Part shown: piece after piece, positions 1 to 64,000 of the stretch
How the letters are laid out: each line of letters starts with the position of its first letter
Position numbering within the stretch: the stretch's first letter is position 1
NCBI GenBank assembly: GCA_041581055.1
Contig: JBFGCT010000001.1
Span: 6,652-70,651, forward strand
Length of the DNA stretch: 64,000 nt
Source of the DNA: Ilumatobacteraceae bacterium
GTDB lineage: Bacteria; Actinomycetota; Acidimicrobiia; Acidimicrobiales; Ilumatobacteraceae
Direction of reading: 5' to 3'
The notes under the pieces: generated by a model
Seen by the model: the letters and a program-made list of their open reading frames with translations, nothing else
What the model was told of the DNA's origin: nothing
Database searches by the model: none
Program-made: the position numbers and the translations under genes

Positions 1-465
1 GGTCTCGACCACGGTGAGGAACGCCCGGGTGTCGGCGCGACCGCCGTATTCCGGCGGGAACGCCACGGCTCCGAACCCCTGATCGGCGAGCTGTCGGCAC
101 CAGTCGAAGACCTGGCGCCGGTAGGCGGATCGGTCGAGGCGGCGGGCGCGGTCGGCGTCGAATTCTCGCAGCACGCCGAGCACGCTGTCGCGCAGCGGCT
201 GCCGGTCATCTTCCAGCAGCCGGGTCAGCGCCGCCACGTCGAAGACCGGCATGGTCTCGGCAATCGGCGTGTTGGGCGACGTCGCGCCGGGCGGCTGGGG
301 GTCCGTGCGCAGAAGTTCCAAGAGCTCGGGCTTGAGCTGGGTCAGCGCGGCGAGCATCTCTGGCGTCAGCGCCCCCTTCGGACCACGGATCCGCAGCTGC
401 TCACCGTCGCTCGAGAGGTGGACGCCCTGTCTCGTCGTCTCGCTGAGGAGTTCCGCCAGCCTCAC
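1..465 (-). CDS. Acyl-CoA dehydrogenase-family protein with N-terminal TubC-type docking domain (5' part only; gene runs off the left edge)
   Basis: Hand translation from GTG at 465 (GTGA overlap with the FAAL stop). It gives VRLAELLSETTRQGVHLSSDGEQLRIRGPKGALTPEMLAALTQLKPELLELL (TubC_N-like), then ...VFDWCRQLADQGFGAVAFPPEYGGRADTRAFLTVVET (ACAD N-terminal-like). Absent from the ORF track because there is no stop inside the window. Confidence 0.6.
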   Translation of the reverse strand, partial: MRLAELLSETTRQGVHLSSDGEQLRIRGPKGALTPEMLAALTQLKPELLELLRTDPQPPGATSPNTPIAETMPVFDVAALTRLLEDDRQPLRDSVLGVLREFDADRARRLDRSAYRRQVFDWCRQLADQGFGAVAFPPEYGGRADTRAFLTVVET

Positions 466-2639
466 AGGACGAAGTCTTCCATGGCGTCGCCCGGCGCCGC
501 GGAGCCGGCCACCGACGCGGTGGACTCCGGCTCGGGCTGCATCATGAAGCGGCACAACCATGAGGCGAGCACGAAGTCGACGACCGCGGCCATCGTGGGC
601 TGACGCAACAACACGGTCGCGGGAAGCTCGAGTTTCAGCTCGTCTTCGATCCGCGCCCGCACCTCGGCGCCTGCCAAGGAGTCGATCGCCAGGTTCACCA
701 GCGGCATGTCGAGGTCGATCGTGGTGGGATCGGTTCTCAACGTCTGGGCCACGAGCGTCCGCAACCGCCGGCCGAGGATCGCCGAGCGCTCCGGTGCCGC
801 AGCCGCCAGCAGCGCCTCGTGGAGGGGGGCATGGTCTGCCAGGCCGATGGCGGAGGCCGCACTGCTCGACTCCGGTTCTGCCTGGTGAGGAGGCGGCGCG
901 TCGACGACCTTCTCGATCAGCGCGAGCTCGCCGCTCAGAAAGAGAGCGCGCGACGCTCGGCGCTGGACCTTGCCACTCGTCGTCTTGGGCAGCGCGCGCC
1001 GCTCGACGAGCGCGACGGTGTGCGGACGAACCTCGTAACGCTCGAACACCGCCCGCCGGATGGCAGCGGCCACCTCCGCGGGCTCGCCGCGCGAGGGAAG
1101 GACCTCACAGGCGATCGCCAACTGCTCTTCGTCGTCGACATCGATCGAGAATGCGGCGCAGCCGGCACGGCACACCGCACGGTGGCTGCCTTCGGCGGTC
1201 GCTTCGATCTCCTGGGGATCGAGGTTGCGCCCGCGCAGGATGATGAGGTCCTTGAGTCGCCCCGTGATGACCAGCTCGTCGCCCCAGAGAAAGCCGAGGT
1301 CACCGGTTCGCAAGAAGGGGCCCTCGCCGGTGTCTGCCAGCCGGGCGCCGAAGACGGCCGCGCTCTCTTCGGGCCGCCGCCAGTAACCGCCGGCGACGTT
1401 TGCTCCCCGCACCCAGATCTCCCCCACCCGGTCTGGCGCACACCGCGTCCGGGTCTCGGGATCGACGATGAGGATCTCCTGATCAAGCCACGAGCGGCCG
1501 CACGACACGAGGGACCGCGTTTCGCGCTCGCCGTCTTCTTCGGTCGCTGGTTCCACCCGTCCGAGCTCCAGATCGGAGATCCGCCACTTCGCCGTCGCCG
1601 GCGGAGCATCGACGGGCCCGCCGCTCACGAACACCGTGGCCTCGGCCAGGCCGTACGCGGGGAAGAAGCTCTCGCGCCGGAAACCACTGGGAGCGAGCGC
1701 CTCGCAGAAACGGTCGATGGTGTGGGCCCGGACGGGCTCGGCCCCGTTGGCGGCAACCCTCCACCCGCGCAGGTCGAGATCCTCGCAATCCCTGGGGCGA
1801 ACCCGGCGAGCGCACAACTCGTATGCGAAGTTCGGAGCCGCGGTGATGGCGGCGCCGAAGTGCGCGATCGCGCGCAGCCAGCGGGTGGGCTTGCGGGCGA
1901 AGGCCTGCGGCGCCATCAACGTGCAGCTACTGCCCGAGTAGAGGGGATTCAGGACCATCGCGATCAGCCCCATGTCATGCGACAGCGGCAGCCACGAGAC
2001 GAAATCGGAGTCCTCGTCGGCACGAAAACCCGCCTGCACCATCCGCTCGTTGTAGATCAGGTTGGCGTGCCGGATCACGACCCCTTTCGGCTGCCCGGTG
2101 GAGCCCGACGTGTACTGGAGGAAGGACAGGCTCCCGCCGCTGAGCTCGGGCATCTCCCATTGCCCGGCGAGCCCGGAATCCACGTCGTCGGTCGACCACC
2201 AGGCGAGGTCGCCGAGACCCTCGGCCGTCGACAGCGCCTCGCTCGTCTCCAGCAGCATCGACCTCGTGGTGAGAACCCCGCGGGCGCCGGCGTCCGCAGC
2301 GATCCGACGCAGCCGCTCGAGCGCCAGATCGAGGCGCATCAGGTCCGGGGGATACACGGGAACGGCTACCGCGCCCGCGTACTGACAGCCCATGAAGGCC
2401 GCGATGAACTCCAGCCCCGCCGGGTGGAGGAGGATGAGCCGCTCGCCCTCCATGCCCTGCGCCAGCAGGAAAGCGCCGATCGCGCGGGCTCGGACGTCCA
2501 GCTCTGCGTAGGTGAGCTCCTGCGTGGGGCCGTCGACCTCGCCGGTGGCGAGAAACCGGTACAGCAGTTGGGATCCCTTGATCTCGGCTCGATCGCGAAG
2601 CACCTCCACGAGCGTCTCGCGCTGCGGAAATCTCGACAT
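462..2639 (-). CDS. Fatty acyl-AMP ligase (FAAL, FadD32-like) fused to a C-terminal acyl carrier protein domain
   Basis: 725-aa ORF. N-terminus LLHPAGLEFIAAFMGCQYAGAVAVPVYPP, AMP-binding core YTSGSTGQPKGV, and C-terminal PP-binding motif LVNLAIDSLAGAEVR. Confidence 0.85.
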   Translation of the reverse strand: MSRFPQRETLVEVLRDRAEIKGSQLLYRFLATGEVDGPTQELTYAELDVRARAIGAFLLAQGMEGERLILLHPAGLEFIAAFMGCQYAGAVAVPVYPPDLMRLDLALERLRRIAADAGARGVLTTRSMLLETSEALSTAEGLGDLAWWSTDDVDSGLAGQWEMPELSGGSLSFLQYTSGSTGQPKGVVIRHANLIYNERMVQAGFRADEDSDFVSWLPLSHDMGLIAMVLNPLYSGSSCTLMAPQAFARKPTRWLRAIAHFGAAITAAPNFAYELCARRVRPRDCEDLDLRGWRVAANGAEPVRAHTIDRFCEALAPSGFRRESFFPAYGLAEATVFVSGGPVDAPPATAKWRISDLELGRVEPATEEDGERETRSLVSCGRSWLDQEILIVDPETRTRCAPDRVGEIWVRGANVAGGYWRRPEESAAVFGARLADTGEGPFLRTGDLGFLWGDELVITGRLKDLIILRGRNLDPQEIEATAEGSHRAVCRAGCAAFSIDVDDEEQLAIACEVLPSRGEPAEVAAAIRRAVFERYEVRPHTVALVERRALPKTTSGKVQRRASRALFLSGELALIEKVVDAPPPHQAEPESSSAASAIGLADHAPLHEALLAAAAPERSAILGRRLRTLVAQTLRTDPTTIDLDMPLVNLAIDSLAGAEVRARIEDELKLELPATVLLRQPTMAAVVDFVLASWLCRFMMQPEPESTASVAGSAAPGDAMEDFVL

Positions 2640-2932
2640 TCTCTATGGCCTCGCTAGGCGCGTGCTCGACGCCCGCCTGCCGCTTCCACCCAGGTGTCCC
2701 AGACTCACGACGTCGGTCTGATCCTCGGTCGGCAAGGAAGGCCCGATCGGGCGCTCGGGCAGGTCATCCGCGTCACAAAACGACAGTACCACTGCGTCAC
2801 TCCTGGGCCCAGATCGGCCGGAGGGGCGAGCGCCGATGGCGGCGACCGAAGGCTCGTGCTGGCGATGTTCGGCCGCGCGCGCAACGGCTGTGCGACGCGG
2901 CATCCGACGGACACCTGCCCGTTCCTCGCGCC

Positions 2933-2960
2933 TTGACCTCTGAAGCTCGAGACGTAGTAT
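2933..2960 (+). promoter_or_regulatory. Sigma-70-like promoter candidate for the Vps62-like gene
   Basis: TTGACC (2933-2938), 16-nt spacer, TAGTAT (2955-2960). A GGGAGG Shine-Dalgarno lies at 2969-2974, 5 nt before the ATG at 2980. Confidence 0.4.
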
Positions 2961-2979
2961 CGCTCTCCGGGAGGTTCAA

Positions 2980-4074
2980 ATGCGCCATTCCAGGGGGGTC
3001 GCGGAAACCGCCAAGGCATGGGTCCGCGCCGTGTTGGCTTATTTCACGAACCGGACGCATCGCCCGGACCCGGGGGATACGCGCAACCCGCCGCTGGCCA
3101 TGGTGAATCCCGACGATCAGGCGCTGCTCCAGCGCTTCGCACCGGATGTCTGGCTGCATTCGATGGAGGACTACTTCCCGTCCTCGATCGACTTCTATCT
3201 CGAACATTGCGAACTCGTGGGCGGGCCTTCCCGGATCGCCCAGCCCTCGTTCGCACAGCTGGCGGACTCGGCGTTCGGCGAGCGAAGGGCCTGGTACCTC
3301 GATGTCACCGACACGACCGAGTGCCTGCCGGGGACGAAACGCGATTCCGACGGCTCCGGGCCAGGGTGTTATGCCTACATTCAGCGGGCCGCCGCGGCCG
3401 CGTACCTGTACTACTGGTTCTTCTATCCGTACAACGGCAGCATCGTCGACAGGCGGGAGAACGAGGGCGCGTGGGAGGCTCTTCGGGACGTCGAGATACT
3501 TGCCAAGAAGTCTCCGTTCGGCGATCGCTTCCACGGGGACACGTCCGGCCACGTCGACCTGCACCAGGGCGACTGGGAGCGCGTCATCGTCGCTATTCCG
3601 ACCGGGCAGGAGACGCCGGACAAGATGTATTTCGCGCAACACTCCAAGGGCGCGGTTCTGCCGTGGGCGAGTGTGGTCAAGCACTCGGAAGATCATCCCG
3701 TTGTCTACTCCGCTCGCCATTCGCACGCGTCGTATCCAACGAGCGGCGAGCAGGCGGACCCGAGCCTTCCGCCGCCGTTCGACAAACTCCCGGCGGACGT
3801 CACGGTCCACGACCTCACAAACGAAGGCTTCCGGTGGAAGACCTGGCTGCAGCTCTCGATGCTCCCCTACGACGAGGCGGGCCCCACGGCGGCCGGATTC
3901 GGTGGCTGGCAGACCGACGATCAGCAGTGGCTGAAGTTCAGCGGCCGTTGGGGCAAACGGTGGCCCGACCACCACGCGTTCTGCGAGAGTAGCGGACCGG
4001 CCGGCCCGGCGTACCACGACGAGTGGGCTCAGGGCCATCCGGACACCGCCGGATACGGCGAAACGGCCGGGTGA
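2980..4074 (+). CDS. Vps62/DUF946 domain protein
   Basis: Family-typical motifs: MEDYFPSSIDFYL, YLYYWFFYPYNGS, HQGDWERVIV, MYFAQHSKG, VVYSARHSHASY. Confidence 0.75.
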   Translation: MRHSRGVAETAKAWVRAVLAYFTNRTHRPDPGDTRNPPLAMVNPDDQALLQRFAPDVWLHSMEDYFPSSIDFYLEHCELVGGPSRIAQPSFAQLADSAFGERRAWYLDVTDTTECLPGTKRDSDGSGPGCYAYIQRAAAAAYLYYWFFYPYNGSIVDRRENEGAWEALRDVEILAKKSPFGDRFHGDTSGHVDLHQGDWERVIVAIPTGQETPDKMYFAQHSKGAVLPWASVVKHSEDHPVVYSARHSHASYPTSGEQADPSLPPPFDKLPADVTVHDLTNEGFRWKTWLQLSMLPYDEAGPTAAGFGGWQTDDQQWLKFSGRWGKRWPDHHAFCESSGPAGPAYHDEWAQGHPDTAGYGETAG

Positions 4075-4167
4075 CACCCACCGCCGGGTATCCGCCGGAG
4101 GCGAGGTCGTCATAGCCGGGCGACGACGTGTGTTGACGCGGGCCGAGAACCGGTTGAGGATGGCCCG

Positions 4168-6756
4168 GTGAAGCAGAAGGAGGCGCCGGCGGCAGTCGCT
4201 CGAAGGAGCACCGGAGCTCGACAGGACCCCGCCTCCCCGCATCGCGGGAGTTCGATCGCGCCGCCGGCCTACGGCATTGACTTCGTCGATCATCGACGGG
4301 TGTCGACGTCGATGTCGGTCCCGCCTGTGCAACTCGCGACTCGACCGCGACTCAACACGACAGGAATTCCCACTCCAGTGCTGCAGCAGATGGAGCAGGT
4401 CATCGGTCACGACTTCTCCGGCGTACGTGTTCACGCCGACTCGGCCAAGCCCTCGGCGTTGGGCGCGCTCGCCTACACACAGGGTCATGACGTGTACGTC
4501 GCTCCGGGGCGATATCGGCCGGAGACTCCAGAAGGGCGGCAGTTGCTCGGCCACGAGCTCACCCACGTGGCGCAGCAGGCAGCAGGCCGCGTTCGCCCCA
4601 CCACGCGGGCGATGGGCGTCGCGATCAACAACGACCCGGCGCTGGAGCGAGAGGCGGACGAACGAGGCGTACGATCTTCGCTCGCCGCGGTTCCGTTTGC
4701 CCCACGCGCCGCTGACGCAGCGGACGCACGCGCCAGTTCGGCGCAGATGAGTTCGGCCGGCGGCGCGAGCAGTCAGATGGTGAGCCACCCGACCTCGGGG
4801 CCGGTGGTCCAAGCCAAGATGGGTTTCGAGCTCGAGCTCCTGGCGCTTGTTGACATCGATGGCCGGCCTCCCCCGGAGAAGCGCTTTCTCGGGTCGTATG
4901 GCGCCGAGCGCCTGGAGCTCCAGGTCGATCAGAACGGCGATGTCGAGGGGGAGACACCCCGGGCGCCCGTCGATGCGAACTTCGGGGCCGCTGGCAGGCT
5001 GCCGACGGGCGCAAATCCGGATCCAGAGTGGGCGGACTTCGGTCCGTATGACTTGCCAGCTGGGATGGGTTACGAGTCGCGGACAGCTGCTCCAGGTGTT
5101 GTTGTCGACCCGCGCGCCGCGCTGCCGTTCACGCTACTCGACAACGATGTGTGGCGGCAGCGCACGGCGACCGACCGCTTCACGCGCCCGCCGGCGGTCA
5201 ACAACACCGGACTCGACAATGCCGACCTGCCCGCGATCGACAACGCGATCGTGGACTACGACACCGAGATGCAGAACTGGGAAGCGGCGCGTGCGCGGGG
5301 GCGGGTGAACATCGTGATTGGTCGGGCGACGGCTTGGCTGGCGGCCAACAACGCGCCTCCGGCTCACGGCCTTGTTGACATCGTCGGACGCCGCCGCCGC
5401 AGCCGCTACCTGGCTGCGCGGGCCACGATGCAGGCGCTCCTCAACGAGGCGCAGCAGCATCGGGCCTTCTGGATGAACCCCGTCAACCACGACCCGCCCG
5501 CTGCGCTCGAACGGCAGTACCGCCGTCCAACGCCCGGGAACCCGAATCCGGCGTGGAGCACGCGCCATCCGGTGGCCGGGGCAGGTGGAGACCACTACGC
5601 GTCGATCCTGGAGATCGTCACACGCCCTTATGACCCAGAGACGCTGGCCGGTCGAGCCGGCCTCCTGGCCGCGATGACGGAGGCGCACAACCTCGCGGCG
5701 GCAATCGAGGTGGCGACCGGAAATTTCGCGACTCGCGCCCAGTTGAACACCATCGCCGGAACCACGATCCTCAATCCCCAAACGTTCGTCGGAAACGACG
5801 ACCCGACACGCAACCCGCAGACCACGGACGCGTCGATCCAGTCGACGTTCGCGATCGATCTGACACAGATCGGCTCGTTGATGAAGAGCACGGTGGCGTT
5901 CGGGGCGCCGCAACAGCGGCTCACCCTCAAGCACCAGGCGGACGAGGGTGCGTCGGCCCAGAACCCCGGTGGGACCAACCGCGCCGAACTCGAGATGGTC
6001 CTCGCGGTTCGCGACGCGACGGCCGTGATCGGCGACCTGAAGGCGCACATGGGTGGTGGGCCCCCGAGCTTCGTGAACCTGAGGGGTCTGCTCATCCTGG
6101 TTTGCCAGTACCTGCGGCTCGGCAGGTACTGGACAGGTCCGGGAATCAACCCGCTCGACAAGAACCTGACGGATCTGTTGTCGCGGACGAATCTCGCGCA
6201 CATCTACGCCGAGTTGGTTCCCGCGGCCGAGAAGGCCTGGTTGGGCGCCGCAGGCGGCAACGTGGCGTGGTTGGAAGGCCGGATCATCGCCCGAACTGGG
6301 CGGGCGGGGGCATCCGCGCTGCTCAACCGCCCGACACAGGACCGTAACCCTGAGGGCGGCCACCAGTTCTCGATCACGTGCACTCAATTCGTCCACAACG
6401 TCTTGACGTCGGGGGACGACGGGGTCACAGGTCATTGGGGTGGATTCCAACAACGGCCCGCCGAGGACATCGATCCGCTCGCAGCCCACCGGGCAGCGGA
6501 CACGCGCCCGGTGGCGGCTGCGCATCGGATGGCTCCGGTCTTCGAGATGCGCAACATGATCCCCAAGCTCGGAGGCGCCGAGCGTTTCCCGCGCGCTGAA
6601 TGGGTGCCGTTGTCCACGTACCTCGCGGAGATGGTGGAACTGCTGAACGCGCGTACCGAGGCCCAAGCGGTGCAGGACGTCCGCGCCGCAGAGCCGCACG
6701 CCGCACCGCCGGCGGGACACGTCGTGGGTCTGAACCCACCGGAGCCTGCCTGGTGA
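4168..6756 (+). CDS. DUF4157 (zincin-like HExxH) domain protein with large uncharacterised C-terminal domain
   Basis: GHDFSGVRVHADSAKPSALGALAYTQGHDVYVAPGRY...LLGHELTHVAQQ is the canonical DUF4157 signature (HELTH at 4552-4566). The GTG start is preceded by GAGGA. The C-terminal ~645 aa has no family I can name with certainty. Confidence 0.8.
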   Translation: MKQKEAPAAVARRSTGARQDPASPHRGSSIAPPAYGIDFVDHRRVSTSMSVPPVQLATRPRLNTTGIPTPVLQQMEQVIGHDFSGVRVHADSAKPSALGALAYTQGHDVYVAPGRYRPETPEGRQLLGHELTHVAQQAAGRVRPTTRAMGVAINNDPALEREADERGVRSSLAAVPFAPRAADAADARASSAQMSSAGGASSQMVSHPTSGPVVQAKMGFELELLALVDIDGRPPPEKRFLGSYGAERLELQVDQNGDVEGETPRAPVDANFGAAGRLPTGANPDPEWADFGPYDLPAGMGYESRTAAPGVVVDPRAALPFTLLDNDVWRQRTATDRFTRPPAVNNTGLDNADLPAIDNAIVDYDTEMQNWEAARARGRVNIVIGRATAWLAANNAPPAHGLVDIVGRRRRSRYLAARATMQALLNEAQQHRAFWMNPVNHDPPAALERQYRRPTPGNPNPAWSTRHPVAGAGGDHYASILEIVTRPYDPETLAGRAGLLAAMTEAHNLAAAIEVATGNFATRAQLNTIAGTTILNPQTFVGNDDPTRNPQTTDASIQSTFAIDLTQIGSLMKSTVAFGAPQQRLTLKHQADEGASAQNPGGTNRAELEMVLAVRDATAVIGDLKAHMGGGPPSFVNLRGLLILVCQYLRLGRYWTGPGINPLDKNLTDLLSRTNLAHIYAELVPAAEKAWLGAAGGNVAWLEGRIIARTGRAGASALLNRPTQDRNPEGGHQFSITCTQFVHNVLTSGDDGVTGHWGGFQQRPAEDIDPLAAHRAADTRPVAAAHRMAPVFEMRNMIPKLGGAERFPRAEWVPLSTYLAEMVELLNARTEAQAVQDVRAAEPHAAPPAGHVVGLNPPEPAW

Positions 6757-6873
6757 ACTTCCGCTGACCGCCAGCGCGCGAGTCCGTGAGCCGCCGTTTT
6801 TCGGGCCGCCGGGCGCCCGCCCGCCGCGTCGTCGGGTGGTGTGAACCGGCGGCGCCTTCTATGGTTGGCGACC

Positions 6874-8922
6874 GTGTCGACCTCGCGCATCAGAAACGTC
6901 GTACTCGTCGGGCACAACGGCAACGGCAAGACCAGTCTCGCCGAAGTGCTCCTCTACCGCGCCGGCGTCGTCGACCGCCCCGGGACGATCGACCGCGGCA
7001 ACATGGTCATGGACCACGACGCCGAGGAGCAGGAGCGCCAGCAGTCGCTCTCGCTCTCGGTCGCGTCGTTCGACTGGAAGGGCCACCGGATCAACCTGAT
7101 CGACACGCCGGGCTACGCCGACTTCCTCGGTGACGCGCTGATGGGGCTCGCCGTCGCCGACCTGGCCGTGTTCGTGATCGACGCCGTCGCCGGAGTCCAG
7201 TCGCAGGACACCGTCCTCTGGCGCCATGCCACCGCCCTCGGGATGCCTCGGCTGATCTTCATCAACAAGCTCGACCGAGAGCGATCGTCGTTCGACAGCA
7301 CGCTCGCCCAGGTGCGCGCGGCGTTCGGCTCGCACGCCGACCCGGTCGAGCTCCCGATCGGCGAGGAGTCGAGCTTCCACGGGATCACCGACCTCCTGGC
7401 CGACCAGGCGTTCCTGTACGACTCCGGCCGCGCCGAACCGGCGCCGATCCCCGACGCGTTGGTCGACGCCGAGCGCATCGAGCACGAGCACCTCGTCGAG
7501 GACGTGATCGAGATGGACGACGAACTGCTCGAGCGGTACCTCGAGGGGAACGAGCCGACGCCCGAACAACTCGAGCAACTGCTCCACAACGCGCTCGACG
7601 AGGCCAAGGTCTTCCCGGTGCTCTGCGGTTCGGCGACCACCCCGATCGGGGCCGACTACCTCGCCGACTTCATCTGCAGGGTCGGGCCGGCCCCCGGCGA
7701 CCGCGGGCCGACGGTCGTCGACGCCGGCGACCGCACGGCCGAGGTCCTGCCCGACCCCGACGGGCCGCCGCTGGCGTTCGTCTTCAAGACGACGATCGAC
7801 GAGTTCCTCGGTCAGATCTCGATCTTCAAGGTGGTGTCCGGCACGATCCGCCCCGACCAGGTGCTGGTCAGCTCGGGTTCGCGGAGCAAGGAGCGGCTGC
7901 ACCAGCCGCTGTCGCTGTCGGGGTCGTCCCACACGGCGATCGGCGAGGTGCGCGCCGGCGACATCGCCGCGGTGACCAAGCTGGCCGACACGCGGACGGG
8001 CGACACCCTCGCCCCCGACGGGACGCCGGTGGTGGTCCCGCCGCCGCAGCTCCCCCGCCCGGTGTACGGCGTGGCCATCGCCGCCTCCGCCAAGTCCGAC
8101 GAGGACCGGCTGGCCACGGCGCTGCGCCGCATCCTCACCGAGGACCCCACGCTCGCCGTGTACCACGACAGCTCGACGCACCAGACCGTGCTGAGCGGCA
8201 GCGGCGAGACCCACGTCCGCGTCGCCCTCGCCCGGGTCGCCCGCGCCGGCGTCGCCGTCGAAACCGAAGAGGTCCGCGTCGCCTACCGCGAGACGCTCGC
8301 CGGCACGGTCGAGGCGGAGGGCAAGTACAAGAAGCAATCGGGTGGGCACGGCCAATTCGGCGTGGCGACCGTCCGCTTCGAGCCGCTCCGCCGGGGGGCC
8401 GGGTTCGAGTTCGGGAGCGAGGTCACCGGCGGGGCGATCCCGAAGAACCTCATCCCCGCCGTCGGCGCCGGGGTCGAAGAGGCGATGGCGCGCGGCGGGC
8501 GCTACGGCTTTCCGATGGTCGACGTGCGGGCGGTCTGCCTCCACGGCAAGTACCACTCGGTCGACTCGTCGGAGATGAGCTTCAAGATGGCGGGGTCGTT
8601 GGCGCTGCGCGCGGCGATCGACCGCGTCGGGGTCGAGGTCCTCGAACCGGTCAGCGAGATGCGCGTGCACGTTCCGGATCGCCACCACGGCGACGTGCTC
8701 GGCGATCTCAACTCGCGGCGGGCCCAGGTGGTCGGAACCGGGTCGGACGGCGACCTCACCACGATCCACGCGTTGGTCCCGTCGTCGGAGATCACGCGCT
8801 ACGCGATCGACCTCCGCTCGCTCAGCGGCGGCACCGGTTGGTTCGAGGTCAACCACCACGGCTACCAGCCGCTCCCCCAGAACCTCGTCGACCGGCTCGC
8901 CAAGGCCGACGACGAGCAGTAG
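6874..8922 (+). CDS. Elongation factor G paralog (EF-G2-like translational GTPase)
   Basis: G1 motif NVVLVGHNGNGKTSLAE, DTPGYADF, NKLDRE, and EF-G domain IV/V-like C-terminus. The start is uncertain: GTG 6874 was chosen, and the ORF opens at 6841. Confidence 0.85.
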   Translation: MSTSRIRNVVLVGHNGNGKTSLAEVLLYRAGVVDRPGTIDRGNMVMDHDAEEQERQQSLSLSVASFDWKGHRINLIDTPGYADFLGDALMGLAVADLAVFVIDAVAGVQSQDTVLWRHATALGMPRLIFINKLDRERSSFDSTLAQVRAAFGSHADPVELPIGEESSFHGITDLLADQAFLYDSGRAEPAPIPDALVDAERIEHEHLVEDVIEMDDELLERYLEGNEPTPEQLEQLLHNALDEAKVFPVLCGSATTPIGADYLADFICRVGPAPGDRGPTVVDAGDRTAEVLPDPDGPPLAFVFKTTIDEFLGQISIFKVVSGTIRPDQVLVSSGSRSKERLHQPLSLSGSSHTAIGEVRAGDIAAVTKLADTRTGDTLAPDGTPVVVPPPQLPRPVYGVAIAASAKSDEDRLATALRRILTEDPTLAVYHDSSTHQTVLSGSGETHVRVALARVARAGVAVETEEVRVAYRETLAGTVEAEGKYKKQSGGHGQFGVATVRFEPLRRGAGFEFGSEVTGGAIPKNLIPAVGAGVEEAMARGGRYGFPMVDVRAVCLHGKYHSVDSSEMSFKMAGSLALRAAIDRVGVEVLEPVSEMRVHVPDRHHGDVLGDLNSRRAQVVGTGSDGDLTTIHALVPSSEITRYAIDLRSLSGGTGWFEVNHHGYQPLPQNLVDRLAKADDEQ

Positions 8923-8978
8923 CGGCCGCGGTGGGGCGGCGGCGGGTGCGAGCCCGCCGGCGCGTCTACGGTGGGGGC

Positions 8979-9299
8979 ATGTGCGTGAACTGCATGAGCA
9001 ACGCCGAGGCCGCCGTGGCGAGCTGGGCCGTCGTCGGCTACTTCGTCAAGAGCCCGGTGCACAAGGCGCTGGCGGCCGTCGACCTCGCCCCCGACCCCGA
9101 CCCGGTGGCCCACGACGTGCGGACGGTCGCCTTCCTGCGGGCGCTCGACCTCGACCCGGTCGAGGCGCTCGGCGCCGACGCCGTCGCTCAGGCCGAGTCG
9201 TGGACGCCCGACACCTCTTGGGTGCCGTTCCGCGACCGCTTCCGCCGCCTCGTCTCCGCCCGGCCCATCGGCGCCCAGAGCCTGATCGCCGCCCAGTAG
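8979..9299 (+). CDS. Small hypothetical protein (N-terminal CxxC)
   Basis: The ATG at 8979 gives MCVNCMSNAEAAV... The third-codon position is very GC-rich throughout. The 3' end overlaps the convergent gene by 112 nt. Confidence 0.45.
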   Translation: MCVNCMSNAEAAVASWAVVGYFVKSPVHKALAAVDLAPDPDPVAHDVRTVAFLRALDLDPVEALGADAVAQAESWTPDTSWVPFRDRFRRLVSARPIGAQSLIAAQ

Positions 9300-10126
9300 A
9301 CGCCGACGAGCAACAGCAGCGCCATCGGGTAGGCCAGCCAGGGGTTGGCGTGCGGCAGCGATCGCGCCTCGAGCCACCACGGTCCGGTCCACGACAGGTC
9401 GATCGGGAAGCCCCGGCGGCGCACGCCGTCGATGATCGGCTCGGCGACGACCTGCGCCCACAGGCTCCACGAGATCATCCGGCACACGCCGTAGAAGAAC
9501 ATCGCCCGGTACAGCGCGAGCAGCCCGCGCTCGGGGAGGACGCGGGCGAACCGCGCCCAGATCCGGGCGTCGGGCGGCACGACCGTGGTGCGCCAGTACT
9601 CGCGGGTCAGCACGCGCCAGCTCAGCAGCACGACGACCAGCCAGAACACGTCCATCGCCAAACCGAGGCTCGAGTAGTAGGCGGCGGCGTCGAGATACTT
9701 GCCGCCGTCGACCGTCGCCGCGTACGCCCACGTCTGCGACGTCCAGTTCAACGTGGTGAACGGCCAGAGCAGCATCGTGCCGACCGAGTCGTTGACGTCG
9801 GTGAGCGCGTGGGCGGCGAAACCGAGCACGTAGCCGACCGTGAACGCCCGGTTGCGCTTCCACAGCCAGAACAGCGCGGTGACGATCACCCCGAAGAACA
9901 TCGTGTGGGTGAAGCCCATCCCGGGCCAGCCGCGGTGCCACTGGTGCGGGATGTCGGCGCCATAGCGGGTGCCGTTGATCGTGAACCCGTACACCCAGAA
10001 CTTGGAGAGGAAGTCAGGTGTGAAGTCGCCGAGGAAGATCCCCCAGAAGCTGACCAGGCCGACCATCTTCTTGGGCAGATGGGCTTGAACCGCGTAGATC
10101 TCGAACTGGTGCGCCGCCCAACTCAT
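9188..10126 (-). CDS. Membrane-bound metal-dependent hydrolase (DUF457/YdjM-like)
   Basis: MSWAAHQFEIYAV...FLGDFTPDFLSKFW...GFTHTMFFGVIVTALF...GFAAHALTDVNDS, with multiple TM segments. Start taken at Met56 of the listed ORF. Confidence 0.7.
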   Translation of the reverse strand: MSWAAHQFEIYAVQAHLPKKMVGLVSFWGIFLGDFTPDFLSKFWVYGFTINGTRYGADIPHQWHRGWPGMGFTHTMFFGVIVTALFWLWKRNRAFTVGYVLGFAAHALTDVNDSVGTMLLWPFTTLNWTSQTWAYAATVDGGKYLDAAAYYSSLGLAMDVFWLVVVLLSWRVLTREYWRTTVVPPDARIWARFARVLPERGLLALYRAMFFYGVCRMISWSLWAQVVAEPIIDGVRRRGFPIDLSWTGPWWLEARSLPHANPWLAYPMALLLLVGVYWAAIRLWAPMGRAETRRRKRSRNGTQEVSGVHDSA

Positions 10127-10374
10127 GGCGACGACCGGCTTCGGCCCGTCAACCCGATCCGGTCGGTGAGCAACGGCCCGACGACGACGAACGCCACCAG
10201 CCACGCCGGCCCGACGAACCAGTTGAGCAGCCACTTGTGCCAGACGCCGAGCACGATGTAGGACACCGCGGCGGCGGCGTACCAGAACCACTCCTCGAAC
10301 CCGACCAGGCGCCGGGCGCCTCGGAAGTCGAGGCGGTCGCCGTCAGGACGATCGCTCACCGCACGGTCGGCCAC
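10123..10374 (-). CDS. Small two-TM membrane protein (hypothetical)
   Basis: C-terminal part of ORF 10123..10458 (FEEWFWYAAAAVSYIVLGVWHKWLLNWFVGPAWLVAFVVVGPLL). ATGA overlap with the downstream hydrolase start. Start codon uncertain (GTG 10374 or 10359). Confidence 0.45.
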   Translation of the reverse strand: MADRAVSDRPDGDRLDFRGARRLVGFEEWFWYAAAAVSYIVLGVWHKWLLNWFVGPAWLVAFVVVGPLLTDRIGLTGRSRSSP

Positions 10375-10459
10375 GAGCGGACAACCTAGTGTCCTGACCC
10401 GCCCGCCACCTCCCAGCCGCCAGACCGCCCCCACCTCCCATCCCGCCCGTAGCCCCACC

Positions 10460-10509
10460 GTTTGCGTCGCGATTGTGAGCGACCCCTCCCCCGAAATCGC
10501 GACGCAAAC
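10460..10509. repeat. Solo copy of a 50-nt palindromic element (15-bp stem, 20-nt loop)
   Basis: GTTTGCGTCGCGATT - 20 nt - AATCGCGACGCAAAC. The stems are identical to the three copies at 51207, 51304 and 51401. Confidence 0.85.
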
Positions 10510-10574
10510 GAGGGGGCGGGTCGGGTCGTCCGGCCCGTTCTGGTCAGCGGTCGCTGGGTAGCGTACAAACCGTC

Positions 10575-11099
10575 ATGAGCGCGACAGCCAGCGACAACAC
10601 CGAGACCGGCGACGTCCATGGCGACACGTTCGACTTCGCCAACCCGATCGACCGCGACCGGGCGCGGCGCATCGGCGAGGCCTGGATCGAACTGCGCCGC
10701 GGCGCCCGCACGGCCAGCCTGCGCGACTACATGTACGGCAAGGGACACCGGCTCGAACAGGGCCAGATGGACGCCCTCGACCTGCTCATCCGGAACGATC
10801 GGTCGATGCGCGGGCTCGCCGACCGGTTGCGCGTCGACCCCTCGACGGCGACGAGGGCGGTGCACCGCCTCGTCGACGACGGCCTGGCGGAGCGGTTCAC
10901 GTCGCCCGGCGACGGTCGGGTCGTCATGGTCCGCATCACCGAGGAGGGCCGGAAGCGCCGGGCCTACGTCGCCCGCCGGCGGTCGCGCGCCATGAGCCAG
11001 ATCCTGAACGCGTTCGACCGCGAGGAGCGCGATCAGCTCGCCGACCTGCTCGATCGCTTCATCGACGCGCTCGACGAAACCGTCCGGACACTCGACTGA
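10575..11099 (+). CDS. MarR-family transcriptional regulator
   Basis: Winged-helix region LADRLRVDPSTATRAVHRLVDDGLAERFTSPGDGRVVMVRITEEGRK. Confidence 0.85.
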   Translation: MSATASDNTETGDVHGDTFDFANPIDRDRARRIGEAWIELRRGARTASLRDYMYGKGHRLEQGQMDALDLLIRNDRSMRGLADRLRVDPSTATRAVHRLVDDGLAERFTSPGDGRVVMVRITEEGRKRRAYVARRRSRAMSQILNAFDREERDQLADLLDRFIDALDETVRTLD

Positions 11100-11134
11100 G
11101 GGCGATCGGGACGACCCGCTAGGGTCGATCCGTA

Positions 11135-11731
11135 ATGGCAGACCAGGCCACGTTCGCGGAGCAGGCGATGGAGTTCGCGCCGCAGCTCTACTCGGCCGCG
11201 ATGCGCATGACCCGCAACCGGGCCGACGCCGAGGATCTCGTCCAGGAGACCTACCTCAAGGGCTTTCGCAGCTTCCACACGTTCACCCAGGGCACGAACC
11301 TTCGGGCCTGGCTGTTCCGGATCCTGACCAACACGTACATCAACAAGTACCGGGCCAGGCAGCGCCGACCCGACGAGACCGACCTCGGCGAGATCGAGGA
11401 TCTCTACCTGTACAAGCGGATGAGCACGATCGACGACGCCTCGCTCGGCCGGTCCGCCGAGGAGTCGCTGATGACGATCCTCCCCGACGACGAGGTCAAA
11501 CGTTCGCTCGAAGGCCTCCCGGAGAACTTCCGGTTGCCGGTGATCCTCGCCGACGTCGAGGGATTCTCGTACAAGGAGATCGCCGAGATGCTCGAGATTC
11601 CGATCGGCACGGTGATGTCACGGCTGCATCGGGGAAGAAAGGCGATGCACAAGGCGTTGTACGAGTACGCCCGTGACCGCGGACTGGTCGCGGCGGAACC
11701 GACGGGCGAGGCCGTGGGGCAGGAGACTTGA
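11135..11731 (+). CDS. sigH: ECF sigma factor, SigH/SigR-like
   Basis: Region 2 motif [19 protein letters not shown]...[16 protein letters not shown] and region 4 motif [25 protein letters not shown]. Followed by a ZAS anti-sigma gene with ATGA overlap. Confidence 0.8.
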
Positions 11732-12000
11732 CGATGACCGAGTGCGACGAACCCGATTGCCGAGCGACGCTCCACGAGCTCGACCGGTTCCTCGACGACG
11801 AGTTGACCGTCGAGACGCGCACCGCGATCCATCACCACCTGGAAGGCTGCCCCGACTGCTACGGCGCGTTCGACTTCCACGCCGAGTTGAAGCAGGTCGT
11901 GCGGGCCAAGTGCAACAGCGACGAGATGCCCGCCGACCTGCTGTCGCGGATCGAGCGCTGTTTCGACACCGACCTCGACGGCGACGGCCAGATCGGCTGA
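11728..12000 (+). CDS. rshA: Zinc-binding anti-sigma factor (ZAS; RshA/RsrA-like)
   Basis: HxxxCxxC motif in [14 protein letters not shown] plus upstream Cys residues. Overlaps the sigma gene stop. Confidence 0.8.
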
Positions 12001-12050
12001 ACGTCCCACCCATCGCGGGTTCACCCCGAGGGTTCGCTAGCCTCGGCGCC

Positions 12051-12203
12051 ATGCTCGCAGCCGAGATCTGGCACTGGTGGATCGGAATCGTCCTCGCGGG
12101 AGGCACGGTGCTCGCCGGCGTGGTCCTGCTCGCCGGGTACCTGGCCACCGTGACGTCCAAGCAGCACCCGCGCGGCAAGAAGGCCCGCGAAGCCGACCTC
12201 TGA
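12051..12203 (+). CDS. Small membrane protein (50 aa, hypothetical)
   Basis: MLAAEIWHWWIGIVLAGGTVLAGVVLLAGYLATVTSKQHPRGKKAREADL: one long hydrophobic stretch and a basic tail. Confidence 0.4.
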   Translation: MLAAEIWHWWIGIVLAGGTVLAGVVLLAGYLATVTSKQHPRGKKAREADL

Positions 12204-12213
12204 GCGCCGGCGC

Positions 12214-13137
12214 ATGGGGCCCGATCCGGCGACGGCGCCACGTGCGCGGCTGCTCCGCCTCCCGGGCATCGCCGCCCTGCTCGCCCGCTGCACGTTCGAC
12301 CCGCCGGGGTCGCCGGTGCTCTGCGCGCTGTCCGGCGGCGCCGACTCGACGGCGATGACCGCGCTCGCGGTCGCCGCCGGCTGCGAGGTGACCACCGTCC
12401 ACGTGCATCACGGCCTGCGCCCCTGCGCCGACCGCGACGCCGCCATCGCCGCCGACACGGCCCGCCGGCTCGGCGTCGGCTTCCGCATCGAACTCGTCGA
12501 AGTCGACGACGGCCCGAATCTGGAGGCGCGCGCCCGCGCCGCGCGGCGGCTGGCGTGCGGCCCGACGGCGATCACGGCGCACACCGCCGACGACCAGGCC
12601 GAGACCCTGCTCCTGGCGCTGATGCGGGGCTCCGGGGCCACCGGCTTGGCGGGGATGCGCCCTGGGCCGGCCCACCCGATCCTCGGGCTCCGACGGTCCG
12701 AGACCGAGGCCCTCTGTGCCGACCTCGGGCTGCCGACCGCCCACGACCCGACCAACGACGACCCGCGGTTCCGCCGCAACCGGGTGCGCCACGAACTCCG
12801 GCCCCTGCTCGACCGGCTCGCCGACCGCGACCTCTCCCCGCTCTTGAACCGCACGGCCGACCTCGTGCGCGACGACGACGATCTGCTCGACCAGCTCGCC
12901 GGCTCGCTCGATCCGACCGACGCGATCGGGTTGGCGGAGGCCCCGCTCCCCCTGGCGCGAAGGGCGATCCGCCGCTGGCTCGCCCGTGATGGGTACCCGC
13001 CGGACGCGGCGACCGTGGCGCGCGTCCTCGACGTCGCCGGAGGCGGATCGGTCGGCTGCGACGTCGGTGGCGGGCGACGGGTCGAGCGCTCGCGCCAGCG
13101 CTTGAGCCTTTGTGACGGCCCGCCGGATGGCGGCTAG
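12214..13137 (+). CDS. tilS: tRNA(Ile)-lysidine synthetase
   Basis: PP-loop VLCALSGGADSTAM and TAHTADDQAETLLL. Confidence 0.85.
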   Translation: MGPDPATAPRARLLRLPGIAALLARCTFDPPGSPVLCALSGGADSTAMTALAVAAGCEVTTVHVHHGLRPCADRDAAIAADTARRLGVGFRIELVEVDDGPNLEARARAARRLACGPTAITAHTADDQAETLLLALMRGSGATGLAGMRPGPAHPILGLRRSETEALCADLGLPTAHDPTNDDPRFRRNRVRHELRPLLDRLADRDLSPLLNRTADLVRDDDDLLDQLAGSLDPTDAIGLAEAPLPLARRAIRRWLARDGYPPDAATVARVLDVAGGGSVGCDVGGGRRVERSRQRLSLCDGPPDGG

Positions 13138-13183
13138 CCTGGCGATCCGGTATGCAGACTGCCAACGCACGGGGAGACCGCTG

Positions 13184-13690
13184 ATGCCCCCGCGGCTACG
13201 GGGGAAATGGGCGCTCGGCATCACGCCGCGCAACTTCACGTGGATCCTGAAAGACAAGCTAGCGATCTGCGAGCGCCCGGGCGGCGTCGGTGAGAACCAC
13301 CGGCGGGTGCGCCGCCAGGAGGAGATCATCTGGCTGCGCGAGAACGGCTTCGGCTGTGTGATCTCGATCATCCCGGCGCCCCACAACCTGCACAACTACG
13401 AGGAGCTTCAGCTCCCGTGCCGCCACCGCCCGTTCAACAGCGAGAACCTCGACGCCTACCTCACCGCGCTGTACACCGAGATCCGCGACCTGCTGAGCCA
13501 CGGCGCGAAGCTGCTGGTGCACGGCGAGGAGGTCGGCGACCGGATCGTCGGGGTGATGGGCGGCTATGTGCGCTGGTCAGGGCTGGTCGAGGACCCGACC
13601 AAGGCGATCCAGGTGACCGAGCGGCTGGCGGGGCGCCAACTCGACCCGTTCGCCCGCGAGGTCATCATGCGCGCCCACGAGCTGCGCTGA
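13184..13690 (+). CDS. Dual-specificity-phosphatase-fold protein lacking the catalytic cysteine
   Basis: DSP-like layout, but the P-loop reads LLVHGEEVGDRIVG instead of VHCxxGxxR. The ATG at 13184 is preceded by GGGGAG. Confidence 0.55.
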   Translation: MPPRLRGKWALGITPRNFTWILKDKLAICERPGGVGENHRRVRRQEEIIWLRENGFGCVISIIPAPHNLHNYEELQLPCRHRPFNSENLDAYLTALYTEIRDLLSHGAKLLVHGEEVGDRIVGVMGGYVRWSGLVEDPTKAIQVTERLAGRQLDPFAREVIMRAHELR

Positions 13691-13697
13691 GAGCCGC

Positions 13698-14402
13698 TCA
13701 GCCGCGGATCGGCGGCGAGACCGAGCACATCTCGTCGTCGACGACCAGCAACGGGAGCGGGTCGACCGGCTCGTTGCCGGGCCGCACCTCGAAGTGCAGG
13801 TGGTAGTTGGTGTCGTTGTAGATGCCCGAGGTGCCGGTGTTGCCGACGTAGCCGATCACCTGGCCGAGCTGCACCGCGTCGCCTTCCTCGAGGCCGTCCT
13901 CGTGGCGCGCCATGTGGAAGTACTTGTAGGTGACGTCGTTGTCCTCGTCGTAGAGCGTCCAGCCGTGGCCGGCGCCGTAGTTCAGGCCGGAATCGACGTA
14001 GCGCTTGGTCAGCCGGCCGTTGGCGACGGCGAGCAGCGGCTGATCCCGCGAGCCCATGATGTCGACGCCCTCGTGGAGCCGCGAGCAGGAGTTCCCGCGG
14101 CAGTCGCCAAAGTTGTCGAGGACGTAGCAGTCCGACGACGCCTCGATGGGGAAGATCAACATCCCGTCGGGCGGGGGCTCGACCGGCGGGGCGACCGTCC
14201 CGAGGCGGCGGGCGGGTTGCAGCGCGCTCCCGGGGTCGTTGAGCTCGCCGCCCACCCCGTCGGCGTCGACGACGCTCGACGCGAACCGCCCGAGGCCGAG
14301 CACGCCGAGCCCGGCGCCGACCGCGGCGGCGCTCAGGAACTGGCGGCGGGAGAGAGGCGTGCGTTCGCTCATGTGTCGGTCAGCGCCACGACGCGCGTCC
14401 AC
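13698..14402 (-). CDS. Secreted M23-family metallopeptidase (Tat signal)
   Basis: RRQFLSAAAVGAGLG twin-arginine signal, with HEGVDIMG and HLHFEV metal-binding motifs. Confidence 0.8.
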   Translation of the reverse strand: MDARRGADRHMSERTPLSRRQFLSAAAVGAGLGVLGLGRFASSVVDADGVGGELNDPGSALQPARRLGTVAPPVEPPPDGMLIFPIEASSDCYVLDNFGDCRGNSCSRLHEGVDIMGSRDQPLLAVANGRLTKRYVDSGLNYGAGHGWTLYDEDNDVTYKYFHMARHEDGLEEGDAVQLGQVIGYVGNTGTSGIYNDTNYHLHFEVRPGNEPVDPLPLLVVDDEMCSVSPPIRG

Positions 14403-14497
14403 GCGACCGTGACATCTGGTTCTTCGGCAGGGCGCAGCCGTCGCTTGAGCCCTTTGTGTGACGGCGACGTTACCGGACCGTCACCAAACCGACACAA

Positions 14498-15145
14498 TCA
14501 GAACACGACGCTCCCGTCCGGCGGGTCGAACACGCCGAGCGGGTCGATCGCCGGCCCGCCCGCCGGGTGATATTCGAAGTGGACGTGGCAGTTGCAGGTC
14601 TCGGGATTGCCGTCGTCGGAGTTCCCGGTCTCTCCGACATAGCCGATGACCTGACCCGCCGCGACCGAACTGCCCTCGACGAGCCCGTCGGCGAACGCCG
14701 AGAGGTGGGCGTAGAAGTAGTAGGTCTCGTCCGGCTCGGTCAGCACCCACGCGTTGCCGGATCGGCCGGCGCCGGACCCGCCGTCGACGTACTGCTCGGT
14801 GAGCACGCCCATCGCCATCGCGTAGATCGGCTGCCCGAAGTCGCCGAAGACGTCGATGCCCTGGTGGCGGCGCTCACAATCGGACCCCCGGCAATCGCCG
14901 AAGTTCGACAGCACGGTGCAGAATCCGTCGAGCGGGTCCAGCGGGAATCTCCGGAACGGTCGCCGTGGCTGGATCCTGCGCGCCGGCTCGACGGCGGTGG
15001 CCGCCGCGTCGAAGCCGCCGTCGCCCGAGCCGAGCACCGTCGGGGCGACCCGGCCGAGGCGGCTCAGCCCGAAGACGCCGGCGCCGACGAGGCCGACGGT
15101 TGAGCCGATCATCTGGCGCCTGGTGCGAGTAGCGTTGGGATCCAT
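14498..15145 (-). CDS. Secreted M23-family metallopeptidase (Tat signal), paralog of the preceding gene
   Basis: MDPNATRTRRQMIGSTVGLVGAG, HQGIDVFG, CHVHFEY. Start taken at Met35 of the listed ORF. Confidence 0.8.
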   Translation of the reverse strand: MDPNATRTRRQMIGSTVGLVGAGVFGLSRLGRVAPTVLGSGDGGFDAAATAVEPARRIQPRRPFRRFPLDPLDGFCTVLSNFGDCRGSDCERRHQGIDVFGDFGQPIYAMAMGVLTEQYVDGGSGAGRSGNAWVLTEPDETYYFYAHLSAFADGLVEGSSVAAGQVIGYVGETGNSDDGNPETCNCHVHFEYHPAGGPAIDPLGVFDPPDGSVVF

Positions 15146-16115
15146 GGCAGGGAGGCGGGTCTTCGTGAGCGGCGTGGGCGGCGAGCTCGGCACCCTCGTG
15201 GCCAGCCTGCTGGAGGACGAGCCTTGGGTCGGAGCGCTGGCCGGCATCGACGCCGACCCGCCACGTCGCAGGCTGCAGCGTACGACATTTCACCGGATCG
15301 ACCCAGACGAACACGACCGGATCGTCGACACCGTGATCGCGTTCAACCCGCACGTTCTGGTGCACATCGGCGTCTGGGAGCCCAACGCCAGGGCGGCGCC
15401 GCGGGTGGCCGCCTCGCTCACCGACCAGGCGGCGACATCGGTGATCGGCGCGGCGGCCGAGTGCCGGGCGCTCGAGCACGTCATCGTGCGTAGCGGGATC
15501 GAGATCTACGGGCGCGCCAAGGGGTCGCTGACCAGGCCCGACGAGTCGACCCAGATCAACCCGACCTCCGAGTACGGACACACCGTGGCGGGCATCGAGA
15601 AGACCGCCACCGCGGTCGGCCGGCGCATCGGGGTCACGGTCGGCGCGGTTCGTCTCGCCTCGGTCCTCGGCCCCCACGTCCCCTCACCGCTCGGCCGGTT
15701 CCTCCGGCTGCCGGCCGTCCCGTTCAGCGCCCTCGCCGACCCGCCGTTCGCGGTCATCGAGCACACCGACGCGGCGCGCGCCCTGGTCGCCGCGGCCCGC
15801 GTCTCGCTCGCCGAGCCGGTCAACGTGGTGGCGCCGGGGGCGATCACCTGCCTGCAGGCGGCCCGGCGCGGGCGCCGCCTGCCGATCCCGTTGCTCGGTC
15901 CGGAATGGCGGCTGGCGAAGGTCATGGCCCATGTCTTCGGCGCCCCGGTCCCCGACCACGTCGCCGAGATGCTCCACCGGGGTCGGCTCGCCGACAACGG
16001 CCGGATGGCCGAGTTGCTCGCGGTGACGCCCGACGCGACCACTCCGGATGTGATCGACCGGCTGTACGGCTGGCCGAGCATCATCCGCACGCCGGCCAGG
16101 GTTCGGGTCGCCTGA
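15144..16115 (+). CDS. NAD-dependent epimerase/dehydratase family protein
   Basis: MAGRRVFVSGVGGELG Rossmann GxxGxxG at the N-terminus, within ORF 14856..16115. Confidence 0.75.
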   Translation: MAGRRVFVSGVGGELGTLVASLLEDEPWVGALAGIDADPPRRRLQRTTFHRIDPDEHDRIVDTVIAFNPHVLVHIGVWEPNARAAPRVAASLTDQAATSVIGAAAECRALEHVIVRSGIEIYGRAKGSLTRPDESTQINPTSEYGHTVAGIEKTATAVGRRIGVTVGAVRLASVLGPHVPSPLGRFLRLPAVPFSALADPPFAVIEHTDAARALVAAARVSLAEPVNVVAPGAITCLQAARRGRRLPIPLLGPEWRLAKVMAHVFGAPVPDHVAEMLHRGRLADNGRMAELLAVTPDATTPDVIDRLYGWPSIIRTPARVRVA

Positions 16116-16864
16116 TGACCGACCTCGCCCGCGTCATCCCGCTCCCGGTGCGGCGCGGGGCGGCCGCCGCCGCATCGTCGGTCTCCGACGCGATGTCCGG
16201 GGCCGGCGCCGCGGCCCGCCGGGCGACCCAGTCGCCGGGCATGATCGACGATTGGGGCCGCGACCCCGCGCTGGTCCGGTCGCTGATGACCGTCGCCCAA
16301 CTCCGATGGGGTGTGACGCTCGGCGGCCACGACCGCCTCCCGAAGCGCAAGGGCGCCCTGATCATCGTCAACACCCGCCGGTTCGCGCTGGCGCCGGTGA
16401 TCGCCGCGTTCGCCATCACCCGGGCGACCGATCGCCCCGTGCGGTTCGTCGGGCGGCCCGACGACGCGCCGGTCGGGGCCTTCGCCCGACGGGTCGGCGC
16501 GCTGCTCGACAACCCCGACGAGGTCGGGGGCGCGCTCCGCGCCGGCGAGCTCGTCGTGCTCGGGGCCGCGCCGTCGACGCGCTCCCGGGAGGTCGGCATC
16601 ATCGATCACTTCCATGTCGGCGCGGCGTTCGCCGCGTCGGCCCCCGTCTACCCCGCGGCGACGACGAGCAGCCCGTTCACCCGCCACGCCCGGGTCGAGA
16701 TCGGCGACTTCGTCCGCAGCAAGCGACGGCGGCGCGGGCCGCTCAGCGAGCTCGAGCTCGCCGACCAGGTCGCCACCCGGATCGAACTGCTGCTCGACGA
16801 GTTCGGCGACCTCAACACCGGGTGGCCGTTCGGTCAATTCTCCTTCCGCGGGATCGGCCGCTGA
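16115..16864 (+). CDS. PlsC-like acyltransferase-family protein (HX4D motif not evident)
   Basis: TGATG overlap with the upstream gene. GALIIVNTRRFALAPVIAAFAI...RFVGRPD resembles lysophospholipid acyltransferase block I/II but is degenerate. Confidence 0.5.
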   Translation: MTDLARVIPLPVRRGAAAAASSVSDAMSGAGAAARRATQSPGMIDDWGRDPALVRSLMTVAQLRWGVTLGGHDRLPKRKGALIIVNTRRFALAPVIAAFAITRATDRPVRFVGRPDDAPVGAFARRVGALLDNPDEVGGALRAGELVVLGAAPSTRSREVGIIDHFHVGAAFAASAPVYPAATTSSPFTRHARVEIGDFVRSKRRRRGPLSELELADQVATRIELLLDEFGDLNTGWPFGQFSFRGIGR

Positions 16865-17721
16865 TGCCGTACGTCCGCGTTGCGGATGGCGCGCGCATCC
16901 ACTACTCGACCTTGGGGCGGACGAGCGCGGCGCCGATCCTGTTCATCCAGGGCCTCGGCGCCGACAAGAACGGGTGGAACCTGCAGCGGTTCGCCGCCGC
17001 GCCCCGCTATCGCTCGATCGCGCTCGACAACCGGGGCGCGGGCCGCAGCGACAAGCCGCACGGCGCGTACACCCTCGAGCAGATGTCCGACGACGCGATC
17101 GCCGTGCTCGACCACGCCGGCGTCGACACCGCGCACATCGTCGGCGCGTCGATGGGCGGCGCGATCAGCCAAGTCCTCGCCGTCGAGCACCCCGAGCGGG
17201 TCAGGTCGTTGACCCTCGCCTGCACGGCGGGCCGCAACCACCCGTGGCGCGAGGAGCTGCTCGCCAGCTGGCGCGACATGGCGCTCGAGCGCGGCCTCGG
17301 CTCGATGGGCAAGGAGGCGGCGCGCTGGGTGATCGGCCCACGCTCGTTTCGCCGGGTGCTGCCCGCGATCGGCTGGCTGGGTCCGCTGGCGCTCGGCCGC
17401 CCGTCGCACGCGTTCGCCGCCCAGGTCGACGCCATCCTGAACGTCGACATGACGATCGCCGAGCGGGTGCGCGAGATCGAGGCGCCGACGCTCGTGCTGG
17501 TGGGCAACCAGGACATCCTCACGCCGCGCGGCGACAGCGAGGACCTCGCCGAGCGCATCCCGACCGCCGAGTTGGTCGTGATCAGCGGCGCGGCCCACGG
17601 CTTCATGATCGAACACGCCTCGACGTTCAACCGCGTGCTGTTCGAGTTCATCGGGCGGGCCGAGGCCAAACACCGCGCCCAGCGCCCCGCCGGCCGCTCC
17701 CTCGACGCCGCCGCTGGTTGA
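16864..17721 (+). CDS. Alpha/beta hydrolase
   Basis: ILFIQGLGADKNGW..., nucleophile elbow HIVGASMGGAI, and C-terminal AAHGFMIEH. Confidence 0.8.
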   Translation: MPYVRVADGARIHYSTLGRTSAAPILFIQGLGADKNGWNLQRFAAAPRYRSIALDNRGAGRSDKPHGAYTLEQMSDDAIAVLDHAGVDTAHIVGASMGGAISQVLAVEHPERVRSLTLACTAGRNHPWREELLASWRDMALERGLGSMGKEAARWVIGPRSFRRVLPAIGWLGPLALGRPSHAFAAQVDAILNVDMTIAERVREIEAPTLVLVGNQDILTPRGDSEDLAERIPTAELVVISGAAHGFMIEHASTFNRVLFEFIGRAEAKHRAQRPAGRSLDAAAG

Positions 17722-18695
17722 TGCGCGTCGCCGTCATCGGGGCCGGACTCGCCGGGCTCGTCGCGGCGCGCGAGCTGCGGGCCGCGGGGCTCGACGTCAC
17801 CGTGGTCGACAAGGGTCGCTCGCCGGGCGGGCGGCTGGCGACCCGCCGGATCGGCGCCGCCCGGCTCGACCACGGCGCCCAGTTCTTCACCGTGCGCACG
17901 CCGGCGTTCCGCTCGCGCGTCGACGGTTGGACCGGCCGCGAGCTCGTGCGGGTGTGGGCGACCGGCTTCGACGGCGCCGACGGGCATCCCCGATACGTCG
18001 CGGTCGACGGCATGAACGCGCTGGCCAAGGATCTCGCCGCCGGCCTCGACGTCGAGTGCTCGACGATGGCGTTCGCCGTCCGCCCGGCCGAGGCGCCGTC
18101 GGCGCCGCGCTGGGAGGTGGTGATCGACGACGGCACGACGCGGCCGGCCGACGCGGTGATCATCACCTGCCCGCTGCCCCAGGCCTTCGCGCTGCTGGTC
18201 GATTCGGGGCTCGACCTCGAGAGCGGCCCGTTCCGCACCGACTACGACCGGACGATCGGCCTGCTGGCGGTGCTCGGCGCGCCCGGCGCCGTCCCCGCCC
18301 CCGGCGGCGTCCAAAATCCCGACGAGACCTTCGCGTTCGTCGCCGACAACCTGGCCAAGGGCGTGAGCGCCGTCCCCGCGCTGACGTTCCACGCCACGCC
18401 GGCATGGAGCGAGGCCCACTGGGACGACGGCGACGGCGCGCTCGTCGCGGCGTTGGAGTCGGCGGCGCGGCCGTGGCTGGGCGGCGCGCCGATCGTCGAG
18501 CGGCAGCTCAAGAAGTGGCGGTTCGCGACGCCGCGCACGGTCTGGCCCGACCCGTGTTGGCGGGGCGCCGACGGCAGCCTCGTCCTCGCCGGCGACGCGT
18601 TCGCCGGCCCGCGGATCGAGGGCGCCCACAACTCCGGGCTCGCCGCGGCCCACGCGCTGATCGACGGGGCGGACCGCCCGCGATCAGGGCGCTGA
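17721..18695 (+). CDS. NAD(P)/FAD-dependent oxidoreductase (amine-oxidase/renalase-like)
   Basis: MRVAVIGAGLAGLVAARELRAAGLDVTVVDKGRSPGGRLATRR dinucleotide-binding motif. TGATG overlap with the upstream gene. Confidence 0.8.
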   Translation: MRVAVIGAGLAGLVAARELRAAGLDVTVVDKGRSPGGRLATRRIGAARLDHGAQFFTVRTPAFRSRVDGWTGRELVRVWATGFDGADGHPRYVAVDGMNALAKDLAAGLDVECSTMAFAVRPAEAPSAPRWEVVIDDGTTRPADAVIITCPLPQAFALLVDSGLDLESGPFRTDYDRTIGLLAVLGAPGAVPAPGGVQNPDETFAFVADNLAKGVSAVPALTFHATPAWSEAHWDDGDGALVAALESAARPWLGGAPIVERQLKKWRFATPRTVWPDPCWRGADGSLVLAGDAFAGPRIEGAHNSGLAAAHALIDGADRPRSGR

Positions 18696-19424
18696 CGTCG
18701 GCCCTGCCGGCGGGGCGTCGGGGAAGTCGCCGTCGCCGACGACGGTCGAGGCCGGGATCGACGTGCCCGGCGTCGAGGGGCCGACCTCTTCACCGCACCG
18801 CACGGTGGTCACCTCCTCCAACTCGAGGTCGACCACGGTGACGCTGTCGGGCCCGAAGCGGCGCAGGAAGTCACGGAACGTCGGAATGTCGATGTTGCCG
18901 CAATCGCGCTCGATGACCTGGGCATACCTGACCTGCCACCCGTTCTCGAACAGCGCGTAGCCGTCTTGCAGGTCGATGATCGGCGGCAGCTCGACGGTCG
19001 CCCGGGGGGCCTGCGGCAGGATCGCGAACCAGACCACCGCGTCGCCGAGGAGGTCGGCGAACACCGCGCAGCGGTTGATCGCGCTGACCGCCGTGCACGA
19101 GATCTCGCCGGGCGTGCCGGGGGCCACGCGCATCACGCGGTCGCCGACGAGGATGAGGTCGAGGAACCCGACCGTGACCCCGTCCGGCGCGACGCTGAAG
19201 TCGTCGGAGGGGACGATGGCGAAGATCGGCTCGATCAGGTCGATCCGCCGTTCGACGACCTCGACGTCGGCGATCGCGTCGATCGCGTCGCCCTCGTCGG
19301 CGATCACCGTCCTGACGAACAGCGCCAACCCGGCGAGCGCGGCGACGGCCGCAACGAACCGGAGGCTGAACAACTGCCGCACGGGAGACCAACGTACCGG
19401 CGGCCGTCCCGGTCGCACCGCCAC
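18684..19424 (-). CDS. Hypothetical membrane-anchored protein
   Basis: N-terminal anchor LFSLRFVAAVAALAGLALFV. No recognisable domain. Confidence 0.5.
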   Translation of the reverse strand: MAVRPGRPPVRWSPVRQLFSLRFVAAVAALAGLALFVRTVIADEGDAIDAIADVEVVERRIDLIEPIFAIVPSDDFSVAPDGVTVGFLDLILVGDRVMRVAPGTPGEISCTAVSAINRCAVFADLLGDAVVWFAILPQAPRATVELPPIIDLQDGYALFENGWQVRYAQVIERDCGNIDIPTFRDFLRRFGPDSVTVVDLELEEVTTVRCGEEVGPSTPGTSIPASTVVGDGDFPDAPPAGPTSAP

Positions 19425-19469
19425 CCGGCCGGATCGGTCGCTGCGCCACGACCGCGCCGTCCTTCCGCT

Positions 19470-20813
<1,344 letters not shown>

Positions 20814-20823
20814 CGGACTCAGC

Positions 20824-21837
20824 TCAGCTCCGGCGCGCCGCGGTCTCGGCGAACCAGCGGGTGAAGTACGTGAGCACGAAGTCGGCGCCCGCCCGCTTGA
20901 TCGCCGTCAGATGCTCGAGGGCGACGGCGTCGCCGTCGATCCACCCGCGCTCGGCCGCGGCGTGGATCATCGCGTACTCCCCGCTCACGTGATAGGCGGC
21001 GAGCGGCACGTCGACGACGGCCGCCGCGTCGGCGATGACGTCGAGGTAGGCGAGCGCCGGCTTGACCATCACCATGTCGGCGCCCTCGTCGATGTCGAGC
21101 TCGATCTCGCGCAGCGCCTCGCGGGCGTTGCGCCAGTCCTGCTGGTAGCCCTTCCGGTCGCCGCCGTCGCGGATCGAGACGTCGACCGCGTCGCGGAACG
21201 GGCCGTAGAGCCCGCTCGCGTACTTCGCCGAGTAGGCGAGGATCGCGACGTCGTGATGGCCGTCGTCATCGAGCGCGTCGCGGATCGCGGCGACCTGACC
21301 GTCCATCATCCCGCTGGGCGCGACGACCTGGGCGCCGGCGCGGGCCTGGGCGAGCGCCGCCTTGACGTACAGCTCGACGGTCGCGTCGTTGTCGACCGCG
21401 CCCCGCTCGTCGACGATGCCGCAGTGCCCGTGGTCGGTGTACTCGTCGACGCAGAGGTCGGCCATGACCACCAGGTCGTCGCCGACGTCGACGGCCAGGT
21501 CGGCGAGCGCGACCTGCACGATCCCGTCGGGGTCGTACGCGCCCGAGCCGACCGGATCCTTCTCGGCCGGGACGCCGAACAGGATCACCCCGCGCACACC
21601 TAGCCCCGCTAGCACGGCGACCTCGGCGCGCAGCGAGTCGCGGGTGTGCTGGACGACGCCGGGAAGCGACGGGATCGGTTGGGGCTCGGTGATCCCCTCG
21701 CGCACGAACAGCGGGGCGACGAGGTCGTCGACGCGGACGTGGGTCTCGGCGACGAGGTCGCGCATCGCCGGCGTCCGGCGGAGGCGACGCGGTCGAATCG
21801 ACGGGCCCTGGTCACTCACCGCGCCGAGCCTAACCAT
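20824..21837 (-). CDS. hemB: Porphobilinogen synthase (delta-aminolevulinate dehydratase)
   Basis: RPRRLRRTPAMRDLV, MVKPALAYLDV, YHVSGEYAM. Start chosen at Met19 of the listed ORF by comparison with typical HemB N-termini. Confidence 0.9.
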   Translation of the reverse strand: MVRLGAVSDQGPSIRPRRLRRTPAMRDLVAETHVRVDDLVAPLFVREGITEPQPIPSLPGVVQHTRDSLRAEVAVLAGLGVRGVILFGVPAEKDPVGSGAYDPDGIVQVALADLAVDVGDDLVVMADLCVDEYTDHGHCGIVDERGAVDNDATVELYVKAALAQARAGAQVVAPSGMMDGQVAAIRDALDDDGHHDVAILAYSAKYASGLYGPFRDAVDVSIRDGGDRKGYQQDWRNAREALREIELDIDEGADMVMVKPALAYLDVIADAAAVVDVPLAAYHVSGEYAMIHAAAERGWIDGDAVALEHLTAIKRAGADFVLTYFTRWFAETAARRS

Positions 21838-21839
21838 GG

Positions 21840-23108
21840 ATGCCGGAATCATCGGTTGCCCAGCCGGTAGCGTTCGCGACCGTGTCGACACAGGCGTGGT
21901 TCTCCAACGACGAGTCCGAAGTCGATCCCGGCACGTCGCTCACGTTGATGCTGTCGATCCACAACCTCGGCGATTCGACCGACTCGTACACGATCGTCCC
22001 CGCCGGCCTGACCGCCAGCTGGACCGCCGTCGAGCGCGGCAACGTGACGCTGTTCGCCGGCTCGCAGGACGTCGTCGAGGTCGTCGTGACCCCGCCGGCC
22101 CAGCCGACGACCTCGGCCGGGCCGACGTTCGTCGCGGTCCGGATCATTCCCGAGAACGATCCGGACGACACCGTCGTGGCCGAGACGATGCTGTCGATCC
22201 AGCCCTTCGACGATCGCCGGCTCGCGGCGCTGCAGCCGGTCCAACGCGCCCGCCGCCGCGCGACATACGAGTTCATGGTCGAGAACCACGGCAACGAGCT
22301 GGCGAGCTGCCGGCTGCGCCTCGTCGACCCGAGCAACCGGATCGACGGCGACTTCGACCCGCCGGCGGTCGGGGTGCCGCCGGGCGGGGCCTCGCTCGTC
22401 CGCTTCCGGGCGAAGGCCAAGCGGGGCCTGTTCCGCCGCTCGTCGCGCAACCTCGACTTCGAGATCGACGCCGAGCAGCAGGGTCACGAGACCGCCGCCG
22501 CGTCGATGGCGATGGTCCAGCCGCCGACGATCCCCCTGGCGCTGGTCTGGCGGGTCGCCGCGGTCGCCGCGATCGTCGCCGCGGCGATCGGGTCGTGGGT
22601 CTGGGTCGTGCAGCCGGAGATCGAGGATGTGGCCGGGCAGACGGTCGACGACCGGATCGCCGAGTTCGTGCCCGCCGACAGCGGCGACAGCGGTGAGGTT
22701 CCGATTCCGGTGACGACGGTCGCCGTCGACGAGCCAGAACCGGAGCCGATCCCCGACGAGCCGACGTTTGTCCGCCTGGAAGCCGCCCCGGCCCTCAACC
22801 AGACCGCCGACGCCTCGCACACGATCCCGGACGGCCAGCTCTTCGACATGACCGACGTCCGCGTCGAGAACCCGTTCAACGACTCCGGGCTGGCGACACT
22901 CCTCGTCAACGGCGACCCCGTGTTCGTCTGGTCGCTCGCCAACATCCGCGGCCAGCTCTTCGAGCCGCGGATCACCCAGCTCCGCCTGCAGCCGGGCGAC
23001 AACGTCACGTTCACCTCGCGCTGCGACGCCATCGGCAACTCGACGCAGCCCACCTGCACCAACGCGATCAACATCGGCGGCCTGGCGATCACGGTCGACG
23101 AGCCCTGA
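21840..23108 (+). CDS. Hypothetical membrane protein
   Basis: 422-aa ORF with a central TM (ALVWRVAAVAAIVAAAIGSWVWVV). The N-terminal region resembles Ig-like or NEW3-type folds, but I cannot assign it. Confidence 0.55.
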   Translation: MPESSVAQPVAFATVSTQAWFSNDESEVDPGTSLTLMLSIHNLGDSTDSYTIVPAGLTASWTAVERGNVTLFAGSQDVVEVVVTPPAQPTTSAGPTFVAVRIIPENDPDDTVVAETMLSIQPFDDRRLAALQPVQRARRRATYEFMVENHGNELASCRLRLVDPSNRIDGDFDPPAVGVPPGGASLVRFRAKAKRGLFRRSSRNLDFEIDAEQQGHETAAASMAMVQPPTIPLALVWRVAAVAAIVAAAIGSWVWVVQPEIEDVAGQTVDDRIAEFVPADSGDSGEVPIPVTTVAVDEPEPEPIPDEPTFVRLEAAPALNQTADASHTIPDGQLFDMTDVRVENPFNDSGLATLLVNGDPVFVWSLANIRGQLFEPRITQLRLQPGDNVTFTSRCDAIGNSTQPTCTNAINIGGLAITVDEP

Positions 23109-23174
23109 CGTCCGCGCCCTGACGTCCACGCCCTGACACACACGCCCTGACACACACGCCCTGACCCCACGCAC
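23102..23174. repeat. 14-bp tandem repeat, 4 full copies plus 1 variant copy
   Basis: GCCCTGACGTCCGC / GCCCTGACGTCCAC / GCCCTGACACACAC x2 / GCCCTGACCCCACGCAC. It begins inside the stop codon region of the upstream gene. Confidence 0.85.
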
Positions 23175-23194
23175 GCCGGCGCGGAGTCTCGGGT

Positions 23195-25666
23195 TCAGCC
23201 GAGGCCGAAGCCGGGCATCCCGACCATCGCCGTCGACTGCTCGATCACCGTGACCGGGGCGGTGGCGGTCACACCCTCGGGTGATTGGACGACGACGGTG
23301 TGGTCGCCTCCCCGCTCGTTGGGCGACACCGGGACGGCGACGAAGAACCCGCCCTGCTCGTCGGTCGTGGCGGTCACCGCGTCGCCGGACCCGTCACCGA
23401 ACACGATCGTCAGCTCGGTGTTCGGCGGGTAGTTCTCACCGCCGGCGAGGAACAGCCGCCCAGCGGCGACCTCGGTGGTCGAGAGGGCGACGACGGGGGC
23501 GTACCGCCCGTCACCGGCGATCACCATCGACGTATAGGCGCCCTCCGGCGTGGCGATCTCGACGAGGGCGCTGCGACGGCCGGTGTCCAACGGCGAGAAG
23601 GTGACGCCGACGCTGCAGCTCGCCCGCGGGTTGAGCGGGCGGTTCGCGCAGTTGTTGGTCGTCACCGCGAAGTCCCACGGGTCGGTACCCCCGACCCGGA
23701 CCGCGGCGACCGAGGTCGGGATCATCGAGATGTTCATCACGTCGAACTGGAATTCCGTGCTGGACGTCCCGATGTCGACCACGCCGATGTCGGCCCCGGC
23801 GGGGTCGATGCGCAGCTGCGGCTCGCCGCCCGACCCCGACACGGTCGAGCTGACCGACACCGCGCCGAAGCCGGTCTCGGAGATCGTCAGCGTTCCGCTG
23901 ACGGGGCCCTCCGCCGACGGGGTGAAGTTCAGCCGGACGGTGCAGTCGCCGCCGGGCGGGACGTTGCTGCCCAGGGTGCACGTGCTCAACTCGGTGTTGA
24001 TCGCGAAGTTCGGGTTGTCGAGCGACACCTCGGTCGGCGTGAAGCTCGACGGGCCCTCGTTGATCACGGCGACGTACCACTCGTCGCTCTCGAGGCCGAC
24101 GACGGTCGTGCCGAGGTCGGCGTCGGCGAGCGACAGCGTCGGCACGGTGGTCAGCGCGACCACGTGGCGGCCGACGACGTCCTTGTCGGCGTCGAACTCC
24201 CCGGGGACGAGCGTGTCGAACACGGTCGTGCGGCCGGTGTCGCTGACCGCCGGCCGGGCATGGGCCCCGACGGTCGGGCGCACGCCGTCGCTGGCCACCG
24301 TCAGCCGCCGCAACGCGCGGGTCGTCACGTTGGCGACGAGGACGTCGCCGTCGGCCGCCTCGCCGCCGCCGCGCGTCTGGATCAGCTGCAGGTTCGGCGC
24401 CTTGGACACGAACACGACCAGCTCGCCGTCGGCGGTGAGCGTCGGCTGCGACGAGGGGGCGGTCCCGGCGACCGGCGGCTCGACGCCCGACTCGGCGCTG
24501 ACGAGGGTCAGCGACATGCCGCTCGGCTCGTCGAACCAGCCGTTGCGGTCGGTGTCCCGGTCGAGCCGGTACACCTGGGTCGGGCAGCTCGAGACGCAGT
24601 CGGGGAAGACCGCCGGGATGAGCCCGACGTCGGCCGACGTGAAGGCGACGACCCGACCATCGCGGGACAGCGTCGGCTCGGACGCGCCCCGCGCCGACGC
24701 GTCCCCGTTCGGGCGGGCCGAGACGAGGCGCACCGCGAGGAACGGATCGGCCTGCTCTCGGTCCCAGACGAACACCTGCCGGATCGCCGCCTCGCCGGCG
24801 ACCGGTCCCTCACCCCACGCCGGAACGGCTTCGGCCGAGGCGGCGTCCGAGCGGTAGGCGACGAATCGGCCGTCGCCGGAGATCGCCGGCTGGTCGATGC
24901 CGCCGTGTACGAATACCGTGTTCGGGCTGTCGGACGGCGTCCCGGCGAGGAACTGCAACCGCGACGGGTCGTCGATCGCCACCGTCAGGTCGACCAGCGT
25001 GACCACGGTGAGCTCGTCACCCTCGAACAGGTGGGTCGCCGGGTGGGTGAACGCGATCTCGGTGCCGCTCCGCGACACGGCGGGCGGATCGTCCGGGCTG
25101 ACGTCGTCGCGGGCGAGGGCGGTGCCGTCGTCGCGGGTGGAGACCAGTTCCCAGTCGCCGAGCGCGCCGCCACAGTGCGGGAGCGTCGACCTGTAGACGT
25201 CCCAGCGGATGCCGGTGTCGTCGTCGCGGAACACGTCGAGGGCCATCTCGGTGATGGCGACGACGGTGCACCCGTCGCCGGAGAGCACGGGCTGCACCGT
25301 GTTGCCGGGTCGGAGACCGGGCGGCACCGGCGTCAGCTCGACCGTCGACTCGTCCGCCCGATCGGTCAGGTACACCGTGGTCTGGCGGGTGTCCACGGCG
25401 GTTTCGGGGTCGAGCGCCGGCGGGGGCGCGCCCTGGAAGGCGACGAACCGACCGTCGCCCGACACCGACGCGTGCGAGCCGAGCACGTCGCCGATCGGCC
25501 CGGCGCCGCCGCCCGGCGAACGCTCGTCGGCCTGTTCGACGACGACGATGGGGCGCGCGCTCACGCCGCCGCCACTCGCGCTCAGGAGCAATCCTGCGCC
25601 CAATGCGGCCGCCGTCACGGAGATGACATGTCGTCTCCGGCCGGTTTGCGCCACGTTGTCCCTCAT
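23195..25666 (-). CDS. Large secreted protein with TolB-like beta-propeller repeats and Ig/ASH-like C-terminal modules
   Basis: Signal-like VISVTAAALGAGLLLSASGG. Repeated S.DGR.VAF-type propeller motifs and CTVRLNFTPSAEGPVSGTLTI-type beta-sandwich modules. Start taken at Met 25666. Confidence 0.65.
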   Translation of the reverse strand: MRDNVAQTGRRRHVISVTAAALGAGLLLSASGGGVSARPIVVVEQADERSPGGGAGPIGDVLGSHASVSGDGRFVAFQGAPPPALDPETAVDTRQTTVYLTDRADESTVELTPVPPGLRPGNTVQPVLSGDGCTVVAITEMALDVFRDDDTGIRWDVYRSTLPHCGGALGDWELVSTRDDGTALARDDVSPDDPPAVSRSGTEIAFTHPATHLFEGDELTVVTLVDLTVAIDDPSRLQFLAGTPSDSPNTVFVHGGIDQPAISGDGRFVAYRSDAASAEAVPAWGEGPVAGEAAIRQVFVWDREQADPFLAVRLVSARPNGDASARGASEPTLSRDGRVVAFTSADVGLIPAVFPDCVSSCPTQVYRLDRDTDRNGWFDEPSGMSLTLVSAESGVEPPVAGTAPSSQPTLTADGELVVFVSKAPNLQLIQTRGGGEAADGDVLVANVTTRALRRLTVASDGVRPTVGAHARPAVSDTGRTTVFDTLVPGEFDADKDVVGRHVVALTTVPTLSLADADLGTTVVGLESDEWYVAVINEGPSSFTPTEVSLDNPNFAINTELSTCTLGSNVPPGGDCTVRLNFTPSAEGPVSGTLTISETGFGAVSVSSTVSGSGGEPQLRIDPAGADIGVVDIGTSSTEFQFDVMNISMIPTSVAAVRVGGTDPWDFAVTTNNCANRPLNPRASCSVGVTFSPLDTGRRSALVEIATPEGAYTSMVIAGDGRYAPVVALSTTEVAAGRLFLAGGENYPPNTELTIVFGDGSGDAVTATTDEQGGFFVAVPVSPNERGGDHTVVVQSPEGVTATAPVTVIEQSTAMVGMPGFGLG

Positions 25667-25727
25667 TTCGATCGTTCTCCGGCGGAAATTCTGACACGTC
25701 CGGGCGCCGGCCTGACAACGCCGCCCC

Positions 25728-26471
25728 TCACCCAGGTGCCCCTGAGCTGCTGAAACAACGTTCGAGCGCCGTGACCAGTCCCGACAAGGAATGATCGGTC
25801 GCAACTCCGGAGACCTTGAGCCCCGAACGTGTGGCCGCGGCGGCGGTCGAGGGGCCGATCGCCACGACGACCGGCGGGCCCGCCACACCGAACCGCTCGA
25901 CCCAGGTCTCAGCGGCCGAGCCGCTGGCCAACAGTAGCGCGTCGGCGTCGGCCACCTCGGCGTCGGCGGCGGCGGCCGGGCTCGACAGCGTGCGGTACGC
26001 GGTGACGGTCGTCACCGTGTGCCCGGCGGCGGTCAACGACTCCGCCAGCGTCGCCGGCGCCCGATCGGCGACCGCCAACAGCACCCGCGCCGCCGCGAGC
26101 TCGGCGAACGACTCGGCCAGCGCCGCTCCGCGTTGGACGCCGGGAACGAGGTCGACGTCGCGGCCAGCCGCCGCGGCAAGCGCGCCGGCGGTGCTCGAGC
26201 CGACGGCGGCCAGCCGAACCGTCGGGTGGTGGCGGGCGGCGTCGGCGACCCGGCGGGCGCCGGCGGGCGACGTGACCACGAGCCAGTCGAACTCGTCGAG
26301 CCGATCGAGGTGCGCCCGCAGCTCGGCGCCGCCGTCCGCCGCGTCGACGACCGCGATCAGCGGGACGTGCACGACGGTCGCGCCCCGCTCCTCGAGCAAC
26401 GTCGCCAGCCGTCCGGGCTCCTCCCGGGTGACCAGCACCCGCCGGCCCCGCAGCGGCCCTGGCGCGCTCAC
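25728..26471 (-). CDS. hemD: Uroporphyrinogen-III synthase
   Basis: GTGA overlap with the hemC stop. RVLVTREEPGRLATLLEERGATVVHVPLI fits HemD, and it sits in the haem operon. Confidence 0.75.
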   Translation of the reverse strand: MSAPGPLRGRRVLVTREEPGRLATLLEERGATVVHVPLIAVVDAADGGAELRAHLDRLDEFDWLVVTSPAGARRVADAARHHPTVRLAAVGSSTAGALAAAAGRDVDLVPGVQRGAALAESFAELAAARVLLAVADRAPATLAESLTAAGHTVTTVTAYRTLSSPAAAADAEVADADALLLASGSAAETWVERFGVAGPPVVVAIGPSTAAAATRSGLKVSGVATDHSLSGLVTALERCFSSSGAPG

Positions 26472-27346
26472 GTCAGCGCGGCCAGCAGAGTTCGCGCCGC
26501 GGCCCGGGCCAACTCGCGGTTGGCCGCGTGGGCGCCGGCGCCCGGGCCGCCGTCCAACTCGATCACGTCGCCGATCGACACGCCGGAGTCGAGGTCGGCG
26601 AGGAACGTGCGCAGCACGCCGTCGGCGACGTGCGCGCCGACGGGCATCGAGCACCCCGCGCCGAGCTCGGCGAGGAACGCCCGCTCGATCTCGACCGCGG
26701 CGCGCGTCGGCGGATGGTCGATCGCCCTGAGCGCGGCGAGCGCCCGCTCGTCGCCGACCCGGCACTCGACGGCGACGCACCCCTGCCCGACCGCCGGAAC
26801 GAACTCGTCGACGTCGAGCCACTCGTCGACGCGGTCGCACAGCCCGAGCACGTCGAGCGCCGCCGCCGCCATCACGATCGCCCCGCCCTCGGGGATCCGC
26901 TCGAGCCGGGTGCCGATGTTGCCGCGCAGCTCGACGAAGTTCAGGTCGGGCCGCCGCCGCCCGAGTTGGGCCCGCCGTCGAACCGACCCGGTCGCCACCG
27001 TCGCGCCGTCGGCCAGCCCGGCGAGCCGGCGCCCGATCAGGACGTCGCGGGCGTCCCGGCGGACGCAGAAGGCGCCGAGCTGCAAGCCCGGCTCGGTCTG
27101 CGACGGCAGGTCCTTGCTGGAGTGCGCGGCCAGGTCGGCTCGGCCGTCGAGCACGGCCCGTTGCACCTCCTTGACGAAGACGCCCTGGCCACCGATCACG
27201 TGCAGCGGCACGTCGGCGCGCACGTCGCCGGTCGTCTGGACCGTGATCAGCTCGACCGCGAGACCGGTCGCCGCCTCGATCGCCCGCGCGACGGCGCCCG
27301 ACTGCTCGATCGCCTGCGGGGACCCGCGCGTCGCGAGGCGCAACAT
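26468..27346 (-). CDS. hemC: Porphobilinogen deaminase (hydroxymethylbilane synthase)
   Basis: MLRLATRGSPQAIEQS, SSKDLPS, RGNIGTRL, and dipyrromethane Cys context GAGCSMPVGAH. Confidence 0.9.
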   Translation of the reverse strand: MLRLATRGSPQAIEQSGAVARAIEAATGLAVELITVQTTGDVRADVPLHVIGGQGVFVKEVQRAVLDGRADLAAHSSKDLPSQTEPGLQLGAFCVRRDARDVLIGRRLAGLADGATVATGSVRRRAQLGRRRPDLNFVELRGNIGTRLERIPEGGAIVMAAAALDVLGLCDRVDEWLDVDEFVPAVGQGCVAVECRVGDERALAALRAIDHPPTRAAVEIERAFLAELGAGCSMPVGAHVADGVLRTFLADLDSGVSIGDVIELDGGPGAGAHAANRELARAAARTLLAALT

Positions 27347-27354
27347 CGGTGGGC

Positions 27355-28620
27355 TCAACCGAGGTCGAACAGGTCGCGCACCGCCGCCGCGTTGCGCTCG
27401 CCCTGCGGGGTGCCCGCCCCGGACTTGAGCCGGACCGACGGCTCGTGGAGCAGCTTCGACACGATCGCCCTCGTCAGCGCCTCGACCGACGCCCGCTCGG
27501 CGTCGTCGAGCGCCGCAAGCCGCGAGCCGAATCGTTGAATCTCCTCGGCGCGCACGCGCTCGGCGGCGGCGCGCATCGACGCGACGAGCGGGGCGGCCTG
27601 GCGGGCGGTCGACTCGACGGCGAAGTTCTCGACCTCCTCGCGCACGATCTGCCTGACCGACTCGGCCTCGACGGCGCGGTGCGCCAGTCCGCGGTCGGCC
27701 CAGTCGCGCAGGTCGTCGAGGTCGAACACGGTGACGTCGTCGAGGTCGGCGACGGCCGGCTCGACGTCGCGCGGCACGGCGATGTCGACGATGTGCAGCG
27801 GCCGGCCCGGGGCCCGGCCGGCCATCGCCTCGCGGATCAGGGACTCGCTCAGCACCGGGGCGCCGGCGCCGGTCCCGGCGACGACGACATCGGCCCGGCG
27901 GATCGCCGCGCCGATCTGGTCGAACCCGACGGCGGCGGCGCCGATCCGGTCGGCGAGGGCCGCGCCGCGGTCGGCGGAGCGGTTGGCCACGACGACCTCG
28001 GCCCGCCCGGACCGTCCGAGCGCCACGGCGACCCCCTCGCCCATCGACCCCGCGCCGACGACGAGGACGTTCCGCCCGGCGAGCTCGCCGACGACGTCGC
28101 GCAGCATCTCGACCGCGGCGTGGCTGACCGACGCGGTGCCCCGGCCGATGCCGGTCTCGCTCCGGGCCCGCTTGCCGGTCTCGATCGCGGCGCGCACGAG
28201 CAGGTTGAGCGTCGCCCGGGCGGCGCCCTCCTGCTGGGCGATCTCCCACGCCGCACGCACCTGGCCGAGGATCTCGCTCTCGCCGAGCACGGCGGAGTCG
28301 AGGCCGGCGGCGACCGAGAAGAGGTGGGCGGCGGCCGCCGCGTCGTGCTGGCTGTACAGGTGGGGCGTCAACTCCTCGACGGTCAGGTCGCCCAGCTCGC
28401 ACAGGAACTCCCGGACGTCGCCGTACGCGCCGTGGAACCGCTCGGCGACGACGTACACCTCGGTGCGGTTGCACGTCGACAGCACCAACGCCTCGCGCAC
28501 GTTGTCGCGTCGGGCGAGGCCGGCGACCGCCTTGCCGACCTGCTCGGGCGGGATCGCGACGCGCTCCAACAGTGTCAGCGGCCCACTGCGGTGGTTGACG
28601 CCTACGACGAGAATCGACAT
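27355..28620 (-). CDS. hemA: Glutamyl-tRNA reductase
   Basis: LSTCNRTEVY, GESEILGQV and NRS motifs. 421-aa ORF. Confidence 0.9.
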   Translation of the reverse strand: MSILVVGVNHRSGPLTLLERVAIPPEQVGKAVAGLARRDNVREALVLSTCNRTEVYVVAERFHGAYGDVREFLCELGDLTVEELTPHLYSQHDAAAAAHLFSVAAGLDSAVLGESEILGQVRAAWEIAQQEGAARATLNLLVRAAIETGKRARSETGIGRGTASVSHAAVEMLRDVVGELAGRNVLVVGAGSMGEGVAVALGRSGRAEVVVANRSADRGAALADRIGAAAVGFDQIGAAIRRADVVVAGTGAGAPVLSESLIREAMAGRAPGRPLHIVDIAVPRDVEPAVADLDDVTVFDLDDLRDWADRGLAHRAVEAESVRQIVREEVENFAVESTARQAAPLVASMRAAAERVRAEEIQRFGSRLAALDDAERASVEALTRAIVSKLLHEPSVRLKSGAGTPQGERNAAAVRDLFDLG

Positions 28621-28633
28621 GCCAACGCCAAGA

Positions 28634-29338
28634 CTAGGCCGTGACTCCGCGACCCCGGTCGCCGGGCACGGCGCGCAGCCCGCTCGACTGGGCGAGGTTC
28701 GCCCGCCGTTGCTCGTAGTAGCTGAGGATCTGCAGCTCGACGGCCAGATCGACCTTGCGGACGTTGACGTGGTGCGGCACGTTGATGACCGTCGGGGCGA
28801 AGTTCAAGATGCTGGTGACGCCGGCCTCGACGAGCGCGTCGGCGGCGACCTGCGCGGTGGCGCTCGGCGTGGCGATGACGCCGATCGCGATCCCCCTCGA
28901 CCGGACGACCTGGCCGAGCTCGGTCAGGTGCCGCACCCGCACGCCCCCGATCACGGAACCGACCTTGGCGTCGTCGATGTCGACGATGCCGCCGACCGGC
29001 AACCCGCGTTCGCCGAACCCCCCATAGCCGGCGAGGGCCTGGCCGAGGTTGCCGGCGCCGACGATGACGACAGGCCAGTCGTGGGTGAGCCCGAGCTCGC
29101 GGCGGATCTGGTAGGTCAAGAACTCGACGTCGTAGCCGACGCCGCGCGTGCCGTAACTGCCGAGGTACGAGAGATCCTTGCGCACCTTTGCGGCGTTGAC
29201 GCCGGCCAGCTCGGCGAGCCCGTCGGAAGAGATGTTGGTCGCCCCCTCGGCGAACCGGTCCGAGAGGATCCGCAGGTAGACCGGCAGGCGCGCCACCGTC
29301 GCTTCGGGAATTCGTCTGCGCGATCGCTGCCCGGCCAT
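28634..29338 (-). CDS. rex: Redox-sensing transcriptional repressor Rex
   Basis: IPEATVARLPVYLRIL, KDLSYLGSYGTRGVGYDV, and Rossmann VVIVGAGNLGQALA. Confidence 0.9.
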   Translation of the reverse strand: MAGQRSRRRIPEATVARLPVYLRILSDRFAEGATNISSDGLAELAGVNAAKVRKDLSYLGSYGTRGVGYDVEFLTYQIRRELGLTHDWPVVIVGAGNLGQALAGYGGFGERGLPVGGIVDIDDAKVGSVIGGVRVRHLTELGQVVRSRGIAIGVIATPSATAQVAADALVEAGVTSILNFAPTVINVPHHVNVRKVDLAVELQILSYYEQRRANLAQSSGLRAVPGDRGRGVTA

Positions 29339-29359
29339 GCGCCGCCCACGTTAGGTCGC

Positions 29360-29377
29360 TCGTGCACATTTTCACGA
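29360..29377. promoter_or_regulatory. Rex operator (ROP)-like inverted repeat upstream of rex
   Basis: TCGTGCACATTTTCACGA matches the TTGTGAA-N4-TTCACAA consensus at 11 of 14 specified positions. It lies 22 nt upstream of the rex start. Confidence 0.5.
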
Positions 29378-29443
29378 GGCGCGGCGTCGAACGGCCCCTG
29401 CGACCTGTGTCACCACCGGCGCGGGGACGGGCCCGGGTGCGCC

Positions 29444-30958
29444 CTACTGGGCCGCCATCGCGTCCGCGAGGTTGCGGCGGACCAGCTTGCCGCTGGCGTT
29501 GCGCGGCAGCGCGGAGACGAACATGATCTTGTTCGGGCACTTGTAACGGGCGAGGTGGTCGCAGGCGAACTCGATCAGGGTCTCCTCGTCGACGTCGGCG
29601 CCCTCCTTGGCCACCACGAACGCCTTGACGGCCTCGCCGGTGTGCGGGTGGGGCACGCCCACGACCCCGACCTCGGCCACGTCGGGATGCCGGGCCAGCA
29701 CCTCTTCGACCTCGGCGGGATAGACGTTGAACCCCGAGACGATGACGAGGTCTTTGGCCCGGTCGACGAGGTACAGGTAGCCGTCGTCGTCGCAGATCGC
29801 CATGTCGCCGGTCTGCAGCCAGCCGTCCTCGGTCAGCACGGCGGCGGTCGCCTCGGGGTCCTCGAAGTAGCCGGCGAACACGTTGTCGCCGCGCACCCAG
29901 ATCTCGCCGACGTCGCCGACGAGCGCGTCGCCGTCCTTGTTGACCAGGCGCACCTCGACGCCGTCGAGCGCCCGGCCGACCGAGCCGAAGCGGACCACCT
30001 CGCCGACCTGCGTGGTCACGGTCGGCGAGGCCTCGGTCAGCCCGTAGCCCTCGAGGATCTCGACGCCGAAGCGCTCCTTCATCCGCTCGGCGACGGGGAT
30101 CGGCAAGCGCGCCGCCCCTGACAGCGCCCGGCGGACCGTGGCGAACGTGTCGGCGGCGAGCTCGTCGAAGTGGGCGAAGGCGGTCCACATCGAGGGCGCG
30201 CCGGGCACGATCGTGACTTTGCGGTCGCGGATCGTCTCGGCGGCGGTCAGCGGGTCGAAGCGCTGGACGAGGATGATCGTCGCGCCGACCCGCAACCCGA
30301 GTCCGAGCACGATGTTCAACCCGAAGATGTGGAACAGCGGCAGCACGCCGTAGACGATGTCGCCGGCGCCGATCGAGTCCGGGTTGCTCAGGCTCTGCGT
30401 CATGCTGCTCAGCAGGTTGTGGTGCGTCAGCTTGGCGGCCTTCGGCGAGCCGGCGGTGCCGCTGGTGAAGATCAGGACCGCGAGCTGGTCGGCCTCGACC
30501 TCGACCCGGTCGACCGGGTCCGATCGGAGCAGTTCGTCCAGGTGGACCGCGTCGGTCGGGCCGCCGTGGTCGGTGCTCTCGGTCGTGACGACCGTCTCGA
30601 CCGACGGCACCTTGTCGCGGTCGACGTTCGCCCAGGATGCCGAGCTGAGCTGCTCGATCAGTACGACCTTGGCCCGGACCTTGGCGATCTCGGCCTCGAG
30701 CTCGGGCGCCGGGCTGAGCGGGTTGAGCGGCACGACGACTGCGCCGAGCCCCACGGCGGCGAGGTAGGCGACGACGAAGGGCCGGCCGTTGCCGCACATG
30801 AACGCGATCCGGTCCCCCTCCGCGAGCCCGATCGAGGCGAACCCGCCGCGCGTCCGGTCGACCTGCTCGCGCAGTTCGCCGTAGGTGGTCTCGCGGCCGC
30901 GGCTGATCAGTGCGATCGCGTCGTCCGGATGACCGTCGATGATGCTCGCCAGGTTCAC
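29444..30958 (-). CDS. Long-chain fatty-acid--CoA ligase (AMP-binding)
   Basis: FTSGTAGSPKAA, GYGLTE, TGDMA and the C-terminal PRNASGKLVRR motif. Confidence 0.85.
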   Translation of the reverse strand: MNLASIIDGHPDDAIALISRGRETTYGELREQVDRTRGGFASIGLAEGDRIAFMCGNGRPFVVAYLAAVGLGAVVVPLNPLSPAPELEAEIAKVRAKVVLIEQLSSASWANVDRDKVPSVETVVTTESTDHGGPTDAVHLDELLRSDPVDRVEVEADQLAVLIFTSGTAGSPKAAKLTHHNLLSSMTQSLSNPDSIGAGDIVYGVLPLFHIFGLNIVLGLGLRVGATIILVQRFDPLTAAETIRDRKVTIVPGAPSMWTAFAHFDELAADTFATVRRALSGAARLPIPVAERMKERFGVEILEGYGLTEASPTVTTQVGEVVRFGSVGRALDGVEVRLVNKDGDALVGDVGEIWVRGDNVFAGYFEDPEATAAVLTEDGWLQTGDMAICDDDGYLYLVDRAKDLVIVSGFNVYPAEVEEVLARHPDVAEVGVVGVPHPHTGEAVKAFVVAKEGADVDEETLIEFACDHLARYKCPNKIMFVSALPRNASGKLVRRNLADAMAAQ

Positions 30959-31143
30959 GAACCCCCCTCAGAATCCGTGGTCAGCGTACTCGGCCCAGGT
31001 TGTCGCGCCGAGCCGGTGTGCAAGATCAGCTGATCACAAGCGCGCCAGCGAGAGGATCCCGGCGATGAGGATCGCCGCCAGGAGCAGGCCGAGCGTGAGC
31101 GTGGTGGCAGGCCGCATCGCCGGTCAGGCTACTGGTGGGAGCG

Positions 31144-32034
31144 TCACCCGTGGCGCCGCAACTCGACGCGCTGGGCGGCGCCGCCCTGGCCGGCGGCGCC
31201 CTCGGCGGCCGGCGTCAGCGTCACCTGGTCGCCCGCGTCGAGCCCCAACTCGGCGGCCGCGGAGCGCTGATCCATGGCGATCGCGAACATCCCCGCCGAG
31301 TCGACGACCAGCCCGACCGCCCCGCCCGGCAGGTCGGCGAACGACGCCGATCGGGCGGCGCTGCGCGTGGTCCCGCCCGACGGGTCGGTCGGGTCGGAGA
31401 ACCGGAGATCGACGAGCTCGCCGAACGTGTCGGCGAGGTCGTCGGGGCCGATGTTGAGCTGCGCGTTCCCGAAGTGGTCGACCCAGAGCACCTGGGCGAT
31501 CACCCGCCGCTCGTCGGCTTGCGGCAGCGGGACCACCCCCGGCATCAGCAGCTCGGGATCGACCATGTCGCCGAGCTCGCCGAGATCGACGCCGTTGCAC
31601 AGGTGGGCGGCGACCGGGGCGAACACGTCGCGCCCGGCGAACGTGGCGCCGACCGCCACGAGGTGGAAGTCGGGGTTCGTCAGCTCGACGGTCCGGCCGG
31701 CCCCGCCGGCGAGCGCGACGGCCGGGGCCAACAGACCGTTGTCCGGGCCGACGAGCACCCCCTCGCCGCCGGCGACCTCGACGGCGACGGCCCGCCGCGG
31801 CGTGCCGACGCCGGGATCGACGACGGCCAGCACGACGCCCGAGGCGACATAGCCGATACTGCGGGCCAGCGCGAGCGACCCCGCCCGCACGTCGAACGGG
31901 CGCACGCCGTGGGTGAGGTCGATGACCGTGGCGTGCGGCGCGAGGTCGCGGATGACCGACTTGACGACGCCGACGAACTCGTCGTCGGTGCCGTAGTCGG
32001 TCAGGAAGGAAACGGTCTCGTACCGACGCCCCAT
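31144..32034 (-). CDS. SAM hydroxide adenosyltransferase family (DUF62, chlorinase/fluorinase superfamily)
   Basis: VSFLTDYGTDDEFVGVVKSVI and VDHFGN motifs. Confidence 0.8.
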   Translation of the reverse strand: MGRRYETVSFLTDYGTDDEFVGVVKSVIRDLAPHATVIDLTHGVRPFDVRAGSLALARSIGYVASGVVLAVVDPGVGTPRRAVAVEVAGGEGVLVGPDNGLLAPAVALAGGAGRTVELTNPDFHLVAVGATFAGRDVFAPVAAHLCNGVDLGELGDMVDPELLMPGVVPLPQADERRVIAQVLWVDHFGNAQLNIGPDDLADTFGELVDLRFSDPTDPSGGTTRSAARSASFADLPGGAVGLVVDSAGMFAIAMDQRSAAAELGLDAGDQVTLTPAAEGAAGQGGAAQRVELRRHG

Positions 32035-32342
32035 AGACCGCCGACGCTACCGGTCGGAACGGTCCGCGGGGTCGGCTCGGCGACCGCTCGCGGCCCCCGG
32101 TCGGGACCGGAGAATCTCACCCAGACGGCCCGTGTGGACACGGCACGTGAATCTTTTGGCAAATTTCGTCACTGTTTTTTGAACGTGCCCCTTTTCACAT
32201 CGAAATACGTGGCCTATCGTGACCGCCGTGGAGACGCATTCACCGGCAACGGTGGATCGCGCCGACAGGGCTGGTGCCATCGGGGGGTTGGCACCGGCCC
32301 TCGTCGCGTCTGGGCCCGACTGACCGACCGTTTCGCCGATCG

Positions 32343-33167
32343 TCAGCCGAGTTCGCGGGAGCGCTCGGTGGCGGCGTGCACCGCGGCGGCGAACGCCTCG
32401 CGCACGGCCCGCTCGTCGAGCACGGCCAGGCCGGCGGCGGTCGTGCCGCCGGGCGAGGTCACCTTGGCCCGCAGCGCCGCCGGGTCGCCCTCGCGTTCGA
32501 GCAGGAGCGACGACCCGACGAGGAGCTGCGTCACCGCCCGCTCGGCCATCGGGGCGGGCAGCCCTTCGGCGACGGCGGCGGCGATCAGCGCCTCGGCGAC
32601 GAGGAAGACGTACGCCGGGCCCGAGCCGGCGACGCCCGTGAACGCGTCGAGCAACGGCTCGGGGAGCCGGTCGACGACGCCGACCGCCGACAGGATCGAC
32701 TCCGCCCACGCCAGGTCCTCCGCCGCGGCGTGGGCGCCGCCGGCGATCGCCGAGGTCCCCCTGCCGACCAGCGCCGGCGTGTTGGGCATCGCCCTGACGA
32801 CGGCGATCGGCCGGCCGGCGGCGGCTTCGATCGCGGCGATCCCGACGCCGGCGGCGATCGACAACAGTCGGGTCGCGCCGGCGGCGACCGCGGCGGCGGC
32901 CGCGGCGGGAACGTCGCCCGGCTTCACCGCCAGCACCGCCGCCCGGCAGGCGGGCGCCTCGCCCGACACGGCGACCCCGGGGAACATGTCGCCGAGCTCG
33001 GCGCGGCGCGCCGCCAGCACCTCGACGACGGCGAGGTCCGCCGGCACGAACGCGCCGGAGTCGATCACGCCGCGCAGCAGCGCCGAGCCCATGTTGCCGC
33101 CGCCGATCAGCGCCAGCTCGACCGCTTCGTGGCGCGCATCGGGGTTGTCGGGTGCGTGGTCGGTCAC
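32343..33167 (-). CDS. proC: Pyrroline-5-carboxylate reductase
   Basis: LALIGGGNMGSALL, VRAMPNTPALVG, SPGGTTAAGL. Start uncertain (GTG 33167 chosen). Confidence 0.85.
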   Translation of the reverse strand: MTDHAPDNPDARHEAVELALIGGGNMGSALLRGVIDSGAFVPADLAVVEVLAARRAELGDMFPGVAVSGEAPACRAAVLAVKPGDVPAAAAAAVAAGATRLLSIAAGVGIAAIEAAAGRPIAVVRAMPNTPALVGRGTSAIAGGAHAAAEDLAWAESILSAVGVVDRLPEPLLDAFTGVAGSGPAYVFLVAEALIAAAVAEGLPAPMAERAVTQLLVGSSLLLEREGDPAALRAKVTSPGGTTAAGLAVLDERAVREAFAAAVHAATERSRELG

Positions 33168-33317
33168 GGCGGCGACGTTAGTTCGCGCCCGGCGCCGACC
33201 GACCGGCGGCCGGGGGCCCGGGCGGGCGCAGAGGACCGACTCCCCCGAGCGCGCCCACCCGGACACCCAGACGGTGGGCGACGCCGCCCGCGAAACGGAA
33301 CGGCCGCCGGCGGCGGG

Positions 33318-33776
33318 TCAGCCGAAGCGGCTGGCGAAGCCGATCCGCAGCAGCGACTGGAAGCACTGCTCGACCTGGGCGTACAACGTCCCGAGGACGC
33401 GGTCGAGCTCGTCGTGGCCGACCATCGCCACCGGCAGCTCACCGCGCAGGTACAGCGCGTTCTCGACGCCGATCGAGAAGTGCGCGCCGACCATGCGGTC
33501 GTTGCGCCGCAGCACGTGCTCGTACAACGCCGCCGCGTTCTCCTCCGGGGCCGGCAGCACGTAGGTCTCGTAGCGCAGCGTGCGCTGCCACAACGTGAGC
33601 CACACGGTCGTGAAGTCCTTGTCCTCGCCGCGCATCCGGACGTACCACCTGATCTCGTCGCCGGTCGACCGATCGACCGCCACGATGTGGTCGTGGCTGG
33701 CGGCGAGCTCGGCCAGCCAGCCGTCGATCAGCAGCTCCAACGCGGCGAGCGCCGGCAGGTCGTAGGCGTCGGTCAT
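33318..33776 (-). CDS. YbjN-domain protein
   Basis: 152-aa acidic protein directly downstream of mshA, the conserved actinobacterial arrangement. WYVRMRGEDKDFTTVWLTLWQRTLRYETYV resembles the YbjN fold. Confidence 0.6.
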   Translation of the reverse strand: MTDAYDLPALAALELLIDGWLAELAASHDHIVAVDRSTGDEIRWYVRMRGEDKDFTTVWLTLWQRTLRYETYVLPAPEENAAALYEHVLRRNDRMVGAHFSIGVENALYLRGELPVAMVGHDELDRVLGTLYAQVEQCFQSLLRIGFASRFG

Positions 33777-33813
33777 GGCCGCGCCGGCCGCGCCGGCCGC
33801 GCCGGCCGCCGGG

Positions 33814-35040
33814 TCACTCGCATACGACCAGCTCGCGCACGGTCAGGTCGGCGTAGAGGCGGCGCAGCCTGGCGGCGGCGATGCTCCACGTGTAGCGGCG
33901 GGCCCGGGCGACCGCCGCCTCGCTCATCGAACGCCGGAGGGAGTCGTCGTCCAGGATCTCGGCGACCGCCTTGGCGAAGTCGGACGGGTCCCGCCCGTCG
34001 ATCAGGCGCCCGGTCGCCCGGTCGTCGACGAGGCTGACGAGGCCGCCGACCGCGCTGGCGACGACCGGGACGCCACACGCCGCGGCCTCGAGGGCGACCA
34101 GCCCGAAGCTCTCGCTGCGGCTCGGGACGAGCACGACGTCGGCGGCGCGGTAGTACGTCGACAGGATGTGGTGTGGCTGGGGCGGGATGAACCGCACCTG
34201 GTCGTGCAGCCCGAGCTCGTCGACGAGGGCGCGGGCGCGGGCCGACTCGCCGTCGCCGTCCTCACCGCTCGCCCCGCCGACGATCAGCAACAGCGCGTCC
34301 GGGCGGGCCAGCGCGGCGAGCGTCCGAATCGCGACGTCGGGGCCCTTGAGCGGCTGGATGCGCCCGACGAACAGCAGAACGGGGCGATCGGGGGCGACAT
34401 CGATGGCGCGGCGGGCGCCGGCCTGGTCGCCCGGGGCGAAGAACGCGTGCTCGACGCCGGGGGCGATGATCTCGACGCGCCCCGGCGGGTCGCCGTACAG
34501 GCGCCGGAACTGCTCCTCCTCCTCGACGCAGCTCACGCAGATCGCGTCGGCGCAGTAGATGATCTCCGCCTCGGCGCCGTCGCGCCACGTCGGCTCGAGA
34601 TCGCCCCCCTCCGCCTTCACCCTGGCCAGCGTGTGGAACGTCGTGACGAACGGAACGTCGAGGTCGTGCTTCAGCTCGTGGCCGACCAGCCCGCTCAACC
34701 AGTAGTTGCCGTGGATCACGTCCGGGCGTTCGTTGCGCGCCATCCAGTCGAGCACGCCCTCCCGGAAGTCGTACGTGACGTCGCACAGCGCCTCCTTCGG
34801 CAGGTGATGCGGGCCGGCCTCGACGTGCACCACCCGATGCCCCGGCTCGACGAGCACCTCGGCCGGCAGACCGGCGCGGTCGGCCCGGGTGAACGTGGTG
34901 GTCTCGACCCCGGCCTGCGAGAGCGCGGAGAACAGCTCGCGGACGTAGACGTTCATCCCCCCGCTGTCGCCGGAGCCCGGCTGCAGCAGCGGCGACGTGT
35001 GGAGTGAGATCACTGCGACGCGTTGCACGGCCCGCGACAC
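33814..35040 (-). CDS. mshA: D-inositol-3-phosphate glycosyltransferase (mycothiol biosynthesis)
   Basis: VAVISLHTSPLLQPGSGDSGGMNVYVREL is the MshA signature. GT4 C-terminal motif PSRSESFGLVALEAAACGVPVVA. Confidence 0.85.
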   Translation of the reverse strand: MSRAVQRVAVISLHTSPLLQPGSGDSGGMNVYVRELFSALSQAGVETTTFTRADRAGLPAEVLVEPGHRVVHVEAGPHHLPKEALCDVTYDFREGVLDWMARNERPDVIHGNYWLSGLVGHELKHDLDVPFVTTFHTLARVKAEGGDLEPTWRDGAEAEIIYCADAICVSCVEEEEQFRRLYGDPPGRVEIIAPGVEHAFFAPGDQAGARRAIDVAPDRPVLLFVGRIQPLKGPDVAIRTLAALARPDALLLIVGGASGEDGDGESARARALVDELGLHDQVRFIPPQPHHILSTYYRAADVVLVPSRSESFGLVALEAAACGVPVVASAVGGLVSLVDDRATGRLIDGRDPSDFAKAVAEILDDDSLRRSMSEAAVARARRYTWSIAAARLRRLYADLTVRELVVCE

Positions 35041-35069
35041 GATATCTGGCGTCGTCGGCGCCCGAGTCC

Positions 35070-35147
35070 GGCGGAGTGGTCCGGCGGAGCGGCTCGGCGG
35101 AGCGGCCCGGTGGAGCGGGTCGGTGGAGCGGGTCGGTGGAGCGGGTC
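35070..35147. repeat. 13-bp tandem repeat x6 in the mshA upstream region
   Basis: GGCGGAGTGGTCC, GGCGGAGCGGCTC, GGCGGAGCGGCCC, then GGTGGAGCGGGTC x3. These run head to tail between mshA (start 35040) and the upstream gene (stop 35180). Confidence 0.9.
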
Positions 35148-35179
35148 GGCTGGCGGGGGGCCGGCGTGGCCCGCGGCGG

Positions 35180-35671
35180 TCAGGCGAGCAGGCTGTCGAC
35201 GTCGGCCTCGCCCTCGCGATACCGGCGGACCAGCTCGGCGCTGAGCGCGTCGAGCCGGTCGTAGCGGTCGCGACGGTCCGAGGAGACCCGCGATTCGAAC
35301 TCGGTGATCGCCTCGCTCAGCGCCGTCAGCTCGGCGTTGTTCAGATCCTCCAAGCGGCCGAAGCCCTTCTCCGCGCAGACCGCCTCGAGCTCGAGCGCGA
35401 GCGGGTGGTCGCTGAGATCCTCGGTCGGCCGCGGCGGCCGGGCCGGGCCGCCGGTGAGGTGTCTGGACAGCACCGACTTCAACTCGTCGCGGAGCATCTC
35501 TCCCGAGTGCGACTCCCGATGTGCGATCTCGGAGTTGACGAGGTCGAGCCGCGCCTGGGCGACCCGGCGGGCGTACGACACGACGTCGTCCTCGGCCTGC
35601 AGCTCCTGGCGCCGCTCGCGCAACTCGGCAAGCGACAGGTCCGCCGGGTCGATCGAATCGGTGGTCGTCAC
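35180..35671 (-). CDS. RsiG-like anti-sigma factor (c-di-GMP-binding coiled-coil family)
   Basis: Helical 163-aa protein. It carries DDVVSYARRVAQARLD (aa 28-43) and ESRVSSDRRDRYDRLD (aa 126-141), matching E/D-x3-S-x2-R-x3-Q-x3-D fully and with one substitution respectively. Confidence 0.55.
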   Translation of the reverse strand: MTTTDSIDPADLSLAELRERRQELQAEDDVVSYARRVAQARLDLVNSEIAHRESHSGEMLRDELKSVLSRHLTGGPARPPRPTEDLSDHPLALELEAVCAEKGFGRLEDLNNAELTALSEAITEFESRVSSDRRDRYDRLDALSAELVRRYREGEADVDSLLA

Positions 35672-35901
35672 GTGGTTCCTCCTGAGACGGGCGGGAGCAC
35701 CGCCACTTCGTCGTCGGGCCCGACGGCGGTGTCCGGGCCGGCGTCGTCGCCGTTGACCCAGACTTTGCAGGTCGGGAGGATCTGGCTGAACACCGCGCCG
35801 TAGCGCTGCTCAGCTCGCGCCAGCACTTCGCCGACAGTGGCGCCCTCGATCACGTCGGCGCCCGTCCCGGCGGCTTCGCGAGCCGAGGCAAACAGGCGCA
35901 T
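35668..35901 (-). CDS. MoaD/ThiS-family sulfur-carrier-like protein
   Basis: 77 aa, MRLFASAREAAGTGADVIEG...VAVLPPVSGGTT: a beta-grasp pattern with a near-C-terminal GG. ATGA overlap with the downstream gene. Confidence 0.65.
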   Translation of the reverse strand: MRLFASAREAAGTGADVIEGATVGEVLARAEQRYGAVFSQILPTCKVWVNGDDAGPDTAVGPDDEVAVLPPVSGGTT

Positions 35902-36023
35902 CGTTGGCACGTCGGACAATCTACAAGCGCGCGGCGGCCGACCGGGGTTGTTCCTGATGGCGGCGCTCGCGATCGGGCCGCGGCGGCGACGCCCGACGCC
36001 GGGCGGGCGGCGCTCGACGGCGC

Positions 36024-37016
36024 TCAGGACGGCCCGTCCGCCGGCAGCACCCCGACGACGAAGCCGAGGACCGCGACCGCCAACGTGCAGCCCAGGGCGA
36101 GTCGTCGGGTCGACGGCTCCTCGAGGCGGTTCGTCGCCCCGTAGAACCCCAGCTCGGGGCGGGGCAGCGTTCGCAGGCTGACCAGCCCCACGAAGACGAG
36201 GCCGATCGCCAACGACATCGCCGAGACGCGCCCGTCGTGCGACATCGGCCCGAGGCCGTGGGTCCAGCGGTCGCTGAGGCCGCGCAGCGCGACCGCCAGG
36301 TTGAGGGCGACCATCGTCGCCATCGTCGTCATCCATCGGACGGGCAGGCCGGACCTCGACGTGCCGTTCCCGACGCCGGCGCCGACCGACGCCATCGACC
36401 AGACCAGCCGCGCGCCCGGGCGGATCCGGCCGCCCGAGAGCAGCCAGTGCCCGAGCGAGAGACCGCCGACGCCGCCGGCGAGCAGGGCGACGACGGACCA
36501 GGACGGCCGATCGAAGGGCGTTTGGCCCGTGAACAGGACGGCGATGAGCAGGACGATGGCCAGCATCCGGCGCAGCCCGTCGATCGACACCACCGACCAG
36601 GCGGCCTCGCGGATCCGGACGGCCGGCGGCGTGGCAGAACGCGACCGCGCGGCGCCGAGCACGCCGAGCCCCCGGCGCGCCCACGCGATCTCGCCGGTGT
36701 CGTCCTCGCCGACGTCGGGCTCGCCGGCGATCGCCACGAACGAGCGATCGAGGCCGAGCGCGTCGGCCATCACGACCGGCATCGGAGTCGGCCGCCCTCT
36801 CGTCCGCGCATAGCCACCCGGCCGTCGCGGGATGGCCCACAGCCCGGCGGTGACGACCAGCGCGGCGGAGAAGGCCATGAACTGGAGGGCGAGCACGAGC
36901 GCACCGAGCACGCCGGGCGTGAACGACGACAGGGACCAGGCCAGCCATCCACACCACGCGGCGAGCGCGCCGGCCGACAGCAGCCGCCCGATCCACGTGC
37001 CCACCTTCGCCAACAC
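36024..37016 (-). CDS. Polytopic membrane protein (hypothetical)
   Basis: The GTG at 37016 is preceded by GGAG 7 nt upstream. At least 8 hydrophobic segments. The N-terminal 236 aa of the listed 566-aa ORF is a shadow frame. Confidence 0.55.
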   Translation of the reverse strand: MLAKVGTWIGRLLSAGALAAWCGWLAWSLSSFTPGVLGALVLALQFMAFSAALVVTAGLWAIPRRPGGYARTRGRPTPMPVVMADALGLDRSFVAIAGEPDVGEDDTGEIAWARRGLGVLGAARSRSATPPAVRIREAAWSVVSIDGLRRMLAIVLLIAVLFTGQTPFDRPSWSVVALLAGGVGGLSLGHWLLSGGRIRPGARLVWSMASVGAGVGNGTSRSGLPVRWMTTMATMVALNLAVALRGLSDRWTHGLGPMSHDGRVSAMSLAIGLVFVGLVSLRTLPRPELGFYGATNRLEEPSTRRLALGCTLAVAVLGFVVGVLPADGPS

Positions 37017-37122
37017 CGCTTGACTCCTCCACCTGTGAACAGGGCGCCGCCACGCCACCGGGCGAGTGGACCGAACCCACACGCGTTCACCCCGTATCGG
37101 CACGAGGACCGGGCCGCTTGAG

Positions 37123-37175
37123 GGCGATGGGGGCGGGGTCCGGGGCGATGGGGGCGGGGGCCGGGGCGACCGCGG
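37123..37175. repeat. 21-bp G-rich tandem repeat (about 2.5 copies)
   Basis: GGCGATGGGGGCGGGGTCCGG / GGCGATGGGGGCGGGGGCCGG / GGCGACCGCGG, located 34 nt upstream of the cyclophilin start. Confidence 0.8.
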
Positions 37176-37208
37176 CGTGGAGCTCCGGGCCGGTAGCCTC
37201 TCCCCGCT

Positions 37209-38057
37209 GTGGGTACCGCGAAGCGTGAACGCCAGAAGGCGAACAAGGCACTGAAGCAGAACGAGCTCGTCCGGGCCGAGCAGAAGCGGAAGGGCACCCG
37301 GATCGCGATCATCGTGATCGGGGCGATCGCCGCGGTCTGCGCGTTGGTGTGGATCGGGAGCCAGTTCGTCGGTGACGACACCGAGGAGCCCGTGGTCCTC
37401 GACGACGCATTCTTCGAGTCGGACACGGCCGGCGAGACCCCGTCCGACACGACGGCGACCGACACGACCGAGGCCCCCGACACCACCGAGGCCGTCGCCG
37501 CCGCCGATGTCGGCTGCCCGCCGGCCGACGGGAGCGCCGAGCCCATCCGATCGTTCTCCGGCCCGCCGCCCGACTGCCTCGACCCCGACGCGGCGTACCA
37601 GGCGGTCGTCACCACCAACAAGGGCGAGTTCACGATCGACCTCGACCAGGAGCGGGCGCCCGGCACGGTCAACAGCTTCGTCTTCCTCGCCCGGTACAAG
37701 TACTTCGACGACACGACCTGCCACCGCATCATCCCCGGGTTCGTCGTGCAGTGTGGTGACCCGACGGGGAGCGGCACCGGCGGGCCGGGCTACCGGCTCG
37801 CCGACGAGTTGCCCGACGACGGCGAGTACCAGATCGGCTCGGTGGCGATGGCCAACAGCGGGCCGGACACCAACGGCAGCCAGTTCTTCATCGTCACCGG
37901 AGAGCAGGGCGCCGCGCTGCCCCCGCAGTACTCGCTGTTCGGCGACGTCACCGGCGGCTTCGCGGAGACCGTCACGGTGATGGAGGCCTCCGGCACCGCC
38001 GGCGGCAGCCCGAGCGAGGACATCGAGATCATCTCCGTCGAGATCGTCGAGAGCTGA
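37209..38057 (+). CDS. Cyclophilin-type peptidyl-prolyl cis-trans isomerase with N-terminal membrane anchor
   Basis: NSFVFLARYKYFDDTTCHRIIPGFVVQCGDPTGSGTGGPGY and MANSGPDTNGSQFFIV, with TM IAIIVIGAIAAVCALVWIG. Confidence 0.9.
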   Translation: MGTAKRERQKANKALKQNELVRAEQKRKGTRIAIIVIGAIAAVCALVWIGSQFVGDDTEEPVVLDDAFFESDTAGETPSDTTATDTTEAPDTTEAVAAADVGCPPADGSAEPIRSFSGPPPDCLDPDAAYQAVVTTNKGEFTIDLDQERAPGTVNSFVFLARYKYFDDTTCHRIIPGFVVQCGDPTGSGTGGPGYRLADELPDDGEYQIGSVAMANSGPDTNGSQFFIVTGEQGAALPPQYSLFGDVTGGFAETVTVMEASGTAGGSPSEDIEIISVEIVES

Positions 38058-38105
38058 GGCCCGGCCCGGGCCCGCCCCGTCGGGCCGTCGGGCCGTCGCC
38101 GTCGA

Positions 38106-38450
38106 TCAGTCGGGCGGGAAGTACTCCTCGCCCTTGCGCTCGTCGCGCGTGAGCTCGTCGACGCCGTCGACGGGAACGCGCATCCGCAGGTGCACCGCAC
38201 GGCCGACGACGTGCGTCCCGACCGGAGCGGTCACCAGTTGCAGCACGACGACGAGCGCCAACGTGCCCGCGGCGGCGAGCGTGCCGATCCGCAGTCCGGC
38301 CCCGATGGCGACGAGGATGAGGCCGAGCGTCGGCGCCTTCGCCGCGGCGTGCATCCGGGAGTACACGTCGGTGAAGCGGTTGACCCCGATCGCCGCGATG
38401 AGCGCGAACGTGCTGCCGAGGACGAGGAGCACGTCGCCGACCGCCTCCAT
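38106..38450 (-). CDS. mrpG: Na+/H+ antiporter subunit G
   Basis: 114-aa, 3-TM protein at the end of the mrp operon. Confidence 0.8.
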   Translation of the reverse strand: MEAVGDVLLVLGSTFALIAAIGVNRFTDVYSRMHAAAKAPTLGLILVAIGAGLRIGTLAAAGTLALVVVLQLVTAPVGTHVVGRAVHLRMRVPVDGVDELTRDERKGEEYFPPD

Positions 38451-38701
38451 CAGCCGCCCCTCCGCTCGATGTATCTGGCGAGCACGGCCGTGCCGACGAA
38501 TCCGCCCAGCGCCACGATCAGCACGCTCGACACGACGAGACCCGAGTCGGGCCGGGCGGCGGCGATGATGACGCCGAGGATGATCGTCGACACGAACCCG
38601 TCGCTGGCGACGACTCGGTCGGGCAGCGACGGGCCCCGCAGGAGTCGGGTGACGAACAGCAGCCCCGCGAGCGACGTGAGCGCCAGTGCGACGGTGTTCA
38701 C
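38450..38701 (-). CDS. mrpF: Na+/H+ antiporter subunit F
   Basis: 83-aa hydrophobic protein from GTG 38701 (GTGA overlap with the mrpE stop). Operon position fits. Confidence 0.7.
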   Translation of the reverse strand: MNTVALALTSLAGLLFVTRLLRGPSLPDRVVASDGFVSTIILGVIIAAARPDSGLVVSSVLIVALGGFVGTAVLARYIERRGG

Positions 38702-39270
38702 GTCTCCTCCTCGGCGCGCTCGCGCACGGCGGCGTCGTGGCGCTGCAGCCCGAGCTCGGCGTGCGCCGCCTCGTCGGCGGTGCCGAAGGCGCGCAGCGCC
38801 CTCGCCTCGAGCTGCAGCACGTCGCGCCGGACGGCCTCGGGATCGTGGGTGAACATGCCGTGGACGTACAAGGTGGCGTCCTCGCCGTCCCGCTTCACCT
38901 CGACGGTCAGGGTGCCCGGGGTCAGCGTGATCGAGTTGGCGATGAGCGTCAGGACGTCGTCGGAGCGCCCACGCATCGGGACGGCGATGATGCCGGTGTG
39001 GGTGCCGACGCCGGGCGTCAGGATCTCCCACGCCAGCCGCAGGTTCGACTCGAGCAGGCTCAACCCGAGCAAGACGACGTACTTGACCGCGTGGAACGGG
39101 TTGAGGTGGGCGAACGGACGGTCGCTCTGCTCCCTCGGCGCCACCGCCACGACCGCGGCGGCGGCCAGCAGACCGCCGACCGCGTTCGCCACCGAGATGT
39201 CGTCCCACAGCGCGATCCACAACACGGTGAGCGCCAGCAGTTGGGCGGGCAGCCGGAGCGCGAGCCTCAC
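38698..39270 (-). CDS. mrpE: Na+/H+ antiporter subunit E
   Basis: LTVLWIALWDDISVANAVGG...ITLTPGTLTVEV is the MnhE signature. GTGA overlap with the mrpD stop. Confidence 0.8.
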   Translation of the reverse strand: MRLALRLPAQLLALTVLWIALWDDISVANAVGGLLAAAAVVAVAPREQSDRPFAHLNPFHAVKYVVLLGLSLLESNLRLAWEILTPGVGTHTGIIAVPMRGRSDDVLTLIANSITLTPGTLTVEVKRDGEDATLYVHGMFTHDPEAVRRDVLQLEARALRAFGTADEAAHAELGLQRHDAAVRERAEEET

Positions 39271-40757
39271 CGGTTCGCCCCCAGCACGGCTTCGGCGTAC
39301 AACGACGGGTCGAGCAGGTCTGCGCCGGCTCTGGCGGCGAGCTCGTAGATCGGGCCGGCCCACACGACGTAGGCGACCGACAGGGCCACGGTCGCGCCCG
39401 TCGCCGACATCATCAGCCACCAATGGTCGCGGTGCTCCTCCCGATGCGGTCGCTCCTCCTCCGCCTCGCCCCAGAACACGCCGGACCAGAGCTTGGTCAT
39501 CGAGTACAGCGTGAGCAGGCTGACGACCAGCGCGACGACGACGATCGGCCACTGCTCGATCGAGACACCGGCGTCGAGCAGCGCCAGCTTGCCGACGAAC
39601 CCCGACGACGGCGGGATGCCGGCGAGGCTGAGCGCGGGCAGCGCGAAGAACGCCGCGATGACCGGCGCGGTCCTGACGAGGCCGCCGATCTCCGACAGCC
39701 GGCTCGACCCCGCGTGGCGGTCGACCAGCCCGGCGACCAGGAACAGGTTGGTCTTCACCAGGACCGTTTGGATGATGTAGAAGACGACCGCCGTCACGCC
39801 GGCGACGGAGAGCAGGCCGAGGCCGAAGATCATGTAGCCGATCTGACCGACGATGTGGAACGACAGGATGCGTTTGATCTCGTCCTGGGCGAGCGCCCCG
39901 ACCACCCCGACGAGCATCGTCAGCGCGGCGACGACGAGCAGGATCGTGCCCTGCCGGGAGTCGAGTGGGAAGAGCAGCAATTGGGTGCGGATGATGGCGT
40001 ACACCCCGACCTTGGTGAGCAACGCGGCGAAGATCGCGGTGACCGGCCCCGGCGCGGTGGGATAGGAGTCGGGCAGCCAGAAGAACAGCGGGAACAACCC
40101 GGCCTTGACGCCGAAGACCACGATCAGCAGCAGCGAGAAGCCGGTTCGCACCCCGCTCGACAGCTCGGGCATCCGCTCGGAGAGGTCGGCCATGTTGACG
40201 GTGCCCGTGGCCGCGTAGATCAGCGCCAGGGCGGTGATGAACAGCGTCGACGCCAGCAGGCTGATGACGACGTACGTCATCCCGGACCGGACCTGGTCCT
40301 GACGACCCCCGAGCGTCATCAGCACGTAGCTCGCGGCGAGCATCGTCTCGAACGCGACGAACAGGTTGAACAGGTCGCCGGTGATGAAGCTGGCCGCGAT
40401 GCCGGCGGCGAGCACGAGGTACGTCGGGTGGAACGCCGAGTGCTGGACCTCGACGTCGCGCTGGCCGATCGCGAACAGGAGCACGAGCACCAGCATCAAC
40501 GACGAGACGACGAGCATGATGCCCGACAGCCGGTCGACGACCAGGCTGATCCCGAGCGGGGCCGGCCACCCGCCGGCCTGTGTGGTCACGACCGCGTCGG
40601 TGTCGGCGCGGACGAGCAACGCGACCGAGGCGGCGACGACCGTCGAGAGCGCGGCCACGCTGATCGCCCGCTGGGCGCGGCGCGACCGGGAGAAGATGAT
40701 CGAGACGCCCGCGGCGAACAGGGGGGCGATGATCGGGAACGGGATCAACGCGTTCAC
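39267..40757 (-). CDS. mrpD: Na+/H+ antiporter subunit D (NuoN/NuoM-like)
   Basis: 496-aa polytopic ORF with proton-pump-type motifs (WLPDSYPTAPGPVTAIFAALLTKVGVY). Confidence 0.9.
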   Translation of the reverse strand: MNALIPFPIIAPLFAAGVSIIFSRSRRAQRAISVAALSTVVAASVALLVRADTDAVVTTQAGGWPAPLGISLVVDRLSGIMLVVSSLMLVLVLLFAIGQRDVEVQHSAFHPTYLVLAAGIAASFITGDLFNLFVAFETMLAASYVLMTLGGRQDQVRSGMTYVVISLLASTLFITALALIYAATGTVNMADLSERMPELSSGVRTGFSLLLIVVFGVKAGLFPLFFWLPDSYPTAPGPVTAIFAALLTKVGVYAIIRTQLLLFPLDSRQGTILLVVAALTMLVGVVGALAQDEIKRILSFHIVGQIGYMIFGLGLLSVAGVTAVVFYIIQTVLVKTNLFLVAGLVDRHAGSSRLSEIGGLVRTAPVIAAFFALPALSLAGIPPSSGFVGKLALLDAGVSIEQWPIVVVALVVSLLTLYSMTKLWSGVFWGEAEEERPHREEHRDHWWLMMSATGATVALSVAYVVWAGPIYELAARAGADLLDPSLYAEAVLGANR

Positions 40758-41248
40758 GGTTCACCCCCGTCGTAGGGCCGTTCCGGGCCCGGTCGGGGCG
40801 ACGGGATCGACTCGATGTCGTACAGGTCGTCGTCGTCGGCGGAGTCGGCGGAGTGTTCGAGGTCGGCGAGCTGGGCGTCGGCCAGATCACGGCTGAGGCG
40901 ACGGCGCGTCGCGATGAGGCGGTCTTCGATGTCGTCGGCCACGAGGTCGTCGTGGGTGAGCTGCCAGCTGCGGTAGGCCATCGCCAGGAGGAACGCCGTG
41001 ACACCGAACGTGATGACGATCGCGGTCAGCGCGAGGGCCTGCGGGAGCGGGTCGGCGAAGTCGGCCTCGTCGCCGCTCCCGATCAGCGGCGGGATGCCGC
41101 CCCGCCCGCCGGAGGTGATGAGCAGGATGTTGGTCCCGTGGCTGACCAGCCCGAGCCCGATGATGATCCGCGTCAGCCGGCGCTGGAGGAGCAACCAGGT
41201 CCCGATGCCGAACAGCGCGGCGGCGGTGAACGCCAGCAGTACCGTCAT
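40754..41248 (-). CDS. mrpC: Na+/H+ antiporter subunit C (NuoK-like) with acidic C-terminal extension
   Basis: MTVLLAFTAAALFGIGTWLLLQRRLTRIIIGLGLVSHGTNILL. Start taken at ATG 41248. The last ~55 aa are acidic and non-membrane. Confidence 0.8.
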   Translation of the reverse strand: MTVLLAFTAAALFGIGTWLLLQRRLTRIIIGLGLVSHGTNILLITSGGRGGIPPLIGSGDEADFADPLPQALALTAIVITFGVTAFLLAMAYRSWQLTHDDLVADDIEDRLIATRRRLSRDLADAQLADLEHSADSADDDDLYDIESIPSPRPGPERPYDGGEP

Positions 41249-41772
41249 GACCGGCCGCCCCAGGACGTGCCGGGCGGTCGGCGCCCGATCCGGTACTCCT
41301 CGAGCCCGTGCGACGCGGCCTGCTTCGGCGCCTCGACCTCGTCGAGTTCGCTGTCGAGATCCTCGCCGAACGCCTCGAACGCCATCAGCACGAGCCCGAG
41401 CACGACGAAGTAGACGCCGATGTCGAACGTCAGCGCCGACGTCACCTTCACGTGGTGGAGCAGCGGCAGATCGCCTTCGAGCTTGGCGTGCTCGAGCGCG
41501 TTGTTCCCGGTGAGCAACGGGACGATGACCGTCGTCAGCGCGATCGTCAGGCCGCCGCCGAGGATCGTCGAGGGCCGGACGCGGAACGAGTCCCGCACGG
41601 CCCGCACGCCGCCCTGCACGTACCGCAACGAGATGCCGGCCCCCGCCGCCAACCCGCCGACGAAGCCGCCGCCCGGCTGGTTGTGCCCGGCGAACAGGAA
41701 GTACAGCGAGAGCACCAGGATCGCCGGGTACAGGATGCGGACCGCCACATCGAGGATCGGCAGCCGGCTCAC
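41245..41772 (-). CDS. mrpB: Na+/H+ antiporter subunit B
   Basis: ILVLSLYFLFAGHNQPGGGFVGGL is the MnhB signature. Confidence 0.85.
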   Translation of the reverse strand: MSRLPILDVAVRILYPAILVLSLYFLFAGHNQPGGGFVGGLAAGAGISLRYVQGGVRAVRDSFRVRPSTILGGGLTIALTTVIVPLLTGNNALEHAKLEGDLPLLHHVKVTSALTFDIGVYFVVLGLVLMAFEAFGEDLDSELDEVEAPKQAASHGLEEYRIGRRPPGTSWGGRS

Positions 41773-41797
41773 AGCACCACCTCGCGCCCGTCACGCG

Positions 41798-44149
41798 TCA
41801 TGTCACGACCTCGTGCCCGCCACGCCGGCGGCGCCCGACGCGCGCCAGCGACACCGCTCCGACCGCGGCGACGACGAGGACGGTGATCTCGCCCATCGTG
41901 TCGAACCCGCGGAAGTCGACGAGGATCACGTTGACGACGTTGTTGCCGTCGCCGTCCGGTTTCGACCGGGCGATCATCTCGCCGGAGATCGACGGCGCCG
42001 CGACGTCGCTGCGGGCGGCGCTGGCGACGAGCGCATAGACGAACACCGCGGCGGCGACCAGGAACGACACCACGAGCCGCACCGGCCGGACGATCGCCGG
42101 CGCCAGGTCGACGAACCGCGCCGGCAGGAACCGCAGGACGAGGACGAACAGGACGGTGCCGAGCGTCTCGATCGCGAACTGGGTGAGCGCGAGGTCGGGC
42201 GCGCCGCGCACCTCGTACAGCCCGGCCATCGCGAAGCCGACGGCGCTGAGCATCACGACCGCGGCGATCCGCCGCTCGACCAGCGCCGCGCCGAGCGCCG
42301 CGCCGACGATGATCGCGACGAGCGGAACTTGAATCGGGTCCTCGACCCAGTCGGGAAGCGCGTCGAGCTCGCCGACCATCGGCACGAGCGGAACGATCGC
42401 CACCGTCGAGAGGATGACGAGCAGGTAGGCGGGAAGCGAGCCGGACTGCACGAACGCGGTGGTCCGGTTGGCGGTCGCCTCGATCGACCGGAGGACGGCA
42501 ACGAACCCGTCGTCGCCGCTCGGCAGTCTCGCCAGCCGGCTGTGCGCCGCGGCCTGGCCGCGTTCGACCGCGTCGCGGAACCAGGTCAGCGCGAGTCCCG
42601 CTCCGATCACGAGGAGCGAGAGCGAGAACGCCGTGTTGAACCCGCTCCACAGCTTGACCGTCGACGGCGAGGCGACCGGGTCGATGGCGATCGTCGCCGC
42701 CCCGACGAGGTCGTCGACCAGCACCGGCGCGAGCCCGGTGGCGATCGTGACGACCGTGAGGACGGCGGCCGGACCGTAGAAGAGGAGCGGCGGCGGCGGC
42801 GCCGTCCGGCTTGCCGGCGCCTCGGCGTCCTCGGCGTCCTCGGCGTCCTCGGCGAGGTGGCCGAGGAGGCCGAGGACGTAGCGCGCGGAGTAGGCGAACG
42901 TGAGCATCGAGCCGAGCACGATCACGACGAGCACCGCCGCGCCCCCGGTGAACCCGCCGTGTTCGAGGTAGGTGTCGAGCGCCTTCTCCTTGGAGATGAA
43001 CCCGAGCAGCGGCGGGATCCCGGCCATCGACGCCGCGCCGATCAGCGCCATCGCCTTGACCGGCGCCCAACCGGGGCCGAACCCGCCCAGCCGGCGCACG
43101 TCCCGCGTCCCCGCCTGGTGGTCGACGATGCCGACGAGCATGAACAGCGTCGCCTTGAACGCGCCGTGGGCGAGCAGGAGCACGACCCCCGCCTGGGCGA
43201 TCTTGTACTCCCCCGTGCCGAACAGGAGCATCATGAAGCCGAGTTGGCTCACCGTGCCGTAGGCGAGCAGCAGCTTGAGATCGTGCTGGCGCAGCGCCCG
43301 CAACCCGCCGATGATCATCGTCGCCGACCCGACGATCAGGACGAGCGCCCGCCAGTGACCGGTCGAGGCGAGGATCGGCGACATCCGGGCGACGAGGTAC
43401 ACCCCGGCCTTGACCATCGTCGCCGAGTGGAGGTACGTGCTCACCGGCGTCGGCGCGACCATCGCCGCCGGGAGCCAGCTGCTGAACGGCGCCTGGGCCG
43501 ACTTGGTGAACGCCCCGACCAGCACGCAGACGACCGCCGCGCCGACCGCGCCCCCGGAGGGCGGCGACTCGAGCATCTCCGAGATCCGGTACGTGTCGGC
43601 GCTCTGGCCGAGGATGATCAGGCCGAGCAGCAACGCGAGGCCGCCCGACCCGGTGATGAAGATCGCCTGCAGCGCGGCGGCCCGCGCCCGGGGGTTGCGG
43701 TCCGCGTTACCGATCAGCAGGTACGACGTGATCGACGTCAGCTCCCACGCGACGAACAGGGCGAGCAGATGGTCGGTCAGGACCACGCCGAGCATCGCCC
43801 CGGCGAACAGCGTGATCAGGCCGGCGAGGCGGGCCTGACCCGGCTCGATGTGGGCGAAGTAGGCGACCGAGTAGACGCACACCAGCAACCCGATGCCCGA
43901 CACCAGCAGCAACATCACCAGCGCCAGCGCGTCGAACCGGAGGTCGAGCGAGAGGTCGAGGCCGTCGATCCAGACGACCGACTCGTCCACCGGCCGCCCG
44001 TCGAGCACCCCGCCCGAGCGAGCGAGCGCCCAGACGAGCGCCGCCGCCGGGGCGACCGCGGCGACGAGGAACGCCCGCCGCCCGAGCCGGTCGCCGGACA
44101 ACATGATCCCGACGCCGACGACGAGGTGGAGGATGAGGACGGCGAACAT
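41798..44149 (-). CDS. mrpA: Na+/H+ antiporter subunit A (NuoL-like)
   Basis: 783-aa polytopic ORF with WLPAAMVAPTPVSTYLHSATMVKAGVY. It contains an in-frame AEDAEDAEDAE repeat. Confidence 0.9.
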   Translation of the reverse strand: MFAVLILHLVVGVGIMLSGDRLGRRAFLVAAVAPAAALVWALARSGGVLDGRPVDESVVWIDGLDLSLDLRFDALALVMLLLVSGIGLLVCVYSVAYFAHIEPGQARLAGLITLFAGAMLGVVLTDHLLALFVAWELTSITSYLLIGNADRNPRARAAALQAIFITGSGGLALLLGLIILGQSADTYRISEMLESPPSGGAVGAAVVCVLVGAFTKSAQAPFSSWLPAAMVAPTPVSTYLHSATMVKAGVYLVARMSPILASTGHWRALVLIVGSATMIIGGLRALRQHDLKLLLAYGTVSQLGFMMLLFGTGEYKIAQAGVVLLLAHGAFKATLFMLVGIVDHQAGTRDVRRLGGFGPGWAPVKAMALIGAASMAGIPPLLGFISKEKALDTYLEHGGFTGGAAVLVVIVLGSMLTFAYSARYVLGLLGHLAEDAEDAEDAEAPASRTAPPPPLLFYGPAAVLTVVTIATGLAPVLVDDLVGAATIAIDPVASPSTVKLWSGFNTAFSLSLLVIGAGLALTWFRDAVERGQAAAHSRLARLPSGDDGFVAVLRSIEATANRTTAFVQSGSLPAYLLVILSTVAIVPLVPMVGELDALPDWVEDPIQVPLVAIIVGAALGAALVERRIAAVVMLSAVGFAMAGLYEVRGAPDLALTQFAIETLGTVLFVLVLRFLPARFVDLAPAIVRPVRLVVSFLVAAAVFVYALVASAARSDVAAPSISGEMIARSKPDGDGNNVVNVILVDFRGFDTMGEITVLVVAAVGAVSLARVGRRRRGGHEVVT

Positions 44150-44278
44150 GCGAGGCTGGCGGGGCGTTCCGGACGCGACCTGGCACGATACGGCCCCGGA
44201 ACGAACTCCGTGATCAACGATCGTGGCCGGTGGAGGACGACTTGGCGTAGTTACCCGCCGGTAACTATCGTCAAGGGC

Positions 44279-45130
44279 ATGGCTGAGATATCACGCGTCG
44301 GAGTGCTCGGTTCGGGGATCATGGGCTCCGGGCTGGCCGAAGTGGTCGCGCGCTCCGGGCGCGACGTGGTCGTGCGCTCGCGCAGCCAGCTCAGCGCCGA
44401 CTCGATGCTGGTCGACCTCGACACCCGCTTGGCCAAGCAGGTGCAGCGGGGCAAGCTCGACGACGAGTCGATGCATCAGATCAGGGGGCGGGTCACCGCC
44501 ACCGACGACCTCGCCGCCTTCGGCGACTGCGACTTGGTCATCGAGAGCATCATCGAGGACCTCGATCACAAGCGCGAGCATTTCAAAGCGCTCGACGAGG
44601 TGACCAAGCCCGACGCGATCCTCGCCACCAACACGTCGACGCTGCCGGTTGTCGAGCTGGCGATGGCCACGCAACGACCGGAGAAGGTGTGTGGCATCCA
44701 CTTCTTCAACCCGGCGCCGGTGATGTCGCTCGTCGAGGTGGTCCGTCCGATCACCGCTAGCGACGAGACGATCGAGACGGCGATCGCGTTCGCCCGGTCC
44801 TGCGGCAAGGACGCGGTCGAGGTCCAGGACCGGGCCGGCTTCGTCGTCAACGCGCTGCTGTTTCCGTACCTCAACAACGCCGTGAGGATGCTCGAGCAGG
44901 GGACCGCGTCGATGGAGGCGATCGACACGGCGATGACGGGCGGCTGCAACTTCCCGATGGGCCCGTTCGCGCTCCTCGACCTGGTCGGGCTCGACACGTC
45001 GGTGGCCATCCTCGACGCCCTGTACGAGGAGTTCCGCGACCCCAACTACGCGGCGATGCCGACGCTGCGGCGCATGGTCGCCGCCGGGCATCTCGGCCGC
45101 AAGTCCGGCCGTGGGTTCCGAACGTACTGA
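44279..45130 (+). CDS. 3-hydroxybutyryl-CoA / 3-hydroxyacyl-CoA dehydrogenase
   Basis: VGVLGSGIMGSGLAEV Rossmann motif, then NTSTLPV and HFFNPAPVMSLVEV. It is the C-terminal 283 aa of the listed 1236-aa shadow-extended ORF. Confidence 0.85.
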   Translation: MAEISRVGVLGSGIMGSGLAEVVARSGRDVVVRSRSQLSADSMLVDLDTRLAKQVQRGKLDDESMHQIRGRVTATDDLAAFGDCDLVIESIIEDLDHKREHFKALDEVTKPDAILATNTSTLPVVELAMATQRPEKVCGIHFFNPAPVMSLVEVVRPITASDETIETAIAFARSCGKDAVEVQDRAGFVVNALLFPYLNNAVRMLEQGTASMEAIDTAMTGGCNFPMGPFALLDLVGLDTSVAILDALYEEFRDPNYAAMPTLRRMVAAGHLGRKSGRGFRTY

Positions 45131-45206
45131 GTGACGCGCCCGGTGGCGCACCCGAATTCGCGTCCGGCTTGCCTCAGCCGGCCGGGGAGTTGCAAGACTC
45201 GGACTC

Positions 45207-45875
45207 GTGAGCAGCGCCGTCGGACCGCGAAGGGAGCCCCCGGCCTCCCGGTACGCGATGCCGAACCCGCTCGTCGCGCCGCCCGGCGTCGACCTCATCG
45301 CGATGGGCGCGGACCTCGCGCCCGGCACGTTGCTCGCCGCATACCGCGCCGGGCTGTTCCCGATGCCGGACGACCCGGCGACGCGCGGCGGCAAGATCGC
45401 GTGGTACTCACCCGACCCGCGCGGCGTGTTGCCCCTCGACGGCCTCCGCGTCAGCCACTCGCTGCGCAAGCACGTGAAGCGGTTCGAGGTGCGCCACGAC
45501 ACCGCGTTCCGCCAGGTGATGCTCGGCTGCGCCGACGATCGCCGTCCCGGCCGGTGGATCAACGCCGACTTCGTCGAGGCGTACTGCGAGCTCCACCGTC
45601 TCGGGTGGGCGCACTCGGTCGAGACGTATCGCGACGGGGAGCTGGTCGGCGGGCTCTACGGCGTCCAGGTCGGCGCGTTCTTCGCCGGCGAGTCGATGTT
45701 CCATCGGGAGACCGACGCGTCGAAGGTCGCCCTCGTGCGCCTCGTCGAACGGCTGAACGACATCGGGGCGCGGCTGCTCGACGTGCAGTGGACCACCCCG
45801 CACCTCGAGTCGCTCGGCGCCGTCTCCGTGCCACGGCCGACGTATCTGACGATGCTCGCCGACGCGATCGGCTGA
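45207..45875 (+). CDS. aat: Leucyl/phenylalanyl-tRNA--protein transferase
   Basis: LLAAYRAGLFPM, WYSPDPRGVL, GESMFHRETDASKVAL. Confidence 0.85.
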   Translation: MSSAVGPRREPPASRYAMPNPLVAPPGVDLIAMGADLAPGTLLAAYRAGLFPMPDDPATRGGKIAWYSPDPRGVLPLDGLRVSHSLRKHVKRFEVRHDTAFRQVMLGCADDRRPGRWINADFVEAYCELHRLGWAHSVETYRDGELVGGLYGVQVGAFFAGESMFHRETDASKVALVRLVERLNDIGARLLDVQWTTPHLESLGAVSVPRPTYLTMLADAIG

Positions 45876-45896
45876 CACCGACTCGAAAATGACACG

Positions 45897-45962
45897 GAGC
45901 GGGCGGTCCGCCAACCGCCCGCTCCGAGACCATCGCCGGCCGAATCCGCCATTCGGCCGGCG
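45897..45962 (+). terminator. Two consecutive GC-rich hairpins downstream of aat (possible factor-independent terminator without U-tract)
   Basis: GGAGCGGGCGG-8nt-CCGCCCGCTCC (45897-45926) and CGCCGGCCGAAT-5nt-ATTCGGCCGGCG (45934-45962). Confidence 0.4.
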
Positions 45963-46128
45963 GGGTTCCCGCCAAGGGAAACCGTGACGGCCCTGCGCGT
46001 CGCCAAGGGGGAGGACGAAGCCTGGGCCGTGTTTCCTGTGCGTCACCTGCTCGGTGGGCACAAAGCATTCATCGGACCCCTTCCCCGGAACTTGAGGAGA
46101 TGTTGCCCGACGGGCGACACTTACGAGA

Positions 46129-48132
46129 ATGAGCCCCGCCGCCGACGACCCGGCCTCCGACCGGCCGCCCGACCGGACGTCGCGGCCGCGAGACCGTCCG
46201 TGGACGATGCGCACCTACTCCGGCCACTCCAGCGCCGCCGCCTCGAACGAGCTCTACCGCACGAACCTCGCCAGGGGCCAGACCGGGTTGTCGATCGCGT
46301 TCGACCTCCCGACCCAGACCGGCTACGACCCCGACTCGCCGATGTCGCGGGGCGAGGTCGGCAAGGTCGGCGTGCCCGTCGCCCACCTCGGCCACATGCG
46401 GACCCTGCTGGCCGCGATCCCGCCGGACCAGATGAACACCTCGATGACGATCAACGCGACCGCCGCGTGGCTCCTGGCGCTGTACGTCGCCAACGCCGAC
46501 GAGCAGGGCGTTGCGCCGGGCGTGCTGCGCGGCACGACCCAGAACGACATCGTCAAGGAATACCTCTCGCGGGGCACGCACATCTTTCCACCGGCGCCGT
46601 CGCGGAGGCTGATCGTCGACATGGTCGCCTGGTGCTCCGAGCACGCCCCGAAGTGGAACCCGATGAACGTCTGCTCGTATCACCTGCAGGAGGCCGGGGC
46701 GACGCCGGTCCAGGAGATCGCCTATGCGATGGCGACGGCGATCGGGGTCCTCGACGCCGTGCGGGAGTCCGGCCAGGTGGCCGACGAGCGGTTCACCCGC
46801 GTCTTCGGCGCCACGTCGTTCTTCGTCAACGCCGGGATCCGATTCGTCGAGGAGGTGTGCAAGCTCCGGGCGATGACCGAGATGTGGGAGCAGATCGGGC
46901 GGGAGCGGTACGGCGTGACCGACGAGAGAGCGCTGCGCTTCCGGTACGGCGTGCAGGTCAACTCGCTCGGGCTCACCGAGGCGCAGCCCGAGAACAACGT
47001 GCCGCGGATCGTGCTCGAGATGCTCGCCGTCACGCTGTCGAAGAACGCCCGGGCCCGGTCGGTGCAGCTCCCGGCGTGGAACGAGGCGCTCGGCCTGCCG
47101 CGCCCGTGGGACCAGCAATGGTCGCTGCGCATGCAGCAGGTGCTCGCCTACGAGACCGACCTGCTCGAGTACGACGACATCTTCGACGGCTCGCACGTCG
47201 TCGAGGCGCGCACGGCCGAGCTGCGCGGCGCGGCGCAGGCCGAGCTCGACGACGTGTTGTCGCTCGGCGGCGCGTTCGAGGCGGTCGACACGCTGAAGTC
47301 GCGGCTGGTGTCGTCGATGGCGGCGCGGACGCGGCGGATCGAGTCAGGCGAGCAAACCGTCGTCGGGGTGAACGAGTTCGTCGAGACCGCCGAGTCGCCG
47401 CTCGGGGGCGCGGGTGCGATCCTCACGGTCGACGAGCGGGTCGAGGCCGAGCTGGTCGACGACCTGCGGCGCTGGCGCGGCGATCGCGATCAGGAGCGCG
47501 TCGACGCCGCGCTCGCCGGGCTGCGGCGGGCGGCCGAGGACGGCGACAACATCATGCCGCCCTCGATCGAGCTGGCGCGGGCCGGCGGCACCACCGGCGA
47601 GTGGGGCGACGTCATGCGCGCCGTGTTCGGCGAGTACCGGGCACCGACCGGCGTCGGCGCCGGCCACGGGGCGGGCGGCGCGGCCGGCGCGCTCCGCGCC
47701 GTCGCCGAGTACGTCCGCTCGATTCCGGGCGGGCCACCGAAGTTCCTCGTCGCCAAGCCCGGCCTCGACGGGCACTCCAACGGCGCCGAGCAGATCACCG
47801 TCGCCGCCCGCGACTCGGGCATGGAGGTCGTCTACTCGGGCATCCGGTCGACGGCGGAGCAGATCGCCGCCTCGGCGCGCGACGAGGATCCCGACGTGAT
47901 CGGGCTGTCGATCCTGTCGGGCTCGCACCTCGCGCTCGTGCCCGACGTGCTCGCCCGCCTGCGCTCGATCGGCGTCGACGCGCCGGTCGTGGTCGGCGGG
48001 ATCATCCCCGAGGACGACCGGGCTCGCCTGACCGCGATGGGCGTCGCCGCGGTCTACACGCCGAAGGACTTCGAGTTCGCGACGATCATGCGCGAGGTCG
48101 CCGACCTCGCCGTCGCCCACCGCTCCGCGTGA
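46129..48132 (+). CDS. B12-dependent acyl-CoA mutase, fused catalytic and cobalamin-binding domains (MeaA/ethylmalonyl-CoA-mutase-like)
   Basis: RPWTMRTYSGHSSAAASNELYRTNLARGQTGLSIAFDLPTQTGYDPD, and C-terminal LVAKPGLDGHSNGAEQI (DxHxxG-type B12 domain). The subfamily assignment is from memory only. Confidence 0.85.
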   Translation: MSPAADDPASDRPPDRTSRPRDRPWTMRTYSGHSSAAASNELYRTNLARGQTGLSIAFDLPTQTGYDPDSPMSRGEVGKVGVPVAHLGHMRTLLAAIPPDQMNTSMTINATAAWLLALYVANADEQGVAPGVLRGTTQNDIVKEYLSRGTHIFPPAPSRRLIVDMVAWCSEHAPKWNPMNVCSYHLQEAGATPVQEIAYAMATAIGVLDAVRESGQVADERFTRVFGATSFFVNAGIRFVEEVCKLRAMTEMWEQIGRERYGVTDERALRFRYGVQVNSLGLTEAQPENNVPRIVLEMLAVTLSKNARARSVQLPAWNEALGLPRPWDQQWSLRMQQVLAYETDLLEYDDIFDGSHVVEARTAELRGAAQAELDDVLSLGGAFEAVDTLKSRLVSSMAARTRRIESGEQTVVGVNEFVETAESPLGGAGAILTVDERVEAELVDDLRRWRGDRDQERVDAALAGLRRAAEDGDNIMPPSIELARAGGTTGEWGDVMRAVFGEYRAPTGVGAGHGAGGAAGALRAVAEYVRSIPGGPPKFLVAKPGLDGHSNGAEQITVAARDSGMEVVYSGIRSTAEQIAASARDEDPDVIGLSILSGSHLALVPDVLARLRSIGVDAPVVVGGIIPEDDRARLTAMGVAAVYTPKDFEFATIMREVADLAVAHRSA

Positions 48133-48145
48133 CCGCCGGCGTCAG

Positions 48146-48856
48146 TCAGACACCGACGGTGGCGTTGTCGGGCAGCTGGCGGGCGATCCACGAGTCGAGC
48201 TGGGGGCCGGATTCGAAGCTGGTGATCAGCGCGTAGCGCGGCTCGTCGCCGCTGTGCACGACGACGTGCCACAGCCGCTGCGTGTCGACGACGAAGCGGG
48301 CGCCGCGGTGCAGGGGCACGCGGATCTCGGTCGCCGGGTCGGGAAGGCCGTCGGCGCCGTTGTCCATCAGCAGCATGTAGCTGTCGGGGTTGTCGGTGAG
48401 CTCGACCCACGACCGCACGACCCAGCCCTCGTCGTCGGGGTTGAAGCGGTTGTTGTCGTCACGGTGCAGCGACCGGATCGCCGTCTCGCGGTCCTGCGGC
48501 TCGAGCTTGATCACCCGCACCCGCCCGAAGTTCGCCCCGACGTCGTCGACGTACCGGCGGATCGTCGGCGCGATCTCGGCGTTCGTCGTCCACCGCGCGT
48601 CCTTGTCGGTCTTGCCCTTGTCCCAGAATCCACGGCAGTCGAGCTCGCCGTCGGCCGACGCGATCGGCGCGAAGTTGGTGTCGCCGCCCGACTTCCAATC
48701 CATGTACTCGAGGGCCATGAACTCGGCCTCCGGGACCGCGTCGGGCAGGTCGGCGAGCTGCACGAAGCCGGTCTCGGCGAGGACGTCGAGCCGGCGATGG
48801 GGGGTGTCGAGCGGGATCTCCACGCTCCAGTGGTCGGCGTTCGGCCAGAAGCTCAT
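48146..48856 (-). CDS. Cupin/2OG-Fe(II)-oxygenase-like hypothetical protein
   Basis: MSFWPNADHW...SLHRDDNN...LWHVVVH (HxD...H arrangement). The listed ORF extends to 49147, but codon third-position GC drops between about 48860 and 49000. Confidence 0.45.
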   Translation of the reverse strand: MSFWPNADHWSVEIPLDTPHRRLDVLAETGFVQLADLPDAVPEAEFMALEYMDWKSGGDTNFAPIASADGELDCRGFWDKGKTDKDARWTTNAEIAPTIRRYVDDVGANFGRVRVIKLEPQDRETAIRSLHRDDNNRFNPDDEGWVVRSWVELTDNPDSYMLLMDNGADGLPDPATEIRVPLHRGARFVVDTQRLWHVVVHSGDEPRYALITSFESGPQLDSWIARQLPDNATVGV

Positions 48857-49153
48857 GGACGGCAAGTCTATGAACCGCGGGACAGCCGCGGCGGGGAACT
48901 CCGTCACAGCGCCCGGCAGGTCATCACGGCCTGGACGTCGACCAACCGGAGCCCGGCGCGTTCGATGTTGCGCGCCGACGTCGTCCACCTCGGTCGCGCG
49001 CCGAGTCGGCGCGGCGAACAGCGCGACCATCGCCCCGTCGCCGAGCGGTTCGACGGCAACCTCCGAGCCGCGCTCCAAGCGCATCGCCTCGGCGACGGCG
49101 ACCACCGATTCGACCTCGGAGCGGGCCAGCCGGTCGAGGCGGTCCACCGCCGC

Positions 49154-49510
49154 TCAGCCGGTCGTCGTCGCCGGGATCGCGGGAAGCTCGTCGACGACGA
49201 ACACGTCGCTCGGGATCTCGATGGTCTGGCCGGCCTGGATCGCGTCGGGGTTCGGCAGGCCGTTGATCTCGACGATCGACTGCACCGGGACGCCGAATGA
49301 CGCGGCGATCACCGCCAGCGTGTCGCCCCGCTTGATCACGTAGAACTTCTGACCCTCGGGAAGCGACGTCGTCGAGGTCGAGCTGGTCGAGGTCGTCGTG
49401 CGGATCGGGGCGAGCGTCTCGCGCGACGCCTTGTCGGTCGTGCCGCACCCGACCGCGATCAGGGTGACCCCGACCGGCAGGGCGAGCAGGGCGCGTCGGG
49501 GTCCAGCCAC
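49154..49510 (-). CDS. LysM-domain lipoprotein
   Basis: Lipobox LIAVGC, a Ser/Thr-rich linker, and LysM YVIKRGDTLAVIAASFGVPVQSIVEINGL. Confidence 0.75.
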   Translation of the reverse strand: MAGPRRALLALPVGVTLIAVGCGTTDKASRETLAPIRTTTSTSSTSTTSLPEGQKFYVIKRGDTLAVIAASFGVPVQSIVEINGLPNPDAIQAGQTIEIPSDVFVVDELPAIPATTTG

Positions 49511-49571
49511 GCCGTCATGTTAGGGCGCTCGGAATGCGGCGCCGCATCGCCCGCGGCCTACCCTCGCTGCC

Positions 49572-50501
49572 GTGGCGCCAACCGACTCGATCGAACACCC
49601 GTATCCGGGCGCCCGTCGTCCCGATCGGTCCTACGACCTGGGCGCGGACGGGGTCCGCCTGGCGGTGTACGAGTGGGGCGACGAGGGCGCGCCGCCGCTG
49701 CTCGTCGTGCACGGCGGGTTCGACTTCGCCCGCACGTTCGACGTCTTCGCGCCCAAGCTCGCCGCCGGCGGCTGGCGCGTCGTCGGCTGGGACCAGCGCG
49801 GCCACGGCGACAGCGCGCACGCCGAGCTGTACTCGTGGGACGCCGACATGCGCGACGCCCTGACCATCTTCGACCACGTCAGCCCCGGCCACCCGCTCCC
49901 GGTCGTCGGCCACTCCAAGGGCGGCGCGATGATGACCCAGCTCGCCGACGCGCAGCCGTTCCGCTTCACCCATCTCGTGAACATGGACGGCATCCCCTAC
50001 AAGCGGCGCATCCCCGACGTCGCCGAGCACGAGCGGAACCGGATGCTGGCCACCGAGCTCGGGGCGTGGCTCGACCACCGCCGCCGCACCGCCGACGCCC
50101 GGCGCCGCCCGGGGACGATCGACGAGTTGGCGGGCCGCCGCGGGCGGATGAACCCGCGCCTTCCGCTCGACTGGCTCCGCCGCCTGGTGACGGTCGGCGG
50201 CTACGAGTCCGACGACGGGTGGCGCTGGAAGATCGACCCGTCGATGCGCTTCGGCGGCTTCGGCCCGTGGCGGCCCGAGTGGACCTTGATGCGGCTGCCC
50301 GGCATCCCGATGCCGTTCCTCGGCATCCTCGGCGCCGAGATGGAGGAGATGGGCTGGGGCACGCCGCCGGAGAAGGTGCTGCCGTACATGCCGCTCGACG
50401 GCCGCTGCGAGGTGCTCGACGACGTCGGCCACTTCGTGCACATCGAGCGTCCCGACCAGGTGAGCGCGATGGTGCTCGACTTCCTCGGGCGCCCGTCGTG
50501 A
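49572..50501 (+). CDS. Alpha/beta hydrolase
   Basis: LLVVHGGFDFARTF, nucleophile elbow VVGHSKGGAM, and C-terminal VGHFVHIERP. Confidence 0.8.
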   Translation: MAPTDSIEHPYPGARRPDRSYDLGADGVRLAVYEWGDEGAPPLLVVHGGFDFARTFDVFAPKLAAGGWRVVGWDQRGHGDSAHAELYSWDADMRDALTIFDHVSPGHPLPVVGHSKGGAMMTQLADAQPFRFTHLVNMDGIPYKRRIPDVAEHERNRMLATELGAWLDHRRRTADARRRPGTIDELAGRRGRMNPRLPLDWLRRLVTVGGYESDDGWRWKIDPSMRFGGFGPWRPEWTLMRLPGIPMPFLGILGAEMEEMGWGTPPEKVLPYMPLDGRCEVLDDVGHFVHIERPDQVSAMVLDFLGRPS

Positions 50502-51181
50502 CCGGGGTCCCGGTCACCCGGCTGCGGCACAACCGGGTCGAGCTCGCCCTCCATCACCTCCGCCGCGGCGGCGGACGCGACGACGGCGGGCGGCCCCTGT
50601 TGATCCTCCACGGGCTCGGCGAGACGGCGCCGCGGGCCGTGCCGCGGTGGGCCGAGTCCTGGCGGGGGCCGATCGCCGCCCTCGACTTCACCGGCCACGG
50701 CGACTCGACGATCCCCCGCGGCGGCGGCTACACGGCCGAGCTCCTCCTCGGCGACGCCGACGCGGCGCTCGCCGCGCTCACCGACGACGACCCCGGCGCG
50801 TCGATCACCGTCGTCGGGCGGGGGCTCGGCGCGTACATCGCGCTGCAGCTCGCCGGCGCCCGCGCGTCGGCGGTGCACGGCGCGGTGTTGCTCGACGGGC
50901 CCGGCTTGGCCGGCGGACCGAGCGGCCCGACGTCGCAGAGCTTCTTCTCGCTCCCGGCCAACGGCACGGCGCCCGACCCGTACGCGCTCGTCGAGCTCGG
51001 GCGCGACCTTCGCCCGCCGGACTACGCGACGTCGTTCGTCCGACTGGCGCTCGCCGGCTCGACGCTCGACGAGCCGATCGCCGTCTGTTGCATCTTCCGC
51101 CCCGACTGGGTCGAGGCCGTCGTCAACGAGCAGGGCGTCGAGGAGCTCCCGCTGGCCGAGGCCCTCCGCCGGTTCGCCTGA
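50498..51181 (+). CDS. Alpha/beta-hydrolase-fold protein (divergent)
   Basis: GTGA overlap with the upstream hydrolase. LLILHGLGETA..., FTGHGDS, and VVGRGLGAYIA (Ser replaced in the elbow). Confidence 0.6.
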   Translation: MTGVPVTRLRHNRVELALHHLRRGGGRDDGGRPLLILHGLGETAPRAVPRWAESWRGPIAALDFTGHGDSTIPRGGGYTAELLLGDADAALAALTDDDPGASITVVGRGLGAYIALQLAGARASAVHGAVLLDGPGLAGGPSGPTSQSFFSLPANGTAPDPYALVELGRDLRPPDYATSFVRLALAGSTLDEPIAVCCIFRPDWVEAVVNEQGVEELPLAEALRRFA

Positions 51182-51184
51182 CCC

Positions 51185-51457
51185 CCGCCGCCCCGCAGCC
51201 CACTCCGTTTGCGTCGCGATTGTGAACGGGCGTCCCACCGAAATCGCGACGCAAACGACGGATGGTGGCGCAACCCGCCGGCGCCGCCCCCGCAGCCCAT
51301 TCCGTTTGCGTCGCGATTGTGAACGGGCGTCCCACCGAAATCGCGACGCAAACGACGGATGGTGGCGCAACCCGCCGGCGCCGCCCCCGCAGCCCACTCC
51401 GTTTGCGTCGCGATTGTGAACGGGCGTCCCACCGAAATCGCGACGCAAACGACGGGT
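51185..51457. repeat. Tandem array: 3 copies of a 97-bp unit, each containing the 50-nt palindromic element
   Basis: Hairpins at 51207-51256, 51304-51353 and 51401-51450 (GTTTGCGTCGCGATT GTGAACGGGCGTCCCACCGA AATCGCGACGCAAAC). The inter-hairpin segments are near-identical, with one C/T difference seen. Confidence 0.9.
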
Positions 51458-51491
51458 TCCTTGGCGCTCGCCGCGCGGTTAGCGTGAGGGC

Positions 51492-51974
51492 GTGAGCATC
51501 GTGCCGGGCGTCGTCGTCGCGCTGGTTGCGTTCGCGGTGATGGAGCCGGTGACCGCGGCGATCCACCGCTGGGTGATGCACGGCGTCGGCGAGCGCCTCC
51601 ACCGCAGCCACCATCGGCGGCCGGGCAGCACGTCGTGGGAGGCGAACGACTGGTACCCGGTGCTGTTCGCGTCGATCGTGATGGTGGCGATGTGGGCCGG
51701 ATTCAACCGCGACGGTCTGGGGGCGCTCGTCCCGGTGACCATCGGCGTCACGGCGTACGGCGCGGCGTACGCGCTGGTCCACGACGGGTACATCCACCGC
51801 CGGGCGCCGTGGTTCCCGGCACGTCGCGTCGGCATGCTCGACCGACTCGTCGACGCCCACCGGATCCACCACCTGTACGGGCAGGCCCCGTACGGCATGC
51901 TGCTGCCGGTCGTCCCGGGCGAGCTGCGAGAGCGGGCCGCCGCCGCCCGCCGCGACCCGCTGGTGCGCGCCTGA
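51492..51974 (+). CDS. Beta-carotene-hydroxylase-like (CrtZ / fatty-acid hydroxylase superfamily) membrane protein
   Basis: Histidine boxes HRWVMHG, HRSHH, HDGYIH and HRIHH. Confidence 0.75.
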   Translation: MSIVPGVVVALVAFAVMEPVTAAIHRWVMHGVGERLHRSHHRRPGSTSWEANDWYPVLFASIVMVAMWAGFNRDGLGALVPVTIGVTAYGAAYALVHDGYIHRRAPWFPARRVGMLDRLVDAHRIHHLYGQAPYGMLLPVVPGELRERAAAARRDPLVRA

Positions 51975-51986
51975 CGGCGCGGTCGG

Positions 51987-52829
51987 TCAGAAGACGAACA
52001 GCCCGGCCGTACCCGGCCCCGTGTGGGCCCCGACCGACGGACCGATGCGGTACTGCACGATGTCGCCGACCGCTGGATGCCCGGCGAGGACGTCGGTGAG
52101 TTGGACCCCGACCGGGCGGCTCGTCTCGTCCGAGGTCCCGATCGCGATCCGCAGCCCGTGGGGATTGCTCGGCGTCCACTCGAGCGCGTAGTGCGTCATC
52201 GAGGCGATCGCCTGGTTGAGCGTCTGCACCGTGTCGAGCACCTCGAGCTTCCCACCCGACATCGCCAGCACCGGCACCCCCGCTTCGGCCGCGGCGGCGA
52301 CACCGACGCCGTCCGCCCGACCCGACCGCTCGGTGAGCGCCGGCACGCCGACGATGAAGACTGTGCCGAGGTCGGCGGCCCGGCGCCGGGCCACGCTCGA
52401 CGCCTCGGTGACCGAAGCGCCGGCGTCGAGCGCCTCGGCGGCCGCCCAGACGCAGCACGAGACACCGAACGACGCCGTCCCGCTGTCGACCAGGTGGACC
52501 GGGCAGGAGACCTGCTCGGCGGCCAGCCGCGCCGAGTTCAGCGTGCCGCTCAACGCGGCCGAGAGATGCACGGACAGGATCTCGGTCGCGCCGGCCGCGA
52601 TCAGCCGGCCGTACGCGGCGGCGAAGTCGCCGGGCGACGGTTGGCTCGTCTCGATCACCGGCTCGTGCCCGCCGTCCCACGCCGCGTAGAACTCGTCGAC
52701 GGTCAGGTCGACACCCTCGTGGTACTCGCGGCCGTCGATCGTGACCGGCAGCGCGACGACCTCGATCTCGTACCTCTCGGCCAGCGACGGAGGCATCTGG
52801 CTGTTCGAGTCGGTGACGAGTCCGATCAT
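51987..52829 (-). CDS. DegV-family fatty-acid-binding protein
   Basis: MIGLVTDSNSQMP..., TSQPSPGDF, HLSAALSGT. Start at ATG 52829 within the listed 495-aa ORF. Confidence 0.85.
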   Translation of the reverse strand: MIGLVTDSNSQMPPSLAERYEIEVVALPVTIDGREYHEGVDLTVDEFYAAWDGGHEPVIETSQPSPGDFAAAYGRLIAAGATEILSVHLSAALSGTLNSARLAAEQVSCPVHLVDSGTASFGVSCCVWAAAEALDAGASVTEASSVARRRAADLGTVFIVGVPALTERSGRADGVGVAAAAEAGVPVLAMSGGKLEVLDTVQTLNQAIASMTHYALEWTPSNPHGLRIAIGTSDETSRPVGVQLTDVLAGHPAVGDIVQYRIGPSVGAHTGPGTAGLFVF

Positions 52830-52888
52830 GGTGCTCCCGATGCTTCCACACCGCCGACACCGTTCCGCCGCGTGCCGCCCGCCGACGG

Positions 52889-53500
52889 TCAACCGGCGTC
52901 CGCGAACCGCCGCATGATCATCGCGCTGGTCACCAAGTTGGCCAGCGGGAGCGCCAGCGACGGCTTCGGGCCCCAGAGGTTCCGCCAACCCTTGGCCCAC
53001 CACACGAGCCCCCCGAGCACCCAGCACGCGCTCGACACGGCCGTCGCCTCGAAGGCGCGCCGTTTGGCGGCCGGATTGGCCGCGGTCACCGCGGCGACCG
53101 CGACGTCGATCGGGAAGTACGCCGGGAACGTCGCCAGGCACTGGCCGACGCTCGCCGCGACGCCCTTGCCGCCGCGAAACCCGTTGGCCACCGGATAGCA
53201 GTGCCCGGCGACGGCGGCGGTCCCGCCGAGGTGCGCGCCGGTCGGGCCGGCGACGACGGCGCCGACCGCGCAGGCCGCGGCACCCTTGGCGATGTCGCCG
53301 GCCATCACCGTCGCGCCGGCGCGCGCGCCGAGCAGCTTGAGCGCGTTGGCGCCCCCGGGGTTGCCGCTGCCGGAGCGCCGCAGGTCGGTCGTGCCATCGC
53401 CGATCCGCCGGGCGACGAGGTCGGCGGTCGGGAACATCCCGAGGACGTAGCCGATCGACACCGCCCACGCGCATCGGCGCACGACGGGTGGCACTCGCAT
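52889..53500 (-). CDS. plsY: Glycerol-3-phosphate acyltransferase PlsY
   Basis: GYVLGMFPTADLVARR...GSGNPGGANALK. Start at Met40 of the listed ORF. Confidence 0.85.
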   Translation of the reverse strand: MRVPPVVRRCAWAVSIGYVLGMFPTADLVARRIGDGTTDLRRSGSGNPGGANALKLLGARAGATVMAGDIAKGAAACAVGAVVAGPTGAHLGGTAAVAGHCYPVANGFRGGKGVAASVGQCLATFPAYFPIDVAVAAVTAANPAAKRRAFEATAVSSACWVLGGLVWWAKGWRNLWGPKPSLALPLANLVTSAMIMRRFADAG

Positions 53501-53619
53501 CCGCGGATGGTAATCGAGCCGCGACCGGCCGCCCGGCGGCCCGGAACCAGCGGTGGAAGGCGGCCGGGCCCCTGCTAGATTCGACTCGCTCTCAACGAGA
53601 CGAGGTCCTCGCCTCACAG

Positions 53620-53692
53620 GCCCCCATCGTCTAGTGGCCTAGGACACCACCCTTTCAAGGTGGCGGCACGGGTTCGAATCCCGTTGGGGGTG
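53620..53692 (+). tRNA. tRNA-Glu (anticodon TTC)
   Basis: Hand-folded cloverleaf: acceptor GCCCCCA/TGGGGGT, anticodon arm CCACC CTTTCAA GGTGG, T-arm ACGGG TTCGAAT CCCGT. Confidence 0.9.
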
Positions 53693-53703
53693 CAAATCAC
53701 AAT

Positions 53704-53778
53704 GGTCCCGTGGTGAAGTCAGGAGTTCACGCCGGCCTGTCAAGCCGGAGGTCGCGGGTTCAAATCCCGTCGGGACCG
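53704..53778 (+). tRNA. tRNA-Asp (anticodon GTC)
   Basis: Acceptor GGTCCCG/CGGGACC, anticodon arm CCGGC CTGTCAA GCCGG, T-loop TTCAAAT. Confidence 0.9.
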
Positions 53779-53850
53779 CACAGGGGCCACCCGTCATCCA
53801 CATGACGGGTGGCTCCTGCGAATTCGGAGCGCGGCGCCGCTCCGAACCAC

Positions 53851-53923
53851 GGTCGAGTAGCTCAGTTGGCAGAGCGTCCGCCTGAAAAGCGGAAGGTCCC
53901 CGGATCGACGCCGGGCTCGACCA
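53851..53923 (+). tRNA. tRNA-Phe (anticodon GAA), atypical T-loop
   Basis: Acceptor GGTCGAG/CTCGACC, anticodon arm TCCGC CTGAAAA GCGGA, T-arm CCCGG ATCGACG CCGGG (A at position 54). Confidence 0.85.
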
Positions 53924-54000
53924 CGCCGCACGAGGGCGCCGGGGCAGCGCCTCGGGCCACGCTCGGTCGACCCCGCACGCGCGCGTCGACTCGGCGCGCG

Positions 54001-55392
54001 TCAGGTCTCGACGAACATGACGTTGGTCAGCCAACCGAGTACCGGAGCGTTGCGTGATCCGTTCTCGGTGACGAACACGTCCTGGCAGCCGGGCATTCGC
54101 GCCATGGCCTCACGCGCCTCCTCGAGCGTCGAGTCGGGAGCGACCGTGCCGAACGTGGATTCGAACATCTTGGCCATCTCCTCGTCATTCAAGAGGTCGC
54201 GAAGGCTGAGCTTCGCGGTGTCCTGACCGGCGAATGATTTCGCCGCCACGAACTCCATGATCATCGAGCGATGGGCGATCATATGGGCGTAACCCTCGGC
54301 GTCGATGATCGGGATGCGCGACCGGCCGTTACCCAGGAGCTCTCGAAGGATCACGGTCTCCGGGTCGATCGCTCCCAGCTGAAGAGCGTAGATGTCCTCC
54401 ATGCGCAACATGCGGTCGCGGGCGAGCACCTGGGGGCTCTCGACCGGCATGAACGAGATGTCGAAATGTCCGGGCTCGCCATCGGCCCCGGCCCGGTACG
54501 CGCTCACGAACGGGAGGTGCAATCCCCCGCCTTCGGACTCGTACGGCGCCCACGGCACGGAGCGGAGCTCCTCACGGAGCGCTGAGACCACTTGACGGAC
54601 GATGGACTGAATCCAGGGTGGAAGATCACCGAGACTGCGCGGCTGGCCCTCGAGGCCCATCAGGCGGGCGAGGCCGGTCGTGGGGCCGATCGCGATGCTG
54701 AACAACCCCTCGACTCGCTGGCTGGACTCGATCCTGGCCTCCGACGCCAGAGCCGCCGCGGCGACGTCCTCGCGACTCTGTGGAGTGGCGCTCATGATCG
54801 ACTCGACGGCTGAGCCGGGCAACTCGACGCGGACGAACGGACTGGTGACGCGGGTGGTCTTGTCCATCGAGAGCCGTTCCAACCAGGGACGCAGGTGTTC
54901 GTGCAACGACTGCGCCAACTCCCTGAGGCGTTCCTCCCGGCGGTCGTACCCCGTGAGCGGGCCGTCGTGCCCCTGGACGAATGTCGCGTCGGTGGCCAAC
55001 TGAACGACGAACGCCTCCAATGAATCGACCGACGTCGCGTCGACGCGCAGCGAGGTGCCGTACACCACTGGTGCCTGGCTACCGCATTGAAGGACGATGA
55101 CATTCGTCGGCGTCGTGTCACGAGGATCCGTTGCGACCCCGCATTCCCACATGCAATAGGACCAGTCCTGGTCCTCGCCCGTGTACACCAGGAAAAGAAC
55201 GTCCGTGCTCGCCAGCGCGTTCTTCAGCTCATCGTTCAGCTCCTTACCCGCACGCGGACCCTGAAAGTTCGGCGAGGACGAAAGGTGTATGTCGGCCTGG
55301 GCGTTGGTCAGATCACGGATGAACTCGGCCAACACCAACGCGATGCCGCGATCGGCATGCTTGTGGCTCACGAAGAAGTAGGGATTCGTCAT
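54001..55392 (-). CDS. TIR-domain protein with C-terminal CBS pair
   Basis: N-terminal FFVSHKHADRGIALVLAEFI...STDVLFLVYTGEDQDWSYCMWECG (TIR_2-like, Glu83 retained). C-terminal Bateman-like IPIIDAEGYAHMIAHRSMIMEF and CQDVFVTENGSRNAPVLGWLTNVMF. The ATG at 55392 has GGAG 8 nt upstream. GC is lower than in the flanks. Confidence 0.7.
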   Translation of the reverse strand: MTNPYFFVSHKHADRGIALVLAEFIRDLTNAQADIHLSSSPNFQGPRAGKELNDELKNALASTDVLFLVYTGEDQDWSYCMWECGVATDPRDTTPTNVIVLQCGSQAPVVYGTSLRVDATSVDSLEAFVVQLATDATFVQGHDGPLTGYDRREERLRELAQSLHEHLRPWLERLSMDKTTRVTSPFVRVELPGSAVESIMSATPQSREDVAAAALASEARIESSQRVEGLFSIAIGPTTGLARLMGLEGQPRSLGDLPPWIQSIVRQVVSALREELRSVPWAPYESEGGGLHLPFVSAYRAGADGEPGHFDISFMPVESPQVLARDRMLRMEDIYALQLGAIDPETVILRELLGNGRSRIPIIDAEGYAHMIAHRSMIMEFVAAKSFAGQDTAKLSLRDLLNDEEMAKMFESTFGTVAPDSTLEEAREAMARMPGCQDVFVTENGSRNAPVLGWLTNVMFVET

Positions 55393-55489
55393 CACGTAGC
55401 TCCGATCTACAACCACCACGACCCTACTGCGGGTGGACGGTTGGGGCTTCGCCCGTTTCGACCGCGCCGAGGACCTTCACGCCGCGCCG

Positions 55490-56284
55490 TCACACGCCGA
55501 TGTCGCGACGATTGAAGCCCCAGCTCCCGACGGCGACGAGGATCAGCACCACGACGATCATGAGGGCACAGTCGCCACCGTCGAGTCCGCGTCTGAGCGG
55601 ATCGTTACCCGTCAGCCAGTCGAACGGCGACAGGTTCTCGACCCACTCGAGCCCGTCCCGCTGCGGGATGATCCCATTGGCCACGTATCCGAGGACCGCG
55701 GCGCCGGCGCCCACGCCGAGGGCCAGCGACCGGCGTCCCGACGCGGCGCCGACAGCGAACGCCAGGGCGCCGAAGACGGCGGCGAACAGGGCGAGGTGAG
55801 CGTGCATCGCGGCGAACCCGGCGATCGGGATGTCGTCCAGTCGGGCCGGCACGATCAGCGCGAGCATCGCCAGCCAGAACACGCCGACGATGATCGCGAC
55901 GCTGACGAGGAACGCGGCGAATCGCCGAACCGCCAGCCCCACCCGGCTGACCGGCTGCGCCGCGATGAGGTCGAGGGTCCCGGCCTCCTCGTCCCCGGCG
56001 ATCGCGCGGGCGCCGGCGCCGACCGAGTAGACCACCAGGAGGACCGCCACGATCAGCCCGTACACGCTGGCGGCGAGGTACCCCGCAGCGGTGGAGATGT
56101 CGCCGTAGTCGAGCGCTTCGAGCAGGCCCTCGGGATAGCTGTCGAGTGCCTCCTGGATCCCCGGCGAGTCGATCGTCGGCCAGAACGCGGCGTAGCCGCC
56201 GCCGACGATCACGATCGCCAGCGTCCAGACGGCGATCGACCGCCGGGCGTCCCACAGCCACTTGGTGAAGACGTCACGCAGCAC
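55490..56284 (-). CDS. ABC-2-type transporter permease
   Basis: 264-aa, 6-TM protein overlapping the upstream ATPase gene by 11 nt. Confidence 0.75.
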   Translation of the reverse strand: MLRDVFTKWLWDARRSIAVWTLAIVIVGGGYAAFWPTIDSPGIQEALDSYPEGLLEALDYGDISTAAGYLAASVYGLIVAVLLVVYSVGAGARAIAGDEEAGTLDLIAAQPVSRVGLAVRRFAAFLVSVAIIVGVFWLAMLALIVPARLDDIPIAGFAAMHAHLALFAAVFGALAFAVGAASGRRSLALGVGAGAAVLGYVANGIIPQRDGLEWVENLSPFDWLTGNDPLRRGLDGGDCALMIVVVLILVAVGSWGFNRRDIGV

Positions 56285-57185
56285 CGCCGGCCTCGTCCCC
56301 GTCGCTGTAGTAGTGGAAGAAGAGGTCCTCCAGGTCGGCTTCCTCCACGGACAGCGTGACGACGACGTGACGCGCCGCTTCCTTCACAAGTGCGTCAGCG
56401 CTTCCGTCGAGCCGACACCGCAGCACGGCGCCGTCGACCTCGACGGCGCCGACCCCGGGAAGCCCGGCGAACGACGACGCCGAGACGGGGCCGTCGAACC
56501 GGATCTCGACCGCGCGCATCGAGCGTTCGCGAAGGTCCTCGACGCTCTCGACCGCGGCCAGACGGCCTCGGCGGACGATTCCGACTCGATCGGCGGTCTG
56601 CTGCACCTCGCTCATCACGTGGGACGACATGAACACGGTCCGGCCATCGCGGGCCGCCTCCCGGGCGAGGGCGGCGAACTCCTGCTGCAGGAACGGATCG
56701 AGTCCGCTGGTCGGCTCGTCGAGGACCAGCAGCTCCGGGTCGTGCATGAAGGCCTGGATCACGCCGACCTTCTGGCGGTTCCCCTTGGACAGGGTCTTGA
56801 TCCGCCGGCCGGTGTCGAGCTGCAGCCGGTGGGCAAGCTCCGCGACCCGGCCGGGCGCGACTCCGCCGCGCAGGTTGCCGAGGTACGTCAGCAGTTCGGC
56901 GGCGGTCTGGCGACCGTCGACGGCGAAGTCGCCGGGCAGGTAACCGATCCGGCGGCGCAGCCCGACGCCGTCGCGGCGCGGGTCGACACCGAGCACGACG
57001 GCGCGCCCGCTCGTGGGCCGGATCAGATCGAGGAGCAGCCTGATCGTCGTCGTCTTCCCCGAACCGTTGGGGCCGAGGAACCCATACACCTCGCCGCGGT
57101 CGACCTCGAGGTCGAGGCCCGCCAGTCCCTTGCTCTGGCCGTAGTCCTTGACCAGCCGCTCGGTGCGAATCGCGGCCTGAGCCAT
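56274..57185 (-). CDS. ABC transporter ATP-binding protein
   Basis: Walker A GPNGSGKTTT, signature LSKGNRQKV, Walker B LLVLDEPTSGLD. Confidence 0.9.
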   Translation of the reverse strand: MAQAAIRTERLVKDYGQSKGLAGLDLEVDRGEVYGFLGPNGSGKTTTIRLLLDLIRPTSGRAVVLGVDPRRDGVGLRRRIGYLPGDFAVDGRQTAAELLTYLGNLRGGVAPGRVAELAHRLQLDTGRRIKTLSKGNRQKVGVIQAFMHDPELLVLDEPTSGLDPFLQQEFAALAREAARDGRTVFMSSHVMSEVQQTADRVGIVRRGRLAAVESVEDLRERSMRAVEIRFDGPVSASSFAGLPGVGAVEVDGAVLRCRLDGSADALVKEAARHVVVTLSVEEADLEDLFFHYYSDGDEAGGAA

Positions 57186-57200
57186 CGCGGGTCCCCGGCG

Positions 57201-60200
57201 TCAGTCGCAGGCGGTCGGGGTGGCGCCGACCTCGGCGCTCAACGTGTCGGAGGTGAAGAACCCCGCGAAGAGCGTGCAGGCACGCTCCGGATCCCACGGC
57301 GCGTCCCACAGCCGGACCGCGCCGTCCGAGCCGGCGGTCGCCAGCACGGTCCCGTCGGGGCTGAAGTCCAGGCCGAGCACGAAGCACGGCTGGTCGTCGG
57401 AACAGCCGGGCAGGCCGTCGATCGGCTCTCCGGCGATCGGACCGCTGGACCCGAGCTGCCCGGCCGGTCCGAGCGGCCAGATGCGGATCGTCCCGTCGTT
57501 GCCGCCCGACGCGAGCAGCCCGCCATCGGGCGCGAAGGCGACCGGACCGACCTCGTTCGTGTGCCCGGTCAGGACGAACCGCTCGCCGGTCGTGCGGTCG
57601 ACGAGGCCGATCGTCTGATCCTTGCTGGCCGAGGCCACGAGGTCCGCGGTCACGGCGATCCCCCTGACATTGCTGGAGTGCGGCGAGGCGAGTCCGCCCT
57701 CCGACTCCACCAGCGCGTCGCCGGTGATCTCCAGCTCGCGGACGTTCCCGCCGATGTCACCGACCAGGAGGCGCCCGTCGCTCTCGAACTCCACCGCGGT
57801 GACCTCCTGGAGGTCCTCGCCCAGATCGATCTTGTGCTCGTCGACGAGCTCGCGGCGTCCGATGTCGAACAGGCGAACCCAACCGTCGTCGCCGACCGAC
57901 GCCGCCCAGCGACCCGTCGGGTCGATGGCGACCCGGCGGACCTCGTTGTCGGTCGCGCCGTCCACGTCGCCCGGCTCCCGCAACTCGTAGCCGAGGCTGG
58001 TCAACTCGCTCGTGCCGTCGCTCCGGTCCCACAGCCAGACGCGGCCGTGGCCGGCGGCGACGATCACGTCCTCGGTCGGGCTGAACGCGAGGGAGTACAA
58101 CCGGTTCCGGTTCCCGTCCTCGACGAGCAGGTCCCGCGGGTCGGGAACGAGATCGGCGCCGACCCGCTCGTGCGTGCTCGGGTCCCACAGGCGGATCGCC
58201 CCGTCGAAACCGGCCGACGCCAGCAGGGTCCCGTCGCGGTTGTACACGACCGAGGTCAGAAAGCACGTGTCGTTGGGCCCGCGCGGGCCGCAGTCGTTGT
58301 GGACCAGCTCCGGCGCCAGGTCGACCGCCGTGGTCGCCCAGGTGCGCACCGTCCCGTCGCCGCTGCTCGAATAGAGCCGCGAGCCGTCCGCGGAGAAGGC
58401 CACCCCCGACACCCATTCGCTGTGGTCGGTGAGCGGGACGCCGATCGGCGCCCATCGCCCGGCATCGGCGTCTTCCGCCGACCAGACGATGATCGTGCGG
58501 TCGGTGCTCGACGTCGCCAGCAGGTCGCCGGCCGGATCGAACGCCAGCCCGCGGACCGCGCGGTTGTGCCCGACGAGCGGCACCGGCGACGGATCGCGGC
58601 CCTCCAGGTCGGACCAGTGCCACATCGTGCCGTCGGCGTACCCGACGACGAGCGCGCCGGACGTCGGATGGAAGGCGGCGACGTACGCCGCGGTCAACGC
58701 CGCCTCGTCGTCCACGCCGGCCGCCGGCGCCAGGAGTCGCCGGACCGCCGACCCCGAGGCGACGTCCCAGAGCACGACCTGGCCACCGGCGTCGTCGTCG
58801 GTCCGGTCGCCGTCGGGGTTCTGACGATCACCCTCGGCGGACACGAGCACCCGACCGTCGTCGCTGAACGCGACGTCGAACACGTCCCCCGGCACGCCCA
58901 ACGACCCCCGGTCGAGGACGGTCGGGGTCGGCGGGCTGGCCGCGAGATCCCACAGCCAGACCCGTCCCTCGTCGTCGCCCGACACGACGCGCTCCGACGT
59001 CGGGTCGAAGGCGACCGCGTGGATCAGCCGGCCGGCGGGCTCGCCGGGCGGAGCGTGGTCGAGGACGTGGACGGCGTCGAACGCCGATCCGGCGCGCTCC
59101 CACAAGGTGACCGTTCCGTCCTGTGACGACGTGGCGAGCCAGCGGCCGTCCGGGCTGAGGCTCGTGTCGTACACGTTCGCCGGCGACTCCTCCCGCCCCA
59201 CGAAGACCGCGCCGGCCGCCGCTTGGTCGCCGAGGTGGACCGAGGTGTACTCGCCGACGACCACGTCGCCGTCGGGGCCGAGCGACAACCCGACGACCCC
59301 GCGATCGAACTCGAAGGGATCGCCGTACGGCGACCAACGCTCGTCGAAGGTGGCCCGCGCCGACACGAGGGCGCGGATCGACTCGGGCGTCGACGGCTCG
59401 ATCAGCGCCGTGCTCTCCGCGGCGACCGCCAGCGCCAGCGCCGGGTTCGACTCCTGGAGGAAGCGCGACGACGTCGACAGCTTCGACGCGGTCGCCTCGC
59501 GGAGCGCGTCCTCGGCCCTGCCCTGGGCGCGGACGGCGGCGACGAGGCCGATCGCGGCGACGGCGAACAAGACGATGGCGGCGACCGCCAGCACCAGGTT
59601 CCGGCGCGAGCTCCGGCGCAGCGCGGCCGCCCGCTGCTCCCTCTCGTGGCAGGCCTCCAGGAACTCGCGGTCGATGTCGTTGAGCTCGTCGGGGTTGGCG
59701 GCCGCCCAGTCGTCGGCCTCGACGAGCACCTCCCCGCCGATCAGCAACCCCGACGACCGCTCGCGCCGGCCCCACTCGTCGGCCTTGAGCTGGAGATTGG
59801 ACAGATGCTGGGCCTCCCAGGCGGCGTTGGAGGCGCGGATCGGCTCGACGAGCCGGTCGTGGGCCAGCTCGTACCAGATCGCGCCGCGGCGCGACTCGGC
59901 CCTAGTGAGATGGGCGTCCTCCAGCCTGCGCAACACGTCGTGGCCGGCGTCGCCCGGTCCGGACAGCGTCTGGGTCCGGAAGCCGTGTTCGGTGATCAAC
60001 TCGTTGTCGATCCACTGCCGGATCGCCCGCTCGCTGACACCGGTCGCTTCGGCGACCCCGGCGACCAACTCCTCGTAGAACGTGGCGAGCGCGTCGTCGA
60101 CGCTGCCCAGCGCTTCGACGTCGGCGAGCTCGATCGACGACGCTCCGGCCGACAGCCCGTCCCACATCCGCCGGCAGACGACCTGGAGCTGGACCGGCTC

Positions 60201-61025
60201 GACGTAGCGCCCGAGCTCCTCGACGACCGAGTCGCCGCGCTGCACGCGAACCTGGCGGAGATCGTCGATGAGCCGTTGCGCCGCGACGTCGGTGAAGTCG
60301 GCCCCGGCGTCGGCGACGGCCCGCTGGGCGGCGACCGTGGCCGCGCCGGCGTCGAGGAGGTCGAGTCGGTAGCGGGTCCGCAGCCGGGTCGGCACGTACC
60401 TGACGAAGTCGTCGAGCTGCGTGACGAAGTCCTCGCGCATCGAGAACAACGCGGACCAGCGGCGATCGCGCAGGGCCTTGCCGACCTCGGCGACGAACTC
60501 GACCTTCTGGTCGTGGTCGGTCGGGTCGAGGGTGAGCAACTCCTCGAACTGGTCGAACACCAGGCACGGATCGAGGTCGTCGCCGGTCGGGAACAGCGCG
60601 AGGTACTCGGCGAACCCCATCCTCGCCAGCGCCGCCGGATCGACGCGCTCCTCGGCCGGCCGCGCCCCGTCGAGCGAGAACAGCGCGCTCAGCAGGTACC
60701 GGTTGCCGACCCCGCCGCCCTCGGCGGGCGCCCCACCGCCGTCGACCATGTCGAGATGACCCACGCGGATCGTCGGGAGCACCGCGAAGTCCCGGCGCTC
60801 GAGCTCGGGACGCAGGCCGGCGTCGATGAGCGAGGTCTTGCCGGCGCCCGACGGGGAGTACATCAAGACGATGCGGTCGGCGATCAACAGGTCGCGGAGG
60901 TCGCCGATCTCGACGTCGCGCCCGTAGATCTTCTCGCCGCGCCGGATCGAGCGCGGGCCGACGAACGGGTTGCGGCGCTCGCTGCCGGGCTCGACGCGTT
61001 CGGCCGGATCGGCGACCGACGTCAT
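57201..61025 (-). CDS. STAND-type NTPase (nSTAND1-like) - single TM helix - WD40 beta-propeller protein
   Basis: [25 protein letters not shown]...[21 protein letters not shown] (Walker A) and [10 protein letters not shown] (Walker B). [25 protein letters not shown] (aa 476-498) follows RRSSRR. At least 13 blade endings of the type DGTVRLWD. Start at ATG 61025; the upstream 518 aa of the listed ORF is a shadow frame over the next gene. Confidence 0.8.
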
Positions 61026-62782
61026 CGGACGGCCGCCCTCAGCTCGGCGAGCCCGGCGGCGAACTCGTCGATCGAGCCCCAGAAGATGTCGATCGACGGG
61101 TTCCGGTACTTGCCGAAGTACCGCTCGAGGTACTTCTGCTCGCGCGACCGCCCCTCCGCCCCGGGCCGGAAGTCGGCCTGCGCGCCGACGTGGGAGTACT
61201 TGTTGAGCTTGTGCCCCCCCTCGGCGCTGATCAGCGCCCTGAGGAGCACCCCGACGTCGACGCCGTCGAGGCCGAAGCCGAGCAACAAGAGCGCCGAGTC
61301 GGCCAGCACGCGGCGCACCGGCTTGGGGATCAGCGACGGATCCTGCGTGACGCTGATCAGGAAGTCGAGGTAGTCGTCCGAGCTGAGCACCAGCGAGTCC
61401 GGCGTGTCGACGGTGCCGAAGACGTGGTACACGAGCGGGCGCTCGACGGACGGAACGTACCCGGGCTCGGTGTCGAAGACCGACGGCGGCCAGTCCTCCT
61501 CGTACACGTCGGGCCGCCACCGACAGAGCTCGACCGCGGGCTGCTTGCCCGCCTCGACAAGGGCGTCGGCCATCAGCGCCCACGGATGGGCGATGACGTA
61601 GATCCGGCACGGAAGCCCGGCCAGCACCTGGTGCGGGTCGTGGTCGACGGTCGCCAGACGGTCCCGCCACACCGCGCTCAGCACCTGGTTGAACTCTTCG
61701 GCCGAACCGTCCTCCACCGACTCGCCGAAGTTCTCGACGATCTGCTCGCGTAGACCGTCGGTCAGGGCCGACCGCAGCGTGTCGACGTTGTTCATCACCT
61801 CGACGAACTGGGCGGCGAGCGGCAGGTCGTTGCGCCGGCGCAGCTTGGTCGGCAGGTTGAAGCTCTGCGCCCAGCGCTTCGCCAGGTCGTCCATCGGGCC
61901 GACCAGCGAGTCGGTGATGCCCCGGCCGATGATCGGCGTGAAGTGGTCGTTGTCGACGTGGGTCATCAGCGAGCGGAGCAGGTCGACGGTGTCGGGCTCC
62001 AACTCGGCGAGCGAGCGCCGCTGGCGGGCGGCCCGGCGCTCCCGGGCGATCGGGAGCGTGGCGATCAACCGATCGACGTCGCGCTTGACGGCGACGGCGA
62101 GCTCGCGCCGTCCGAGCAGCTGCTCGGCGAGCGCCAGCAAGGTCGGGTGCTGGTCGGCGGAGGCGACGTGCTGGCGCAGGAGGGCGACGAGCTCCTCCTG
62201 CTCGTCGAGCGTCAGCGTGTCGGTCGAGGCCAGCCGGTCCTTGAGCGGCGCGAGGTCGACGATCGGCGGCGGCGGCGGTTCGGGCGGCGGACCCGACGGC
62301 CGCACCCGCTCGGCCTTCCCCTTCTGCAGCACCGCGACGGCCAGCGCCGTCACGCTCTCCGGCGTGCGCTGTCGGAGGTCGACGTACTGCGTGGTGCCGA
62401 TCGGATCCGGCGCGAGCTGGACGTCGGTGTCCCGCACCATGACCGGGATGATCGGCGCGCCCAACGCGACCGCGTAGGCCAGCTCGGAACGGCACGCCCC
62501 CGACTGCAGCGAGGCCGGGCTCAGCAGGAACAGGAACACGTCCGCCGACCGGATCCGATCGAGGATGACGTCCCACCACTGCTGCCCGCCGCGCAGCTCG
62601 CGATCGAACCAGACCTGCGAGCTGACCTGTCGCAGATCGTCGTTCAGCGTCGCGGCGACCGCGGCGTCGGGACGCGCGTAGCTGATGAACAGCTCGATCC
62701 CGTCGCCGCCTCCCGACGGCGGATCGACGGCGCGCGGCGCACCTGTCGCCCCCGCTGCCGGGGGAGGAAGCTGATCACTCAT
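61022..62782 (-). CDS. TIR domain - linker - SIR2_2-like domain fusion protein
   Basis: [21 protein letters not shown]...[25 protein letters not shown] (TIR_2-like, Glu100). The C-terminal half has IIGRGITDS..., [26 protein letters not shown] and [14 protein letters not shown] (SIR2_2-like). Its stop overlaps the start of the NTPase gene (ATGA). Confidence 0.7.
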
Positions 62783-62968
62783 CTCGTCACCCGGTTCTCT
62801 CGCGCGCGTTCCGTGAGACGACCGTACCGTGTCCGGGTCGGCGATCCTGTACGTGACACGGCCCGCCGTCCCGGCCTGCCCGTGACCGGCGGCCGTGATT
62901 GGGACTTGACGGCGGGCCCGACGGACCACAGAGTGCTCACGAGGGCACACGACGGTCGAGAGGGCTTG

Positions 62969-63889
62969 GTGACGGAGACGATCGGTTTCATCGGGTTGGG
63001 CACCATGGGCGGGCCGATGTGCGAGCGTCTGGCCGGCGCCGGGTTCGGGATCGTCGCGTTCGACCTCGAACCCGAGCGGCTCGCGGCGGCGGGCGGCGCC
63101 GGGGCGCGGCCGGCGGGCTCGGTTGCGGACTGCGCGGCCGGCGCCGACGTGTTGTTGACGTCGCTCCCCCGGCCCGACGACGTCCAGGCGGTCATGGCCG
63201 ACGCCGGCGCGCTGGCCGCGCTCCGGCCGGGATCGCTGTGGATCGACCTGACCACGAACCGCAAGGAGTTGGTCGCCACGCTGGCCGCGGCCGCGCCCAC
63301 CGGCGTCGACGTCGTCGACTCGCCCGTCACCGGCGCCGTCGACGGCGCCCGCACGGGTCGGCTCACGCTCTTCGTCGGCGGCGAGCCCGCGCCGGTGGCA
63401 CGAGCGACGCCGATCCTCGATCATCTCGGCACGGTGATCGCCTGCGGGCCGCTCGGCGCCGGCAACGTCGTCAAGCTCGTCACGAACCAGTTGTGGTTCG
63501 TCGCCGCCGCGGCGATCGGCGAGGGCTTCGCGGTCGGCATGTCACACGGCGTCGACCTGGCGGTGTTGTACCGGGCGATCTGCGATTCGGTCGGCGACTC
63601 GTTCGTCGCCCGCCACGACGCGCCGTCGATCTTCGCCGGCCACTACGACCCGTCGTTCAGCCTCGCGCTCTGCCTGAAAGACCTCGGATTGCTCGCCGAG
63701 CTCCAGCACGACGTCGGCGCGCGCTTGCTCCTGACCGACGCCGCCCGCGCCGCGTTCGCCGAGGCCGGCGAGCGGTACGGGACCGGCGCCGGCGAGATGC
63801 ACGTGGCCCGACGGCTGGAGGACGACACCGGGCTGTCGTTCCGGCTGGACGGCGACTGGACGGCCCCTTGGGAGGTGGCGGCGGAGTGA
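62969..63889 (+). CDS. 3-hydroxyisobutyrate / 6-phosphogluconate dehydrogenase-family NAD(P) oxidoreductase
   Basis: IGFIGLGTMGGPMCERL Rossmann motif, VDSPVTG, and GAGNVVKLVTN. The GTG at 62969 is preceded by GAGAGGG. Confidence 0.85.
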   Translation: MTETIGFIGLGTMGGPMCERLAGAGFGIVAFDLEPERLAAAGGAGARPAGSVADCAAGADVLLTSLPRPDDVQAVMADAGALAALRPGSLWIDLTTNRKELVATLAAAAPTGVDVVDSPVTGAVDGARTGRLTLFVGGEPAPVARATPILDHLGTVIACGPLGAGNVVKLVTNQLWFVAAAAIGEGFAVGMSHGVDLAVLYRAICDSVGDSFVARHDAPSIFAGHYDPSFSLALCLKDLGLLAELQHDVGARLLLTDAARAAFAEAGERYGTGAGEMHVARRLEDDTGLSFRLDGDWTAPWEVAAE

Positions 63890-64000
63890 CGACGACCGGC
63901 ATGGCCGGTGGGATCGGTCGGACGGTCGGCAGACGAGGGGAGGTCAGACGCAGAGCGCGGGTTGTCCGCCGAGCTCGTCGCTGAGCCGCTGCCGGCCGTC

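Follow-up and report, generated by a model that had tools for sequence, protein, structure and literature searches.

TIR-domain NADases are central to the immunity of bacteria, plants and animals, and it is the mode of activation that sets them apart. The known bacterial TIR switches respond either to second messengers, as in CBASS, Pycsar and Thoeris, or to the recognition of a phage protein, as in SpbK and the Avs-type systems, and the TIR effectors of CBASS and Pycsar need the cognate nucleotide cyclase that is encoded next to them. Pairs of CBS domains are classical sensors of energy status and second messengers that normally read adenylate, SAM or c-di-AMP pools, and can also serve as dimerisation modules alone. 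The TIR anti-phage protein SpbK, from Bacillus subtilis ICEBs1, has a solved structure (PDB 9PHB; PMC12847820), and HEPN–CBS fusions have been noted by Anantharaman et al. 2013, with the CBS domains inferred to regulate the effector by sensing nucleotides (PMC3710099). The note on HEPN–CBS is the only relevant item in the searchable literature, where, as in PADLOC, no characterised TIR–CBS protein was found, in agreement with the earlier note on this DNA, which knew of none.

A protein of this kind is encoded in the window (the whole stretch of 64,000 nucleotides that was analysed, from an Ilumatobacteraceae bacterium). It is a real, uncharacterised variant of the TIR effector proteins, for which the proposed mechanism is plausible. 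The overall reading, in which a stand-alone sensor–effector protein came in as cargo of the variable island that adjoins the 3' end of a tRNA-Phe gene and a CBS pair would gate a TIR NADase, appears to us evenly poised between right and wrong. The gene and its parts are as follows.

54001..55392, minus strand: TIR–middle–CBS gene, 463 amino acids plus stop (open reading frame; stop codon 54001–54003; 79-member alignment A1)
55400..55403, minus strand: GGAG, Shine-Dalgarno-like, 7 nt 5' of the ATG (sequence read)
54988..55392, minus strand: TIR domain, residues 1–135 (TIR_2 match over residues 6–120; Foldseek; secondary structure from strand 5–9 to helix 122–134)
55144..55146, minus strand: codon for Glu83 of the motif YCMWECG, putative catalytic residue (invariant in 79 sequences)
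54427..54987, minus strand: linker helix and family-specific middle domain, residues 136–322 (AF2 pLDDT 87.5; 276 representative clusters, in which TIR always precedes)
54004..54426, minus strand: CBS pair (Bateman module), residues 323–463, of a non-canonical subtype (Foldseek; MJ1225 profile match; motif analysis)

An alternative upstream GTG start would extend the reading frame to 55419, but the ATG at 55392 is preferred because of the GGAG in front of it and because the N-termini of the homologs agree with this start. An identical protein (100%; P0001) is present in GCA_041628315.1.

Recognition of the domains required profiles and structure because searches of Pfam, NCBIfam, PADLOC and the PDB with the single sequence gave sub-threshold or weak matches only. 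On its own, the query reaches 22.7 bits with TIR_2 (PF13676), for which the Pfam cut-off is 28, and 16.7 bits with CBS (PF00571), for which it is 24. Within the family, TIR_2 is found at E <= 0.01 in 78 of the 79 homologs (best E, 1e-11), with scores above 28 bits in the relatives P0087, P0090 and P0101, and CBS at the same threshold in 46 of the 79. The AF2 model (pLDDT 92.1) folds residues 1–135 into five strands that alternate with helices, the flavodoxin-like TIR fold; it is a single-chain model (pTM 0.63) and has no bearing on oligomers. Foldseek aligns the TIR domain with that of SpbK (9phb_A; E = 4.7e-4, TM 0.61) and also with the SPARTA TIR (8isy_B), and the search of a viral structure library yielded weak matches only, to TIR and nucleoside 2-deoxyribosyltransferase folds.

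The earlier note had pointed to a glutamate retained in the motif MWECG (M81-W82-E83-C84-G85), and this residue turns out to be a property of the entire family: E83 is invariant in the 79 homologs, as are C80, C84 and G85 in the same segment, and the invariant positions of the alignment further include F7, S9, H10, S38, S39, P46, W77 and C103. E83 aligns with E192 of SpbK (with a chain offset of +24), Y79 with Y188 and G85 with G194. The three SpbK residues are modelled as belonging to the NAD site or a helix interface and were mutated, E192 to Ala (PMC12847820). The catalytic glutamate in the alpha-C helix that marks enzymatic (NADase) TIRs is, accordingly, represented here by E83, and the TIR domain, in which the pocket is conserved as well, is a probable NAD-destroying enzyme.

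At the C-terminus, both structure and profile identify two tandem CBS motifs in a Bateman fold. Foldseek retrieves many CBS pairs over ~145 columns (E down to 6e-6, TM 0.62–0.73), and a CBS-only profile matches MJ1225 at E = 4.3e-7 and 9sr9 across both repeats, so that the union of TIR and CBS in one protein of 463 amino acids, as originally read from the translation, is borne out by the family profiles, Foldseek and the AlphaFold model alike. Four residues, R359, P361, H374 and G453, show no variation in the alignment, and 78 of the 79 members also have D438. The canonical ribose/phosphate motif, G-h-h-T/S-x-x-D/N, is altered in both repeats: in CBS1, M-I-A-H374-R-S-M377, the T/S position is invariably His and the Asp position Met or Thr, and in CBS2, G453-W-L-T456-N-V-M459, the Thr is retained but the Asp is replaced by Met459 in this protein (the CBS2 Asp occurs in 26 of the 79 members and in 4 of 65 2TM-CBS proteins). 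Judging by these motifs, the canonical ribose-binding Asp is absent from both repeats of this protein, and, whatever its ligand, binding in the manner usual for adenosine is improbable. The case for nucleotide gating is weakened because His occupies the Thr/Ser site of CBS1 and the ribose-binding Asp is missing in both repeats.

Searches of Pfam and of folds over all three regions of the protein, then, recognise TIR and CBS at the level of family and structure and leave the ~180 amino acids in the middle without a match: neither a Pfam family nor a PDB sequence match, and no significant match in the fold search (Foldseek, best E = 0.46). A weak resemblance to PAS, LOV and GAF domains recurs (TM 0.45–0.49, E >= 0.46), and at such E values this assignment is kept as a lead only. 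As modelled, the middle domain is new, well folded and restricted to the position after a TIR of this type.

The ~85 full-length homologs are scattered over several phyla and all come from MAGs. The closest of them is 61% identical and lies in a different context, with no tRNA there. The CBS-only profile reaches further and retrieves 571 proteins; among the 119 newly returned top matches, 64 have a 2-TM N-terminus, a further ~18 begin with a strongly hydrophobic or otherwise membrane-type segment, and what remains are TIR–mid–CBS fragments. This CBS subtype is fused to two kinds of predicted membrane module in addition to TIR, a modular pattern that suggests a sensor controlling interchangeable effectors. 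The TIR–mid unit also occurs without the CBS pair (55 representative clusters; other C-termini are found, too) and is commoner in this form than with it, and therefore the CBS pair is dispensable for the core function. A ClpX fused to TIR–mid (P0095) was judged to be a frameshift or mis-assembly artefact rather than a real architecture because its TIR–mid region is broken by stretches without family similarity.

Some 2TM-CBS genes are found next to mobile elements: one (WP_012592884.1) adjoins a Tn3 transposase and a resolvase on plasmid pTha01 of a cultured Thauera, Thauera aminoaromatica, and integrases lie beside those in loci L075 and L077. In L076, a weakly SIR2-like gene follows 18 nt downstream of the 2TM-CBS gene. 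The full-length gene was not found on plasmids, and neither phage genomes nor IMG/VR yielded any member of the family. In ~25 full-length loci, which were also compared by tblastn, there is no conserved neighbour, and no partner of the TIR-mid-only genes recurs beyond 4 of 24 loci. The compact single-gene device envisaged in the earlier note fits this lack of conserved neighbours.

The surroundings of the gene in the window consist of a conserved flank on each side of a variable segment.

51987..53482, minus strand: DegV (51987–52829) and PlsY (52889–53482), conserved core flank (Pfam; synteny with L078, L079 and L082)
53620..53779, plus strand: tRNA-Glu (53620–53693) and tRNA-Asp (53704–53779), a conserved cluster with tRNA-Phe (ARAGORN, window and relatives L078 and L082)
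53851..53924, plus strand: tRNA-Phe (GAA), which bounds the variable island on the left with its 3' end (ARAGORN)
53925..62969, no strand: variable cargo segment of 9,045 bp from tRNA-Phe to the conserved dehydrogenase gene (blastn/tblastx against L078)
55490..57185, minus strand: ABC-2 permease (55490–56284) and ABC ATPase (56274–57185), island cargo upstream of the TIR–CBS gene (Pfam; not conserved with the family by tblastn)
57201..62782, minus strand: nSTAND1–WD40 (57201–61025) and TIR_2–SIR2_2 (61022–62782), an overlapping gene pair (Pfam; PADLOC TIR matches)
62969..63889, plus strand: NAD_binding_2/NAD_binding_11 dehydrogenase, conserved right flank (Pfam)

The TIR–CBS gene is on the minus strand and the tRNA-Phe gene on the plus strand, and the two are therefore convergent, with a gap of 76 nt; 'immediately downstream' of the tRNA, as the gene had been described, holds for position but not for transcription. 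Homology to the related locus L078 is confined to 51474–53924 and 62970–63902 (blastn/tblastx), with the right-flank dehydrogenase 80% identical in nucleotide sequence to L078 1705–2634, and blastn homology to both L078 and L082 stops at 53924, that is, exactly at the 3' end of tRNA-Phe. Both relatives keep the DegV–PlsY–tRNA-Glu-Asp-Phe block, lack the TIR–CBS gene and carry different cargo after tRNA-Phe. The segment 53925–62969 is considered a variable island because these two relatives diverge from the window at precisely that point into different cargo, and the horizontal acquisition beside a tRNA that had been proposed from the sequence is supported by the comparison. Of the usual marks of a tRNA island, a boundary at the tRNA 3' end and differing cargo are present, and an integrase and an att repeat are not: the called island genes include no integrase (Pfam), the 29-mer of the tRNA-Phe 3' end is present in a single copy in a search that allowed up to 3 mismatches, and no credible flanking direct repeat was found. 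A classical integrative element was, for want of att repeat and integrase, rejected. Adjacency to a tRNA was also rejected as a family trait, with a tRNA within ~1 kb in 1 of 25 full-length loci.

Base composition is a more ambiguous sign of acquisition. The GC content of the TIR–CBS gene, 64.0%, is the lowest among 1253 windows of 1392 bp (mean 71.5%, SD 2.4), and its GC3 is 82.8%, compared with 89–94.5% for the neighbours, but the codon-usage score and GC3 are only ~1.5 SD under the mean of the ~40 genes of the window (crude gene calls), which is low but not unique. The remaining island genes have a genome-like GC content of 70.6–72.7%, with the TIR–CBS gene as the sole deviant. GC is below that of the flanks in 24 of 28 homolog loci, and the low GC of the gene is partly a family trait. 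The low GC on which the suggestion of acquisition had originally been built is thus real, as the minimum of the window, but is qualified by the family-wide deficit and the native GC of the other island genes.

The nSTAND1–WD40 and TIR_2–SIR2_2 pair in the island looks, by domain content, like an NLR-type conflict system, and a pair of SIR2 and nSTAND1–WD40 genes is located within ~2.5 kb of the TIR–CBS gene in three independent loci (the window, L023 and L073, the last also with a transposase). Several homolog loci are surrounded by housekeeping genes. A PADLOC batch scan of the neighbours was downgraded as proof of a defence island after a control run, in which the plain ABC ATPase of the window matched mad3, mad8 and AriA and the WD40 protein matched HEAT-ARM_XIII, so that many of the neighbour matches have to be regarded as false positives. 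The ABC transporter was rejected as a functional partner: the ATPases encoded near the homologs are of a generic kind, at a frequency close to that expected by chance, and the permease is not conserved. Altogether, the defence-island signal is weak, and the case for a defence role, which derives from context and modularity, is at most suggestive.

The architecture is compatible with a plausible single-gene immune or stress switch. The TIR domain would be a NAD+ glycohydrolase that is off at rest. A trigger, for which a small phosphorylated or nucleotide-type ligand, or the loss of such a ligand, is a candidate, would be sensed by the CBS pair, perhaps with a contribution from the PAS-like middle domain, and the oligomeric state would shift. 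In the manner of SpbK, TIR-STING and TIR-SAVED, TIR domains would then build composite active sites, and the assembled TIRs would deplete NAD+ or release ADPR-type products, with growth arrest or abortive infection as the outcome.

Other readings of the same data have to be weighed against this CBS-gated NADase. The protein could be a physiological regulator, an enzyme under CBS control that consumes NAD(P) or signals through ADPR and makes dormancy or stress responses follow the status of energy or nucleotides, as might be expected from the classical sensor role of CBS pairs, among whose structural neighbours here are AMPK gamma as well as DarB and CbpB, which are receptors of c-di-AMP (Foldseek), from the housekeeping-only flanks of several homologs and from the failure to find full-length phage or plasmid copies. 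The absence of the gene at the same site in close relatives, its patchy distribution across phyla and persistent GC deficit, the repeated closeness to SIR2 and nSTAND1–WD40 pairs and to mobile-element genes, as well as the swapping of TIR and membrane-module effectors that is typical of conflict systems, speak against it, which makes this role rather unlikely. A defence effector in which the CBS pair is a constitutive dimerisation scaffold, and in which the middle domain or the TIR detects the trigger (a phage protein, for instance), agrees with the commoner TIR–mid architecture, the obligate coupling of the middle domain to TIR, the loss of the canonical ribose-binding Asp from both repeats and the precedent of SpbK, which recognises the portal protein YonE via a separate domain. 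Yet polar residues of the CBS pair are kept in TIR fusions and membrane fusions alike (R359 and H374 without exception, D438, T456 and N457 to a large extent), a pattern seen more in binding pockets than at helix–helix dimer interfaces, and no binding fold can be recognised in the middle domain; a mere scaffold is, in our estimate, unlikely.

A signal-making TIR of the ThsB type, which would produce a cADPR-type messenger for a separate effector such as the neighbouring TIR–SIR2 or nSTAND1–WD40 genes, is quite improbable. Weak PADLOC and Pfam matches to the ThsB TIR models, the SIR2-domain genes within ~2.5 kb in three loci and the weakly SIR2-like gene behind the 2TM-CBS gene of L076 hint in this direction, but the ThsB matches reach only E ~ 1e-4, no partner is conserved over the ~25 full-length or 24 TIR-mid-only loci, the order and orientation relative to the SIR2 and nSTAND genes vary, with ABC genes intervening in the window, and no SLOG or Macro sensor domain is present in the annotated neighbourhoods examined. 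The last alternative, an ordinary core gene whose low GC reflects amino acid composition, without any horizontal acquisition, would account for the family-wide GC deficit, for GC3 and codon score that are just ~1.5 SD from the window mean, and for the lack of both integrase and att repeat. It is contradicted by the two relatives that have the same DegV–PlsY–tRNA block without the gene, with other cargo from the exact 3' end of tRNA-Phe, and by the closest homolog, which is only 61% identical and has a different, tRNA-free context, and hardly merits credence.

Should the CBS-gated reading be correct, a CBS pair would be a different input to TIR effectors, and would directly tie immune or suicide effectors to metabolite status because the pools named above are what CBS pairs normally read. 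A broader proposal, which we regard as possible but doubtful, is that this CBS subtype (R-x-P ... H ... GCQDVFVT ... GWLTN) is an unrecognised receptor of conflict systems that would sense a metabolite or nucleotide alarm without a dedicated cyclase and gate interchangeable suicide effectors, a TIR NADase here and 2-TM or multi-TM modules in hundreds of single-gene mobile loci. If so, abortive-infection switches that consist of one gene and are gated by a metabolite would form a new class. The membrane–CBS gene on the Thauera plasmid offers an experimentally tractable entry point.

Of the TIRs with a solved structure, that of SpbK is nearest in both sequence and fold. The two TIR domains have in common the motifs FISH...D and YC..E.G, including the active-site Glu, although the similarity at the level of the single sequence is marginal (E = 0.19). 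SpbK is a single-gene abortive-infection NADase that is activated by self-association, and the present protein likewise appears to be a single-gene unit; the domain orders differ, since SpbK starts with a domain that binds the phage portal and ends in its TIR, and here an N-terminal TIR is followed by the novel middle domain and the CBS pair. With ThsB of Thoeris, the protein shares a TIR_2/ThsB_TIR-like domain with the catalytic Glu, but the model matches are weak (E = 2.5e-4) and far below the level of membership, extra domains are present, and the adjacent ThsA-type effector (SIR2-SLOG or Macro-TM) that defines Thoeris is lacking, as is any conserved neighbour. The HEPN–CBS fusions are a comparative-genomic precedent for the combination of CBS with a conflict-type effector; there, the effector is a HEPN RNase and the function is predicted, whereas here the effector is a TIR.

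Stand-alone nucleotide receptors made of a CBS pair (MJ1225, DarB/CbpB, AMPK gamma, CBSX and MJ0100) share the Bateman fold with this CBS pair at the TM scores given above, and the R-x-P strand motif is kept. The G-h-h-T/S-x-x-D motif of the stand-alone receptors is altered here, with His374 in CBS1 and Met459 in CBS2, and the signature GCQDVFVT...GWLTN of this subtype is absent from the aligned solved structures. In CBASS and Pycsar, the sensors are STING, SAVED and cNMP-binding domains, and a cognate cyclase is encoded in the same operon; here, the putative sensor is a CBS pair with no conserved neighbour and no such operon partner, and neither a CD-NTase nor a Pycsar cyclase is among the families shown in the PADLOC and Pfam summaries of 117 neighbour ORFs. 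What these systems do share with the family is the design. In TIR-STING and TIR-SAVED, and in PycTIR compared with PycTM, a TIR NADase is mounted on a small-molecule sensor and the sensor is swapped onto membrane effectors, and the same exchange of TIR and TM modules is seen here for the CBS subtype.

The TIR–CBS gene of the window is a single-gene unit carried as island cargo at a tRNA hotspot, and its product combines a TIR domain with a conserved putative catalytic Glu (residues 1-135), a middle region (~136-322) and a C-terminal CBS pair (323-463) of a subtype that is reused in a modular fashion. The domain identities become firm through the homologs rather than through the single sequence, for which Pfam scores fall below the cut-offs for both TIR_2 (22.7 bits, cut-off 28) and CBS (16.7 bits, cut-off 24), PADLOC detects weak ThsB and SpbK TIR matches, and a PDB search returns SpbK alone, a TIR anti-phage protein of Bacillus subtilis ICEBs1 (E = 0.19). 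Among 5.8 billion proteins, 111 relatives were identified, about 85 of them full-length (455-507 aa); 78 of the 79 aligned homologs match TIR_2 (best 1e-11) and 46 of the 79 match CBS (best 7e-9), at E <= 0.01. The AlphaFold2 model, for which the 79-member alignment served as input, has a mean pLDDT of 92.1; in Foldseek searches, the N-terminus aligns to the SpbK TIR filament (E = 4.7e-4, TM 0.61) and also to the SPARTA TIR, and the C-terminal ~145 residues align to dozens of PDB CBS pairs (TM 0.62-0.73 normalised to target), including MJ0922 (E = 6e-6), AcuB, CBSX1, the c-di-AMP receptors DarB and CbpB, and AMPK gamma. Searched by itself as a profile, the CBS pair matches the AMP-binding archaeal protein MJ1225 (E = 4.3e-7). 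The N-terminal TIR domain and C-terminal CBS pair that had been read from the sequence in the earlier note are thus borne out at the family level; the same profile check left the middle region without a match. Full-length copies come from Acidimicrobiia, Thermoleophilia, Mycobacterium, Acidobacteriota, Longimicrobium, Bradyrhizobium and one cyanobacterium, every one in MAGs. This distribution is patchy, the nearest relative being just 61% identical, and no full-length TIR–CBS gene was found among the phage genomes, IMG/VR contigs or plasmids searched.

The putative catalytic residue was assessed from a phmmer alignment of the window protein to SpbK chain 9phb_G, with conversion to native SpbK numbering. 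This chain has 290 residues, 24 of them extra at the N-terminus, so that chain positions S145/S146 correspond to S121/S122, and N215/E216/G218 to N191/E192/G194, all named in the SpbK paper (PMC12847820). With this offset, the SpbK counterparts of window-protein residues Y79, E83 and G85 are Y188, E192 and G194, of which E192 was placed in the NAD site by modelling and mutated to Ala by the authors (PMC12847820). Because E83 is aligned with E192 and is invariant (79/79 homologs), as the earlier claim that this Glu is retained would have it, the TIR domain bears the predicted hallmark of an enzymatic TIR. Also invariant in the 79 homologs are F7, S9, H10, S38, S39, P46, W77, C80, C84, G85 and C103. 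The three cysteines (codons within 55081-55155) lie around Glu83, H12 is conserved along with H10, and together these residues could form a redox-sensitive or metal site that would be unusual among TIR domains.

The middle region comprises a long helix (154-178) and an alpha/beta domain, for which neither a Pfam family nor a PDB sequence relative was found. Modelled alone, it yields a confident fold (pLDDT 87.5) with no significant structural neighbour in Foldseek (best E = 0.46) and a recurrent weak likeness to PAS, LOV and GAF sensor folds (TM 0.45-0.49). When 1.84 billion representative proteins were searched exhaustively with a profile of the region, just 276 clusters were returned at E <= 0.001, and in intact proteins the domain nearly always starts at about residue 135-150, immediately behind the TIR domain. 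The 139 new representatives of these clusters fall into the following architectures:

TIR-mid only, 55 clusters
TIR-mid-CBS, 34 clusters
TIR-mid with another C-terminus, about 7 clusters
fragments and other truncated forms, the remainder

The core therefore consists of TIR plus the middle domain, to which a CBS pair may or may not be added at the C-terminus.

The CBS pair, in turn, is not confined to TIR proteins. The CBS-only profile matched 571 proteins, of which the 119 newly returned top hits were sorted by their N-termini. Sixty-four of these are ~250-aa proteins (2TM-CBS) with an N-terminal 2-TM segment and the motif LPLLGTWVGTVLAFYFS, none with a Pfam annotation; in about 18 others the N-terminus is strongly hydrophobic, and these include some 2-TM variants lacking the motif and several members of a distinct multi-TM type (to which P0110 also belongs); what remains are TIR-mid-CBS fragments truncated at the N-terminus. 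The signature R-x-P ... H ... GCQDVFVT ... GWLTN is common to all of the TIR and membrane forms, and the membrane forms match no PADLOC model. The 2TM-CBS proteins (P0162, P0204, P0217, P0224 and others) make up a large unannotated family, in which one gene annotated in a cultured organism, WP_012592884.1 of Thauera aminoaromatica plasmid pTha01 (L081 6605-7381), encodes a protein with 41% identity to the window CBS pair and lies immediately after a Tn3-family transposase and a resolvase. Two further 2TM-CBS loci adjoin phage-type integrases, one of these also with a CHAT protease gene. In a Desulfobacter MAG (CP054837.1), a gene for a 363-aa protein with weak similarity to a SIR2 model (E ~ 2e-4) and no Pfam match starts 18 nt past the 2TM-CBS gene (L076 6780-7871).

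In Pycsar and CBASS effectors, as cited in PMC12847820, one sensor-like module is joined to TIR or membrane modules, and so, too, is the CBS subtype of the window protein. This reuse pattern is the strongest indirect argument, by analogy, that the CBS pair would serve as the regulatory input and the N-terminal part as the output. When the family is aligned to MJ1225 and residues are tallied, the candidate CBS pocket looks conserved yet unlike the classical adenosine sites: R359, P361, H374 and G453 occur in every member and D438 in 78 of 79, but, compared with the canonical G-h-h-T/S-x-x-D, CBS1 carries the invariant H374 in place of T/S and either Met or Thr in place of Asp, and the CBS2 motif of the window protein (G453-W-L-T456-N457-V-M459) lacks the Asp, which is found in 26/79 family members and 4/65 2TM-CBS proteins. 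Gating by adenine nucleotides, as suggested previously, is accordingly plausible by analogy but gains no support in detail from these non-canonical motifs.

The gene converges on tRNA-Phe, given that the tRNA genes just to its left are on the plus strand:

53620-53693, plus strand, tRNA-Glu
53704-53779, plus strand, tRNA-Asp
53851-53924, plus strand, tRNA-Phe
54001..55392, minus strand, TIR–CBS open reading frame from ATG, 463 aa
GGAG, 7 nt upstream of the TIR–CBS ATG

The gap is 76 nt. The ATG is preferred over a GTG nine codons upstream because of the GGAG and the agreement with the N-termini of the closest homologs (462-463 aa, 100% coverage). The coordinates and the hand-counted low G+C of the earlier note proved accurate: at 64.0%, the gene is the minimum among the 1253 windows of 1392 bp across the 64-kb window (mean 71.5%, SD 2.4). 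Its GC3 is 82.8%, compared with 89-94.5% for neighbouring genes, and both GC3 and the codon-usage score are ~1.5 SD low against ~40 crudely called window genes; the gene is thus a compositional outlier, though not unique. The deficit is partly intrinsic to the family because in 24/28 loci the gene has less G+C than its flanks (mean -3.4 points, Wilcoxon p = 3.6e-5), an effect that is largest where the host is GC-rich; the window gene is 8.4 points below its own flanks. In a second low-GC stretch (2944-6753, plus strand; 65.6% and 67.8%), genes for a 376-aa Vps62-like protein and for a protein of 893 aa that contains an eCIS_core domain suggest a locus for a toxin or for an effector of a contractile injection system.

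Relatives were located via PlsY homologs as anchors. L078, the closest relative on a long contig (PlsY 76% identical), shares synteny with the window over the DegV–PlsY–tRNA-Glu-Asp-Phe block, continuing into the genes past it. Nucleotide homology stops precisely where tRNA-Phe does at its 3' end (53924), to reappear from 62970 within a conserved dehydrogenase gene. The intervening segment and a gene pair within it are:

53925-62969, 9,045 bp, variable segment between the end and resumption of L078 homology
57201-61025, minus strand, nSTAND1–WD40 protein, 1274 aa
61022-62782, minus strand, TIR_2–SIR2_2 protein, 586 aa

The L078 counterpart consists of 6.9 kb of unrelated genes, including those for a condensation-domain protein and an AAA_16/GerE regulator. 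In L082, another relative (PlsY 74%), the same tRNA cluster is present and homology once more stops at 53924. Because both lose homology at this point and carry other cargo, the tRNA-Phe 3' flank is a variable hotspot. The TIR–CBS gene is missing from the site in both relatives, a presence/absence check set beforehand that supports acquisition. Within 53925-62969, compositional deviation is confined to this gene, and no integrase or att-type repeat of the tRNA end was found. The L082 cargo (1-9276; ERZ25039600 contig_18707) is a different defence-type cluster, with an RNase_H_2/AAA_11/AAA_12 helicase, a TerB_N-TerB-TerB_C protein, a BrxC/BrxD-like ATPase and a DEAD helicase. In the GCA_041628315.1 bin, the PlsY–DegV–FA_hydroxylase region occurs twice, in differing versions (L001 and L079; PlsY 77% identical, ~75-83% nucleotide identity), and the bin therefore probably mixes two related populations; L079 ends at the tRNA cluster.

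Besides the TIR–CBS gene, the island carries an ABC-2 transporter pair and the overlapping TIR_2–SIR2_2 / nSTAND1–WD40 pair, which has native GC and looks like an NLR-type conflict system. In the independent loci L073 and L023, too, a SIR2 and nSTAND1–WD40 pair is found no more than ~2.5 kb from the TIR–CBS gene, with differing order and orientation; by a rough estimate, three such coincidences in about 25 loci are well above chance, and co-location in conflict-system islands fits better than operonic partnership. Other TIR–CBS loci sit among ordinary metabolism genes; no neighbour is conserved across the family loci or around TIR-mid-only genes, and the homolog loci rule out tRNA adjacency as a family trait. 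A PADLOC batch scan of 117 neighbour ORFs gave single matches to IetA/IetS, LmuB, TRIP13, TIR-TM, AbiLi, LeoA and others, which are suggestive only: as controls, the ordinary ABC ATPase of the window (56274-57185) matches mad3 (1e-26), mad8 and AriA, and its WD40 protein matches HEAT-ARM_XIII, so that raw HMM hits overstate the defence content of neighbourhoods. P0095 (792 aa, 15.6-kb ENA contig), an apparent ClpX–TIR–mid fusion, was rejected as a true architecture because its TIR–mid part is broken by stretches dissimilar to the family, probably through frameshift or mis-assembly; in this genome, the TIR–CBS gene adjoins clpX.

Mechanistically, NAD+ would be cleaved by TIR domains that have come together to build composite active sites, as described for SpbK, TIR-STING, TIR-SAVED, SARM1 and AbTir (PMC12847820). 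The CBS pair, perhaps together with the PAS-like middle domain, would keep the protein off at rest until a ligand, or the loss of one, changes the oligomeric state and releases it, leading to NAD+ depletion and growth arrest. We give this reading as a whole, a CBS-gated, self-associating TIR NADase that causes growth arrest, an even chance of being correct. It is unlikely that the protein is instead a physiological regulator of energy or stress responses with no immune role, and about equally unlikely that the CBS pair is a dimerisation scaffold only, with sensing located elsewhere. A ThsB-like generator of a signal for a separate effector is improbable, and a core gene that was not acquired, which the synteny with L078 and L082 contradicts, extremely so.

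No description of a TIR–CBS protein was found in the searchable literature, within which the earlier statement that none has been characterised therefore stands; the nearest precedent is a comparative-genomics remark of 2013 on HEPN–CBS fusions, from which the same inference was drawn (PMC3710099). By the defining features of each, the window protein falls outside Thoeris, SpbK, CBASS and Pycsar, and is best described as a putative TIR effector whose middle domain, specific to TIR proteins, and class of input module are both new.

Follow-up and report, generated by a model that had tools for sequence, protein, structure and literature searches.

The window analysed here, a stretch of 64,000 nucleotides from an Ilumatobacteraceae bacterium, carries on its minus strand two adjacent genes, A and B, whose parts are listed below in the direction of transcription, with the basis of the assignments in brackets.

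62783..62965, no strand assigned: intergenic region shared with a divergent gene; presumed operon promoter (frame plot, translation)
61022..62782, minus strand: gene A, predicted cytoplasmic effector/adaptor, 586 aa (ORF, translation, GC3 frame plot, Pfam)
62363..62695, minus strand: TIR domain of A, ~aa 30-140 (Pfam TIR_2)
61973..62362, minus strand: Pro-rich linker (LPxPxPPPP) and helical middle region of A, ~aa 141-270
61025..61972, minus strand: SIR2-like domain of A, aa 271-586 (Pfam SIR2_2, Foldseek, ThsA residue register)
61022..61025, minus strand: ATGA stop/start overlap of genes A and B (sequence)
57201..61025, minus strand: gene B, predicted single-pass membrane STAND NTPase with WD40 sensor, 1274 aa (ORF, Pfam)
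59598..61025, minus strand: cytoplasmic nSTAND1 module of B, aa 1-476 (invariant columns in 47 homologs)
59541..59597, minus strand: TM helix of B, aa 477-495 (Kyte-Doolittle 3.07 over 19 residues)
57204..59540, minus strand: predicted extracytoplasmic region of B, aa 496-1274 (Pfam WD40, blade spacing)

The open reading frames and translations of both genes are as a first-pass annotation, made from the sequence alone, had given them, and both minus-strand frames are supported by the plot of GC content at third codon positions, in which the frame changes exactly at the A/B junction. The domain calls of that annotation (TIR_2, SIR2_2, nSTAND1, TM and WD40) are confirmed, the four Pfam families all exceeding their cut-offs in a profile search, and its motifs and residue numbers (E100 in CRSEL, H453 in YHVFG, NPFVG, K63 and DQFEE) are correct. 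The translational coupling that it proposed is visible at 61022-61025, where the TGA stop of A overlaps the ATG start of B (GTCCGATGACGTCG). Three NCBI assemblies encode exactly this B protein, with unchanged neighbours.

From its N- to its C-terminus, protein A is composed of a TIR domain, a helical linker, and a SIR2-like domain; its AlphaFold2 model has a mean pLDDT of 83, and about 50 full-length homologs share 40-60% identity with it. The TIR domain matches Pfam TIR_2 over residues 32-139 (E 1.7e-24, 87 bits, cut-off 28) and has its catalytic-type Glu100 in CRSEL. Among 44 homologs, E100, S34, Y35, R37, D60, W69, and W70 are invariant, and the GGxxWW motif is likewise invariant. The closest solved TIR sequences are those of SPARTA (short pAgo with TIR-APAZ, 8qlo, 6e-9) and Cat1 (9mud, 4e-8), in both of which the corresponding Glu aligns with E100. 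These two TIRs deplete NAD+ and are activated by oligomerisation, although their activators are an Argonaute with its guide or a cyclic oligoadenylate, and neither system has a STAND or SIR2-like module. The TIR of A, with its invariant Glu100, would be the enzymatic head of the protein, acting as an NADase. In the middle region, the AlphaFold2 model has helices at 178-277, and the linker prolines P162, P167, P170, and P173 are conserved. In Mycobacterium and Arthrobacter, among others, the module formed by the TIR, linker, and helices is also found alone, joined there to outer domains through a TM helix.

The SIR2-like domain matches Pfam SIR2_2 over residues 404-544 (E 6.5e-13, 49.4 bits, cut-off 24.5), and its best Foldseek matches are KomC (9v0g_E, TM 0.68), ThsA, DSR2, and SIR2/HerA. 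Its GxG loop is retained (G286/G288, residues 286-288). The alignment to ThsA places H399 at N112 and F455 at H152, the two residues that are essential in ThsA. The canonical His is found in none of the 150 closest cluster representatives of the subfamily, and the Asn in none of the 21 TIR-fused representatives. The first-pass annotation described A as a fusion of two domains that each attack or process NAD+ in characterised systems, and it chose H453 for mutation in an NADase assay. For the SIR2-like domain this is not supported: the alignment puts the catalytic position at F455, and H453 is a family-specific His two residues ahead of it on the same strand. Since the canonical Asn and His are lost, the domain is most likely an adaptor or regulatory pseudo-enzyme rather than an NADase, and it looks like a docking module, not a second enzyme. 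Across the subfamily, the Asn position is occupied by H, Q, E, A, D, S, or T and position 453 by H, Q, or Y, with none invariant. H453 is kept in 17 of the 21 TIR-fused and 76 of the 104 CHAT-fused representatives, and at position 399 the TIR clade most often has His, mostly as His-Pro. Because these two residues are conserved to this extent, the pocket may retain some altered chemistry or ligand binding and not be inert.

This conservation is also what an alternative reading would build on, in which the TIR and the SIR2-like half of A would each consume NAD+ as an active enzyme, the SIR2-like domain using H453 and H399 as a shifted catalytic set and perhaps being triggered in cis by a nucleotide made by the TIR, as a one-protein Thoeris. 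The closeness of the fold to defence NADases and the retained GxG NAD loop are in its favour, as are the nSTAND1 partners that consist of SIR2 only (L060, L068, and L071), where SIR2 is the only possible effector and the TTNYD and HLHG motifs are retained. We nevertheless regard this reading as unlikely: both ThsA residues are replaced, the Asn and -2 His columns vary even inside the subfamily, in one subclade the second Gly of GxG is gone as well (ITGVAM), and the Pfam profile search found in A no domain, such as SLOG or Macro, that could sense a nucleotide and so take the TIR signal.

Protein B matches Pfam nSTAND1 over residues 33-394 (E 5.9e-23, 82.5 bits, cut-off 27.1), with NPFVG at 19-23, the Walker A GAGKTS containing K63, and the Walker B DQFEE at 158-162 (D158-E162). 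This cytosolic module, which also holds helical and winged-helix domains, was modelled by AlphaFold2 with a pLDDT of 90.9, and the model matches archaeal Walker ATPases, ORC/Cdc6, Avs4, CED-4, Apaf-1, and MalT in Foldseek. The C-terminal region matches Pfam WD40 with 9 scored repeats (E 8.3e-68, 222.4 bits, cut-off 27). As the stretch from residue 639 to 1237 contains 11-13 blade-ending motifs, spaced about 45-60 residues apart, we predict about 13-14 blades in two propellers after a helical stalk, which fits the at least 13 blades counted earlier. The TM helix between the two regions has an equivalent in the same place in 13 full-length partner NTPases, the TPR-type ones being the exception, and positive charges (RRSSRRN) lie N-terminal to it, on the NTPase side. 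Given this helix, the WD40 sensor is probably extracytoplasmic, a topology based on hydropathy and the positive-inside rule; the first-pass annotation was right about the nSTAND-TM-WD40 architecture and did not draw this consequence from it. In relatives, the region corresponding to the sensor is occupied by WD40, discoidin, PPC, pentapeptide, NHL/YncE propeller, or TPR domains, to which wider relatives add FHA, DUF1566, and PG_binding_1.

The two genes are kept together in other genomes, the point on which the earlier proposal could have failed. Each of the 22 public loci that encode the SIR2-like domain has an nSTAND1 gene immediately downstream, with the identical 4-nt overlap in 13 of them and offsets of -1, -8, 0, or +7 nt in the remainder. 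The pairing extends past Actinomycetota, as these loci belong to Actinomycetota, Chloroflexota, Cyanobacteria, Gemmatimonadota, and one Nitrososphaeraceae archaeon. Conversely, of seven close homologs of B that were sampled, five are directly preceded by a gene for a (TIR or CHAT)-SIR2_2 protein, and single polypeptides of the type nSTAND1-CHAT-SIR2_2 exist (P0281 and P0329). The heads on the SIR2-like domain vary among TIR, CHAT, CHAT+TIR, CHAT+Metallophos, EAD1, and none. Hence, the conserved unit is the SIR2-like domain with nSTAND1 and the TIR is one of several exchangeable heads, so that the TIR-SIR2 fusion initially taken as the defining unit gives way to this pair. A and B have no adaptor domain (EAD) in common, and physical binding between them would run through the SIR2-like domain. 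A variable sensor and a variable effector on a constant core are the signature of STAND immune systems such as Avs and NLRs.

Beyond 62783 lies a divergent plus-strand gene resembling 3-hydroxyisobutyrate dehydrogenase. The operon promoter is only presumed to lie in 62783..62965, since a consensus scan of this region found no sigma-70-like site. Around the locus lie this dehydrogenase gene, those of an ABC transporter, and genes of core metabolism, which is not an obvious defence island. A low-GC TIR-like gene lies 1.8 kb from A and B within the window. A paralogous second system of the same genome likewise sits in a housekeeping context. No homologs were found on plasmids or phages. Some relatives adjoin conflict genes, namely CHAT-TPR and an extra TIR in L086 and PemK in L089.

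We consider it reasonably probable that A and B form an NLR-like (STAND) conflict module of two translationally coupled genes, with B as the membrane receptor and A as a SIR2-like adaptor bearing a TIR head; a bacterial immune or cell-death switch signalling from the outside in is its probable role. The logic of a STAND sensor combined with an NAD-type effector, already recognised in the first-pass annotation, thus holds. In the proposed mechanism, B would be a single-pass receptor with nSTAND1 (NBD, helical, and winged-helix domains) inside and a double WD40 propeller outside as ligand sensor, and the C-terminal domain of A would be the constant module coupling A to nSTAND1. Binding of a ligand by the outer sensor would lead to nucleotide exchange and oligomerisation of B, bringing the B-bound A subunits into clusters in which composite TIR-TIR active sites could assemble. 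These would cleave NAD+, causing its depletion and possibly a cADPR-type signal, and the cell would enter growth arrest or die. Against this reading stand the setting outside any obvious defence island, the absence of homologs from plasmids and phages, and the lack of a matching PADLOC system model. To our knowledge, moreover, all characterised bacterial STAND sensors are cytoplasmic, and a phage sensor facing outward would therefore be without tested precedent.

The predicted outward-facing sensor would also suit a pair that is not anti-phage and instead perceives envelope or environmental cues (cell-wall fragments, neighbours, or competitors), so that actinobacteria could control dormancy, kin discrimination, or cell death during development. 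Domains that typically bind carbohydrates or cell surfaces (discoidin, PPC, PG_binding_1, and DUF1566/Lcl_C) serve as sensors in relatives, the locus sits in the core chromosome and not in a defence island, the second paralogous system of this genome has a housekeeping context too, and Kaur et al. (PMC8195603) tie such systems to multicellular or colonial prokaryotes. Yet heads of the TIR and CHAT types are classic effectors of suicide or immunity, the rapid swapping of sensors suggests an arms race, and the conflict genes beside some relatives and the TIR-like gene in the window point the same way, which makes this reading quite improbable. That A and B are co-transcribed and functionally independent, or belong to a larger operon with the ABC transporter, as the mere 15 nt without a terminator-like site between the B stop and the ABC ATPase start might suggest, is very improbable and largely refuted, since the ABC, TIR-like/CBS, and dehydrogenase genes are absent from every related locus while A and B are always kept, their stop/start overlap is conserved across phyla, and fusion proteins of both families exist.

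Regarding previously described systems, no PADLOC system model, those of Avs and NLR included, matched A and B. The Pfam nSTAND1 model derives from the work of Kaur and co-workers. The closest description is that of the nSTAND1 two-gene conflict systems of Kaur, Iyer, Burroughs & Aravind (eLife 2021, PMC8195603; Figure 2 source data, section 8), predicted to have a counter-invader or apoptosis-like role. Among 412 nSTAND1+TM entries, their source data list many 'TIR+DrHyd-> nSTAND1+TM+BetaPropeller' operons, with the family and architecture of B and a TIR-containing effector gene immediately upstream, which justifies the earlier caution that similar neighbourhoods might have been catalogued. 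In contrast to A, the partners there are TIR+DrHyd (DUF4062-type), plain TIR, or fused caspase or trypsin; A is set apart from TIR+DrHyd by description and by its lack of a DUF4062 match in the Pfam profile search. The strings 'TIR+SIR2', 'SIR2+nSTAND1', and similar ones do not occur in the supplements, and that work describes neither the strict pairing of the SIR2-like domain with nSTAND1, nor the missing sirtuin catalytic residues, nor the translational coupling.

Avs/AVAST (including Avs5, a SIR2-STAND protein) and bNACHT share with A and B a tripartite arrangement in which an effector and a variable repeat sensor are combined with a STAND NTPase, as well as TIR or SIR2 effectors, and Avs4 also appears in the Foldseek matches of the B model. 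Avs is activated by oligomerisation. Avs and bNACHT proteins each consist of one cytosolic polypeptide and bind their phage proteins in the cytoplasm, whereas here the effector is on a separate coupled gene, the NTPase is nSTAND1, and the TM helix would place the sensor outside. Thoeris type I (ThsB TIR with ThsA SIR2-SLOG) likewise combines a TIR with a ThsA-like SIR2 fold, and both by structure and by sequence ThsA ranks among the best matches of the SIR2-like domain. With the ThsB models the TIR hits are weak, and the NCBIfam Thoeris models remain far under their cut-off (31 against 220 bits). Unlike Thoeris, A has TIR and SIR2 fused, no SLOG or other signal-binding domain, replacements of N112 and H152, and an obligatory STAND NTPase partner. 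By analogy only, Toll-like receptors and plant TNL resistosomes also have a repeat sensor, facing outward or towards the ligand, that controls the clustering of cytoplasmic TIRs, and in TNLs induced proximity creates the TIR NADase site. The homology is limited to the TIR and STAND domains, and in our pair the sensor and the TIR belong to separate proteins, with the NTPase and a sirtuin-fold module as the bridge.

Two overlapping genes on the minus strand of the window are the subject of this analysis, and both were delimited by open reading frame and by GC content at the third codon position:

61022-62782, minus strand: gene A, 586 aa, a TIR domain, a linker and helical region, and a SIR2-like domain
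57201-61025, minus strand: gene B, 1274 aa, an nSTAND1 NTPase, a transmembrane (TM) helix and a WD40 region

The stop codon of A, which ends at 61022, and the start codon of B, at 61025, share the tetranucleotide ATGA. Third-codon-position GC is about 0.93-0.99 and the frame that it marks changes exactly at the A/B junction, which supports both genes. A divergent gene on the plus strand accounts for the coding signal upstream of 62783. Profile searches against Pfam returned the following domains:

A, aa 32-139: TIR_2 (PF13676), E = 1.7e-24, 87 bits against a cut-off of 28
A, aa 404-544: SIR2_2, E = 6.5e-13, 49.4 bits against a cut-off of 24.5
B, aa 33-394: nSTAND1 (PF20703), E = 5.9e-23, 82.5 bits against a cut-off of 27.1
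B, C-terminal: WD40 repeats, E = 8.3e-68

The first-pass annotation had described a pair of overlapping genes of this kind, and the reading frames, the ATGA and the codon-position GC bear it out; its TIR, SIR2-like, STAND and WD40 assignments are all confirmed by the profile searches. The residue numbers that it gave (E100 and H453 in A, K63 in B) and the motifs NPFVG and DQFEE are correct, and its count of at least 13 WD40 blades agrees with the spacing of the recurring blade-end motifs, which fits 13-14 blades.

The association of the two genes extends well beyond this genome. Among 5.8 billion proteins searched, about 50 were full-length TIR-SIR2_2 homologs 40-60% identical to A, and CHAT-SIR2_2 proteins were found that have only the C-terminal half in common with it. 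A scan with one genome per species returned 79 loci. An nSTAND1 NTPase gene lies directly after the SIR2-like gene, on the same strand, in 22 of the 22 loci with a SIR2-like domain, to which one further locus cut by a contig end was not added. The 4-nt stop/start overlap is identical in 13 of these 22 and the rest are offset by -1, -8, 0 or +7 nt. Starting from B, a (TIR or CHAT)-SIR2_2 gene is directly upstream in five of seven sampled close homologs, with none in one and an ambiguous case in another. The pairing proposed from a single locus is thus conserved across genomes. The 22 loci come from Acidimicrobiia/Ilumatobacteraceae, other Actinomycetota including Nonomuraea, Anaerolineae/Chloroflexota, a Synechococcaceae cyanobacterium, Gemmatimonadales and a Nitrososphaeraceae archaeon, and the closest relatives are metagenome-assembled genomes (MAGs) of Ilumatobacteraceae/Acidimicrobiia. 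We define the unit as A plus B because the other neighbours in the window (the ABC ATPase and permease, a TIR-like/CBS gene and a dehydrogenase) occur in no related locus.

The constant core of the unit is the SIR2-like domain together with the nSTAND1 module, and both ends around it vary. The N-terminal heads carried by the SIR2-like domain are TIR, CHAT, CHAT plus TIR, CHAT plus a calcineurin-like phosphoesterase, the adaptor EAD1, or none; CHAT is the most frequent, in 104 of the 150 closest cluster representatives. The C-terminal sensor part of the NTPase consists of WD40, discoidin/F5-8C, PPC, pentapeptide repeats, an NHL/YncE propeller or TPR in relatives, and of FHA, DUF1566/Lcl_C or PG_binding_1 in wider relatives. 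Two database proteins, P0281 and P0329, carry nSTAND1, CHAT and SIR2_2 in one chain, which gives support of the Rosetta-stone type for a functional link.

Other arrangements of the SIR2-like domain were also observed. CHAT-Metallophos-SIR2_2, CHAT-TIR-SIR2_2, EAD1-SIR2_2 and SIR2_2-TIR architectures occur among the database proteins P0253, P0245, P0209 and P0274. Two related loci have tandem arrays of the system: L090 (422-9008) runs CHAT-SIR2_2, nSTAND1 plus Lcl_C, a Peptidase_C25-like gene and a second CHAT-SIR2_2, and in L092 (1877-8422) a single CHAT-SIR2_2 gene precedes a pair of nSTAND1 genes, of which one includes an FHA domain.

The AlphaFold2 model of A has a mean pLDDT of 83. The assignment of its SIR2-like domain to the sirtuin Rossmann fold is sound, because the top structural matches in Foldseek are defence sirtuins, with KomC (9v0g_E, TM 0.68) first and then ThsA, DSR2 and SIR2/HerA. 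The GxG NAD-binding loop is kept as P283, G286 and G288 (IIGRGI), and G286 is invariant. The catalytic positions are a different matter. N112 and H152 of ThsA are both needed for its NADase activity. When the domain profile is compared with ThsA, ‘TTNYD’ of ThsA aligns with ‘IAHPW’ of A (within ‘YVIAHPW’) and ‘YKMHG’ with ‘YHVFG’; therefore N112 corresponds to H399 and H152 to F455. The register of N112 was checked by counting, and the 8bto entry carries N112A. H453 of A falls in the column of ThsA K150, two residues upstream of F455.

Across the 150 closest representatives (50% clustering), many of whose ‘short’ entries are fragments, the canonical His column contains no His at all and has Phe in 132, and the canonical Asn column contains Asn in none of the 21 TIR-fused and in 62 of the 104 CHAT-fused members. 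Both canonical residues are retained only in remote SIR2-only partners (Nonomuraea: ‘TTNYD’, ‘HLHG’), where the SIR2 domain is the sole candidate effector. A rule that the Asn persists in SIR2-only partners and is lost from fused ones held in the small set of loci, and we dropped it with the 150 representatives because the whole close subfamily is without the canonical His, and the Asn is lost in all TIR-fused and in about 40% of the CHAT-fused members. The first-pass reading of the pair as an NAD-targeting module therefore stands as to its domains and their co-conservation, and is not supported as to an NAD+-attacking SIR2-like domain, from which the canonical catalytic Asn and His are absent.

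The simplest reading of this distribution is that an ancestral SIR2-effector/nSTAND1 pair gained new heads and its sirtuin domain was then kept for coupling, its pocket degenerate or altered. The SIR2-like pocket may still bind a ligand or carry out unusual chemistry, given that the GxG loop and H453 remain conserved for the most part; set against the loss of the canonical His throughout the close subfamily, a pocket that is active by non-canonical means seems unlikely to us. At 50% identity and E<=1e-30 the subfamily comprises 393 clusters from bacteria and Thaumarchaeota, and we know of no member that has been studied experimentally. Where annotation pipelines treat ‘SIR2’ domains as NADase effectors, this subfamily will be over-called.

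The strongest candidate for a catalytic head in A is the TIR domain, because E100 is invariant among 44 homologs (as are S34, Y35, R37, D60, W69 and W70) and aligns with the Glu of the SPARTA TIR-APAZ and of Cat1. E100 is a catalytic-type Glu in the helix after strand C, and no solved sequences are closer to the TIR of A than the NAD+-cleaving TIRs of SPARTA and Cat1.

The TIR, its Pro-rich linker and the helical module (aa 30-245) are also widespread without the rest of A, in the following related loci and others:

L041, about 8001-9500: TIR/linker/helical module without the rest of A
L042, about 8001-9500: the same
L020, about 8001-9500: the same
L035, about 8001-9500: the same
L043, about 8001-9500: the same

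The module's fusion partners in Arthrobacter, Mycobacterium, Chlorobium, Thauera and others are a TM helix and outer domains of various kinds, a layout that by analogy resembles that of Toll-like receptors. In one database relative (P0062) the TIR is paired with a PknH_C domain.

In B, Walker A (G60-A-G-K63-T-S65) and Walker B (D158-Q-F-E-E162) are invariant or nearly so among 47 homologs. The AlphaFold2 model of residues 1-496 (pLDDT 90.9) has a P-loop domain, a helical domain, a winged helix and then a long helix that runs into the membrane. The Foldseek matches of the model (archaeal Walker ATPases, ORC/Cdc6, Avs4, CED-4, Apaf-1 and MalT) are, at the level of predicted structure, the expected neighbourhood for a STAND protein. 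B has a single strongly hydrophobic segment, residues 477-495, and one TM helix follows the NTPase module in all full-length partners except the TPR type. The variable sensor region of B and its relatives is predicted to be extracytoplasmic, because the NTPase has to lie in the cytoplasm and the TM helix of B has its flanking positive charges on the NTPase side; this placement fits the kinds of domain found in the sensor region.

We propose a mechanism that, taken as a whole, we consider rather probable. The outer propellers of B would bind a ligand, and the nSTAND1 module would then exchange nucleotide and oligomerise. This would gather A subunits held through their SIR2-like domain, at an A:B ratio that translational coupling would fix, so that TIR-TIR active sites could form, NAD+ would be cleaved and growth arrest or cell death would follow. 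The least certain steps are the contact surface between A and B, the outside-in direction and the biological trigger. That B senses envelope, kin or developmental cues and not phage we hold to be quite improbable, and such a sensor would differ from the clustering mechanism mainly in biological role, not in molecular logic.

To our knowledge, the only role established for the sirtuin fold in bacterial immunity is that of an NAD+-destroying effector, and all characterised bacterial STAND sensors (Avs, bNACHT) act in the cytoplasm. If the clustering mechanism is correct, the sirtuin fold also serves as a catalytically degenerate coupler that hands varied effectors to one STAND NTPase family, and some prokaryotic NLR-like receptors sense outside the membrane. 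A more far-reaching reading, which we offer tentatively and think possible at best, is a bacterial and archaeal ‘outside-in NLR’, with a membrane STAND protein that detects an extracellular ligand by a swappable ectodomain, and a sirtuin-fold pseudo-enzyme, acting purely as adaptor, by way of which it assembles interchangeable cytoplasmic death heads (TIR, caspase-like CHAT). It would imply a new non-catalytic role for the SIR2 fold and a prokaryotic counterpart of Toll-like-receptor logic made of NLR parts. At 5.6 kb the pair is compact and therefore a tractable test case.

No PADLOC or NCBIfam system model fits A or B. The first-pass annotation had placed the pair near named defence systems; PADLOC run on the locus gave only TIR-level matches, to ThsB and Aga_TIR, which together with NCBIfam ThcB4 are far below a system-level call. 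The pair resembles Thoeris in its TIR and its ThsA-like fold. Thoeris, however, requires a SLOG-type receiver and active N112/H152, whereas A has neither a SLOG nor a Macro domain, its ThsB matches are confined to the TIR and it scores 31 bits against a cut-off of 220 for ThcB4. With Avs/AVAST and bNACHT the pair has a common logic, but those are single cytosolic polypeptides and A-B has a separate effector gene and a TM helix; neither protein matched an Avs or NLR model in PADLOC. The Fxs (FxSxx-COOH) systems differ as well (FxsC_Nterm, 19.8 bits against an NCBIfam cut-off of 130). EACC1, the ‘effector-associated constant component’ (Kaur 2020), pairs as a TM domain with caspases and has no relation to the A-B module.

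The nearest earlier description of A-B is found in Kaur et al. 2021 (PMC8195603), whose nSTAND1 source table lists nSTAND1+TM+BetaPropeller proteins, operons of the form TIR+DrHyd-> nSTAND1+TM+BetaPropeller, and 92 ‘TIR+DrHyd’ entries. The caution that similar neighbourhoods may already have been catalogued was well placed. As in the window, a TIR-containing effector gene precedes an nSTAND1+TM+beta-propeller gene in these operons; compared by table description, they differ in that the second domain of A is SIR2_2 and not DrHyd (DUF4062-type). A has no DUF4062 match at E<=0.1, only a sub-threshold Nuc_deoxyrib_tr match inside the TIR domain. The source table has no entry with SIR2 fused to TIR or adjoining nSTAND1, a full-text literature search for ‘TIR-SIR2’ returned no paper, and the pair is absent from the passages that a term search matched in recent surveys of TIR systems, domain-centric discovery and STAND proteins. 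The A-B kind has thus been predicted computationally before, while three features appear to be undescribed: that the SIR2-like/nSTAND1 pairing is obligate, that catalytic residues of the sirtuin domain are lost and that the NTPase is recurrently split.

This split is seen in a paralogous system of the same genome (L083, 10001-15776; also L084 and L085), which occurs alongside the window locus in assemblies GCA_041564375.1, GCA_041628315.1 and GCA_041594955.1. Its TIR-SIR2_2 protein has 640 aa and is 58% identical to A. Its NTPase is divided into a 298-aa protein with only the nSTAND1 nucleotide-binding domain and a WD40-repeat protein of at least 988 aa, and all three genes are joined by 4-nt overlaps. 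Split nSTAND1 genes were also found in these related loci:

L001, 3217-4083: split nSTAND1 gene
L006, 9656-10498: split nSTAND1 gene
L012, 9663-10562: split nSTAND1 gene
L015, 3737-4675: split nSTAND1 gene

Several unrelated lineages have the break at one shared point, past the P-loop domain at about residue 290-315, and the rest of the protein is in another frame or in the next ORF. It looks like a recurrent natural split and not an assembly error, with the caveat that some of the genomes are long-read MAGs, where frameshift errors are possible.

Apart from this locus the window is core chromosome, with EF-G, Mrp antiporter subunits, methylmalonyl-CoA mutase and acyl-AMP ligases. A tRNA cluster is the boundary of a 9-kb block that contains the A-B pair, an ABC transporter and a TIR-like/CBS gene:

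53620-53924, plus strand: tRNA-Glu(ttc), tRNA-Asp(gtc) and tRNA-Phe(gaa) cluster
54001-55419, minus strand: TIR-like gene unrelated to A, 472 aa
55490-56284, minus strand: ABC-2 permease
56274-57185, minus strand: ABC ATPase

A genomic island at the tRNA cluster was considered and rejected, since 53600-64000 has neither an integrase nor a direct repeat of the tRNA-Phe 3’ end, and the repeats found there are short, GC-rich and at chance level. Carriage of A on mobile elements was likewise rejected: tblastn against 72,556 plasmid and 50,697 phage records gave TIR-only matches and no full-length relative. The ABC ATPase starts 15 nt past the stop of B with no terminator-like site between them, and the transporter genes are probably co-transcribed with A-B in this genome; as both are missing from every related locus, we rejected the transporter as a third component. 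Promoter and terminator scans of this high-GC genome gave nothing usable.

The gene at 54001-55419 directly adjoins the tRNA cluster and lies in the stretch of lowest GC in the window (0.66 against about 0.72). Its product has a weak TIR_2 match (1.5e-4, aa 15-129) with a Glu in ‘CMWECG’, weak ThsB/SpbK matches and a weak C-terminal CBS match, and its N-terminal half (aa 13-213) has a 35%-identical counterpart encoded in one related locus (L016). Elsewhere in the window, a glycosyltransferase gene (33814-35040, minus strand) matches Pfam ‘GT4-conflict’ (1.7e-26) as well as general GT1/GT4 families and is probably an ordinary glycosyltransferase of a sugar-modifying cluster.
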